This document shows, piece after piece, positions 1 to 64,000 of a stretch of 64,000 nt of DNA. A program made the translations under genes and the position numbers. Origin of the DNA: Phoronis australis (lineage: Eukaryota; Animalia; Phoronida); contig NMRA01000127.1 in the NCBI GenBank assembly GCA_002633005.1, positions 767,253 through 831,252 of the forward strand, in the 5' to 3' direction. Position 1 is the first letter of the stretch. Each line of letters starts with the position of its first letter. Under the pieces are notes generated by a model that searched no databases, was not told where the DNA came from, and saw only the letters and a program-made list of their open reading frames with translations.

Positions 1-163
1 GATGGGTGCTTAACCGAGAGGTGGGTGCTTAACTGGAAATCTTCAAAAATCGCTGGGGGGGGGGGGCGCTTAACTGAGCAGTGGGCGGTTAAATCGAAAA
101 TCCACCTAAAGTAGGGGGTGGGCGGTTAACTGAGCATGGGCGTTAACCCGAACGTTTACGGTA
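1..163. mobile_element. Right end of a Tc1/mariner-type MITE, truncated by the window edge
   Basis: Subterminal GGGyGCTTAACyG repeats ending ...TTTACGGTA. Confidence 0.55.
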
Positions 164-976
164 CGTTTTTGAAGGATAAACCGGACTTCAGATTTTAAGT
201 TTTGTTCTGTGTTTCGTGTGCTTTGATTAGTACTGATTTTTAGGTTTAAATGGCATTTGACTTTTTACTTAAAAATTTTCATACCGCAAAACACTTCAAA
301 GCGCATTTTTAAAATCTGAATTATTGATACTTTGCTTTTACATATAGCACATATCTGATTTAGCATATTCCTATGTCAATGGCAAACAAATTGTTTTGTC
401 TTTTGAGAAAGCATTTTTAAAATACTAAAACACTTTCAAAATGATTACTTGAATGAAACAGATTGGATCTCCATACTTGGTACCAAACTCCAGTCCTGGA
501 CCAACGGGGCAAGACTGCAATTTGATCCATGGGCTTGGAGTATTTTTGGTGTGCGCGCGTGCGTGTAAAGAGCTCTCGTATGGAATTTGTACAACAGATT
601 TGATGATTGCTGGTCTAGGCCTGGGGTTTTAGGGGATCGTAAAGAGTCCCAGCCATTGAATAGTCTCTACCCCCTGCAGAGGTATGCAATTCAATTCACC
701 TGTTTACAGTACCACCTTGTGGCTGTTTATATTTTTACCTTCACCTTTGAGTGAGCAAACCACGAGTTGTTGTTTAACACTTTTTTAAATCTAATTTCAA
801 CGAAAATAATGTCACTAGTGCTAAGCACTTCTTTCCATAAGGGCTTCCTTCATATGAAGAATGTTTCCTGGTTGATGGCTCTTTATGTAAATAGATTTAT
901 GTAGTAGAAGAACCTCCAGGTCTCAGTAAACCCTCCACATCAAGAACACTGATCTAAATTTCTGTGTATGGAGCAT

Positions 977-1200
977 GGGCCCGTTCCAAGAAACTGACTT
1001 AAGTCTAAGATTTGTCTTAACTTCCAAACTTTGAAACTTCCACATCTGTCAAGATAGTCAGAATTAAGACAAAACTTACATAGAAAACTTAAATCAAACT
1101 TAGATCTCTTTCTTGAAACAGTCTTGAGGCAAATTTATCTTAAAATTTGCTAAAATTTTAAGATATGTCTTAGCTAAGTCAGTTTAGTTGGAACCGGCCC
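977..1200. mobile_element. PIF/Harbinger (Tourist)-like MITE; relatives near 8134-8376, 17300-17565, 20565-20850, 28070-28325, 28628-28910
   Basis: TIR GGGCCCGTTCCAAGAAACTGACTTA / TAAGTCAGTTTAGTTGGAACCGGCCC; candidate 3-bp ATG duplication. Confidence 0.7.
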
Positions 1201-4059
1201 ATGAGTAATTGCCATATTTAGTAGTGGTTTTACGGCAATCAACAACCAAATGTACAACTGTTTTATCAAGGAGAGGATGCCATCTTCTAGCTTTCGTATG
1301 AATTTGACTAAAATTGCCACTGATTGAAATACTGGTGTAACAATGGTTTAATATACAAACACATTATTTTAAATATATAACAAATATGATTGTATGTGTC
1401 CTGCTGCTACACAGATTGGTAGTTGCAAGTGGCTTAATTAGCTGTCAGTCTTTAGTGACAAAAAAGCAAATCTACCCAGGCATTCATCTGTTTATCTTGC
1501 AATCTTGTAAAATGGGTTTGTAGGAGAAAGTCTGTTCCATACTTAGGCTGATAACTTAGTTGTGCTGGAGATTATTAAATCAATGTTTCTCCTTCAGAAT
1601 AACTGACCCTGCGATGACTTGCGTCGAAGAAGATAACCTTCAATTGGCTAATACAGCAGTGATTGCTATGATGTCAAGCATATGTATTAAAATGAGCACT
1701 ACCATACGCTACCTAATTGATTGCATTGTGTTATCGATGCTTTGCTTTTTGTCGTACTATGTCTGGCATGCTTTTTCTATTGCAGGATAAAAACTGTAGA
1801 AATGGCGCAGAAATGGTGATTATTGGTAGTCATTAATCATATTTGTTGTCTCTTTTCCATTTTCGCTGCTGATAACGCGCTTTTTTACCCAGGGTTTTTA
1901 TGGTGTTGGCCACTGTATTTAGAGGGAAGTGTCTTTCCTTGCTTTCTAACACTAGAGAACTCCACATACTCTTGAACCGATTATTGCATACCATTGGACT
2001 TTTTGGCAGAATTTATATTTCAAAATCTGTTCAAAAGAGCAGTAGAGAAGTACCTTTGCATTATTTTTAACCTATCTAAATTGACTTGTCATGTTCAAGT
2101 ATACGAAAAACATGCTGGTTGCAGCTCTAACACACATACAATCGTCACATCACAATTATTGCTCGCTGGTCGAACTGGGGAAAACCTGTTCAGACGGGGA
2201 AAACAGATGGCTGGAATTCACTTGACGCCAGTCTACCTTGTGAAAGTGTTGGCGTGTAGATCAAGTGCAGCTGCTCTGGTGACACACGTTTAATTAGCTA
2301 ATTGTGTGTTGAATATTGTATATCCTCGTTGAGTTATAGGAAATTACATGTTCAGCATACTCAACTGTTAATCAGTCCTTGGAGAGCATGTTGCACTATC
2401 TAATCGCCAACTCTAATGTTCTCTTGGTGTGGTTTTATCCCCAAGTTGTGGAATTCTCTGTGACGGAAATTGAATTATGCTAACGTCACTTCTTATTTTT
2501 TTGTTTTTACGGAGATATCAACATTTTTTTGTCATTGATTTATGAGTGTGTTATTTCGACAAACTAATTTTTAACCTTTAACTAATAACAGCACACCTTT
2601 TTTCCTAGTAGCCTTGGTCATAGGATTCTAGTTTCCTGTCTGAGTTGTTATATTTGATATATGTATTATTCTTTGCTATTTTTAATGGTTGTGGGTTGCC
2701 TTGAACACATCGTCTGTAGTGGGTTTCTACTTTTTTGGTTTGTATTAAGTCATGTGTTTAATTGTGAAGTTTTTTGCTAACAGTTACCTTACAATTTATT
2801 AGTCTTGTTACTCTTATTGATAGTGTAGTTATTGTTAATAGTATTGTTGTTGTTCTTACTATTAGTATTTTTAATGTTATGATTATTATTTACTGTTTAT
2901 GTGTTGTGATCCTGAGGCATTAGTTAGGCTAGTGCGTAGCATAGACTAGATAACTGATCTATTCTGGCTCATGGTTGGCCATACAATTGACATCAACTAA
3001 CTTGGCAATGAGGGCTGGCCCTCCGAACAGGGACTCAAATTGGTCCCCTCTACCTAATAATTGTTTTTTTTACTCTTAATTCCATGCTGATGTCCCCATG
3101 GTACAGTAAAGGCATATGTAAATCCTATCCAACATACTGTACACTGTCTTGAGTTCGTATTATACTGCTAATAGGATACTAAGAATAATTCCTTGTTTGC
3201 AAACTGTTAACAAAAACAAAGTCGTAGTGTTTTTCTCTTCAGCTTTTTTAAATGTTAAAGAAATGACACCTAGTCATGTGGTTTTCTAAATACGGAAGTC
3301 AATTCCGTCAGGAATGTATTTTCGGCTTAAACAAAGCTGACTTGTGCGCTGGAGGCTGGAATGGGCTAAAGGCAAGTGACACACAAGAATTTGAATCCTT
3401 GTTGAACAATTATTTACCTCGTACTTATCCTCTCCACTTTTTTCTGTTTGTTGCACTTTGACTTCCTCTGTCTGTTTTGATTTTTGTTGCAAATTTCATA
3501 CAGTTTGATGGTAAGTTAATAAGGTATTTTCATTTACTAATTATAACATTTCTTACATAATGTTTAAAGTAACAATAATGGATGCATAAAAGCTATGTCT
3601 TTTGAAAATCCTTGATGATCATAGAATCTTTTTACCATATGTGCATGAAAGCCAAGTCCACTATTTGGAATCAAATGATTGATGTGTTTTTTTCTAAAAA
3701 TCAGATTTCTAATGAAGATGGCCGAATTTTCTATAAACACATTTTTTGGGACATATTTGCAGGTTTTGTTTATTTATTCTCTTAGCTACAAAAGTATGTC
3801 CGGTATTTGGTTCTAAGGTCTTTTAGCCTGAGAGCTCAGCTGTGAAAAAATAAAGACTTCCGTTTTTTTTGGAATGTTTACGTCTTAATTTTGACAGCTA
3901 AGTTCTCGGGCTAAAATGCTTTAAAAGAAAATCCCAGATGTGCTTTTGTAGCTAGTTTCTGGAAATTATGTTGATCTTCAATCAGCGTTTTTTTTAGAAT
4001 AGATGGCAAACACTTGGGCATTATTTTAGTGTTCACAAAAAGATTCTATCATCATCAAT

Positions 4060-4440
4060 TTTTGCGACATCTTTTGGTAGATGATGACTTCGTCACTGAA
4101 GCAATATTTGCTCAGAATATCGGTTTGCTAGAACAATACTTCTAAAATGTATAACGAAATGAAACTAGTTCCGATCTGTGACGTTTATGCAACGCTGTGG
4201 GAGAGGAACTGTATTGAAGAATCAGTAAGAACAGAAATTGGCCAACAGGTGTTGTATTTCATGGCACCAAAACCTGACGCGTGAAATCGCAATTTTAACA
4301 GCAAAATAACGGCTGAATGTCACTTTTAAGTCCAGGGACGTACTTAAGGGAAAATGTTGGTTTTGTTGGCATTAATTTTATGTCATATTTTATTTGACCA
4401 GGGTTTTTTCATCCACATTAGTTGTGAAGCTGTATAGATG
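4060..4440. repeat. Dispersed repeat; second copy at ~13505-13890
   Basis: Shared ttttgcgacatct, tttgctcag, agttccgat, atttcatggcacc, aagctgt in the same order. Confidence 0.7.
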
Positions 4441-5475
4441 TCAAATAAAGTAATTTTTGGGTCTTCTATTAATGCTTAAAAAGTTGTTTATAAGAAATTC
4501 AATCTTATATTTCAAAGGTACCTTTAAGTCTTCATTCATTAGAATAGTAAGTGTGCCATGGTTTTGTACGTGTACTGTGGCTCACTTGGCAAGCAGCATC
4601 TTAATGGAAAGCTTTTCCTAGGAGATGCCTCTGATAATGTAGTCAAAAGTAAAAGTATTTTCTGAAATAGGTGCTTTATCCATTTTGAAATCCAATGGTT
4701 TTCATTTTCTGGAAATGAAGGAATGCAGTACTTAAATTTGCGTCTTGCGTACAGTGAAGAAGCACAAGTGCGTGTAAATTCAGTTGATGTATAAGCCTTT
4801 CCCACGAGTCGCTGCTTCCAGGGCCGGTTGGGTGGTGGGGGGATACTCCCGTAGATATGGTGCTCCAAGAGGTAACCTTTTCACAACCACTTTTTCTGTT
4901 TTTCTGCAAAAGGATACTTCTTCTGAGAGAACTGCCTAAAAAAGGGTTCAGTATGGGAGTTCGAACCTCCATAAGAAGGTTCTCATTTCCAACCATACAA
5001 ATGTGACTGAAGGACTTTAAATATTATCTATATTCTTAATTAAAGCTTTGGGCAAAATTTACCAATTTTTGACAACATGACATCCCTTCTTGCACTGTTT
5101 CAGTCTTTGGATTAAAATTTCCTGTATCAACCATCGCTACCGATTAGGTTTAGAATTAACCCCTTCAAAAGGTGACTTTTCACGGAAGCAACCTGCAAAT
5201 ATGTCTTTCTTTCTCATGTTTACTCTCTAAATTGGTCGAAATCCTAATTTTCCAGCTGCACCACGGTCAGCAGTACCTGTTTTTATGGATTTCACGATCA
5301 CCAGTGAAGAGACAAAAAGTCACTTAATATTAATATCTCTGAACATCTGCCAGGTGTAGTGGTTCCTTTCATGTTCAAGTGTTGACCAATTCGCATTGAT
5401 ATCCTCCTCCGTGTATATGAATAAATCGATGTCAGACAGTGCGTTGGTTTCAAGGGCTCTAGTTGTGCCTTTTAG

Positions 5476-5767
5476 TGCTGGGTCAACGTTTTATAATGAG
5501 CTTTAGTCGGAAAGCCCCCAAAAGATTTCATGAAGTTGAACCTAGAATTTGTTTTCAGCAGTTCTATTGTTTAGCATGTGAAGATTTGTTGCAAAGTGTG
5601 CTTTTAATGACTATCAGTAAGTGCTGGGTCAACGTTTTATAATCAGCTTTAGTCGGAAAGCCCCCAAAAGATTTTCTGAAGTTGAACCTAGAATTTGTTG
5701 TCAACAGTTCTATTGTTCAGTATGTGAAGATTTGTTGCAAAGTGTGCTTTTAATGACTATCAGTAAG
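5476..5767. repeat. Tandem duplication, 2 x ~145 bp
   Basis: gtgctgggtcaacgtttt...ctatcagtaagt repeated. Confidence 0.9.
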
Positions 5768-6264
5768 TCTTCAACATCATTTTAAAATACATGGTAACAT
5801 TGTTTTTGAACAGCACTCATGCGGGGATGCATTGTTCATTTAAATATGTATTAGTGGGTACAAGTTTTTAAAAATCCATTTGCTGACACTAAGTGTATTC
5901 ATTTTCTTTCTATACATCCTAGACACTTTGCATTGAATTTCAATTACTTAGCCTTAAATTGGCTGCACGTAGTTATGGCTGTAATAAAATATTGTGTTCA
6001 CGAATCATATTGCAACGGTAATCTGGTGTGACAGTTTTTAAGTTTATCGATATTCCCTCCACTCAAGCATTCACATCCCGGGGCTAACAAGAACCTAAGC
6101 TATTATGATGGGTCACGTGTGTATGTCAGTGGCAAATTTAGGGTTTCCATTTAATTTTGGGTTTGTCTGAAGATTTTTGAATGGTCTGAAATCAGGCAAG
6201 TGAATGCTTTTAATTCTCTGTGACTGTGCAGTGCTCCTGGGTTATGTATTCAAAATGTGCTCAT

Positions 6265-6345
6265 CTTAGGCCTAGTGCAGACGGAGAGGTACTTAGGCCT
6301 AGTGCAGACGGAGAGGTACTTAGGCCTAGTGCAGACGGAGAGGTA
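6265..6345. repeat. 27-bp tandem repeat x3
   Basis: cttaggcctagtgcagacggagaggta. Confidence 0.95.
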
Positions 6346-9300
6346 TGAGCTCAATTTCTGCTTCAAGTGTAAGTTACTTCAAATATTGTTACCCGCATAC
6401 AGTGAGGCAAAATGCTCACTGACCAGTCCTGTAAACTTCGTTTGTAGTAATCGCTGTAACTGGACGATAATTATCCACCGATTTTGCACAAAAACAATTG
6501 CCAAAATAGCCGTTTTTTCATTTTTCAATGGTTGATTTCCTTTTCGAAAATAATGGGAGTTTACAGCAAATACCGTTTTATAAAATCTTCACATGATGCT
6601 TGTAAGACTTAATGCTTTTGTGGAGAAAGGTAATTTCACTTGTCAGCCATATTTTGTGGTAAATAAATGATGAATTACTGCAGTGTACACCCCAGGTGGT
6701 TTCAATGAGCGAGTTGGTGCAGGACGCTTGTTGGTTTTCCGGTGATGCATTAATGAAAGGGGCATTTCGCCAGCTGTATAGCTGTTAATCTAGTTTTAGG
6801 TTTAAAAAACATTACCCTTCTCATCGATTTTGAATTGTTGTCGTCTGAGCTGACATCTCCAGTCATAGGCAATGCATGCATGTGCCACTTTTGAATTCAT
6901 AACTGCTGTGTTTTCTTGAGTCACTGATGGTTATGATGTTCTTGTTGGTTATGAAAATGGAGTCCAGTTGCAGTAAGGATTTTACGAGAGTAAATTGCCT
7001 TTTTACATTTTTTTTAACCAGATAAACTAGGCGAAATGCGGTTTTAATTTTCATTGGTTATTTAACTTAGCTCATCTCACCTGCTATGGGGATTTATGCT
7101 TCCATCTTATTGGCGAATACCTAAGCTTTGAGATGAGCTTATTTGCATTCAAGGCACATAGCTCTCAGTCTGCCCTGTCCCTTTGGCCTCCAGAAGGCTA
7201 CGCAAAGTCTAACTTTAGTTGATAGTTTTTACGTCCTTTTTGCGTCTCCCCTTACCTAGGGCCCAGTCAAGCTATTCCCTAAAAACGTAGCTGCCTTCAG
7301 TGGTGCACGCTTTTGCCAGACATTTGAATAAAACGTTTGGCTTCTCTAGGCCAGCACAGTGATTATTTAGTGTTTTAAGTTGTTTTCTAAATGTTTGACA
7401 GCTGAAACCTCAATCTTGCTGTCCGTCACTTAAAACCCATTTTGGAAGCACCTGAGCCAAATGAGATTTAAATGAATTTATCGATTTCCACTTGTCTATC
7501 TGTTCCAAATGTTGTCTATCTGTCTGATATTAGATTAATTACAAATGAGTTTGCGATTTCTCCACAAATTAGTAGTTCATTTTACCAGGTTTAATTTTTT
7601 CTGGAATGGAATAGTAGCAATGTTAGATTGAACTAATGATTAAACGCCTTGTACCAACTAACTCCCAATTAGTGCCTAGTCAGTGACTGGGTAATTTCAA
7701 TGGTTCCAACTACAAAGGTTTTAAGCATGCTTATACAGTTTATTTGTTGATTTTCACTGGAGAAAGAATGATTATATGGTGACTCATTTGTTTATTTTGT
7801 GGTTAATTAAGGATGGTGTTTTTGTTGTTCTTATATCGCATATTTCTGATACATTTTGTGCTGTATTATTGGATATGTTTTTTTCCTTTTCTATTGGCTG
7901 AGGTTAAGTTGTTTTTGCACATCTGCTTTGTATGCCTAATATTTAACTGGTAATCCTGCCAGTGGATAGACATTTGTCAAGTTGTTTAGTAGAGTGAATT
8001 GTACCATTCATAATCCACAATTTCAACATCAAGGCTGTATGTGACCTTAATGGACAGATTTGAACAAGTACAGAATTCAATACAGCAAAAGCTCTTATTT
8101 CTGAAAGCTGAAAAACTAGAATTTATGTCAATAGCCCATCCCTAGAAAACTGACTTAGCTAAGACAAATCTTAAATTTCAGTAAATTTTTAGATAAAACT
8201 TAAATTTGTCAAGTCTGTTTCAAGAAAGAGATCTCAAGTTTGACTTAAGTTTTTGACTTTTGTTCTTAATTTTGACTATTTAACTTACTAGATGCTGAAG
8301 TTTCAAAGTTTGAAAGTTGAAACAAGTCTCAAACTTAAGCAAAAAATGAACTTAAGCCAGTTTCTTGGAACCAGGGCTCTGGATTTTGAGAATCAGTTTG
8401 ATGGTTGTTATTCAGTGGGGAAAATTGGTTCTCAAAATGTGAGACCCTGTAAGTGACTGTTACCAAATTTATTTTTTTGACTTTATACCAATCTGTTATT
8501 AATTGGATTTCCTGACCATGTCTTTGTAGTAAAAGGAGGAAAAAAGATATATTCATAACAAAACAACATCAATGGCATGTCCAAATTACATTTGATATAA
8601 ATCACTGTTCAAATTATGAATTCTCAAAAAATATTACAATTATGAAACTATTGCCTTTTTGTTTCATGCTATTTTCGAGTTTTTTCTTAAATATAGGAAA
8701 ATTCCTATTTTTGATAGTCCTAAAACAATGGAACACTTTAAAAAAGAAATCCTGACACACCTGGAAAACAACTGTGCATAAAACAAAGTATCTAAAGGTT
8801 TAATTTGAATCTGATCGGCTCATCGCAGACATGATTTCTCAATTTTAGTCAAATTTGGACATTTTCCAAGGTCCCACGTAACTTTATACCTGAAAAATTA
8901 ACATTTTTAATAACTTTGTCCTGTGCAAATTGTGGTTCACTCCCACTGATGTGCCTTCTCAACATATAGAACACGGCAAAAATAATTCAGACAAAATAAC
9001 CCGGATTTACCCATTATGAGGATTGGGTGGAAGGCAAATTGAAGTCAGAATAGCCTTCCTCATGACTATGGTTGAGGGTAATTAAAAGCCATTCTGCAGT
9101 TGGAATTAACAGTCATTACCTGAGACTTTTTTGCGGTCAACAGACTGAGGAAACGTTGTTTTGTCTGATTACTTTTGTCTTGCACCGTATGTAATTGTGA
9201 AATTTAGCTATTAAACAGTTTCTATGGAGTTGGCATAGTACAATCACTGTGAAACATGTTCAATTTCACATGAAAATTAAAGGTAAAAATTGTTGTTTAA

Positions 9301-10000
9301 TGTGGATATAAACTCTCGTTCTGTCAGAAAGAAGAGCTTTTCATTGCCATTATAAAATTGGTCTCAAATTGTTCCTTAGACAAATTAACGGCAATTTCTG
9401 AGCTTGAAAAGAGCTAACATGTCATTATTGCTCAACGGATCAGAGTCTACAAGTTAGTTTGTTGTGGCAGGCTATTTTATAACATCATCTCAAGCAAATT
9501 AAATGGACTGTCAGATTTTTCCGAGTCCAAAAACCAAATCTTATCTGAGTTAGGAATGAGTCGATATCAGTTTTATAGAGGCAAGTGGTTGAAATCTTCT
9601 TTGATGGAACGTGGGTTTGTAGCCTGTCTATTTTTTTTGCAAATATTAATCAAAAATGCTTTCTGTTTTCTCGTTTTGACCACATAGGTGTTAGTGCTCA
9701 AAAGTGCCAAATGCTGTTTTAAGATTGCTGCATAATAATTATGAAGTAAAATTTTTTAAAAATACTTTTTGTTTTTCCCCCCTAAATTTCATAGCATTTT
9801 ACTCTCTGCTTTATGGTATGGCAGGCTAATCGTTTGACCCGCATAGCCTGCTGATGTCTCTGCCTTTTTGTAATTATGAAGTAAAACTTTCTTAATACTT
9901 TTTTGGTTTTATATATTTGAAGACATTTTGCTTTCTGCTATATGGTATGGCAAGTTGAACATTTGACCCTCATAACCAACAGATGTCTCTGTCTTTTCAG

Positions 10001-10071
10001 GGAATATTCTCACAAGTGTTTGACCTTCAAGCCAGCGATTTTGACAACAACGACACGTACAACCGAGAAGG
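10001..10071 (+). CDS. PDE exon (GAF-B: [24 protein letters not shown])
   Basis: ttttcag acceptor and gtcagt donor; phase-2 end fits the next exon. Confidence 0.8.
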
Positions 10072-13000
10072 GTCAGTTGAACATCATGTTTCATAGCTTG
10101 TTGATAAACTTGCGAATGTCACTTGCTTTGGAGGAGAAGGGAGGCCAGCGTGCTAGGAGAGCGATTAATGGCGGCCATGTCTGTGCCATCTGTGACGGGG
10201 ATTGCCATGTAGTCTCCAAACTAGTCATTCAGGATGCTGCATTGACTGTTGAGATGTACCAAGAGTGCAACACCATAGTCTCCCGAGACTGACAGATGCC
10301 AATCAATCACTTAAAGCTGCATTTTGCCCTGTTTTATCACGCTAAAAGTGAAAAGCGAATGAAGCCTTTTACTTTCATAAAATCAACTCCTAATATTCTT
10401 TACTGTGATAGGATTCTATTTATGTTACTGACAAAAACATTGATGCCATCAACACCCAATGAGGTGTTTTAATTTTTATTTGATTGTAGATTCAAAAATG
10501 GAGTAGATGCACATCGCCAGAGACTTGAGTTTCCTGTATATCCGACAATAATTAGACGAGCATGGTATTGTTTTTAAACCCTGAAGTGCTTCGGTTAAGA
10601 ATTGAACACTGACGGGCGAAATGCAGCTCTGACTTGGTCAAACTTAAGCGAAATTTCGCAGTGTATCTCTGGCTCGCAGCTATTCCATGTGTTATGTTAG
10701 AACACATTTTTGTTTCAGTGGTACGTCTTGATTTGTTTTGATTAGGTGTTTGTAAGAAAAAATAATTCAGGTGCACCTCTCTCATCCTAAAATATTTACC
10801 CACAATGCAACATCTGTCAAATCTTCTGTTTCTTCACAAACAAAAAAGTTAGTTTCCCCATTTTCATTATCTATCTCATTATTGTGCAATTCATGATCAT
10901 AATGCGGGCAAACTTGTATTGTTACAATTTGAGTTTCAATGTGCACACCAAGAAACTGGAAATGTGGTGCAAATATGTGGTGGATGTGCTTCAGGGAGAC
11001 ATATACGATGCTGCCCTCTATGATTGTTCTCCAAAGAGAGGTTGGCCCTGGCGTGCTATTGATACATTTTAACTGCAACAGCATTTTGTCAATTACACTG
11101 CGAGTTTTCCATTTCAGTTTACAATTTGAGAGTTTTCACTGGTGACACAGAGTGCTCCAGCCTTGTATTATTTATTGATTATTGAGGGAAAGTGAAGTTC
11201 TGTCTGCGATGTCGGTACTCTTGTCTATGATTCAATTACTGTGGTGTAACCAACTTGGATTTACTCAAATTAGATTTACGTGCTAGATAATGCTATTTTC
11301 AATCACCGTCCTTATTGTCAAACTGTCTACTCCAAATAGTAATTGACATATGTTCTTCTTTACTGGCGCAGGTGCCAAGATCCCAGGTTCCCCATTAACA
11401 TCGGCATCACGGGCTATGTGGCCACTACAGGGGAGGTAAATCTAGTTATGATTGTTCAAATATCCAGAAAATGCAATTGACAACAGTCGATTGTGGAAAC
11501 TCAGTGTAGTAGTCACCTGTTGCACTTTATTGTGGAATATATTCCATAAAAATTTTTCTATTTGGTAAGAAATTGCTGAAAGTACCATATGTCTCTTTTT
11601 AGAGCGTACTTTTTTGTTTTCAAATGCTCAAAAGTTGACCAAATGTTGTTCAGATACTGCTATACTGAGTATACAAGCCATAAGTGAAAGAATTTTTAAA
11701 TTTTCAGAAGAGTTATTTTAGTAAGGAAACTTGACCAAAGGAATTCCAAAGATTTTGCTGTATGTCGGACTAATAGCTATGAAACATTGTACGACGCATA
11801 AGAATTGTGGCCAATCGCTGCATGCCATGTATGATTTTGATCACGTGACTGCATGGTGTGATGTGAATTGTTCACGTGATTCACTAACACTATCTACTGA
11901 GATGAACAGTGACTGATCCCATTTAGGTATTTCATTCTCCAGAAATAACATCACATTTACATGATGAACATGTCCATATATCATTTTCCGTATCTCATGG
12001 GGGCAATCATAGCGACACGTAGACAAGACTTAAGAGATCATTATGCGATGTTGTGCAGTGTTACTCACCACATGAAATTATAGATTCAGTGAAACTGAGT
12101 GTTTATATGGCCCAGAGGTGTACAAAATTCGACTGGAAAATGTGTGCATTTTTATCAGTATTATGTTCTGCTTCAAAGTACCCAGCGCTTAACATGACTA
12201 ATTGGAGCTCAACTTTGACTCCTGTGGAATTCATGGAAGTGTTTTTTCATCCATTAGGATAAAGTCTAATTTCAATTGACATTTACTTTTATTTAAAGGA
12301 TTTGAAGCATTTTTATGAATGCTCGCAATCTTTTCCAAGTATTGTATTGTGATGCTAATTATAGTTTGTGAATTGAAAATAAACTAGGCCATATTGTGTC
12401 TCATATATTTTACCTAAATGAACATTTTGCTTGTAGTTAAGCCTGATGAATATAGCCTGTTACTTTATTATTTTTCTTTTATCTTTTACTTGAATAGACT
12501 GTAAACATACCTGATGCCTATCAGGATGACAGGTTTGACCCCGTGGTGGACGAGGGCGGGATTTTTCGAACAAAAAGCATACTGTGCATGCCAATCAGAA
12601 ACACTCAGCGACAGGTGATAGGTGTCAGTCAACTGGTGAACAAGCTGGATGGCTCCGCCTTCAATAAGAATGATGAATACTTCTTTGAGGTAAATGTGAA
12701 TGTGTTCATGGCGTTCGTGTCGCGTTCGTCTGTTCCCATGAATATGACGGTAATTAGTTCTTTGTTTTATTAAACATATGACTGTTATGATTGATGCTAA
12801 CTCGTTTTGTCCAATCACTTTACATCTCTTTGTATGCCATAGTCGCAGTGAAAGAAAGCAGTACAGAATAAAATAGATTGAGTTAAGTACTACCTTATCC
12901 TTGGAACGCCTTGTCTTTCAAATGGAATAAAATAATGCTACAAGACGTGAAAACGCGAAGTCGTTGCTATGAGTGCACTCAACTTATTACTAGGGTAACC

Positions 13001-16000
13001 TCACCAGTTTTAGAAAAAAAATTATGCCAAAAATGCCTGTTTTTGAATTTTCAGAGGCTTCGAACATCATTGTTAATGTGTTCACAATTTTTCTAAATTT
13101 TGTTTGTCTGATGGTAACTGTAGTGCAAAACTTGAACTTGGCATTTAATTGTCGCAACATATGTAGCCAGCCTGCTGGCTGTATGAATACTACTGTCAAA
13201 ATACAGCTAGGTACCGTTGTGTGTTGAGCTCCAACAGACCTCGAAATTTCACACAATCCGGGTACGTTCTGTTTGACACCTCGTCGTGAAACCTATATCA
13301 TCCTGTAGAGCTAATGACGGGCGGGGCTGGATGCAAAATCTGGGTGTCAACCGACATTCACCTTGCCTGTTGCATCCGTTTTAAGTGAAAAACACTCTAA
13401 TAAACATCATTTTCTTTCGTAATTCTTTGCCTTTTGTAACAAAGAAAAGTGTGTCGCCGTTTTGAAAACATTGCGCTCGTGACATGGGCACGCAGCATTT
13501 CCTAAATTTTTGCGACATCTCGCAGCTTTGCAGCAGCAAAATTTGTTCTGAAATTCAGTTTGCTCAGGTATCCAAATTCTAAAAACTTATAATGAAGTGA
13601 AACCAGTTCCGATAATTTTTTGTGACGTGTAATCAACCTCACGAAAGAATAACAGTTGATTGAAGAATTGCCCTAAAAAGAAACTGGCCAATTGGTGTCG
13701 CAATATTTCATGGCACCGACGCAACAAAATGCAATACAATTTTAGCAGCAGAATAATGGTAGAACGGCAATTTTTCCAACACTGGTAGATAATTAAGTTT
13801 ACTCAGGGAAGAGTGTAGTTTTTAATGACACTATTTTGTGTCAGATTTTGTTTGGTTAGTTTTTTACCCACATCGGAGCAAAGCTGTGTGTTTAGTATAA
13901 AGAGGCTACAACTTATGTTGCATTGAGAAAAGATGATGATAATATAAAATTTCAATTGTCAGCCATACTGTGTCCTAAATTTGTGAGACTTTACAGATAG
14001 TCCATTGTGTAAATAAAACTACTTTACAGATAGTCCATTGTGTAAATAAAACTACTTTACAGATAGTCCATTGTGTAAATAAAACTACTTTTCATTAAGA
14101 GCCTTGTATAGATATGCGTATTGCTGTTTTTAGTTGAAGTATTTTTTTTTCATTATTAATGTCACGTTTTACTATTAATATTGATGTTGGAATTGGAAGC
14201 ATTATTGTTGTGACCCTTGCGTTCCAGCCGTATTTTTAGTGATGATGGCATTTTCTGTTTCAATGGCTTTTAATGCCCATCGGTCTGATTACATGCTGTA
14301 TTCTAAGTCCAGTCCTCATGGGCGTTCTCGTTAATAGCATCCTCTGCTTGTTAACACAGGTCTGTTCTTGTTAATACCAGTTCATTTTTCATAAGCCACA
14401 ATTCTATCATTTGTACTATCAGTCTTTTTTGAATCGCATTTCTTGTGTTGTGTGAATGACATATTTCCTTCTAAAGAATTGAAACTTTTGTCTTCAGGAG
14501 AAAAGAATACCATTCATTCAAAGAGAAATGCAGTTTGTGCAAAACTGAACTGCAGTTTATCAAATAGGAAGTGCTGGTGGGCGAGAAAAAAAATCTTGGG
14601 TTAATGAGAAAAGGATGTTGTTTATGAGAACACACGAAGGAGGAGGATTTTCTCCCCTGAAGCATTTTGGAGGGTAACTAGTCTGCATAGTGGCTTAAAA
14701 GTTTGAGGGACAGTTGTAATTCATGAGTGCTGTTCACACACAATTGGCGTTGTGAAATTGACATGCAAGGTCAGTTAACGCTGTTCTTTGTGGTCCCTGC
14801 TCTTAGTCATACAACTGTTCTTGTTGGACTGTGTAACTACAGCTTAATGAAGGGTTTATGGTTCTGGCCAAGAAGATATTTGTTACATTACCTCTTATGG
14901 AATCTGAATTTCCCAGCCCAAATTGGTCAGCGCAATTAGCAAGTAAGGTGATTTTGTGAACAGGAACGGCATAACTGTTGACCGTTCGAGATTGTGTGCT
15001 GTTGTCTAAAGGACACCATGTGAATGATACAATTGCTACAGTCTTGGGAAATAGAAGAATGCAATCTATCAAATCAATGTGAACGTGGTGACTCCTGGAA
15101 ACCAGGGCTGTGTAGACGCAGGAAGCTAATGCGGTCCCATGTGAAGCAGAGCACGTGGCCAAAACAACGTGATGTCTAATGGGATAACGACTGGATGCTT
15201 GACATGGAAACAGACTGGCTAAAAGAAAGACCAAGGAAGAAATGCACACGAAGCTACACTGTGATGTCTTCAGTCAGCCTTGCAACAAGGCAAGCAACAC
15301 CTGGCTCCCCTACTGAGACGATAAGGAAGATAGTAACAAAATCTCTTCAACGTTGATGACTGACTCAGTTGTCTAGAGGTCCATCATGCAGAAAGTAAAA
15401 AATCAGCAAAAGTGTTTAAATAATTTCCTCCATAAGTGTACCAGATACCCGTGCTTGTTCTAGGAAGGTTTTAACACCCGATTATGGCTTGAGAAGTGAG
15501 CGACCAAAACATCATGTCAGAGTGTAAATAGACTTGAGGTTGAGTTAAATTGATTTTAGAAGTGATGTTACAATTCCAGTTTGTGCTGTTTAGGCATTTG
15601 GCATATTCTGTGGCATGGGCATCCACAACACACAGATGTATGAGAAAGCTTGCACGGCCATGGCTAAACAGTCGGTAGCGATTGATGTACTGTCGTACCA
15701 TGTGACTGCCCCGCAGGAAGAGGCAAAGAGACTAAAGGTAAGCTAATTAAGACTAATCACTATTTGTTATGCAGAATTTATAGACAACTATTTTTTCTGT
15801 TATCACTCTCAGATGTCAAGAAAAGTGGCAGCGTCATTTTATTTTGCAGAAGGCCTATTTTTTAATATTTTATTGTGTAAGTTAAGTTGTAAATAGCTCG
15901 GCATAATTCTGGACATGTTTAATTATTCTTTCCTTCTTCAGACTATGGTCGTCCCTTCCGCCCAACATTTCTGTCTGCTCGACTACAGTTTTAATGACTT

Positions 16001-19000
16001 CAGCTTAGATGACGACGACACGCTCAAGGCGAGTCTACGCATGTTCATGGACCTTGACCTCCTGGAAAAATTCCACATAAATTACGAGGTAAAAATCAAT
16101 CCTGTGTTTCTTAAAGAAATAAAGGAATCTTAACCGTGATTATCACTGAAAGATGTGTTTAGTGCCACGTTCACATGGCGCTGAGCAAAGTGTTTGGAGA
16201 CAAGAAGTTTATTTGAATGGGATTTGGTGCCATCTAATGTGATTCTGGGTGTCGTATTTTGGCTTTAGTTTCCTATGAAGTGTAAACAGCCAGAAGACTT
16301 TGACCCATCGTCAAGCAATTCACTTATGAAAGAAAATAAGTACATAACTGTACTAATTTTTTATGACAAATTCCAATTCTAAGAAGCATTTTAATTAAAA
16401 TTTGATGCCTCTTTATTTTGCTCTTTATTTGAGGAAACTTTACCTGTTTTCTAATATGTGTAGACTCTGTTTTAAGTTTGACGCTGTCCTATAAAATAGT
16501 CCATCCCACAGTGCCAGTCATTTCTCACAACATCCTGTCGCCTGTCTAGACACACAATGTTAGTATGCGCTATGAATTTATTGCTGCTGTCATTAGTCTG
16601 ATAACTAAAAATTTACATTGCAAATTATGCAAGCTCTTACTTCGTTTGTATTTAGCAAAGCACTTTGCAAATTGCTGTTTGGCCGATTGAAATAATTGTC
16701 CAACTTGGATGTGAGACCGACATGTGCCTCAATCATATTAGGAACATAGGCAAATTCCATTTTCCAATGTGACACAGGTGTTTTGAGAAATGAAATTAGT
16801 CTCTTCTCGAAATGTATCGTCTAGAGTGACAAAAACTATTTTGACTTGTGGCTTTTACAGGCATGTTCACCAAGAAATAATGGAACCTTTTATGGATTTT
16901 TTAAAGTAATTGGAACCTCGCGCACTTGCTTATTAAAGGTTCAACAAACCCATGCCTTCTGTCAATAATTAGATTTTGATTTAGTACAGTCAGTTTAATA
17001 AATTATTGCTGGAGCTCGGGTGCATGTTGTACCTGACTTGTGCAGGCCGCTCTGGTGGGCCCATGGCACTCAGGTCATCTGGAACCATTTTATGTTTTAT
17101 TAATAAATAGTTAAAACCCAGCTTAGGAGCATCATAAAATCAGTACGTCTCATCTTGTTCAGCACTTATTCATATTTGGTATCATGGTCTCCAGGTTGCA
17201 GTATGTCTGTCAGGTCATTGTTGCTGCACACAAGGAGTATGTTTCATGAATTGTGTATGTCTGTCTTAATAAATTCAATGGTGACTGTAAAAAAAATTGT
17301 AACTGAAGACTTAAGTCAGAAATTTGCTCTTACGCTCTGCATAACTATTTCTGGATAACGACTAAATGTCACTTGAGTAAAAACACAAAGTCTCTGAGAA
17401 CATGCTAGTTACTGTTAATAATGATTTCTGTAAATTATTTCTAGATTGTGATGCGCTCATAATTACTCGGCTAAACTTTAATTCTAAGTTGTGAAATGGA
17501 AGCTTAATACTAAATTCGTGTGTTAAGTCTGAACTAAAGTCACTTTTCTTGAAACAGACCCCTGGCTCACGCGGTCTGCTCGTCGTGGCTGGTTTGTTTC
17601 AGCTTTCCAAGCAGTATGGCTGTCGTGGGAATTCCAGGCATTTGCAACCAATTTCAGTTCAAATACAGGATAAGAATAAGGTGGCACATACGCCTATGGA
17701 GAAAGTCATTTATGACACCATGATTTGGTTTAAAACTGCAGTGTTGTGAAAATTAACCTGGAAACTGGTTTGGGTTTGTGATGAGTCGACCTTTAATTGG
17801 CCTGTGTATTAGATGTCCTAGAATGGTGAACAATGTATGAAAATGACAAAATGTGTTTTGTTCCTGAGACAATTGATTTGCTCATGTTTGATGGCAGACA
17901 GTTGTGAGTCTGACTGTGTAGATGTGTACCCCTGAGACTGGGATAAAAGTAATGATGTCAACTTTACATTGTATCCTTCTTTAAATCAATAGCAGCTTTT
18001 ATATGACATGTTGGAAAATTGTTTGTCAGTGATTCGACCATAATTTGTTATGCTCAAAGGAATTGGGGTGAAAATTCTTCAGTTTGAAGACAATATGGCA
18101 TCTATGCAGAGTTTCAGTTTGTCTATGTGATCATCATACATTATGTATTTCAAAGCCTTTACTTAATAACTTTCGATTAACTTTTATCATTTGGAGCAAG
18201 GAAGTAAGTCGTTGAAATTTACCAGTTATTTATGTTCCAAATTCAAGAATTGTTACCTTGCATGTCTTATTTAATACAGAAAGGTCGAGTGCATTGTTGG
18301 ACTGCGAACTTCATACTCGGCATCTTATGGCTTTTCTACCTGGCAGGTGATGTGTCGAATGTTGCTAAGTGTGAAGAAGAATTATCGCGACGTTACATAT
18401 CATAACTGGCGTCATGCATTCAACGTGGCTCAAGTGATGTTCACCATGTTAATAGTGAGTGGAGTGGGGGAAATGTCACGTGACCGTGAATGTGGGGGGC
18501 ATCACCCCGGAGCAAAGTACAATCAGAATTCTTCACCTGTAAATGGCAGACAAGTTAAATATTTTGTCAAGTTTGTAGACAAAATTTCACAGTAAGAAAT
18601 TGTCTTTATTATCTACATGATATGTAGTGTACAGCTGCCAGAAAATGACTGTAGACCTGTCCTGAAATAGCTCAGCACCATTCTCATGCTAACACATTTA
18701 CCCACATGTGTCACACACTCCTTAGCAGGCCTTTATCCAGGATTTCGAAAATAGGGTGTCCAAAATGGGGTTCCCAATATTCCAGGGCGTCCATAATTCC
18801 GACGTGTAACCCCCCACCCCCAGTAATCCCCCCAAACACAGATTTTTTTTACAAAAAATGCGTAGACCAAAGTTTTTACATCTAATTTTACAAAACAGCC
18901 TTCTGTAGTGAGCATTTTTAATAAAAAATTGGTGTAGACCAAGACTTTTACAATGCTATCAACCAAGTGTGAGCATAGCAACATTGTATATACTTTGTAT

Positions 19001-22000
19001 ATACATTGTATATTTCTTCCTGCTTTGAAAAAAGAGCCCCCACTGAGCCTTCAGAGGCTTCCTAGTAATCATTACAATGTGTGTCCAAACCTGAAAGGTT
19101 CCTATTGACAGTGGGCATCCAAATGATACATTGGGCATCCTTGCCAGAGCATCCATATTAGTGCTAGGGCGTCCATTTGGATGCCCAGGACATACGCTGC
19201 ATAAAGGCCTGCTCCTTAGTGTTCTACTTCACATGCAATGTGCTGGTCACTGTCTGACTATCCTAACTACGGTATTTCTTTGCATATGTAGCATACTATA
19301 TGGTCGACGAGTGACATTCTAGTTTGTCAAATTTCTCCACAAAAATAAAAAAGATTAAGAAAAATTTAGTCTGTTACTAACATGGTTCGTGCTGCGTAGA
19401 TGTCATAAACCAACCTTTGGCAACAATAGCATGGCTCCCTCTATTGTCGACAAAGATAATTAGAATGCTTGTTTGTTGAGGCCTCTTGTTTGTAGTGTCC
19501 TCTGTTTTTTGGAATTTAAGCCATTCAATGTGGTAAATGCAACCTGTCCTGATTAATGATCTCTGAATATTCCAGTAAGTAATCGAAACAGTATTCATAA
19601 CAAATGTGCAATACCCGGCATATGGGTAATCACCCTTCTGGCCATTTCACAGATTTATTTTTCTACGATCACATTCAACTTTAAGCCACAATTACTGCCA
19701 TCTTTAGGACACCTGTTATCTTCATGTTTTGCACGTTTTACTTTGAATCCATGCTTTTGACTTGACCTTGAGTGTTTCATGGATATTCAATGCTCACATC
19801 TGTTATTTTACTGCTCTGATGTAAATGGCTGTAAATGGTGAGTGTTACCGCAAACATATAGTGGAATATTAAAGGTTAAGTAGGACCCTAGGAAAATTTC
19901 CAGATTTGGTTAACTTCAGAAGGTCATATACGTATCTCAGAAATGGCTTTTGGGATTCATATGAATCTTTTTGCACTATTGTCTCGAGTTTTTAAATTGA
20001 TCCATTTCTTCATCATGAAGGGATATGGAATGTAGGACTGATTTTTATAAAAAATGGAAAGTTGCATAAAATGAAAACAAAATGATTACTTAGAAAATGA
20101 ACAGCTTTTTGCAATTTCATTTTGAACATGTATATCAAATGAAATTAGGTCATGTCATTAATATCATTGTTTTGCTGTGATTGTGTCTTTAAGTTTCTTT
20201 TTTTTGCGAAATTTTATTAAACACTCATGGTCTCGTGACCCAATCAACAGCAGAGTGGTATGAAGTCATGCTTCGTTCTTGTTTCAAAAAACATACTCTT
20301 CTTGAGTTAAATTCCTTACATTTAATTTGTAGGTAGTTAGCTGAATGAACAGACTTGTCGATACGGTCATACATTATCTTAATACATTTTTTATGGATTG
20401 TTTTAATGTTGTAGACAGGAGGCATGCGGAACGTCCTAGGTGACCATGAATGCTTGGCTATGCTGGTGGCGTGTCTTTGTCATGACTTGGATCACCGGGG
20501 CACAAACAATCAGTTCCAAATCAAGTGAGTGTTAGGACTTGTGTTATGGTATCACAAGGTATGGGGGCCTATGCCATGAAAATGACTTAAAAAACTCAAA
20601 GTCAGAAATTTGATCTTGCGCTCCACACATATAATCCGAAAAATAATTTAATCACACTTGAGCGAATTTAGTGCTATGTTGCTTTAAATATTTCACGTAA
20701 CTGCTAGTTCAGAGATGATTTCTATAAATTGTTTCAAAACTGTCATGTGCTGATAAGTACTTGGCTAAACCTTTTTTCAGCAATTCTAAAGTGGAGGCTG
20801 AAGGCCAAATATCTCTCTTTAGTCTCGAGTCTGTTTCATGGGACAGATCTGTGGTGCCAATACCCCGATCACAATGTGTGAAGGATAAAGCTGAGATACT
20901 CTTTGTTTTTTGTACCTGTGACTTGGTTTTTCATGGCAGCTGGGGGTTACCAACAGATTGATAAAAATAGCAATACCAAATTGTAGTTGATGTTACTCCA
21001 TCTAGTAATTTTTTTCTAATTAGCACAAAGCAGAGTTATTGAGGAGTATATACTTTTTCAACATAAATAAATAGGAAGATTTTTACTTTATTATTGGCAC
21101 AATTTCACAGCGTTTTGGCGATGCAGGGGTTGTTTGAGGTATGAACAATGACGGACAGCATTTATTTTTACTGTAGTTGTGCTGTTCATCAATGACGTGC
21201 TCAATATATCTGTTTTTCAGGACGATGTCACCACTAGCGCAATTGTACTCAACATCGGTGATGGAACACCACCATTTTGACCAATGCATAATGATCCTGT
21301 CTACCCAGGTAAGCAATAGTAATTAATCACAGTCGTGTTGAACTTGTGAATGGTAAAGTCTAATTTAGGACACAATATGGCCAACAAGGGAATTTTTTTG
21401 ATCAGTTTTCCATGAAACATATGTAGCACCAAATTAACTGATTTTTCATGTTTTGAAAAAAAGGGGCATTCACAACAATGTCAGAAGCCCTTGAAAATGA
21501 AAAGAGGTTTGATATTTTTGCCAGTTGTTATCTGCTGAGATTTTTCGGTATCATGTACGAATATCTACACGGCACACCGATGATAATTACCCGAAAGTGA
21601 AATGTTCGTGCTTTCAGTTGCATTAAGTTCCAGCGACTCTGATCGCGAATTCTGCAAACCATCAGCCATCATGATAGAGATTTCTGTTTGCACTTCTCTC
21701 ACCTGTCATGGCGGGGAGTTCCACTTGCACTCAGCCATCATGACAGGATATTCTGGGTTATTGTATCCATTCATTTTTGTGATGTACTAGTTAAGTTCTA
21801 ACAGTTCTGCTACAGTATTTGTCTTGGTTACTCATTTTAAAGAATTTAGGCAGTTTCACAGCAAGACATAATAATTAGTGGTGTTAATTGGTGTTTTTGA
21901 ATACATTGTGAGACAGTGCGATGTAAACACGTGTTGCCATCACTGAAAACTTGGAAGACATGACTGTAAACTGTGTACTTGGGTTGGGTTCCGTTGCAAG

Positions 22001-25000
22001 AATTTAGCGAGTAAAGTTACGGTGTGATTGGGTGCTTAACTTGTAATGCGTGCAATGTCTCGTGAAGTCGTGCGTAAATCTTCGGCATGATCGATTGGTG
22101 TGTGCCACGAGAATCTTCCGTGTAAAGGATTTGCAAAAGTCTGTGCATTCGTTCAATGCATTTGTAAGCCACTTCATCTGTATTTTATTCATAATATGTG
22201 ACTGTTGTTCAAACACTCATTCACCAAAAAGCACGTTGCAGTGGAGCAATACATTCGATAATGATCTCATTAGTGATAAGTGCCATTTTCCATCTTGCTG
22301 TTTACAAGTCATCAAGAGGTCTTTGTATTGTCTCTAGATGTCTATGAGCTGACAATTGTCACGTAAATGCCCTTGAAAAGGGTCGGTAGCGCTGTAGGTG
22401 AAAACCCCAAATTAGGAGGATTTGAGACTCATTGATAAGGTCAATGAATGAAGTTTTGGAGGCCTACACCAAAAATGTTAACGAATAACCTTAATCTTGG
22501 TCATAGTGGGAACTCAGTGTTTTGAATACTCTCCTTTCGCAACTTGGATTCGTTCATCTGAAAAACACGAAATCTTAGTAACTTGTGTATTTTGACACTA
22601 TAGTCACACTGAGCATGGCATCTTACTAGGCAGCTTTTTTTGTTTTGATAATCCGTGCTGAAAGAACCTTTTGAGTTCAGGAAAATAAGGAATAAAAAAG
22701 CAAAGATATGTATATGAAAAAGATATATGTCTTTTGCTTAATTATTTCTTTGTACGTTTCTGTACTCATTGTCTGCACAGATCATAATAGGATCATGGAT
22801 AATTGCAAAAACCTTTTGCAGATATTTTCAGTGTGCCCATTAGTGAACCCTGTTATAGGAAATTAAATTGAAAAAGGTACGCTTTAGGGAAATTGTCAGA
22901 AAAGGCACCCTTTTGTAGTGAAACTGGTCTCGAAAGTCAAGCATTTTAGCGGTACATCCTTTCAATGGGACTGTGGTAAAAGCTCATCTATTTCGGATTA
23001 AAATAATTGCCAAAACTGGTCTTTTTTCATTTTTCAAACTTTTAATATTGCTATGAATGCCTACAGTTTCTCAGAAACATTCATTGTCTGATGGTAGCTA
23101 TGATATTGGTCTTTCAGAGTGATGTAGCATTTATTTGGTGCTACTTTTCTTGTATGACATAATGAAGAACATAAAATTTCACATGTCGGCCATATTGTGT
23201 CCTAAACTGATAAGATTTTACCCTACATAACCATGAACATTACCTTATTACGACTATTGTCTTTTTTATGGCATATTGTCTTTTGTCTTCTTATTGCTTT
23301 AGTTGACAGTATTATGCAGAAGAATATTTTAACATTTCAGGGAAACGACATATTCTCAAATCTCACTCAAGAAGAGTACAGTATTGTCATTCGTTCGTTG
23401 GAGCATGCCATCTTGGCCACAGATCTGGCGCTTTACTTCAGGTGAATGCCCGGACCAGTGTTTTGTTTATGGTTAGGAGAGTTGATTCTAAGTTTAATGC
23501 AGATTTCACTAGATGGTAAACTTTCACTGAGAAGGTGGTTGTGTAGATGCTCCCTGTCTAGTGGTTTAAACTTTGACCTTTTAAACCAGAATCCTGAAGT
23601 TACAAGTTTGTACTAGTAAAATGTTTGACAGCAGCTGTATAATTAACATAGTTTTGTTCTCTGTCATGTAGAACCCTTCTACTTCCTATGATGCTTTGAC
23701 TCATACATATAATACAGAAATTACGCCCTCAAGCATTGTAAATATCAAGTCTATTCTTGTATCTTTGTCTTATTGCAGGTTGCGTGGGGAGTTCTCTAAT
23801 CTGCTCGACTCTGGGAAAGCTGACTGGAGAAATGACGACCATCAACAGCTGCTCAGGTATCATATGTTCACCTGTGTCAATATATACTCAGTGTAAGGCA
23901 TGGTACATATGGCCATGGCCTTACAGGTGAAATACTATGTTCTGCGAACATTTAAAAATGCAACAACCTCAAATATAAGACCATACCATTTTTTTAAATT
24001 TAAGGTCATTCATCAGGCTCTTGTTGTTATCCACCAATCAGCTGTGACCATAATGTTCAATGCCTTGAAAGTTAATAAATTGTTGTTTGGTTAAAATCAT
24101 TATGTTAAAATCTTTAATATAATGTATTTAGGTTATACAACGTACGTGTTTGTACCAGTGGTTATTATATCTCGATTCGTGATATGCAAAAGTATTTGAA
24201 CGAGGGCGAAGCCTGATATACTTGTTCATGTATCACTTCCCAACACTGATGCACTTGTTCATGTATCAATTTTTCCTGCTCCAGGGCCATGATGATGACT
24301 GCCTGTGATGTTGCGGCCATTACCAAGCCATGGGAGGTACAGAAAAAGATCGCAGTTCTTGTCGCCAGCGAGTTCTTTGAACAAGGCGACATTGAAAAGG
24401 AACTCAAAATCAAGCCAGCCGTAAGTTCTGTTGAGTTAGAATAACTTAGTTGTTAGTTGTAAGATATGACTTAAGCTGTGAATTATGTTACAAATTACAA
24501 GGTGACAAGTTGCAATGCAATGTTTAGACTTCTGCCCAGGAATTGTTACCAATATGCATCATTTTGTGAGTGAACAAATTGTCCTGGCTGGCTGCCAGGG
24601 GTGTCAACCAAACAAAGAGGAGACTTTAAAATACTTTATTCTATCTTCTCTCAAATGGTGAACTACAAAAAGATAAAAAAGAACTAATAAATGCGCGTAA
24701 CAACATATGGGTGAACATTCGAAACTTTACGGTACAAAACAAGGAAACGTGGAAAAGACCAGAATAAACTAAAACATCCTTAAAATAATGTCCAAAGTGT
24801 CACTTTAATATCACTGGCTCACGAAGATCCTCAAACGTCAATGACCAACGAAGGTCAAAATGCGCGATAATAATGTGACCGGCTACCAAAGTGCACAATG
24901 CGCAATAATTCGACTGCTTACGGTAGATTCCATGTGAGCACATCAAAAGTTGAAAATAACGTCGAAAAATCCACAATTCTTGCAGAATCAATATAACTAA

Positions 25001-27490
25001 CACTATCTATAGTATCTTGTGTAAACGTTTAAAAACTTACAGACTATGAACTCGTCCGAAGCGTGAGATATCACAACTAATTCAGAATCCAGTAAAACAT
25101 CGTTTGCTGACTTGATTTCTAATATGGCGACCAGACAGCACCACCTAGTGTAGTGGCGAACGATGCGCGCTCTAACGACTNTGTTCACGTATCAGTTCCC
25201 AACACTGATACACTTGTTCATGTATCAGTTCCCAACACTGATATACTTGTTCATGTATCAGTTCCCAACACTGATATACTTGTTCATGTATCAGTTCCCA
25301 ACACTGATATACTTGTTCATGTATCACTTCCCAACACTGATGCACTTGTTCATGTATCAATTTTTCCTACTCAAGGGCCATGATGATGACTGCCTGTGAT
25401 GTTGCGGCCATTACCAAGCCATGGGAGGTACAGAAAAAAATCGCAGTTCTTGTCGCCAGCGAGTTCTTCGAACAAGGCGACATTGAGAAGGAACTCAAAA
25501 TCAAGCCAGCTGTAAGTTTTGTTGAGTTAGAATAACTTAGTTGTTAGTTGTAAGATATGACTTAAGCTGTGAATTATGTTACAAATTATAAGGTGACAAG
25601 TTGCAATGCAATGTTTAGACTTCTGCCCAGGAATTGTTACCAATATGCATCATTTTGTGAGTGAACAAATCACGTGATTTATGCGGTTCACTACTTATGG
25701 CTTGGCTACACTTCATAAAAGGGGAGGAGAATCTTACATCGTGTGAAATTGGACTGACATACATTTGTCTCCGAACTGGCGGCTTGTACTATACCCATGC
25801 ACCAGAAAATAGACGCGTGTAACTAGAGTTTGAATTTGCATTATTATAATCAACAGACAATGCTGTTGTGTTTTTATCAGTTTTGTTTGAATATACACAC
25901 TTGTCCACAGTTACTTCTTAACATGCATTTGGCCGTGACCATTTCTGCAGAGACATTTGTATTTCAGTTTTTGTTTTCACGCATTGTTCTCTAGAGTAGT
26001 TTTCTCACTGTTCCAGTCGGCATTTTCTCTAACCATCATCAGTGGTGGTTTAATCAAATTTTAAGCCTTGTGCGATACCCAAGTATTGATTGACCTCATC
26101 TGATGCTTACCCATAGTTCTGAGGAAGCAGTGTGGACTAGCGTTATATGTGCCCGCTTCAATTACTCAAGGTCGTAAGTTTGAGTCCCACTGGAGCACCC
26201 TTAAGTCAGTTCTCTAGCTACTCAGCTGAGTTTTAAACTACATATTAATAAAACATAAAAGTGGTTCTGTGTGTTCAATGCACTGGGTCCTCATGCACAG
26301 CCTGCGCAGGTCTCGTACAATGTGTACCCATAGTTCTCTGTATTTGCAGGATATGATGGACCGAGACAAGAAGGACCAGCTGCCTAACATGCAAGTGGGA
26401 TTCATCAACAGCGTTTGTCTGCCTGTTTATCAAGTAAGTGGGTGTCTGTTTTGCGCTGCTGTCCCGCGGGCCTTGAAGAATGAAATCAAGGACAAATGTA
26501 ACCAAACTTAACTGTGCAGACACAAAATTTCAAGGCTGATCTAAAGTGGATTGGTCAGCTTTTGAGACCAGATTCGAATAAAGTTAAGTGGTCTCAGAGA
26601 CTTCAGAGTGTCTTCAAGTATTGGGCAAGACCATACTAGTGTTGCAAGAGATCTCACTTGTTTCTGTGCGTGACTTCCCAGCAAAATAACCCACACCCAA
26701 CAGTGCACCTTGCAGGAGTTTTTTGACCATATCAGGTGATCATCGCAGTTGATTTCTTAAAAAGCGCTGCAATACCCCCACGTCTATAATATTTTGTCCC
26801 CATATGTGAATTTATTTTAGATGCATTCAATGCTCTTGTCACTCTGCAGTGGTGGCCATTTTACAAGGTATACTCAAAAAAGTTGAAACTAGTGTGATCA
26901 CGAGCAACACTTTGTCCAAGTGGTTTACTTGTAAAACTCACAAGATACTATACTAGTTCTTACCCATTTAGCCTACAAGATGGTGAATAGATGAAATGCT
27001 ATTTTGTCAAATTTTGCGACAAAAATAAATATTACGGAAATTCTAGTCTTTTGTCATCTTGGTTTGTAGTGATCTGATATCAATGAATAATGTTTACTTA
27101 AGGTTTGACTTTTTTAATACAGTAATCCTCTTTGAAAATGGAGAAAAGGCAACTTTGGCAACTATTTTCGTATGAAATAAGAGAAAAATTACTGTAATCT
27201 TTTTGAAGGTTTGAAGCTATTGCCATCTAGTGGCAAGCATAGTTCAGTCAGTTGCCATCACTTCGTAACCATGAGGTTATGTCACCGTGCCCCTGTCTGT
27301 TTGTTTCCAGGCCATATCTAAGGTGTCGCCTCATCTCGACCCGCTTCTCAAAGGTTGTTTGAAGAACAGAGAGCACTGGCAGTCTTTGGCTGAGCAGGCA
27401 GCCAGGCGGAAGATGGCTGGAGAAAGAGAGCCAGAGAAACAACACAAAGATGGCATCGAACAACAGGATAGCTTCTTTGACGATGACTAA
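10001..27490 (+). CDS. PDE11A: PDE11-like dual cAMP/cGMP phosphodiesterase, 3' part (GAF-B plus catalytic domain); 5' exons not found in the window
   Basis: 13 GT-AG exons join in frame to 1503 nt: 10001-10071, 11372-11435, 12498-12689, 15594-15737, 15942-16088, 18347-18454, 20415-20524, 21221-21308, 23341-23441, 23779-23856, 24285-24420 (or 25376-25511), 26350-26433, 27311-27490. GAF motifs [27 protein letters not shown] and VNK..F...DE; class I PDE motifs [45 protein letters not shown]11 rather than PDE5/6 is judged from recalled similarity. Confidence 0.93.
11372..11435 (+). CDS. PDE exon ([21 protein letters not shown])
   Basis: cag/gtaaa boundaries; GAF motif. Confidence 0.9.
12498..12689 (+). 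CDS. PDE exon ([10 protein letters not shown]...[18 protein letters not shown])
   Basis: tag/gtaaa boundaries; GAF NKFDE-type motif. Confidence 0.93.
13988..14090. repeat. 33-bp tandem repeat x3
   Basis: ctttacagatagtccattgtgtaaataaaacta. Confidence 0.92.
15594..15737 (+). CDS. PDE exon ([17 protein letters not shown]...VLSYH)
   Basis: tag/gtaag boundaries; end of GAF-B and linker helix. Confidence 0.92.
15942..16088 (+). CDS. PDE exon (TMVVPSAQ...FHINYE)
   Basis: cag/gtaaa boundaries, in frame. Confidence 0.9.
18347..18454 (+). CDS. PDE exon ([20 protein letters not shown])
   Basis: cag/gtgagt boundaries; catalytic YHN..H motif. Confidence 0.95.
18726..19211. mobile_element. hAT-type MITE
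   Basis: TIR CAGGCCTTTAT...ATAAAGGCCTG with perfect 8-bp TSD CTCCTTAG (18718-18725 and 19212-19219); related copy starts at 37672. Confidence 0.88.
20415..20524 (+). CDS. PDE exon ([16 protein letters not shown])
   Basis: tag/gtgagt boundaries; HDxxH metal-binding signature. Confidence 0.95.
21221..21308 (+). CDS. PDE exon ([20 protein letters not shown])
   Basis: cag/gtaag boundaries; EHHH motif. Confidence 0.95.
23341..23441 (+). CDS. PDE exon (GNDIFSNL...[12 protein letters not shown])
   Basis: cag/gtgaa boundaries. Confidence 0.93.
23779..23856 (+). CDS. PDE exon ([26 protein letters not shown])
   Basis: cag/gtatc boundaries, phase 2-2. Confidence 0.9.
24285..24420 (+). CDS. PDE exon, copy 1 ([16 protein letters not shown]...[10 protein letters not shown])
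   Basis: cag/gtaagt boundaries. Confidence 0.85.
25182..25360. repeat. 30-bp tandem repeat (~6 copies) abutting a PDE splice acceptor
   Basis: Unit ACTTGTTCATGTATCAGTTCCCAACACTGATAT-like; shorter at 24213-24270 and degenerate at ~61390-61635. Confidence 0.9.
25376..25511 (+). CDS. PDE exon, copy 2 (same peptide as 24285-24420)
   Basis: aag/gtaagt boundaries; 4 synonymous differences from copy 1; lies just past the N at 25181. Confidence 0.75.
26122..26200 (+). mobile_element. tRNA-derived SINE head (degenerate)
   Basis: A-box-like tggactagcgtt and B-box-like gtttgagtccc. Confidence 0.4.
26350..26433 (+). CDS. PDE exon ([28 protein letters not shown])
   Basis: cag/gtaagt boundaries; invariant Gln. 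Confidence 0.95.
27311..27490 (+). CDS. PDE terminal coding exon ([13 protein letters not shown]...NREHW...FFDDD*)
   Basis: ttccag acceptor; N..W motif at the end of the catalytic domain; TAA stop. Confidence 0.88.
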   Translation, partial: AISKVSPHLDPLLKGCLKNREHWQSLAEQAARRKMAGEREPEKQHKDGIEQQDSFFDDD

Positions 27491-29615
27491 AGAAGAAGCA
27501 ACGAGTGACATCAAATGTCAAGATGAGCGTCTAACTAGCAGTGTTGAAAAGAGCGCCAGTTGAACATCTTGGAAGTGTAAGCTAATCGTGATGGAAGTCT
27601 TATCCACTAGAGGGGTTTGATGTCCTGGTATCTCCGCATGGCTGTAGATCGTGCCAAGCAAAGTGTAGGAAATGGAAGACACGAAGGTTGTTGAAAAGTC
27701 TCGGACTTTGTGTAAGTTGCTAACCGCGGGGTGAATGCTTTCTTTTGACACCAGCCATGGGAATGCGGTATCATCACTACCGCTGGCTGTGCTTAAAACA
27801 AATGAACATGGCATGATTGTGATTGCTGTTGTCGCTTTTTACATTGTGATATAAAGACACGTGATAGATTATTTTGGTAGTGCTTCTAGTACTGCTAGTG
27901 TATCATAACACATTGGTTCTGAGATATGTAGATTCTAATGTGGTAACAGATCATGTTCAGCCAGTGACTTGCAGCTTTCTTGAATTAACATGGGGGCAAT
28001 TTCAATCACTTTCTAAAATTCCTTAAAATTGCATTTGCATGCTATGGCCAAAAAGCATACTTTAGTTGGTTCAGGGAGGCATTCCAAGTAACTGACACGA
28101 GTTCATTTTTGACTTAAGTCTAAAATTTGTCCCAACTTTCAAACTTTGAAATTTCCATATCTGGTATGTTAGTCAAACTTGTGACAATACTTGTGTAAAA
28201 AAATTAAGTCAAATTTAATGTCACATTCTTGGAATTGAATTAAGTCAAATCGTTTTATTGTAAAATTGACTTAAGTACATTTAAAACTTGTTTTAGCTAA
28301 GTCAGTTTTCTTAGAGTGGACCCCTGGTGTACGAATAAAAACATTACCACACCCCTGCTCGATTTTCAAAAAAACAGAGATCAGAACTACACTTTTTTGG
28401 CCTAAAGATTTATTTTTATGGGGCCAAATAAATTTTGACTAATGATATTTTTAGAAACCTATTGGTTCTGATGGTAGGGTTAAAAAGTGACACGTGGGGT
28501 AATAAATATTTTCAAGACGAATTCTGTGGTAAAAATCATATATTGTAGATTTTTGATCATAAATTATGCTCCATGTCTTGTCGGTATTGTGATCTTATTG
28601 GGGAATCATACTGCTTGATGTGGGCCAGGGGTCTGTTTCTCGACTTATAAGACTGAAGACAGAAATTTGGTCTTACACTCCCATTTCACTATTACTGGGA
28701 AAAGGTTTACTCAAATAATTATGACTGCATCACACTCTACAAATAATTTATTGAAATTATGTCAGCAATTGGCTGTGATGCATATATTCTCAGATACATA
28801 GCACTTTTGTTCGAGTGAGATTTTATTATTTTTCAGAAATAGTTGTGTGGAGCACAAGGCCAAATTGCTTAACCTAAGTCTGAAGTCACTTATCATGAAA
28901 CAGGCCCCCTCTGTTGTGAGATACGTCAAACAAATATAATGAAGATATCCTTTCACATAACCTGCTGGATTACAGGTCATTTTTGGGTTTGAGGTTAATT
29001 GTTATTTTTCTAGGCCCGACACTTTACTCCGAGTTGAACGTAAAACGCAACTGTATTCCAGTTCTGGCCTTGGATTTTTGGCCCAGGTCTAATTTGCCAC
29101 CCATCAGGGCGACTTTGAAGCTTTGAGAATCACTTTTGCAACTTTTTGCAAAAATTGTTAAGTCATGATATTAACTTATTGATAGAGGTCTTTTCAGGCT
29201 GTGCTGCATATGGTATTTCTAGATATGGTGTTATCTCTCCTCTTTTGTGGCAATTTTGGGTGTTAGAAAAATACCTCGTGTCCGTGGCATAAGGTTACAT
29301 ATTTTTGTGTGGGGCATTGTTCTAAATGCCTCACTCTTCAGTCCATGTGTGTCTGAGGTGTTAAAAAATTGACAATGGAAATTATTTCACTTCTTCATTT
29401 ATCATGGGAGGTAAAACAAATTTTGTTTACATCAAATTCTGCATGGAATAGTATCATATTTCAATAAAACCTCTTCTATATTTGATATTTAGCTGGACTG
29501 GTGGAATATTGTAATGTTGTTGTACCAAGCTGATTGTATATAATGCTATAAATTATTTATATATAGTGTGGGGACTACAGGCAACCTGAAATTGCCTTCC
29601 ATGACATTAATTTAT

Positions 29616-30912
29616 TACTATGCGCCCACATATATATAGTGAGGGCGCATCTTGTCATCATCCCTGTTCCGGCATTCAACATCTGGTACTGCATCTTGCA
29701 AATACCTTGAGAATTGGGAGATGCTATTTGGTGAAACTGACAACAGATGGCGACAAGTTTCAGAGCAGTCCAACTACGGCATGTGTCCCCTAGTGGCAGT
29801 GTGATTTTTTTACGTTTGCCTTTGTATTTCGGAGTTCTTTGGTGGATTTTCATGAAATTCAGATTATATATTTTTATTAAAGAGACAGTAATGCCTTTTT
29901 ATTTTCGGATACATTTGATGTATTCCGAGTCACCAAGTAGCCATTTTAATTATTTTCGAGCCTATTTTTTGGCGTCCATCTCTCTATTTTCAAAACTGCT
30001 AAAAGTATCATAATTAAAATTGCCACTTGCTCCCTCCTAAAAGACTATGGATGATGTTGATTATTGTACAAGCCCAGCTGCTGTGGTGTTCCATTGTAGC
30101 AGTTTTATTTCTTGTGTCCTGGGTTTATGTTCTTAACCCATCGCAGGATTTTTGTGAAATTTGGCCTGTTTTCCTATGAATTTGGCTATGAGGGACAATT
30201 ATTTTTGGACGTATCAGATTACTGCTGTGCCTCCTAGTGACATTTTTTATGTTTGCCTCTGTATCTTCATAGTTACATGACAGATTTCAAGAAATTTGGC
30301 AAATAGGCATCTGTTAAGAGCATGGCGAGGTTTTCTCATTATCAGATTAATTCAGAATATTCTGCATCGCCTAGTTGCCATTTTCATTGTTTATAAATCT
30401 GTTGCTTTGAGGTCTGGGTCTCTATTTGCCAAATTACTTTTAGGATGATTATGAAAATTGGCATACACATTCCTAATTCATGGGCAGCGCAGCAGTGAAA
30501 AAATGGAGGGGGGCCCAGCCCCTATGGTGCGCCGCACATGGCTGATTTTGGTTACTGTAATTCCCTCTTGTGACAAGTTTATTCTATGCGTCTATCTTCT
30601 TAACCCCTTGCAGGAAAGTTGTTAATTGTGTTCCTATGAACATGGCTGGGGATGGCAACTTCCCACTTGTGCTGTGCTTCATAGCCGCAATTCTATTTTT
30701 ACATTAGTGTCTGTATCCTTAGAGTTCCTGGATAGTTTTTCATGAAATTTGTCAAATAAGTTTCTGTTAGGGAGACTGGACTTTCCTATTTTTCCCCAGG
30801 TTTGGTATATTTGCATCACTTAGTGGCCACTTTTATAATACTAATAAACTCCCATAGAAGCATACGGTTTGCGATGCAGCCATGGGCCATTCCAACGCTT
30901 TTCGTTGCTCTT
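29616..30912 (+). mobile_element. HINE/DINE-1/pearl-like non-autonomous Helentron-associated element
   Basis: 5' hairpin atgcgcccac...gggcgcat, internal degenerate tandem units (ctagtggc, gaaatttggc), 3' tttgcgatgca...caacg...cgttg stem-loop. Confidence 0.6.
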
Positions 30913-31487
30913 GTTGTTGTTTATTTGTCTGTGTTATGCCAGTCAAGTCCTGTGGCAGAGAACTAGCAATTCATTGACATACTCGTGTGAAAATGAGTGA
31001 ACTATTTCAGGGACAAAGTAGATGAGTTTTCTGACAAAGATTCTTTTGCAGCTGATTATATTATAGGTTTTCGAAATTCACAAAACCACTCCGAATTTTG
31101 TGTTGTTCAGAACCACAACAGGTCGCCCAAGGAAGGGATAAATGGTGGTTTTGAGGTTTCTTTATTGAAAGGAAATTTGTTCAATAATTTTAAAATTTTT
31201 ATGATCTAATGATATCTTCAAAGATATTGGGAGATTAGCTGTTCTGTATTTAAATTTTGATGGAGTGCTATCTCTCGAAATTGGACTATTTTAGGACTTT
31301 GTTGTTATATTGAACAGCTGTACCAGCAAGTTTAGTTATTCTTAAACAGCATTTTTGGCCAGCTTATAGTGTGAATTCAAACTGTCAGTGTGTTTCAGGC
31401 AGTTCCTTTCATTTGAAAAACAGTAGCAAAAGTTCAAATTTAAAACCCCCATGGAGATATCCGGCATCAGCCGACACTGAATAGGTA

Positions 31488-31752
31488 CGGTAAAATCTCA
31501 TCAATTTCGGAAATCTGAGTTTCCAAAATTGCCCTTTTATCATTTTTCAAGGTCACCCAATAAAATACGGACATGTCGCATTCGTTGACCTGTATATGGA
31601 AGTTTTCAAAATTTTGTGCGGTGGTAAATATAGTACTAAGCTTGAACGTAGTAAAGCACTAATTTGGTACAATATATGTCATATATGACAAAAGCTAGGA
31701 AATAAGGTCAGATGTTGGACTTATTGTGTCCCAAATTGCTGAGATTTTACCG
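31488..31752. mobile_element. MITE with CGGTAAAATCTCA TIRs; single ends also near 12388, 13962, 21352, 23188
   Basis: cggtaaaatctcatcaattt / aaattgctgagattttaccg. Confidence 0.6.
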
Positions 31753-33067
31753 CAGTTGAATTTGAGGTCCATTTTTCTTTTGATCTTGTAGAATGATTTT
31801 TGGTCAATATGTTAAACGTCTTTTGTTAAGTTATTTTAATGGAGTTTCACCATTTACTCTAGCATTATACTTACCCTACTTTGGGTCTATGGTCATGGTC
31901 CTGGGGCTTGTTTCAATAGAATTTTGTGACATTTTTACAGAGACTTACGGCAATTCGCACGAGTCTCCGTTTAGACTCTTTGTAAAAACGTCGTAAAGTT
32001 GCGACATTTTATTGAAGCAGGACTATTCTTAATTTATTATGATATTTATTGTTTTCCTGTTAATGACGTGGCAAAATCAACGATGTTAATTATTTGGAAC
32101 TGGGTTTTGTTTCATTGGGTAAGGTTAAGTATTTTCTTTTTTTCTACTCTGTACGTTCTTCCATCGTGTTTCTGACAATCTGCTTTGTTGTCATCTGTAT
32201 ATAACTGGATGGTTATTAAACTGAGAAACGATGTACGGACTTGTTTTTATTCTGTGGAATGTTCTCAAGTTGATGTGTCTGAAAAAAATCACTGCATCTT
32301 TCACTCCATTTGTTCCTGTGGACTGCATTCCACTGCAGTTCCGACATGTCAATTATAAAGCTAACAATTCCTGGCAACCAGTGCTCGTGAAAATGGAACC
32401 ACATTGATTATCCACCATTTCTGTTCCGTAGAGGTTTCGTGTCGCGCTTGGGATACCTATGAAATACAGGGAAGGAACGAGGAAAGGTGTATGTTGTTGG
32501 TAAAAGCATATAACAGACTCCAAGATTAACTGAATATACATCTAGGTGAAAAGAGATTCAATTTCACATTGGATTTTGTTCATTCTGTTTATATTAATAG
32601 TATCTGACGTGATTTATCGTCTGCAAGGTATATTTATATATATGCATTTACACGCCCACACATATTAGGATGACAACGCACATAACTTACGGAAACGTGG
32701 CCTCGTCGGCAGCCATGACCAAGACACTATCTTACACGCTTAGATCACCAGTAGCCCAGACACTGTCATAACTTTCAAATGCAGTCGAAATTTCTTTGGA
32801 ACAAAAATCCATTGCTCAATACTACGAGAAAATAAAAACACCAAGCAAGTACAAAGAAAACCTTTCCAAGCAATGAGCTTAATCTTATTTATTTAAGGAC
32901 TTTTAAAAACTTTTTTCGATCTACGGTTTGTAAGTCTGAATTTCATCAATGTCTTTACGAGTTATGATAGGCAAAAATCTTCTAAGTGTATTTTACTATT
33001 TGAGGATCGGATTACAGAGACAGACAACTTCAGGCTGCAATTAAATTCACTTAAATATCATCATTTC

Positions 33068-33645
33068 TTAAAGGCGAAGGCAACCTTTTTTCATGTCATT
33101 TTTAGCAAAAATGAGGTTCGTTGATTATCCCAGACATATTTTTCACTTATTTACTGCTTTTCGTAATTTAATTAATTACTCGTCGCCTACTCCAGAAGTG
33201 ACGTTTTGGGAGGCAAGAATTTCGCGCCAATTTCTTTTCATATAGTCTGACTGTGAGAGAAGTCGAGTCAGTCACTGTTCTATCTCGGTTGTGATAAGGT
33301 CGGTCGTCGTTTGCTTTTGTTTACGAGTCAGTCAACATGCCACGCTGTTGCTGCGTGCCGGTATGTACTCATTATCGTCTTACACGCGCTTTGGGTACCT
33401 TGCGTCGCTTTTCGAAGGACACACTTCGCCGTACTTGGCTAGCTTGTTCAGTATTAGGTCTGAGCAGAAGTGAGATAGCAGCCATCCACAATCGTTCCGT
33501 TCCTTATGCAGTTACTCGCTTCAACCACAACACAACTGTGCGCAGTTACGCTTCAAAAGGGTGTGCAGTACGCACTGCAAACGTTCCAGCTTCAACCACA
33601 CGTTCAGCCTAACTTTTCACTCCCATCAAACACGTTGAGAGCAAT
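33068..33645 (+). mobile_element. Left end of a THAP-encoding DNA transposon remnant (Kolobok-like)
   Basis: TTAA followed by AGGCGAAGGCAACC; MPRCCCVPVC...LRRFSKD.LRRTW at 33337 and frameshifted VCSTH at 33561 resemble a degenerate C2CH THAP domain; cut by an insertion and the N at 33657. Confidence 0.5.
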
Positions 33646-34272
33646 TTAGTGGCGGANGATCCAGGATTTTTATTCAAGGCTGGCCAGGGCAGATTATTAG
33701 CCACGATTTTGCACGTCACTAGCACACGGCGCACCTCCGAAGTGCCAAATGGAATCTGGGAGTGTTTTATTGAGGGGGGGCAATGATGTAAGACTGACAA
33801 TGTTGCATCGATTCGTGAAGAAAATGTCCCTGTATCGAATTTTCCAGTTGCCATTCCCAAACTGATTTCTTCGAAATATACGACCTGGGCTTTTATTCAA
33901 AGATTTTATAGTATGTTTGCTTTATTCAGCCTGAGGAATCCGGTACTCTACAACTCGCTGGTTTCCTTTGTGCCGCTAGGTGGGGCGGTAGCCACTGGGC
34001 TAAGCACGCAGGGAACCAGCGAATCGTGAACAATAGCTGGGTTGCGTAACACTGTCTCGCGAGATCAGCGAGAACGTCACTTTAACCACGCGCACTTTTG
34101 AAATCTTGCTTCGTCCATCGCGGAAATCTTTATATTTACAGCAGAGCAGATATGAGGCCTCGTGAGAGATGCAAGAAACGAATCAGGGTAAGTTGAATTT
34201 TTTTGCACTTTCCACCATTTTTTGCTTTTCACAGACCGAATTACATGGTTATCGGACGATCCATCGCCAGAC

Positions 34273-35197
34273 GTAGGCAATGACCATCGCCTCTGTTGGC
34301 CCGAAGCAGAGGCGATGCAGAGGCTAGCCTATAGGCGCTCTGTACGCCGGAAGCTTTTCGACGAATTATGCCTCGCACCGACTAAACCATCAAAGTCACG
34401 CTGTTATAAATACCTTTTGCGCATAGAGGAACACTTTAGGAGGTTGTCGATGTGTTTAAGTCCTTCCAACTCGAACAAATACTCCCGTTATGAAACTTTT
34501 TCTTCGAGCAGTCCCTATTTCAGTTCCCAAAATCGTGAAATCAAAATTTTCATTTTTTTTAACCAGGCCGAAGGTCAGATGTTACGATCCTACCGGCGAA
34601 CTTTGAAAGCTGAAGTTCCCGCCCTTTGCGTATGTGCTGCCGGGAACCATTCGTGCCGTGTTGTTAAACATTAAAATGTCAAATATGTGCACAAAGACTA
34701 TTAAATGTCATATCAACAGCATTTATTTTTATCAAATACAAACAATAATTCATTGAAATACAAACAGTTTCAAGTAACGCCAATTAAAGACAAGTGGTGG
34801 CATTTTGGAAACGAACATTTGACTGACAAGACCGCAATGGCTCACCTTTGGCCTATTTAAAAATTTAGGTGATGAAGTCACATCACCTAGCGAGCGCGGT
34901 AAAAATTGGAGTGTGCGCAGTACAAAAATTTTGATTTCACGATTTTGGGAACTGAAATAGGGACTGCTCGAAGAAAAAGTTTCATAACGGGAGTATTTGT
35001 TCGAGTTGGAAGGACTTAAACACATCGACAACCTCCTAAGTTGTTCTTCTATGCGCAAAAGGTATTTATAACAACGTGACTTTGATGGTTCTAGTCGGTG
35101 CGAGGCATAATTCGCCGAAAAGCTTCCGGCGTACAGAGCGCCTATAGCCTCTACATCGCCTCTGCTTCGGGCCAACAGAGGCGATGGTCATTGCCTA
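34273..35197. repeat. Inverted pair of ~280-bp near-identical segments (34273-34550 and 34925-35197)
   Basis: Same peptide appears in ORFs 34222(+) and 34750(-); right copy stops at the N at 35198. Confidence 0.85.
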
Positions 35198-35263
35198 NGG
35201 GGGCTGAGGGGGCTTTAGCCCCCCACTTTTTTCAGCGCTGCACCGCCCATGATATATACCGTA

Positions 35264-35862
35264 TATAATACAAGGTATGACACTTGGGACTTGGAATTCC
35301 ACGGGTGCTTCACTTCTGCTGTCCATAGCAAACACATAAGTCAATAAATTTACACAAAACAGGTTCAACAAACCATGAGGAATTAATCTTTCTCCCAATA
35401 CCATTTACTGTGTCCTGCTCCGCCAAGTTCGCAAGAAATTCGCGGTCAAAGCACAAAAATCTTCAGAAAAAGCCCGTGGATACCGACTCCCGTGTCCCAT
35501 GGAAATTGCCGATTTGTCAGGAAATATCATAACATTGGTAACTCCACACTTATCCAGATCACTTCGTAACCTTTCATGACAAATCAGCAACTGCCATTCA
35601 TCCATAACTCATCGGAAAATTCCGTACCATCCTTAACCTTCGTGTGGGACATGGGAGCTGCTCTGCACAGGCTTTTTGGGAAGATTTTTGTGCTTTGACT
35701 GTGAATTTCTTGCTAACTCGGTGGAGCAGGACACCGTAAATGGTATTCGGAGAAAGAAAAATTCCTCATGGTTTGTTGAACCTCTTAGTTTTTTTGCTAT
35801 GGACTGCTGAAGTGAAGCACCCCTGGAATTTCTAGTCCGGAGTGTCGTAACTTGTAGTATTA
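35264..35862. mobile_element. Foldback MITE with ~230-bp imperfect terminal inverted repeats
   Basis: ~35264-35500 is the reverse complement of ~35645-35862. Confidence 0.75.
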
Positions 35863-37141
35863 CATGTGTATTGAGAACGATCAGAAGCTGAGGACGCCTG
35901 TGTAAGAATCATGCATACGAAGCCATGAATCATATTTATGAACCCAAAAATCCCGCATACAAACAAAAAATTTCTGCATACAAACAAAAAATTACACGCA
36001 ATGGGTAAAAGTCGAGTAAAGGGAGTCCCTCTTGAAAATGGCTGCCGGGAACCAGTTTTCACCAAGTAAGGGCAATGTCCGTTATTCTGTGAAAGCTGGA
36101 TCCCGGTAGCCCAGGCCATAACTGAATAACGGGCTTGTTTAGTGGATGAAACTGGTTCTCTAATTCAGGGACTGCTATATCCGACCAGTGCCTTCGACTT
36201 TTACCCAAAATGGCCTCCATCATCCAATTTCCACTGGAAAATGTCAGTAGACTTTATTCAGTGAAAACTGGTTCCTGGAAGCATGTGCTGTATGTTTACC
36301 GCTCCACCTGTTGTCACCATTTGTCCTTCCCCAATTTGGCTCTAATTCGCTCTCCCCAGTCACCATTAATTTGATGACGCACACGTCATGTGGTTCACTA
36401 AGCAAGATGACATGCCCAGAGCGCTGGATATTTGTGTTTGATATTCAAAATAGACTTTGAAGAGAATGTCATTGGCTTAGTGATTGATAATTACTGGATA
36501 GGAGAATTCGATTTAACAGAGGTGAGAACTATGTATTGGGTAATAGTTTGATAGGTGGGTCCCTCCATAACTCCAAAACTAGCAATCTGGTACCTCATTG
36601 GTTTTGTCTTTTATTAATACTGCCATCCAGGTGTTGGGCGGTTTTAGATTCGACGTCACAGTCTTCACCGTCGCATTGCTACCTCAAACCACCAATTTAG
36701 TTGCAGGTGAATTTTAGCTACAAATGCAAGTTCTATATAGACAAGAAACCAAAATGGCTGTTGGGAAGTGTTTGCACTGGTATAGCGGCAATGGCCATTA
36801 TTGAGTGAAAACTGGCTCCTGGCATCTGTTTTGGTTTTGTCATCATATTTTGTTTGAACAATAGCTGACATGTTAAAAAAGCTCAAGGACCAAATAAATA
36901 CAACACCCTTTTATTTTGGACATATTTGCTGCCCATTGCTTGACATTAGTATAAATTTTTGTATTTTCAGCTGTGGGTTTGTTTCTGAAAACTTCATTTG
37001 CATTTCCAAGGTTCCTGTTTGTTTCATTAAATGTTAGTCAGATTCAGATTGATAGGTTTTTGTTCTGTGTCTTAGTAGTGGTTGCATTTTTCCTGATGGT
37101 TTGATGGACAATCTCAGTGCACTTTGATTGATTACTTTCAG

Positions 37142-37267
37142 ATAAACTTCTCAGATAGTGAAATCCTCATCTTACAGTCAGCTTGGGAGCAAGGGATGCG
37201 AAAAGAGAATTCTGCAGAAGTCAAGGAAACTGCCAAGAAATTGGGTTGCTCAGAGAGACGAGTCAAG
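37142..37267 (+). CDS. Homeodomain-like exon (INFSDSEILILQSAWEQGM...AKKLGCSERRVK)
   Basis: tttcag acceptor; weaker gtgcag donor at the common homeobox intron position (VK|TW). Confidence 0.7.
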
Positions 37268-40200
37268 GTGCAGTGATCAATGGGATTTGTTTGTTAAGAA
37301 TAATGAGCTCAAAACTTGCAGCAAGACCAAAATTAGACACAATTAGAAAGTTCACAATACTAACTGAAATAATGAAACAATAACATGCAGTTAAATGCAC
37401 CTGAGTACTTTGTATGTTAGGGGCATATTACGGTCATCTCTGCGTCTGGCATCTGCCTCCTGTATCTACCAAACCGCTTGTAGGATCATGAAAATTCGTA
37501 GGTCTATGTGTCTATCAAGGTGTTGCTGGCATCTGCTTCTCTATCCATACGACCCATCATTTTGAAATGTGGCGGATGTGTTTCAATAAAGACTAGAGGA
37601 GCACTGCTGACGTACTTTTTATGCGCCCACATATTTATATGTGGTCGCATATTGCCGTCATCTCTGTCCGGCAGGCCTTCATGCAGCGTACGTCCTGGGC
37701 GTCCAAATGGACGCCCAGGACGTACGCACTAATGTAGACGCCCTGGCAAGGACGCCCAATGTATCATTTGGACGCCCTGTCAATCAGATTTTCTCCAGTT
37801 TAGACACCCACATTGAAAGATTACCAAGACTCCTAGTTAATCAAAGCAGGAAGTTGGTCCTTTCAACTGGGAAAGAAATATACAAAGTCTTTAAAATGTT
37901 GCAATATTCAAACTATTTGGTGGACCTGTCAATCATTAGCACGAGGTTGGTTGCCAGAGTGTCTGCTTTTTCAATAGACTCACATGCTATTGCCATTCTG
38001 TACTTTATATAGGGACATGGACCTTGCTTAACTCCAAACTGGTGTTTCAGAGCTGTAATTTCATGTACTTCATCTTTTTTTAAAAATACCAAAAGCAAAA
38101 TAAATGTCATTATTTTAATAATATGATGTGCCGCAAGAATATCCCCATTTAAAATGTTTGAGTTTTCGCCTGTTTCATGCTTTTCTATGTGCGTCTAAAA
38201 CGGAGCAGCAGTGACACCTGTTGTCAAAATATAAACCATACATCANCAATACTCCCGTTGTCGGATTGCTTCGATGGATTTTGCGCCATCTAGTGGCCAT
38301 TTTTACTATTTTCGAGTCGTTTTTTTGGCGTCTGCCCCTCTAACAATCAAACCACTCTAAGGATGATTGTGAAAATTGGCATGTATGGTCTTACTATGAA
38401 GAATACAGTTGACGATGATTTTCTGATGACTTCGACTACTGTGTTGCCTCCTAGTGGCAGTTTTGTTTATTTTTGCACCATGGCTGTATCTCCTAAATGC
38501 TCCACAGGATCTTTATTAATTATAGCAAATGTATTTATATAAAGTTGACAACAGACGACGACTTTCGGACAGATCGGCCTACTGGTGTGCCCTCTAGTGG
38601 CAATTTTATTAGTTTTTTACGTTAATTGCTATATTTTCAAAGGTACTTTACATATTTCCATAAAATTTGGCACATAGACATCCATTAGTGAGTTGATGCT
38701 AGCCATTCATATTGGGATTGATTCAAGGTTTTTTACGCCACCTATTGGCCATTATTGTTGTTTTTGAGTCTGTTTTGTGGCGTTCGTCCCTCTGTCAACC
38801 AAACCACTCTAAGGATGATTGTGAAAGTTGGCATGTAAAACTATGTACTTTCTATGAAGGGGACGGTTGCCGATGATTTTCTGATGACTTCGACTACTGT
38901 GGCGCCTCCTAGTGGCGTTTTTTTTTTTTTGCACCCCTACCTGTATCTCCTAAGCCCTCTGCAGGATCTTTATTAAATTTAGCACGTGTTTTTATATGAA
39001 ATTAACAAGAGAAGATGACGACTTTTAGACTGATTCGATGAACACTGTGCCCCCTAGTGCAATTTCCTTTTTTTGTTTTCCTCTGTTTCTCTGAAGTTTC
39101 GTTTTTTTTTGTTTTCCCTTTTTCTCTGAAGTTCCTCGACGAATTTTAATTAAAGTTGGTAAATGGCTTTCTTTTAAAAAACGATGACATCTTTTTGGTT
39201 TTCAGATGGATTCGATGTATTTTGCACCAGCTAGTGGCCATTTTAATGACACAAATAAACAACCCTAAAAGCACACCATTTGCGATGCATTCGTGGGCGC
39301 ATTTCAACGTTCTGCATTGCTTTTGTTTGGATGATTTGAGTACTGCACTGCCACCTAATGGCAATTGAGCTCTTATTTATATACCTCAATTCATGTCGAA
39401 TTCTTTAATGGACATTTTTCTGACTGCTGCATTTGCGTGTTTGAGCACGTTTTATATTTTGCCATTTGCGATGCACACCATTGCTTTCATGTTTATTCAT
39501 TTTTTCTTTGCTGGTAAATTGTGAGGGTACAAGTCTGTACCATATAGCCTAAAACGCCCTTTGTTCAGGGCTTGGAATTTTCCTCCTTTAAGAGGATTTC
39601 CCCGTTTTGGTTTCGATTTCTTCTCATTTAATTTCCAGTTCTCTCCTCTTTTTTATTATTTTTGGCTTTATTTAGACTATAACGTTCATTGCAGTTAAAT
39701 TTTACAACACAAGCAGTATTTCTATCACACAAGCCTATTTGTGGAACAATACATCACGTGGAAATTTTTCTTCTTTTTGTCAATGATTATTCCAAACCCT
39801 GTTTGTTGAAGTATTTGTGTCTTGTAATAATTATTATTATAAAATTGTATGTAATCAAATGAAAATGAAACAGAATTACAGAAGATGGATTACAGGGATA
39901 TTCCTGGACTGCGCCTTTGCGCCATTAACGCATAAAATAAAAAGGCACAAAACGTTCAAACCTGGTCAAGAATATCCCTGGGATTATGTGGTACACTGAA
40001 AACTAGCCAATAAATGTAACCTCATATTGAGTGGTGCTGATCAAAGAGTATATTATCAATTTATTAGAGCCACTGTGATTGTCTGAGAATTTTAATAAAT
40101 TTCAACCAAAATATACAGTTTATATTGGCATTCTTTGATTCATGGTCTAGCTTTTTTGTTTGTAATCATTTATTTGCATTTTGGATTTTTATGTCACTTA

Positions 40201-43200
40201 AGTCTGAAAGTTTTGATTTTATTTCTCAGACTTGGATCAACAATTATAGAAAAAAAGTTACAGGAAAAACATATGAGAGACGGAAAATGCTTTATCTCAA
40301 GGGGAAGAGTGCGTACAACCAGTTCTGCCATGAAAAGGGTGAGTGCTATACTTAGATCCTTTTTTTGTTAAATTAGCTTCTGAATTTCACGTTGCATTTT
40401 ATTATTATTTTTATATACGTCTTTCTTTAGTAAAATGAAAAAATATGTTTTCTTGTTAGTGAATAAGACATAATAGCATTATTCATTAAACAATTGCCAC
40501 TTGTTAGGGTAACTTAAAGTTCTTTCTCAACAGAATTCTTTACTAACACTGCTACACCACACATATGGCAAATACACAAGATGAAGGACACTTAATGAAA
40601 CCGGAAGGCTGGTGTATGTATTCGTAATGCATTATTTTATCATTCTCATATTTGATCAACAGGTGCTGAAGTTGGGGCTGGTAATTTCAAGCAGTGGGGA
40701 GAAGAGTGGAAAAAACTTTCACTGGATGAAAAGATGAAGTACAAGGAAAAGTCGTCTGAACATGTCACCCCGGGCCCACATTCAAAGAACAAGCTGATGC
40801 AAATTTTCACCCAAACAGTGAGTTTAAGTATTTATTTGGTGCTAACTTGTATTCTTAATCAGGAACAAGCAAACTGAAGTCCAGTTGATCGGACTGTCAA
40901 GATCAACTTAAAAATAGCATAGCATGTACACGATTTTGTTTTTTGAATTTTTTAAATATCTTCACTGTGTCAAATTGAATTTTATGGGAATCTATTTCAC
41001 CAATCCTACTAATGATATTCAGTCTTGAACAAAAACTAAATTTCAAAAACATTGAGAAACTTATTTTAATTTCAGGTTGAAGACTTATCAGACTTAGGGG
41101 TTAATATTGCTGGACTTGTGTGGGACTCTTCTGGCAATAAGGTGAACAGCTTTGGCAAGGCAACACTGGCATCGTTCTTTGACAATGTCATGATGGCAGA
41201 TTTTTACTTACATGAAACAAAAGGTGGGTGAGTCACAGCATGTGGTGTGCAAGTTGTGTTTGTTAAAATGCTAAAAAGGTTCATGTCATTTTTTGTTGTC
41301 TCTGTCTCTCAAAATAGATGTTTTAACTGTTATTGAGGTTTGATGTTTATTATTTAGGAAATTGTCCTAATGCAGGCCCTTTGTCTTACTTTTAAATGCA
41401 ATCACTATTGAACCGTCTGTTTTGAGTTGTAAAACAACTATTTTCTTCTTAAAGAGGTTTTTAAGATGTTTAAGTAAATCTATTCTGAAATTTTCAATAT
41501 ATCTGTTTCTAACTTTTCTATAGAAATCATATACTTTAACTTGTCATAATATTTGTTTCAATTAACAGGCAGTCAAAGTAACCAGACAGGTGTGCAAATG
41601 AAAGATCTGAGAGTAGAGTTACGCCATCTGCTAAATGATCTGTACTGTAAGTTGAAATATATTATTGCAAAAAACTTCATCCCTATAAATTACCGTAGTT
41701 AATCATGTGATGAAGAAGAGACGAATCCAAATGGGAGAAGCCAGAACGATATGCCAGTGTCCAGTTTGCACTCTATATAACAAATCCTGTTCCACAGTAG
41801 GAATTGTTAAGAACACTGTTTCGGTTTCCTAACACACCCGTGACCTCTACGCACCCACAACTGGAGTTCCTTGACGTTCTTCATGAAATTGAGCAAACAA
41901 TTTTCTATCATGAAGACGACAGCATCTTTCTTTTTCGTGATGAATTGGACGTAATCTGCATCAACTATTGGCCATTTCTTTAATCTGTTTTTTTGCCTCC
42001 TGCTTCAGAATCTGTATCTGCTAAACCACACTGAAGGTCATTATGAAAATTGGAAGATGTGTTTCTACTGTGTTCCTAAACCCCTAGCATGAAATTTTGC
42101 AGTTGTATTCCTATTAAATTGACAGCAGATGGATGCATTTGACTACTGCTGTTGTTCCTAAGAGCAGTTTGTTTTTTGCATTTGTCTTTGTATTTTTGGA
42201 GTCCTTTGACAAATTTAGATAAAATTTGGCAAATAATTTTGAGACAGCGACACCTTCCCATTTTCACAATGGGTTCAATGTATTGTGAGCCATCTCATTG
42301 CCATTTTTGTCATAGAAATATATACCCTCAGAAAGTTTTAAGTGGTGCAGTGTTAAACTTTTGTTTAAACAATCAAAAATCATTCAAGAACACACCCTAT
42401 TCTCCTTGTTGCAAAGTTAACTTTATATGAACATAAAAAAACTTGGTTTTCACGTAAATTTAGGGGAAATTTGCACCAGATCAAATGTTTGCTTACACTA
42501 TTATGATTTTTTTTACTTTAAAGGTTATGTAAACTTGACTAGAATCCTTGGCTCTGGTGCACACATGTCAGAGTAGCCGAATAAATATTAGTTGTTGAGT
42601 TACAATTTCAATTTTGATCTATTTCCTATGTTGTTCCATTAAAAATATGTGCTTAAACCAGTTAAATTTTTCTTTATAGCGACTGCTGTGGGAAAATCTT
42701 CTCGAGTACCCTACCAAAGTGTTAAGGAGGGCAAAATAGTTATTGAAACAAATATGCCAGGCTTAGTTTTGAGAAAACCAGACTACTACAGCTTGACCAG
42801 ATTGAAGGAAATTCTAGATTTCCACAGGAGGACAGGACTTTTACTGAAAGTGACAAGGTAAACAGTGTTGTGAATTATGTGCTTATAGGTTTAATTAAGA
42901 GCTATGAGGTTTTGTTTAACATGTTGGTTAAGGCTATGGAGAGCCTCATTAACAAGACGACATTCAGCCAACACGCTTCAAAAGCATACTGTATACAGAA
43001 GTTCACTCCGCCAAAGTATACATTTTCTGAAAGAGGAAATTCTTCTGAATTTGATTGTTGAATATATACCAATCTGACATAAATAAGCTGTGGTGAGCAT
43101 GCTTTTTTAATAAAATTTAGCACAAGAAAAGAAATATGCATTCATAACAAAACAACAGGATCAATTACATGACCTTATTTCATATGATATAAATGTTCAA

Positions 43201-45925
43201 GGTAAAGACCTATCTTTTCGATGTCCATCATGCAATTATAGACCCATTTCTATTCTTCCAACAATCTCAAAAATTATAGAAAAAAATATCCATACTCAAC
43301 TTTCAACTTTCCTAAATGAAAATGATATTCTTAATAAACATCAACATGATTTCAAGAAATGTCACTCTACAGAACTTGCTTCGCTTGAACTTTTAGACCG
43401 CATTTGTTCCCATCTTGATAATGACATGAATCCCCTGGTCATCTTTCTAGATCTCTCTAAAGCTTTCGACACAATAGACCACCAAATACTCTTGCAAAAG
43501 ATAAATCACTATGGTATTTCTGGAGTTGAATATACACGGTTTAAAAGTTATCTCTCAAACTGCACCCGATATGTTTCACTAAGTGATCACTAAGTGATAC
43601 AACTTCCAGTTGGTTACCAATAGCTACCGGAGTTCCCCAAGGCTCTGTCCTTGGCCCACTTCTCTTCCTAGATTACATAAATAATCTTTCGTTTTCTTCT
43701 CCCATGGACACACTTCTTTATGCTGACGACACTTGCCTCGTCACACCTTACAAACTGACTGAATCTTCCCAACACACTTTACAGCAATCAACCACCATCA
43801 ACAACAACGTTAAATCTATTTCAGACTGGTTTTCCGTGAACAAACTTTCAATTAACACATCAAAAAGTAAATTAATGATCTTCCACTACCCCCAAAAGAA
43901 AATTGAAAAATGTATTATTCCCACCATTTATATAAATAGCATATGAACAGTTTTCCTTTCCTTGGTATTACTGTTGACAAAAACCTCTCATGGTCCCCCC
44001 ACATTAACCTCATCTCAAACAAACTTAACAATCTTGGTGGACTCTTATACAAATTGAAATCATATCTTCCACTTACAGCTGTCAAGTTATTATATAATTC
44101 ACTTGTCCTTCCACATTTAAACTATGGCATTTCAACTTGAGGTTTTGGCAACACTAAGAAACTTCAGACGGCCCAGAAAAGAATCCTTAGGAATATATCA
44201 AATTCCAGTTATAATGCTCACTCTCTGCCCATATGTAAGGAACTTCGCCTCCCTCTACTTCAAGACATCTTTAAAATCTCAACTGCAAAATTTTACTAAA
44301 AATTCCTCAATAATCAGCTTCCAAAGTATTTTTACACTAACAACTTCTTTAGTAAACCCATCCAATATAAACCAACCAGACGCATTAAAACTCCTTAATA
44401 CCTGAATCAATACTCAGCTGCTATTCTGACAATACAACCCAAAATTTCAATTCCTCCGTCCAACAAATTGTCATCAAGAGCCTGTATTAGATTTCAGATT
44501 CCTCGACTTAAAAACAACAACAGAATACCAGTCTCTGCTCTAAATATAAAATCACATTCTTTGCAAGCATTCTCCAGGTTCTTAACCAATTTTATTATTA
44601 GCAACTACGACCCAGTTTGTCATATTTCCAATTGCTTCATATGTAACAGTATCTAATTGTATTCTCAAAATCTCCTGCTGTGCCAGTCTACTTCTTGGTT
44701 CCTGGCGTGTCGGTTGTTTTCAGCAATAATTCACTGTTTTCTTAAGTATTCCTACTGATTTTTGCATTTCCATTTGTGTCTTTCATTGTTTACTACACAC
44801 TATGGGAGCTGCGAATATTTGAGCACATGTACAATGCAGCCTGTGAAGTGTGTTAGTATATCGAAGTTATTCAACATGTTCTGAGTCTGTCTGGTTTGCA
44901 CACTTTACAGATTACAGCAAGACATCCAGTGAAGCTTCGGTCCCTGTCCTAATCTAATAAAATAAAAGGAACAACTTTGAACCAAAGGTATTAATACTAG
45001 GAAAACTTAGTCATTTTTCTCTTGTCGCCTACAATCTGAGGTTGCGTAGGTTGCATTGAAGTTCATAGTAATGCCTTGTATTGTTTAATGAACTATTAAT
45101 CATATACTACACAAAAGATTGACTAGGTGGACTGGTTTATTAAATTTTGGTATTTAAGTATATGATGTTTTTTACTGTGGACATATTTAAGATGATGGAG
45201 AGAGGAGAGGCGCATATGGTGGAATTCAAAGGTGATACTTAATCTGAAATTTCTTTCACAAAGAACCTGTTGATTAATAACATTGGTAATGTGTTTCCCT
45301 TGGTGATTCGTTCAATGGACCCATTACCATGTAGTCTGTGCACCTTCATCCTTTTCCTTTTCTAGTCATTGTAAGGTCAAAAATGTTTTACTGTTGCCTA
45401 GAGAATTGCAATGCCAACACAAAATTGAAAGCTGCATGTTATTATTCCAACTAAGCGCAAAACTGTGCGATAATGGCCGTGACGTTTGAGAACTCAGTCG
45501 ATTGTACAATCCAATTTTTGTTCGTCCACAAATGGAATTCAGGATGTGGTTTCATTGAATGAATGTCTCAACAGCTCATTTGATTGAATAGCTGTCTAGA
45601 ATTTAGACGATCTCGGTTACCAAATCGGGATCATTAATTTTTTCTGACTTTATTACTTCAGTAATCAACATGTGTCATTGCATGATTTCATGGATGTTGT
45701 GAATTATGTTGCAGACTCAAAAAAGAAACTAAAGAAAACCTGCCAGCAAAAAAAAAGAAACCAAAAAAGCAGGGACTTTGGACTGTCAAGGATATTTTAG
45801 GTATGCATATTACTAAAGATGGCAAAAAACAAGCAGAGGTGCAGTGGGAGACTGGAGAAGTGACGTTCAAGCCATGTGAAAACTTAAGAGATGTTATTGA
45901 GTCTCATCTCCCAAATTTGTCTTGA
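37142..45925 (+). CDS. Multi-exon gene: divergent (HDX-like) homeodomain + HMG box + GTF2I I-repeat-like domain + chromodomain-like C-terminus; start codon not located
   Basis: Exons 37142-37267, 40230-40338, 40663-40817, 41076-41223, 41569-41646, 42680-42857, 45715-45925 all have AG/GT ends and compatible phases (0,1,0,1,1,2) and give 1005 nt with no internal stop; domains recognised by motif. Confidence 0.75.
37617..39325 (+). mobile_element. HINE-like element of the same family, with a nested hAT MITE and an N at 38246
   Basis: 5' atgcgcccacatatttatatgtggtcgcat; subterminal IR gtgggcgcat at ~39293; internal tandem units. Confidence 0.65.
40230..40338 (+). CDS. Exon: homeodomain helix 3 end (TWINNYRKK) and HMG start (KGKSAYNQFCHEK)
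   Basis: ctcag/gtgagt boundaries. Confidence 0.8.
40663..40817 (+). CDS. Exon: HMG box (FKQWGEEWKKLSLDEKMKYKEKS)
   Basis: cag/gtgagt boundaries; G..W..L...EK..Y HMG signature. Confidence 0.85.
41076..41223 (+). CDS. Exon of the same gene (VEDLSDLGVNIAGLVWD...YLHETK)
   Basis: ttcag acceptor; open frame; phase-1 donor. Confidence 0.7.
41569..41646 (+). CDS. Exon: first part of GTF2I-like repeat (DLRVELRHLLNDLY)
   Basis: aacag/gtaagt boundaries, phase 1-1. Confidence 0.75.
42680..42857 (+). CDS. Exon: second part of GTF2I-like repeat (AVGKSSRVPY...LRKPDYYSLTRLKEIL...LKVTR)
   Basis: ttatag/gtaaac boundaries, phase 1-2. Confidence 0.78.
43205..44660 (+). mobile_element. 5'-truncated, degenerate non-LTR retrotransposon (CR1/L2/Crack-type RT) inside an intron
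   Basis: NYRPISILPTISKI, DLSKAFDTIDH, GVPQGSVLGPLLF, YADDT, FLG, LYNSLVLPHLNYG and terminal CHISNCFIC, spread over several frames with stops. Confidence 0.9.
45715..45925 (+). CDS. Terminal exon: Lys-rich putative NLS plus chromodomain-like motif (WTVKDILG...KDGKKQAEVQWETGEVTFKPCENL)
   Basis: gcag acceptor in phase 2 matching 42857; TGA at 45923-45925. Confidence 0.68.
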
Positions 45926-45956
45926 TAAGTTGTTGTTGGCCTTACCACATTACCTC

Positions 45957-46620
45957 GTTATTTCCCCACATATTTATACGTGGGTGCATATTGCCGTCAT
46001 GTCTGTCCAGCATCTGCAGCTATATCTCCTACACTGCAGTGCCGCATAGTGGTAACTTTGATTGTTACGGTTGCCTATGTATTTTCGTAATTCTTTGATG
46101 GATTTTCTTGAAATTTGGTGGATAGGTTTCTATTTTTAAGACAACAAAACCTTTACATTTTCGGACATCTTCACTGTTTCTGTGCCACCTACTGGTCATT
46201 TTTGAAATTTTGAGACCGTTTCTTTTTTGGCGTTTCCCTTTCTATCTGTAAAACTTGGAGGATTGTTGTTAAAGTTGGCAGACGTTATTCTGATGAGAAG
46301 CCCGCTTCTGACATTGATACTGAACGGGTTCCAGTACTTAAGTGCCACTTAGTGGCATTTTTGTTCCTCCTTAACCATTTGTAGGATCTTTCTGAAATTT
46401 GGCAGACATGCACCTACAGAGGTGACAACAGTTTATGACAAGTTTCAGACTCATTGGACTACCACTGTGTCCTCTAATGACAGTTTTAGTTGTTCACGTT
46501 TGTCTCTGTATTATCAAAGTTCATCAATGGATTTCCACGAAGTTTGGTAAATAGGCATTGATTTGTGGAAGGGTGTGACAATTGTAATGTCTCCTGGTCG
46601 CCATTTTGTCATTTTTGTTG
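45957..46620 (+). mobile_element. HINE-like element, partial
   Basis: Head cccacatatttatacgtgggtgcatattgccgtcat plus internal units. Confidence 0.55.
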
Positions 46621-49113
46621 CCTCAAATAAGCTACTGTATTTCCCAATGCTTAGTGCTGCTCAAATCTTGATGACGTACCAGCTTCAACCGCAGAGTGGG
46701 CACACAAGACACGGCATTTTTAGCGCCAACAAACAACGAGTTCTAAGTGGGACACCCAGACATTATGTGCCTAAAAGTCATTGCTGTTTAGAAATTGAAG
46801 AATTAGGTAATTTCATCTTTTGGCCCACCTTGCCAATGTTATGGTTAAGACTCTTGTATGGAAGTTAGGTTTGAAAAATTTCCGTCAACTTCTCGTGGTG
46901 TAATACAATTGATTCATGGTGTCACGGGTAGGTGTCTAATCTCTGTTTAATGTTTATCCACCATTATTATTTCCTACAGATTTTTCTGGCCCCAAGTACG
47001 TAGCTGGCTTAAAAGTGAATATAACAATTTGTTTGTGCTATGAGACTATATTCTGTAATAGACTTTTCAACTGATTAAAACGATGATTATTTTTTCTATG
47101 AAACGTGACTTGCATTCACATTTCAAAGTGTTGCCTATTGTTTGCATGTAATCCTCGAATGTGTGTTTTGTGAAAAGTTGTATTTGATATACACATAGAT
47201 TGTAAATGTTACCTTGGTCATAAATATTCTTCTCAAACAACTTCGCTGAACCTTTTCTTATCTAGCTATGTTATGTGTTGTACTACCGTTTGTTGACAAA
47301 GAATAATTTCATGGCTGAAATGGTTCATGAGTAGCAATAGTTATTACTTGGACATTGATTCGCTTTCTAGCTAAAATGCAATTGATTAGTGAAGGTCTGC
47401 ATTTTTTGATTGTTGGTGTACACTGATTTTCAAGTTCATCACTTGAAAATAAACTTATTGAAAATGTTTTTCTTCGTTATCATTATATTTTAATGTTTAA
47501 AAAGCCCTAATCAGTAATGAAAGCATTGAATACTTTATAATGAAGACATTTCTCCACCACTGATCTTGTCCTCTCACATCTTGAAGTTACAATGGGAGAT
47601 AAGTACAAAGAATACAGAAGTATACCTATTGAAATAGCGCCGGACAATCGTGAGTCTCTAGAGCCTAGTTCAAAAAGCATAAAAGATCTCAAAGCGACGG
47701 AAAATCATATGTGCGATTAGTTTCTCACCTTTGTGTACGTTGGCAAATGTTAACCCAAAAAGTTAGTATCGGAAAAGTCCAGGTACGCAGGTGTAATGGG
47801 CAAAATCGCCTAAGGCTATACAGTATTATATTGCCTGGGCGGGGGGGGGCACGACCCAAACATCTTAATTGGTGTGTATGTTAACGGGCTTCAAAAATAG
47901 CCCAGACATTTATGGAATGGTTTGAGACAAAAGGCACGCCCCAGTCGAAGAGAAAACCCTGAACATGTGACCACAAGGGAATGGTCTGTCAGCATCATTT
48001 TTTGCGATGACAGTTTAAGACATTAAACGCGTGACGTGCTATAATGGAGTGTTGATGGTGAAAAAGCTTCCTTTATAGTCTAAAACGGGTGAAAAACAAC
48101 GAAGGCGCGTAACTTGCTCGTGGTATGACACAAATCTGGATTACGTGACGCACTGGTGCGTTATATGACGCATTACGCGTCACCGTTATACACATTTTTT
48201 AATTGCAAATTACCAAAAATTAAATAAAGAAAATGTGTTAAGAGAGTGATAGTCTTTCGTATCTGCTCATTTTAGGGCATTTGAGTCACGTATTTACATA
48301 AACAGGAAATGGTGAAATATGCAACCTTATTAACAAGACATTTTTCTGTTTTCCAATGCCCAATTGAGAAATTTCTGTTTCAGAACGTGTGAATTTAAGT
48401 TCTTCAGTGATCCACAAGGGACATTTAAAATAAACAATTATCTTCTCAGCCACGACCAGAAACCTTTTTGTTTAACTGTGTTTATTTATACAGGCCAACT
48501 GGGACAGTTGTATACTAATAGATGGGTTCCCAAGGAACTACTTTCACTGACCAGTAAATTTCAAAAGGTCTACTGTGTGTAAAGGACACTCATGATTTAC
48601 AACGGTTCCAAAAATTCCAAACCATTGTGAGGTCTAGTTAACACCTCCAAGCCCAAAATGATATAAGACAAATGGCGAAAATTCTTTTTTTCACGACGTA
48701 CTATCAGCTGGTTTGTACACTCATTTAAACGAATAAAACGTCTTGCCACACTTTTCGACTACAGTGTGCACATGAAATTATAAAAGGCAAAGTATATACA
48801 TGTGAAAAAAACAGAAGGCGAACGTTAAGCATTAAAGATTGGGCAATAGCCACTTAAAAAGGTCCCCAGGTGTTGAGAACCAGTTTAATACCCCTTATTC
48901 AGAGGAGAAAAGCTGGTTTTCCAAAAACAGAACCCTGTAAGTGACTATTACCAAGATTGAATTTTGTTAACATGTTTATCGAACAGAGGTCTACTTTCTG
49001 GCACTTGACACATGAAAAAATTTTTATTCGCCATCACGATGGCAACCTTTTACTTCAAACTGACAGTCAGATCCATTAATTACACGTTGGTGAATTGTGA
49101 TTAATTATGTGTG

Positions 49114-49370
49114 TCAGCAATCCTCATCCCCACTATTGTCACATGATTTTTCTTCATCATTCTCAAGTTCCTCGTCGCACAGTATATTCAGTTTTGACCT
49201 TTCAATCACAGTTTCAATGGCGTCTATCAAAATACTGGGGTGAGTGGCTACGGTGTCGTTAAGCTGATGTGCAAGAGCTTGCAATCTCAACTTTAACCTC
49301 ATACATTTGTTCAACCACATATTAGATGCCTGTGCTTCATCACCTTCGTTCTTATACCGCTGGGCTTTTT
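49114..49370 (-). CDS. Orphan terminal-exon-like ORF with helical core and acidic tail (...KCMRLKLRLQALAHQL...DEELENDEEKSCDNSGDEDC*)
   Basis: Pyrimidine-rich acceptor ending ggaacag; protein-like composition; upstream exons not resolved. Confidence 0.35.
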
Positions 49371-52300
49371 CTGTTCCAAAACAAAAGTATTTCATGCGCC
49401 TATTTCATCCTTAAGGTAGTTAAAATTCTTCTGCAGCACGCAATTTGTACAGATGTAATAAACCTTCGAAATAGTGAATCTTCGAAGTAGTAAACCTTCT
49501 AAATAGTGGGCTATTCCCATTTCCAGCAATGTAAGGAACTTCAATAAAGCGCAAAAATACAACAAAGTAAACAATTTCGTCAAATATTCACCGACTAAAC
49601 TTTATATTTCTGTCCGAGCATATAATCAGTTTAACCACTCATTTAAGCATGCCTGATTTAACTAGTTTTGGCAGGAGGTAACGTGAGAACGTTCTCTTGC
49701 TGGACCATAAATTACATCCGAATTTGAGTCCTGTTCTTTCCGAGCAACCGCCACAGCATCCTCATTTCTGGTATTACAAGTTCCGTTTCATCTCAGGAAC
49801 ATAGCATGGGCGGCGCAGCACTGAAAAAAGTGGACGGCTAGAGAGCCCCAGCCCCCTGTGGTGCACTGCCCATAGATCATGGGCTACCGTATTGAAAAAA
49901 TGGGAGGCAACGACCCCCCCAGCCCCCTACGGTGCGCCGCCCACGCATAGAGCTGAGAGTCATCGTTATGTAAACAGATTTCCCATCCCCCCAATTAAGC
50001 TGCATCAAAGGCCTTACGGGAAACTCTTCAGTGTGGACGTTTGCAAAACATCACAGGTCCACCGTTCTAGAAATTCGAACCACCCCCCGGCGCTCAACTC
50101 TGGCTACGAGCCGGCGATAGCACCTCTGAAATCTAGTACGATCCCGAAGACAAAAACCCGCCTAGCACCATTTTTACTCGCATTGGCGACTGGGCGAGCG
50201 GCTAAGTATATGCCTGGGAAGGATACCGACGAGTTGGAATTGGTACGTTCAGGCACTGCACAGTACACCAAGAAGGCCAGCTGATGACCGCTCACGACTT
50301 ATCAGTGTGCCTCGTTTTCGATCAGTATTTAAAGATGGCGCGGGAAGATGGCGCTTTCGTGAAATAGGTGAATAGATCGCAGATATGCATCCCTGAACTC
50401 CACACACGCACCGAAAAGACTCAGCCCATACATGATGATAAAAGGCCCTTCCCTTAGACTACTAGTTCCACGGTTGTACTGTTAATTCTCAGCTAGGATA
50501 TAAAAGCATGACTTGAATCTGGTCCCCGGAACTTGGTTATCGTGTATGGAGCAATTCAGGTGCCTGTACTGTATGGACTTTAGGGATGCGAGCCTGGGGA
50601 ATTGGTTGCTGCTGGTCCGGCACTGGAGTTTAGGGTGACCGTAACTGAAACTTGAAGGCGCTTGCACAGAAACTGTTTCCACATTATGCTAAGTAATTAG
50701 CGGAACTCTGTCCTGTGGAAGAAATAGAATAAATTACACTGAATCGTGGAAACCTTGTAATTAATTGCAATTGTTTGATTCACGTGCATAGTTTGTATCT
50801 CCATTAGCTGTATCTAGAGTGTTCATTCGAAATGAATAATGTCAACCCGTATTTGCCTAAGTTATAAGTTATGCAAATTTATGATGTAATGGCCAGCATT
50901 AATAAACCAGGAAAACATGGATGCAAATATCAAGGTGATTTACATGAAGTGCTACGTAAGGCAATCACGAATAGAGGTAGAATATTTGATAATGGTGGAC
51001 ATTATTTGCATAAATTATGAAAATTTATAATGCAACAACTTGCACATGAATTTCATTAATTTAATTGCAAATAGAAATAGCGGAGAAAATATCAATACAA
51101 TTTAACTGTGGTGCTTTTTATCCAACCTATAGGTACAAATAGGCGGCAATAATTTGCATAAATTATGTAAATTCACAATTATCCACCTGTAAACCAACTC
51201 CATTTAATTCACTGACTTTGGAAACATAGGTAGTACATCAAAATAATCTATCTATTTTACTTCGTAAGGAAATTATTAAAAACAAAATTTTGCTTAATGG
51301 CGGCCTTAATTTACATATTTATAAAATTCTCAAGGTGGTAATGATTACAAGCCATCTAAAGTGCTTCCCTCCGGGGTACTAACTCAACGCAAAACTAATA
51401 AAAACCTTATTACAAAGAATTTCTACTAATGTTTGATGATAAAAACAAAAATTGAAGACGACAATGTCTGTTGGCTTCTCCTAAAATGTTATATAACTCA
51501 GCACATTTAGTATTTGGATTTCGAGATTTTAGCACCTCCTTACATAGTGTCCCACTGCCATTCACACAACTTGCACTATTAAATTCATTGACCATGAAAA
51601 CATGGGTAAAACGTCAAAATTATCTGGCTGCAGTGCTTGGTAAGGAAATTATAAGCAAAAATAGAATTTTGCATAATGGCGACCTTAATTTGCATATTTA
51701 AAAATGCTCAATACTTAACCTAGGCTACATGAAACAGCAAAGAAAAAAACTTTATCCGGCAAAACCAGGTTCAACCCCCTGGCTCCCGGACTAAATTTAA
51801 TGTCATGTTCTTTAGGGCACGCGTGCCAATTTTAACCACAATGCCTTGTAAACATGCAGATGAGTACGGAAACTAACGAATACTGAATCGAACGAGCGTG
51901 CCACACACAGGAGTAAAACGTCACAGATGTCTTACTTTTAATTGATGCCCGATGTTATGACAGACAACTTGATCTGACAATAAAGGGGAAAATGTGATGG
52001 ACGCGTGCAGTGTCTTCAAGTGAAGTGAATCACTTCGATAAAAAGTCATCTAGCCTACATCAAGTTAGCTACAAAAAGCACAGGGTGTGTTCTAAAGATT
52101 AATGAAGTTATAGGTACCTGCAAAGGCTACCTGTGTCGTTGTTACTGTTGCTAGTAGTTAACCGGTAACTATTAGTGTGAAATAACAATATCACATAAAA
52201 ATATAGCCAAAATCCGAATGTGCAAGAATAATAAACTTGTTCATGTCTAGAGTTGCTGGCAGTGAAAACTCATCAGACAGGGCATTTGACGATCATTATT

Positions 52301-53616
52301 GGAACTAGACTCTCCCTCCTACAATGGTATCTTGAGTAGATAATTCAGTCAGAACAAACTCAATCCAAACACGTACTCCCTGAACGAAAGGATGTTGTAT
52401 TGCACGGTACTAGATGTAATATACACAGGGTAGCAGCAAGGGACTAGTTCCTTATTTGCTTATAGAATGAACACGCAGACTTCATAAGTTCTTCACAACG
52501 TCGAAGTAAGCAATGAAAGACTATCTTGACAGTAAGCTCTAGCAGAACCTTTCGTTTTTAAATACTCAATAGATTCAGTCATAGGGCCAACAAATGTTGC
52601 AATATCCTAAATTATATTCCGTTTGTGACTTAGTCTTTTGAATGCAGCAGACGGCGCTTAGCCTAAAACTGTTATGTCGGCGTTGGCTCCAACAAGTGTC
52701 GCGTAATTTGCGGCCATACTACGAGTTGACATTTGGCAACCCAAAGACACAATTCGTATGGCCAACTGCAATTTGACACAACGTATATCCCTCAATATTT
52801 GTCCTTAAATGTGCAACCAGAAGGTTTTTGGCTTTAAAAGAAACTTTTTAGTTTAAACGCCTAAAATTTGAAAATCAATTAAATACATTTCATTTACCGA
52901 TAGAGGGTTGGGCCTAAACGCACTTAAATGTAAAGCGGCTCCAATGTCCGGATTTAAGTGCATCATTGACCATATGTGCGTAGACATGCAGTTTTAATCT
53001 CACTCGAATTCCACCACCGACAAGGTTAATCGTTAGCTTTTCGAACGATAACCATTACGTCGAATGGCAACGGATACTCTTCCGGTTTACTACCATAGAA
53101 GAAGTATACCGGACATGCCGCTCAGATGGATGACTTTGACGGCTACTTTCCGTTTTATACTACAGCGTCCCTTCTCTGACAAGATTCGCTACAATAGTGT
53201 GCCGATGTCCGCTTCTAGCTAGGAAACACATAGCAGGTTTTTAGAAAATGTGTATTCTTAAATTTGATTGTAAAAGATATTCTCATTTTTCTTATTATAT
53301 ATTCTGTATATTTTTAAGCTGGCCAATAATCCCTACAAAGGGATCAGGATCACGCAATTACTTTTTATGTAGTCCACTCTCCCAAAAATATAATCAAGTA
53401 CCCCCCCGGGATACTTGTGATCAAAGCCACTATCACAATAAAATAATCGGAAGCAAGTTATCACGTTAGTCTACTTGGAAACGACATTATTGTCACCGTA
53501 TGCAGGTTAAAAGATACCATACCGACAAGTAGGGAATAGGTGAAGAACTTGGTCGAATAATTTGAAATGAAGGTACACTGTTGACCAGTCACCAAGCGTT
53601 AACAACTAACAGAAAA

Positions 53617-53653
53617 ATGAGGACTTTTCTTTTTTTGTTTCTCCTTAAAGCAG
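53617..53653 (+). CDS. Possible signal-peptide first exon (MRTFLFLFLLKA)
   Basis: ATG, short hydrophobic run and G|gtaaag phase-1 donor; phase-compatible with cag acceptors at 56454/56457. Confidence 0.25.
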
Positions 53654-55311
53654 GTAAAGTTTATATATATTTTCATATTGTTTATTAAATTCAAAGCCGA
53701 TTAATGTATGAATATGAGGTTAACCCACGAATAAGTATTTCAGACTTTACTTGAATTTGGATTGTGCGGCCTGAGTATTAGATAATGGCGGAGATCTGTA
53801 ACAAAACAGAAAGTGCCACTTTAACTTTGCTAATGAAAATCTGCCTAAAGCAAAGCATTTTACATTTAAGCGTTCCAAGCCTGAATTACACAAAAATAAC
53901 TTTGGGTCAGAGTCTTCCTTCATAGGTGTGCCAGAATCATTGCTTTGAGATCTGATCAAAATATTGCTATACTTTTTAATAAATCGAAACGTTGAGCACG
54001 AACTTGTTTGTATCTATACTCATTAAAGTACCATTGATTTTTTGACCAAGAATTAAATGTTATTTTCAGATAGAGCCATGGTTTAGAAAACGATATGCTC
54101 GTCTTACTTATTGCGTTCAAAATGATTTACAGGCGTTTTAGCAATAACAGTCTGATCTAAAAAATCTAGTTGATTTCCAACACCGAAATAAATTCCTAGA
54201 GAGAGCACGTGATACAAATGAGAAAGGGCATAGCTTTGGAGGCGATTGGGATGGTAGGCTTTTGTAGGCTTTGTTTCCTGACAGATGCCTTAAACAACTT
54301 GTTCTGAAATGGATAATTTCGATCCCGCTGCAAACAGCGTGAGGCATTAAAAAGAGTAAAAAGAAACCTCTCTTTGAAAAGTTTTGCATGAGAATATGCT
54401 AGTTTCCACGGTATTGACACCGGATCCGACTTGAAAATTGCGTCATTGTTGATTTCCATCGACGATTTATTCTTAAACATGAACAAAATCCCTCCTATAT
54501 GATGTTTCACTTTCGTAGTAATGTTGCTCATCACTGGAGCCCCAACTAAAATTTGGCGACCATCGAACCCTGGTGTCATATTTCACATTTTCATCAATGA
54601 AAATTACGAATTACTGTTTTTCCAAAAGTCTTTAAAATGAAATCATATAAACAATCTGGTTATTTACTTAGGCTACTGAAATTAATTCTTGAATTTCTGA
54701 TGGTGCAGCTATAAAATGGTCCCGAAAGTTGAATAACACCGAAAATCCCCTTTTATGAACTAGAAAGACTGAACACACAAAAGGCAAGCGTGCGCAGGAC
54801 TGCTCGGCAAACCACCTTTTGACTGATGCTACCTTAAAGAGGTAAAAAACAAAACAGAATAATGAATTTCTTAAACTTTGAGTTTGAACTGGAGAACACC
54901 ACCAACTTGTGATTTTCTTTTGGTGCGCCCTCGGTCCCAAACTTGTGTGTATTACATACCCATTAGCCAAGAACGTTGCAGACCCTTGGTTTACTAAAAC
55001 TCACAAATACCATGAAGTTTAAATACTCATAAAAATGTATTTCTGCGACTGGCCAAAGATGAGATCGCGCGTTTACTTTTTGATCATCCCAGGATCTCGA
55101 GATCCCGATATAATTATCTCAGTCGATAATTTCAGCTTGTGAATCAACTGCAATCTAAAGAGCAATTCAAAATCGCGACGGTTGTGGTGAATAACCTTAA
55201 AATGGTTCACTGGGTTATTTCAAACGGAATCAGGTTAAAATATTGCGTCATTAATTAATGTGAAAGCTGTTGGTGGGAAATTATAGGTGGAGCGTCCTAA
55301 ACCCTGTGATG

Positions 55312-56105
55312 TATTATGGGTAATAACAATTTTGTAGTACTGATATACGTATGATTATTATGGGTAATAACAATTTTGTAGTACTGATACATGTATGATT
55401 ATTATGGGTAATAAAAATTTTGTAGTACTGATATATGTATGATTAATAGGGGTAATAACAATTTTGTAGTACTGATATATGTATGATTATTATGGGTAAT
55501 AACAATTTTGTAGTACTGATATATATATATGATTATTATGGGTAATAACAATTTTGTAGTACTGATATATGTATGATTATTATGGGTAATAACAAGTTAA
55601 TAGTACTGATATATGTATGATTATTATGGGTAATAACAATTTTGTTGTACTGATATATGTATGATTATTACGGGTAATAACAATTCTGTAGTGCTGATAT
55701 ATGTATGATTATTATGGGTAATAACAAGTTAAAAATACTGATATATGTATGATTATTATGGGTAATAACAATTTTGTTGTACTGATATATGTATGATTAT
55801 TACGGGTAATAACAATTTTGTAGTACTGATATATGTATGATTATTATGGGTAATAACAAGTTTATAGTACTGATATATGTATGATTATTATGGGTAATAA
55901 CAATTTTGTAGTACTGATATATGTATGATTATTATGGGTAATAACAATTTTGTAGTACTGATATATGTATGATTATTATGGGTAATAACAAGTTAATAGT
56001 ACTGATATATGTATGATTATTATGGGTAATAACAATTTTGTAGTACTGATATATGTATGATTATTACGGGTAATAACAATTCTGTAGTACTGATATATGT
56101 ATGAT
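55312..56105. repeat. 44-bp minisatellite, ~18 copies
   Basis: Unit TATTATGGGTAATAACAATTTTGTAGTACTGATATATGTATGAT. Confidence 0.95.
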
Positions 56106-56449
56106 TTCAAACGTAATACACTAGTCAACGACGGTATACCAAGATTAATCCAAGAAACATAACCTGTGTTTCGACCAAAAATCCTTTTTAAAGTATAATT
56201 GGTTGGTAAAGTTTTCCGGAGGTTCTCAGTTTGACAGGAACTATGACACATAATCCGTTATGTGATTATATTAGAAACGCTAATGCATTTTTGACGTTGT
56301 CTGCTAACCATTCGCTATTTATCAAACTGGGTTTATCTCGCACAGCATAGAGTTGGGCTGCTAGCGCTGAGATTGGAAAGAGTTGAACTCAGGATACCAC
56401 CCCATACAATACAATCTTCTTTTGTAGTTTTTTCGTCATAAATTCATAG

Positions 56450-57242
56450 AGCAGCAGGTGAAAGGTCAGTGGGGATGCTGTTGATTGTATTGTCAAGCGT
56501 GACAACCGAACTAATTTCAACAACCGCCGTGCAAAGTAACGTTCGCTCTGCTACCTCCGTATTGACAACTGAACCACTGTCAACAACCACTGTGGACAGT
56601 AGCGGTTATCCTTCTACATCCATAGTGAGAACTGAACCTCTCTTAACTAACAGTATGGACACTGTTGTTCAACTTTTGACACTCATGATAAGAACTGAAC
56701 CACCATCAATAACCAATGTGGACACTGTTGTTCTCTCTTCTACACCCACTGTCATGCGCCGGGGTGGGGGCTTGGGGAGCTCGTTCGAGGCCCCCCCATT
56801 TGGCGAAGCGGGCAAAAAGGTCCGCCTCAGAGAAACTAAAAGTCAACTAAACAGCCGCAAGCGCGAAATTCACAGTGGTACCCCCTTTTTTAGTCCTCCC
56901 GTTGTTTTGTTAGTAAAAGATCTACATCGTCAGAAATTCGAGTCCCCCCAGCTGAACCACTGTCAACAACCATTATGGACATTAACGTTCTCCCTTCTAC
57001 ATCCACAGTGCCAACTGAACCACTGCCAACAACCAATGTGGACACTATGGTTCTCCCTTCTACATCCACTGCGGCAGCTGAACCACTGTCAACAACCAAT
57101 ATGGACACTAACGCTCTCCCTTCCACATCCACAACGGCAACAGAACCACTGTCAACAGGCAGTGTGGAGAGTACATCCATAGTAAGAACTGAACCTCTGT
57201 CGATAACCAGTATGGACACTATGGTTCTCCCTTCTACATCCA
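56450..57242 (+). CDS. Ser/Thr/Pro-rich mucin-like repeat ORF (63-nt/21-aa unit, TEPLSTTxxDTxVLPSTS), interrupted and frame-shifted by a ~200-bp insertion at ~56750-56950
   Basis: ORF track 56469-57182 and 56975-57400; unit periodicity seen at 56568 and 56631. Confidence 0.5.
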
Positions 57243-58159
57243 AGCATTGCATTTTACTAGGCAACGTTGGTTTGATAATCTGTATTGAGCTCAGAAAAAT
57301 AAGGAACAAAAAGCAAAGATATGTAAATGGAAAGGGTACATGTCTTTTACATAATTTTCCACATCCCTGTATGTTCTGTAGTCATTGCCTGCAAGGGTGA
57401 TGATGGAATCATAAATTGTTGCAAAAAAAATTTGCAGATTTTCTGTGAGTCAAAGTGAATCCTTTAAAATTAAATCAAAAAGGGATCCTTTTAGGGAATT
57501 TGTCTGAAAAGGCACCCCTTTGTAGTATACTGGTCTTGGAAATAGTCAACCATTTGAGCGGTACATCCCATGTGCACCTACCTTCAATGGGACTCCGGTA
57601 AAAGCTATCCGGCTATCCTGTTTCAGACAAAAGTAATAGCCACAATTGATCTTTTTTCATTTTTTAACACTTTTAACATTGCAACGGATGCTCATACTTT
57701 CTCAGAATCATTGTTTGGTTGGTAGCTATGTTATTGGCTTTTCAAAGTGTTGTAGCATTTGTTTGGTGCTTCTTTTCTTGTATTTAAAAATGACGAGAGT
57801 AAAATTTCACCTGTCGGCCATATTGTGTCTTAAACTGATAAGATTTTACCCTACATAACAATGAACATTACCTTATTACGACTATTGTCTACTTTTATGA
57901 CGTATTGTCTTTGTCTTCTTATTGCTTTAGATGACAGTGTTATACAGAAGGATATTTTAACATTTCAGGGAAACGACACATTCTCAAATCTCGCTCAAGA
58001 AGAGTATAGTATTTTCGTTCGTTCGTTGGAGCACGCCATCTTGGCCATAGACCAGGCAAATTGCTTCCGGTAAATGCACTGACCAGTGTTTTGTTTATAG
58101 TTAGAGGAATTGATATTTGGAGGACGGAAGCCTGGTCATCAAAAGCAGGGCCCCATTAT

Positions 58160-59825
58160 TTGTGTACTTAATTTATGCGTACGTACAATTTGGTTACTTC
58201 TCTTCCGGTTGCTGTTCGTCTGAAATACAGACGTTCATGTAAGCCTAGTCGTCTTTTATTATTCTCGGCGTGGTGGCAGTAGCAATCGAACCATGGCGAA
58301 AGCACCGTAGCAATGGTGTTTAAATAGATGTGAAACTGATAACTGGAAGAATACCATTACTTACATCTTGTCACTCAACCCATATTTTGCGGACTTTCTG
58401 CAACCAGATTATGCTGGCGAAAAGCCGAAGTCCCTTTGATGGGTTTATTTGACGATACAGACGCTGTACCTGAATACCGTCAACGTACAGCCGGTCAGAA
58501 ACTAACCCACTTCAAGCTCATGCTATGCCAATTGGCCAACTATTGTCCTGTGGTTGCCCGTAGTGCTATTGTCAAACATTCCACCTCACTTGCCGGTATA
58601 TGGCAAAATCCGCACGGCTTTCAGACATCCGGAGGACATTTCATTGGTTTTCTGATATTCGCCGACGAACGCCCGCAAGCGAATCGTGTCATTCATCGGA
58701 GACAATTTCCTTGGCCCGGACAACACCATTCTACACCATGGCGTGCTTATCACAGACGACCTTAAAGAATTTAACAGTCCTCACTTGGTTACTTTTTATT
58801 CACCCAGGTTTACCTCACTCATCCAGCAGCGATATGGTCCCGAACTGCGAAGTAAGTCACTTGCATCGAAAAAAACGGAAATTTCGCAGGCACTCCAGCC
58901 ATTGCTTGACGAGTTACAAACACTCCAAGATGCCAAGGCGTTGCGGGCATTCCCTCGCAAAGCAACCTCGGTCCCTCGCCGAAGCCCAGCAAAGTCCTGT
59001 CAACTGTGTAAACAGGCTCATCGCTCCCAGTTTGATCACTACTTAATTTGTCTTCACTGGATGATGCTTTTTCAGGACGCGATTCCAAGGATCCACTGAC
59101 ATGGTCTGATGAGTTAGTCAGTGCATTTTCTGCCTCCCAGAAGACACTCTCGTCTAACAAGGTCATTACACTCCCACGTCCTCGCTATCTCGTGGTTAGT
59201 CGCGACGGTTCTTGGCTCATTCAGAAATTTTTGGCAACAAACTTCGCTCAACATCCTATCGTGTTAAAGATACGGAGTGCTACAAAGTCTTCACGATATG
59301 GTCACCCTCATTATCCCCGGGGCTTCCTGATTCCAGCATTGAAGCAGCTGATGATGACGATCCTGTTATGCCACTATCCTCAAGGCCGACGCCCATCTCA
59401 CAACCTCCACTTTAGCCTCCCGCTCCCGAAATTCCCTCTAAGTTGGCCCCGGTCCATCATACATCGTCTGAGGATGTGGCTGTGGCTATCAACTCCGGTT
59501 TACTTGATGCCACGTCCGAAGCAGTTGATGTCCCTGCAGTTAGTGATGCCCTCCTCGACGCTTTACGAGGCCCCGTCGCCTTCCAGCACGTCTACAGGAC
59601 TTTTTTTTAAAATAATGTTTGTGCTTACAGTTCGTCACTATACCCCTTTCGTATTTATAAACCTTAAGTACTATTAGCTTTATCCGTTTAAAATTAAAGA
59701 GAAGTTGCGCCGTTAATTGTGTCCTTTATTCGTAAGTATAATTTGGTTACTTCCTTACCGGTTACTGTTCGACTAAAATACAGACGTTCATGTAAGGCTA
59801 GTCATCTTTTATTATTGCTGGCGGG
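58160..59825 (+). mobile_element. Internally deleted Gypsy-type LTR retrotransposon remnant
   Basis: Diverged ~110-bp direct repeats at ~58162-58269 and ~59718-59823; gag-like AP*QWCL...ILSLNPYFADFL and QKLTHFKLMLCQLANYCPVVAR; RT-RNaseH linker-like LTWSDELVSAF...ITLPRP; frameshifts present. Confidence 0.75.
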
Positions 59826-62152
59826 GGACTTACTAGAGTGACTTTGGCGGTTAGGAACTCTGGAGGAATTTAGTGCAACTGCACCCCTGTGTTAAATAAG
59901 TTTTTTCAATGGACGCTGTTGAAGTCTGAGAGTTACATGACATTAGACAAAAGGAAGTAAAATTTTCTGTTGGAGATTTGTATTTGTTTGAATTTATTTC
60001 GTGGATTAATTCCCTTTTGGGTGAATTGTCAAGAATAGTTGCACAAACTGTCAGAATCATTTCATTAACTAAGGGTAAACTCATAGTAAGTCCTCAATTG
60101 AAAATGAAAAACTAAAGTGTGGGTGTTGTAGTCTGGGGAACTTAATGAATTCACCTATTTGGAGACTTATATACTGTGAGCGCAATTCAGACTGGCGTAT
60201 TAAAACAGAATCCGTTATACTTACCCGTTCTTCTTTGTAAATATCAAGTCTGTTCTTGTATCATTGGCTTATTGCAGGTTGCGTGGGGAGTCCCGTTATA
60301 CTTACCCGTCCTTCTTTGTAAATATCAAGTCTGTTCTTGTATCATTGGCTTATTGCAGGTTGCGTGGGGAGTTTTCTAATCTGAACGACTCAGGCAAAGC
60401 TGACTGGAGAAATGACGACCATCAACAGCTGCTCAGGTATCTTGTGTTCACCGTGTGTTAATATATACTCAGTTTAAGGCATGGTACGTAAGGCCGCGGC
60501 CTTACAGGCAATATGATATGTTATGCGAACATACAACAATCTCAAATATATGGCCATAACATTTTTTTGAACGTAAGGTCACTCATCAGCCTCTTGTTGT
60601 TATCCACCAATAAGCCGTGACCATAATATTCAATGCCTTGAATGTTAACAAATTGTTTAGCTAAAACCAATCTATGAAAATCTTTATTATACAGTAAAAA
60701 AAATGCTTATTTTGTGATTTCATATTCAAATTAATGCTTTTGTTCTCTATAGAAAGTAGCAGAGCATTTTATTTTAAGGTCATCGCAAGCATTTTAAATT
60801 AGAAATCCATGTCAGCTAATATTCTGAAGCCCCAAAATCATTTATAATGTTGGAAAGAATCATTGTGAAAACTGAATTTAGTGGTAAGTGCTCAAATTTG
60901 TGTCTTCATCATCTGCTTTCATTATTTGGCCTAATAACCAGATTTCTTCGAAATGCAACCGACCCATTGGACATAGTTGTTTCAAGTACAATTTGCGGTG
61001 TTTTATTTGGCGTAATAAGTTAAAAATAAAACGTATTGTGACCTCGTGACCTTAGAGTGACACGTGGGTCGCTAAACATTTTGAGACCGCAAAATTAATT
61101 ACCAAGTCGTGCAGTAAGCACTGTTACATGATGCTCGGTAATAACACTGCATGGTGCGGGCTGTGTGTGCTTCCAAGATATGATGTGAATGAAGAGCTCA
61201 TTCTTTATGCAGAATTTTTTGTTTTACAAAGTTTGTATGAAATACAACTGCGCCTGTAGCTTGGCTATTGTGAGATATGTTACAGTAGGATTGCTGTTTT
61301 TTCCTGATATCTTGTGACAGTTAGAAGTGCAAAAATACATCTTTGACTTGTGTTTGTTTGGTCCAGGCAATGATTGAGATCCATGAATATCTCAAGACTG
61401 ATACATTTTTTCATGTATCAATTCTCAATTTCTGATCTCCATGTATTGTGTCTAAACCTTTATACACTTGTTTATGTATCAATTCTCAATCCTGATACAC
61501 TATTTTCACTGCTAATACATTTGTTCATGTATCTATTCTCAATTCTGATGCACCTGTTCATGTATCTATTTTCGTTGGTTATACATTTATTCATGTATCT
61601 ATTCTCAATCCTCATACACTTGTTCATGTATGCGTTCTCATGCTCTAGGGCCAATATGACGACTGCCTGTGATGTTGCAGCCGTTACCAAGCAATGGGAG
61701 CTACAGAAAAAGATCGCAGTTCTTGTCGTCAGTGAGTTCTTCGAACAAGGTTACATCAAGCCAGCTGTAAGTTTTCGTTATAATAAGTTAGTTAGTTTTA
61801 ACATATTACTTAAGCTGTGAATAATGTTACACATTATGAGGTGACAAGTTGCATTGTAATGTTTAGACTTCTGCCCAGGAATTGTTACCAATATGCGGCA
61901 TTTTGTGAGTGAACAAATTACGTGATTTATGCGGTTCAAAAGTTATGGCTTGGCTACACTTCATAAAAGGGGAGGGGAATCTCATATGGTGTCAGATTGG
62001 ACTGACATACAGTTGTCTCCAAACTGCTCTATACCCATGCACTGGAAAATAGATGCGTGTAATTTGAATTTGAATTGTCATAAGTATAGTCAACAGACAA
62101 CGCTGTTGCTGTTTTTATCAGTTTTGTATGTGAATAAACATGCTGGACTTGT

Positions 62153-62752
62153 CACTATGGTGGGCCGTTGAGGGGAAAGTGTCGCCGTAAAATTACGCTG
62201 GTAATTACGAGCGTAAATTAAATTGCAGGAGTGTCGCCGTACAATTACGCTCGTAAATTAAATGGGGAAAAAATTCGCCGTCAAATTACTCTCGTAATTA
62301 CGAGCGTAAATTAAATTGCAAAAAGTGCTGCAGTAAAATTTCGCCCGTAAATTAAATGGGGGAAATGTCGCCGTAAATTTCTTTAAGAACGTTCCAAATT
62401 TAAACCAACCAGTGTTGACCTAACATACACGACTGTTGCTAGGCAGCTCGTTCTTGCACAATCCCTGACATTGCAGCAGCGATTTGATCCGCCATGATTC
62501 AGCGCTCGTATCGTAGACATGTAACCCGTCAGTAAATAAGTATTTCCATGAGCACGCGCGACCGTGGATTGTAAAACCCAACGTCATTGGCTAAGAGTTT
62601 AAACTAAATTACGAGCGTAATTTTACGCCGTAAAAAATTAAATTACACTCGTAATTTTACGGCGTAATTAACGACGTAAATAACGGCGTAATGTCCATGA
62701 TTACTCTCGTATTTTTCCTGCGACACTTTCCCCCCAACGGCCCATCATAGGC
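62153..62752. mobile_element. CACTA/EnSpm-like non-autonomous element inserted in the PDE duplicate
   Basis: Begins CACTATGGTGGGCCGTTG.GGGGAAAGTGTCGC with an inverted match at the right end; subterminal AATTACGAGCGTAA repeats; absent from the source locus near 25900. Confidence 0.65.
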
Positions 62753-63009
62753 ACAGGCGCTCCACGATTACTTCTTAACACGCATCTGGCGGTGACCATT
62801 TCAGCGCAGATGTTCTTATTTCAGCTTTTATTTTCACGCATTGTTCTCTACAATAGTTTTCTCACTGTTCCAGTCGGAATTTTCTCTAATCATCACAAGT
62901 GATGGTTTGGAACCATCATGAGTGATGGTTTGGTTGTGTGATACTCAAGTATTGATTTACCTCACTTGATGCTTACCCATAATTCCCAGGAAGTAGTGTG
63001 GACTGGTGG

Positions 63010-64000
63010 ACTGTCAACACGCAGTATGGAGAGTTGCGTTTTCCCATCTACATCCATAGAAAGAACTGAACCTTTATCAACAACCATTATGGACACTAGT
63101 GTTGTCCCTTCTACATCCACAGTGCCAACTGAACCACTGTCAACAATCAATGTGGACACTATGATTCTCCCTTCTACATCCACTGCGGCAGCTGAACCAC
63201 TGTCATCAACAAATATGGACACTAGCGTTCTCCCTTCCACATCCACATTGGCAACAGAATCACTGTCAACAGGCAGTGTGGAGAGTACATCCATAGTAAG
63301 AACTGAACCTCTTTCAGTAACCAATGTGGACACTATGGTTCGCCCTTCTACATCCAAGCATTGCATCTTACTAGGCAGCGTTGGTTTGATAATCTGTACT
63401 GAAAGTACCTTTTGAGTTCAGAAAAATAAGGAAGAAAAAGCAAAGATATGTAAATGAAAAGGGTACATGTGCTTTGCATAATTTTTCGTATCCCTGTACG
63501 TTCTGTACTCATTGCCTGCAAAGGTCATGGTATAATTATTATGCGCCCACATATTTATATGTGGACGCATTATGCCGTCATCTCTGTCCGTCCGTCCGTC
63601 CGTCCGTCCGTCCGTNTGAACCACTGTCAACAATCAATGTGGACACTATGATTCTCCCTTCTACATCCACTGCGGCAGCTGAACCACTGTCAACAACAAA
63701 TATGGACACTAGCGTTCTCTCTTCCACATCCACAATGGCAACAGAATCACTGTCAACAGGCAGTGTGGAGAGTACATCCATAGTAAGAACTGAACCTCTT
63801 TCAGTAACCAATGTGGACACTATGGTTCGCCCTTCTACATCCAAGCATTGCATCTTACTAGGCAGCGTTGGTTTGATATTCTGTACTGAAAGTACCTTTT
63901 GAGCTCAGAAAAATAAGGAACAAAAAGCAAAGATATGTAAATGAAAAGGGTACATGTGTTTTGCATAATTTTTCATATCCCTGTATGTTCTGTACTCATT
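63010..64000 (+). repeat. Second and third copies of the Ser/Thr repeat block plus PDE-intron junction (63010-63530 and 63617-64000)
   Basis: Same shortened TESLSTGSVESTSIVR unit and same catccaagcattgcat junction into PDE intron sequence as at ~57240. Confidence 0.88.
63536..63615 (+). mobile_element. HINE-like head with (GTCC)n microsatellite, cut by the N at 63616
   Basis: atgcgcccacatatttatatgtggacgcat followed by (gtcc)n. Confidence 0.7.

Follow-up and report, generated by a model that had tools for sequence, protein, structure and literature searches.

A transcribed and spliced gene of a non-vertebrate animal encodes one TFII-I repeat together with homeodomain-like, HMG-like and chromodomain-like parts

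A stretch of 64,000 nucleotides (the window) contains a transcribed and spliced gene of a non-vertebrate animal with at least ten exons. The predicted protein has one TFII-I repeat (I-repeat) and a chromodomain-like tail, and likely also a homeodomain and a short HMG box. The gene likely descended from a DNA-binding companion gene of a KDZ-type transposon and is now solo, as no transposase was found beside it. The probability of this reading as a whole is put at about 0.5. Splicing, sense-strand expression, the I-repeat and a repeat-internal intron placed as in a bird TFII-I record were observed. The host is assigned to the non-vertebrates because an exon of the neighbouring PDE11 gene has 72–75% identity to nemertean/mollusc proteins versus 49–57% to vertebrate PDE11A.

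Gene structure and expression

The first-pass annotation had proposed a hidden spliced gene of seven exons. It is present in the sequence: all seven exons (exons 1–6 and the last coding exon, or exon 7, in Table 1) are bounded by AG/GT, their phases are compatible, and together they give 334 stop-free codons ahead of the stop. The 334-codon product was not supported as an actual transcript, since at least ten exons are in use and the exon 6–7 join is absent among the RNA joints listed. The RNA evidence consisted of three raw RNA runs (X6, X7 and X8), of which 18–19% was read, plus one contig set (X5). Four of the six proposed junctions were recovered as GT..AG joints: 2–3 in 8 reads, 3–4 in 9 reads, 4–5 in 25 reads, and 5–6 in 13 reads and an X5 contig. 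Junction 1–2 (37267>40230) was not among the RNA joints listed, the read depth over exon 2 being about 3, and junction 6–7 (42857>45715) was not among the 15 joints listed. The RNA partner of the last exon is 45231, the end of extra exon B, and 203 letters separate 42845 from 45715 in the X5 contig. A search of intron 6 for a missing exon of 59–62 nt flanked by good splice sites was negative. At the 5' side, X8 reads joined 34187 to exon 1, so the start lies outside the range annotated before. Sense-strand expression was detected in 3/3 RNA runs. These results indicate that the gene is real, but the seven-exon model is incomplete.

The CpG observed/expected ratio was 1.07 at 33.0–34.3 kb, 0.36 at 40.2–43.0 kb and 0.27 in the seven exons. 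Such a CpG-rich 5' end and CpG-poor body are signs of a settled host gene. Sense-strand RNA depth reached the 47028–47528 bin and was zero beyond it. A second gene copy on a duplicated PDE segment was considered and rejected, as the duplicate spans only 22.6–26.1 kb and then restarts.

Table 1. Features of the gene and its surroundings, in window positions
Feature	Position	Strand	Description
Likely promoter and 5' UTR	33000..34151	+	CpG-rich, upstream of the start codon; putative promoter role, from CpG
Exon 0	34152..34187	+	ATG and 11 codons, homeodomain positions 1–5 (R3, R5); 26 X8 reads; GT donor at 34188; absent from the earlier model
Two inverted-repeat (MITE-like) insertions, intron 0	34274..35860	.	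Arms 34274–34550/34925–35197 at 96%; 35265–35499/35645–35860 at 79%
Exon 1	37142..37267	+	Homeodomain-like helices 1–2 and the first part of helix 3; an intron follows position 46; sense-strand RNA depth
Exon 2	40230..40338	+	Homeodomain 47–55 (W48, I49, N50, N51, R53), then first helix of HMG-like box
Exon 3	40663..40817	+	Remainder of short HMG-like box, linker, beginning of a helix
Exon 4	41076..41223	+	148 nt, phase 0 to 1; candidate counterpart of TFII-I N-terminal (dimerisation) module
Exon 5	41569..41646	+	Phase 1 to 1; linker and first helix of I-repeat (HMM positions 1–13 of the repeat)
Exon 6	42680..42857	+	178 nt, phase 1 to 2; main body of the single TFII-I (GTF2I) repeat
Decayed LINE-type reverse-transcriptase fragment, intron 6	43114..44656	+	RVT_1 E=1.3e-14 and 3.8e-11, in two frames
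Extra exon A	44911..44987	+	Joint 44986>45177 in 9 reads; 5' end placed from the acceptor; absent from the earlier model
Extra exon B	45178..45231	+	54 nt; 38 reads link to the last exon; absent from the earlier model
Last coding exon	45715..45928	+	Lysine-rich stretch, then chromodomain-like end
Likely 3' UTR	45929..47470	+	AATAAA at 47448; stretch partly repeat

One I-repeat and the exon structure around it

The sequence evidence for the I-repeat is solid. A GTF2I-like repeat had been recognised in the first reading of the sequence, and HMM, Pfam, PDB and database matches all bore it out. With an HMM of 50 vertebrate repeats, whose source proteins were themselves retrieved with exon 6, residues 205–267 of the gene model were matched over HMM positions 1–67 at 24.3 bits, compared with 5.5 bits for the best of 3000 shuffles and 4.4 bits for the next of 1615 window ORFs. 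The agreement of Pfam and PDB is independent of that retrieval. Pfam GTF2I (PF02946) matched exon 6 alone at E=1.5e-4 and 22.5 bits, under the cut-off of 27, and TFII-I/GTF2IRD1 repeats were five of the six matches listed in the PDB sequence search with exon 6. Ten of 20 conserved columns are identical, and the identity to the 50 repeats has a median of 25% and reaches 34% with GTF2IRD1 repeat 1. A search of 1.84 billion database representatives returned the vertebrate TFII-I/GTF2IRD1 family in 9 of 14 matches. The other five (P0121, P0123–P0125 and P0131) were discounted as repetitive proteins with no relation to the family; four had other Pfam content, and P0124 lacked a clear family.

A full-length I-repeat is therefore common to the gene and the vertebrate TFII-I family (GTF2I, GTF2IRD1 and GTF2IRD2; PDB 2eje, 2dzr, 2d9b, 2dn5 and 2ed2). 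The nine vertebrate matches carry 5–7 repeats, whereas the gene carries one, and homeodomain-, HMG- and chromo-like parts occur here but in none of the nine. GTF2IRD2 has a hAT transposase (10.1101/2022.11.24.517799), unlike the gene. A hAT misannotation of the GTF2IRD2 type was rejected, given the true repeat and the lack of a transposase.

Exons 4–6 appear to correspond to the exons at the 5' end of vertebrate TFII-I, a point missed in the first-pass annotation. The vertebrate intron positions were deduced from single protein records rather than from genes, and the repeat-internal one from one record, P0147. This 71-aa bird TFII-I record opens with intron sequence, joins the repeat immediately behind its Tyr, and ends 62 residues on. 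It implies a phase 1-to-2 exon of 184 nt versus 178 nt here; the intron coincides in residue and phase, and the P0147 end comes two codons later. Besides this intron, three introns lie at or near the positions deduced for vertebrate TFII-I. An internal duplication in P0122 begins at a phase-1 Cys codon and implies an exon of 139 nt versus 148 nt for exon 4, and the divergence of P0128 lies upstream of the Cys that pairs with the residue at the start of exon 4.

The module encoded directly before the first repeat may also be common to the TFII-I family and the gene. In an unanchored comparison of exon 4 with the TFII-I N-terminal dimerisation ('leucine zipper') module, no HMM match was found, 287/400 shuffles scored as high, and the hhalign probability was 0.1–0.5%. 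In an intron-anchored test made post hoc, the score was reached by 26 and 59 of 1500 shuffles. Both exon 4 and the TFII-I module have a DF motif at exon positions 42–43. Single-sequence folding of exon 4 gave a pLDDT of 77 and a pTM of 0.43, and Foldseek returned no match at E<=0.001 among the 32 matches listed for this fold. The fold of exon 6 (pLDDT 50.5) was left unused.

Homeodomain-, HMG- and chromo-like parts

All Homeodomain, HMG_box and Chromo matches in the per-exon scan were below the Pfam curated cut-offs. Exon 1 alone matched Pfam Homeodomain at E=0.024, with residues 2–42 on profile positions 6–45. The homeodomain arm is complete with the RNA-supported exon 0 (ATG at 34152). Once this exon was added, R5, F8, W48, N51 and R53 were all present with the three-helix spacing kept and I at 49; the numbering is anchored on the Pfam match, with the canonical homeodomain residues as reference. 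W48, N51, R53 and the 46/47 intron were found as previously claimed. Exons 1, 2, 4 and 7 gave chance matches only when searched against PDB sequences, and those listed for exons 1 and 2 included no homeodomain or HDX structure. HDX has a divergent homeodomain of perhaps similar look, and in HMGXB3 the HMG box is associated with KDZ-derived sequence. HDX and HMGXB3 are not known to carry an I-repeat, whereas the gene has one.

The HMG box proposed earlier stands as an HMG-like segment, with a Pfam match (E=5.7e-4, profile 33–56) below the curated cut-off. Five matches were listed in the PDB search with exon 3, among them the PMS1 HMG box (E=0.34) and HMGB1 (E=3.5). The Phe-to-Trp spacing is 20, about 8 below that of the canonical box, which has three helices over about 69 residues and a conserved Trp. 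RNA joints, Pfam and the repeat HMM place the HMG-like box and the I-repeat in one spliced gene.

The Chromo profile matched the last exon at E=0.17 over positions 1–24 only. At the presumed positions of the aromatic cage, two of three residues are aromatic (W22 and W44 of the exon) and the third is Gly. The suggestion of a histone-mark reader is not supported on these grounds. The claim that the architecture has no named counterpart was upheld, as no named gene of such layout appeared in the searches made.

Damage and divergence of the window copy

The window copy is intact through exon 6, whereas the part behind the LINE insertion looks damaged relative to the reads. Exons 0–6 give 276 open codons with canonical splice sites, and X6 and X7 reads are spliced at exactly the window coordinates. 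In the window copy, each of the three frames of exon A is interrupted by stops, and the exon B acceptor reads TG in place of AG. The window has two extra A at 45748; two letters are missing there in 7/12, 3/6 and 35/44 reads and in the X5 contig.

The reads are divergent as well. Most aligned reads are 87–95% alike to the window, and only 29–36 per run of 487–649 are at least 99% alike. The X5 contig differs from the window at 13/164 and 20/224 coding letters, and its sequence before exon 5 is also different. In X8 the end of exon 1 sits directly before exon B in 38 reads, and this mostly used joint leads to an early stop in the window letters. Frame-breaking changes occur in several reads, for example one base missing at 40710 in 7/8 X6 reads. 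The frame-breaking reads and the X8 form with exon 1 joined to exon B fit decay rather than settled host function.

Searches for transposon parts and for relatives

HMG-domain genes were reportedly described by Iyer et al. in 2014 as companions of KDZ (Kyakuja-Dileera-Zisupton) transposons. The HMG-like segment of the gene would correspond to the HMG domain of these companions; no transposase or element ends were found in the window, and the gene has a chromo-like tail. The first-pass annotation had offered, as one possibility, a large DNA transposon with the gene as its accessory. No transposase of the KDZ, CxC or any other family was detected among 131 long ORFs and the 127 minus-strand members of a short-ORF set that has 111 more on the plus strand. 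Inverted ends with target duplication numbered 2 in the window versus a shuffle mean of 5.3. CA..TG ends with a 7-bp duplication gave 56 pairs versus a crude null of 24, a number too high for one copy to be informative; a single tandem repeat accounts for 15 of the pairs, and none was outstanding. Kyakuja elements are bounded by CA..TG and lack inverted repeats (PMC12730594), so ends of this type are hard to spot in a single copy. In giant KDZ elements, additional transcribed genes and nested insertions occur and the transposase is often dead (PMC12477816).

No invertebrate homologue was retrieved, and no close invertebrate orthologue was present among the 1.84 billion representatives, in contrast to the neighbouring PDE11, which has hundreds. 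This difference suggests that the gene evolves fast. Word-indexed protein searches with exons 6 and 3 (0/32 and 0/1 candidates) and metagenome scans with exons 4 and 6 (0/599 and 0/595) were also negative, each being a weak negative.

Origin and possible function

The gene could still lie within a large non-autonomous KDZ-like transposon with several genomic copies, its protein acting in trans and the divergent transcripts coming from other copies. The low read identity, the X5 contig with its own sequence before exon 5, and the exon-skipping or internally deleted form that dominates X8 would all be expected then. The nested insertions and dead transposases of giant KDZ elements (PMC12477816) and the poor visibility of Kyakuja ends in one copy (PMC12730594) are consistent with it too. 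However, no ends above chance were found, the CpG pattern is that of a settled host gene, and the read divergence could come from strong allelic polymorphism, which makes this explanation unlikely. Less likely still is that the gene never belonged to a transposon and is a long-standing host transcription factor, a surviving form of the TFII-I ancestor that kept homeodomain, HMG and chromo parts. Intron positions in common with vertebrate records, closest similarity to repeat 1, the CpG-island-like start, expression in all three runs and the absence of a nearby transposase agree with such a factor, but the fast evolution without a close invertebrate orthologue, unlike PDE11, and the frame-breaking variants in the reads do not.

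It is very unlikely that the window holds a pseudogene while intact paralogues at other loci supply the reads. The dead exon B acceptor, the exon A stops, the two extra A in the last exon, the LINE in intron 6 and the small number of reads at least 99% alike point in that direction. Against it, the 276 codons of exons 0–6 are open with canonical sites used exactly by X6/X7 reads, low identity is expected for reads from other individuals, and a direct 6-to-7 splice would stay in frame in the window copy. A former KDZ-type companion gene, now solo, is the reading preferred here.

In such a protein, the homeodomain and the I-repeat would read DNA sequence and the HMG box would bend DNA. The module before the repeat may dimerise, and the dimer would then hold two sites together. 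Maize TnpA holds the ends of its element together. Inside a transposon, the two sites would be the element's ends; for a solo gene, they might be host promoters or the ends of related elements elsewhere.

The TFII-I family accounts for much of Williams-Beuren syndrome and is called vertebrate-specific in PMC10721858. The literature searched on TFII-I did not address the origin of the family. In the preferred reading, vertebrates would have kept and multiplied the four-exon block of module, linker and repeat into TFII-I/GTF2IRD1, and lost the homeodomain, the HMG box and the chromo-like tail. A tentative and on balance doubtful proposal goes further: vertebrate TFII-I/GTF2IRD1 would be a tamed transposon helper gene, and the invertebrate gene a second, independent taming. 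The latter would preserve the ancestral layout of homeodomain, HMG box, dimerisation module, single I-repeat and chromo-like tail, and four of its introns would lie at or close to the TFII-I 5' exon cuts. With such a gene in an invertebrate, expressed and combining a true I-repeat with a matching exon structure, intron mapping and phylogeny can test where TFII-I came from. If the gene is linked to KDZ companion genes, TFII-I would join the host factors tamed from transposons, and the first job of the repeat would have been binding transposon DNA.

As a separate observation, leads from database record P0132, not from the window protein, pointed to a mollusc-rich cluster (0.82), the Nrf1 DNA-binding domain (0.80) and a basidiomycete-rich cluster (0.79).

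Gene structure and transcription

The first-pass annotation proposed seven exons, and the sequence holds them at those positions: the exons have AG/GT ends, their phases fit and they join into 334 open codons, which by itself is weak evidence for a gene. RNA from three raw paired runs (X6, X7 and X8; 18–19% of each used) and one contig set (X5) was mapped onto the region. Over every exon the first mates map to the minus strand; with the usual type of stranded library, this indicates plus-strand RNA. Of the six proposed junctions, four were seen as GT..AG joints, namely 2–3 (8 reads), 3–4 (9), 4–5 (25) and 5–6 (13). Junctions 1–2 and 6–7 were absent among the joints listed (15 for the latter); read depth was about 3 in exon 2 and low at the end of exon 6. 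An exon missed before, exon 0, was joined from 34187 to exon 1 in 26 reads. Two further exons are used before the last exon, a 77-nt exon (about 44911–44987) joined to a 54-nt exon (45178–45231) in 9 reads, and 45231 joined to 45715 in 38 reads. In an X5 contig, 42845 and 45715 are separated by 203 letters, which amounts to 191 nt of additional exon sequence. Two A at 45748 are missing from most reads (7/12, 3/6 and 35/44), and their absence and the 191-nt sequence are mutually frame-consistent. The gene is real, with its model corrected in these respects.

Features of the window
Feature	Position	Strand	Remarks
Exons 1–7 of the gene	37142–37267, 40230–40338, 40663–40817, 41076–41223, 41569–41646, 42680–42857, 45715–45928	+
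Exon 0	34152–34187	+	ATG at 34152; 36 nt coding; arginines of homeodomain positions 3 and 5
PDE11-like phosphodiesterase gene, 3' part	9965–27490	+	GAF and PDEase_I exons
Copy of internal PDE segment 22612–26138	57243–64000	+	about 80% identical; three exons
Short ORF	48275–48379	-	resembles the adhesion GPCR/polycystin GPS motif (E=6.5e-4); one of 127 ORFs scanned
Protein-like open frame	49117–49404	-	96 aa; acidic tail; CpG-rich stretch
Three overlapping protein-like frames	53750–54582	-	86–128 aa; CpG-rich stretch
ORF with Cys-rich motif at start	33337–33612	+	just upstream of the gene
Dispersed repeat family	37600–39700, 41900–42300, 45950–46600, 29600–30500		inserted in introns and 3' UTR
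Tandem array of 44-bp units	55167–56238

Domains of the predicted protein

Single exons scanned with Pfam gave Homeodomain (E=0.024), HMG_box (5.7e-4), GTF2I (1.5e-4) and Chromo (0.17), and no match for exons 4 and 5. As background, E<=0.01 was reached by 1 of 122 flanking ORFs and 0.05 by 4 of 127 short ORFs. The claimed GTF2I-like repeat (I-repeat) is firmly established by this Pfam match together with the following searches. TFII-I/GTF2IRD1 repeats made up 5 of 6 matching PDB rows, and vertebrate TFII-I-family proteins 9 of 14 matches among 1.84 billion representatives (Pfam assigns all 9, name or cluster 8). With an HMM built on the 50 repeats of those proteins, the match covers exons 5–6 from HMM position 1 and scores 24.3 bits, versus 5.5 bits for the best of 3000 shuffles. 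The homeodomain keeps W48, N51 and R53 as described, and also R5 and F8. The HMG-like box is about eight residues short of the canonical length. In the chromo-like end, aromatics occupy only two of the three canonical cage positions, which makes the suggested histone-mark reader doubtful. The product is predicted to be a multi-grip, dimer-forming DNA binder.

Comparison with vertebrate TFII-I

The closest vertebrate repeat is GTF2IRD1 repeat 1 (34%), which stands behind the N-terminal dimerisation ('leucine zipper') module. Exon 4 did not match this module in unanchored tests; in a weak hhalign alignment its first residue falls on the module's conserved Cys. Vertebrate introns were inferred from single stored protein records. 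P0147, an ORF from bird DNA, begins in an intron, passes into the repeat at the residue following the repeat's Tyr and stops 62 residues later; this segment equals a 184-nt exon of phase 1-to-2, and the window gene has 178 nt with equal phases and first residue. The duplicated unit of the vertebrate record P0122 starts inside a Cys codon and equals a 139-nt exon, exon 4 having 148 nt and both running from phase 0 to 1. Shark and frog isoforms show one-residue differences at the same joint, and a third record, P0128, parts company with the family shortly before the first Cys. Post hoc, exon 4 anchored at the inferred intron scored above 8 control exons, a score reached by 26 of 1500 shuffles (59 of 1500, also post hoc, with 12 upstream residues included). 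DF stands at positions 42–43 in both exon 4 and the vertebrate module exon, and four joints agree in phase with the inferred vertebrate introns within 0–3 codons, a post hoc comparison with single records. The exon block is likely TFII-I-like; by its architecture, the gene falls outside the vertebrate TFII-I family.

TFII-I is called 'vertebrate-specific' in the accessible text of PMC10721858, that of PMC12428995 yielded no evolutionary statement on TFII-I, and that of 10.1101/2022.11.24.517799 describes hAT elements misnamed GTF2IRD2. No account of this domain layout or of an invertebrate I-repeat gene was found among papers judged from their listings, in a search that covered few subscription papers.

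Genomic setting and origin

The gene lies downstream of the PDE11-like gene, one exon of which is 72–75% identical to nemertean and mollusc proteins and 49–57% to vertebrate ones, with a concordant whole-gene ranking, so the host animal is not a vertebrate. CpG has its expected frequency near exon 0 and is depleted over the gene body, probably the pattern of a settled, body-methylated invertebrate gene. A scan of 258 nearby ORFs, which did not include 111 short plus-strand ones, revealed no transposase family; no element ends rose above chance, and no exon has a second copy within the window. We infer that the gene likely descends from a transposon. These scans do not place it inside a Kyakuja-Dileera-Zisupton (KDZ) element. 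KDZ ends are treated in PMC12730594, whose accessible text has 0 occurrences of HMG, homeodomain, GTF2I or accessory, and giant KDZ elements carry extra genes (accessible part of PMC12477816).

State of the window copy and minor features

The window copy has TG as the acceptor of its 54-nt exon, stops in every frame of its 77-nt exon and a LINE fragment within intron 6, so its 3' part looks damaged. Exons 0–6 (276 codons) are intact. The in-frame 6–7 join of the first-pass annotation may have arisen by chance, or may represent a rescue specific to this copy. In X8, the exon 1 end stands directly before the 54-nt exon in 38 reads, with an early stop using the window's letters; in X6, one base is missing from exon 3 in 7 of 8 reads. 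Most reads are 87–95% identical to the window, from alleles of a very polymorphic species or from paralogues, indistinguishable here. In X6 and X7, 34 sense reads reach 40681 and resume 89 nt earlier, at 40593; every one of them has the same base change at 40602. The ends carry no splice signals and the window no second copy. The jump reflects either a small circle or a stretch that is duplicated in tandem in another allele or copy.

One catalytic-domain exon of the PDE11-like gene occurs twice (24283 and 25374, DNA 97% alike). After its downstream copy, the PDE segment restarts between 63-bp tandem repeats, forming an array in which a piece from inside the gene is repeated in tandem. The GPS-motif ORF may be a stray exon. 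The protein-like minus-strand frames had no Pfam match, and a PDB search of two of them found none. The Cys-rich ORF, also without a Pfam match, has a motif that resembles a THAP finger, and is embedded in an abundant repeat with transcripts of both strands. The dispersed repeat family shows heavy, mostly sense-strand transcription elsewhere in the genome, with RNA depth above 100.
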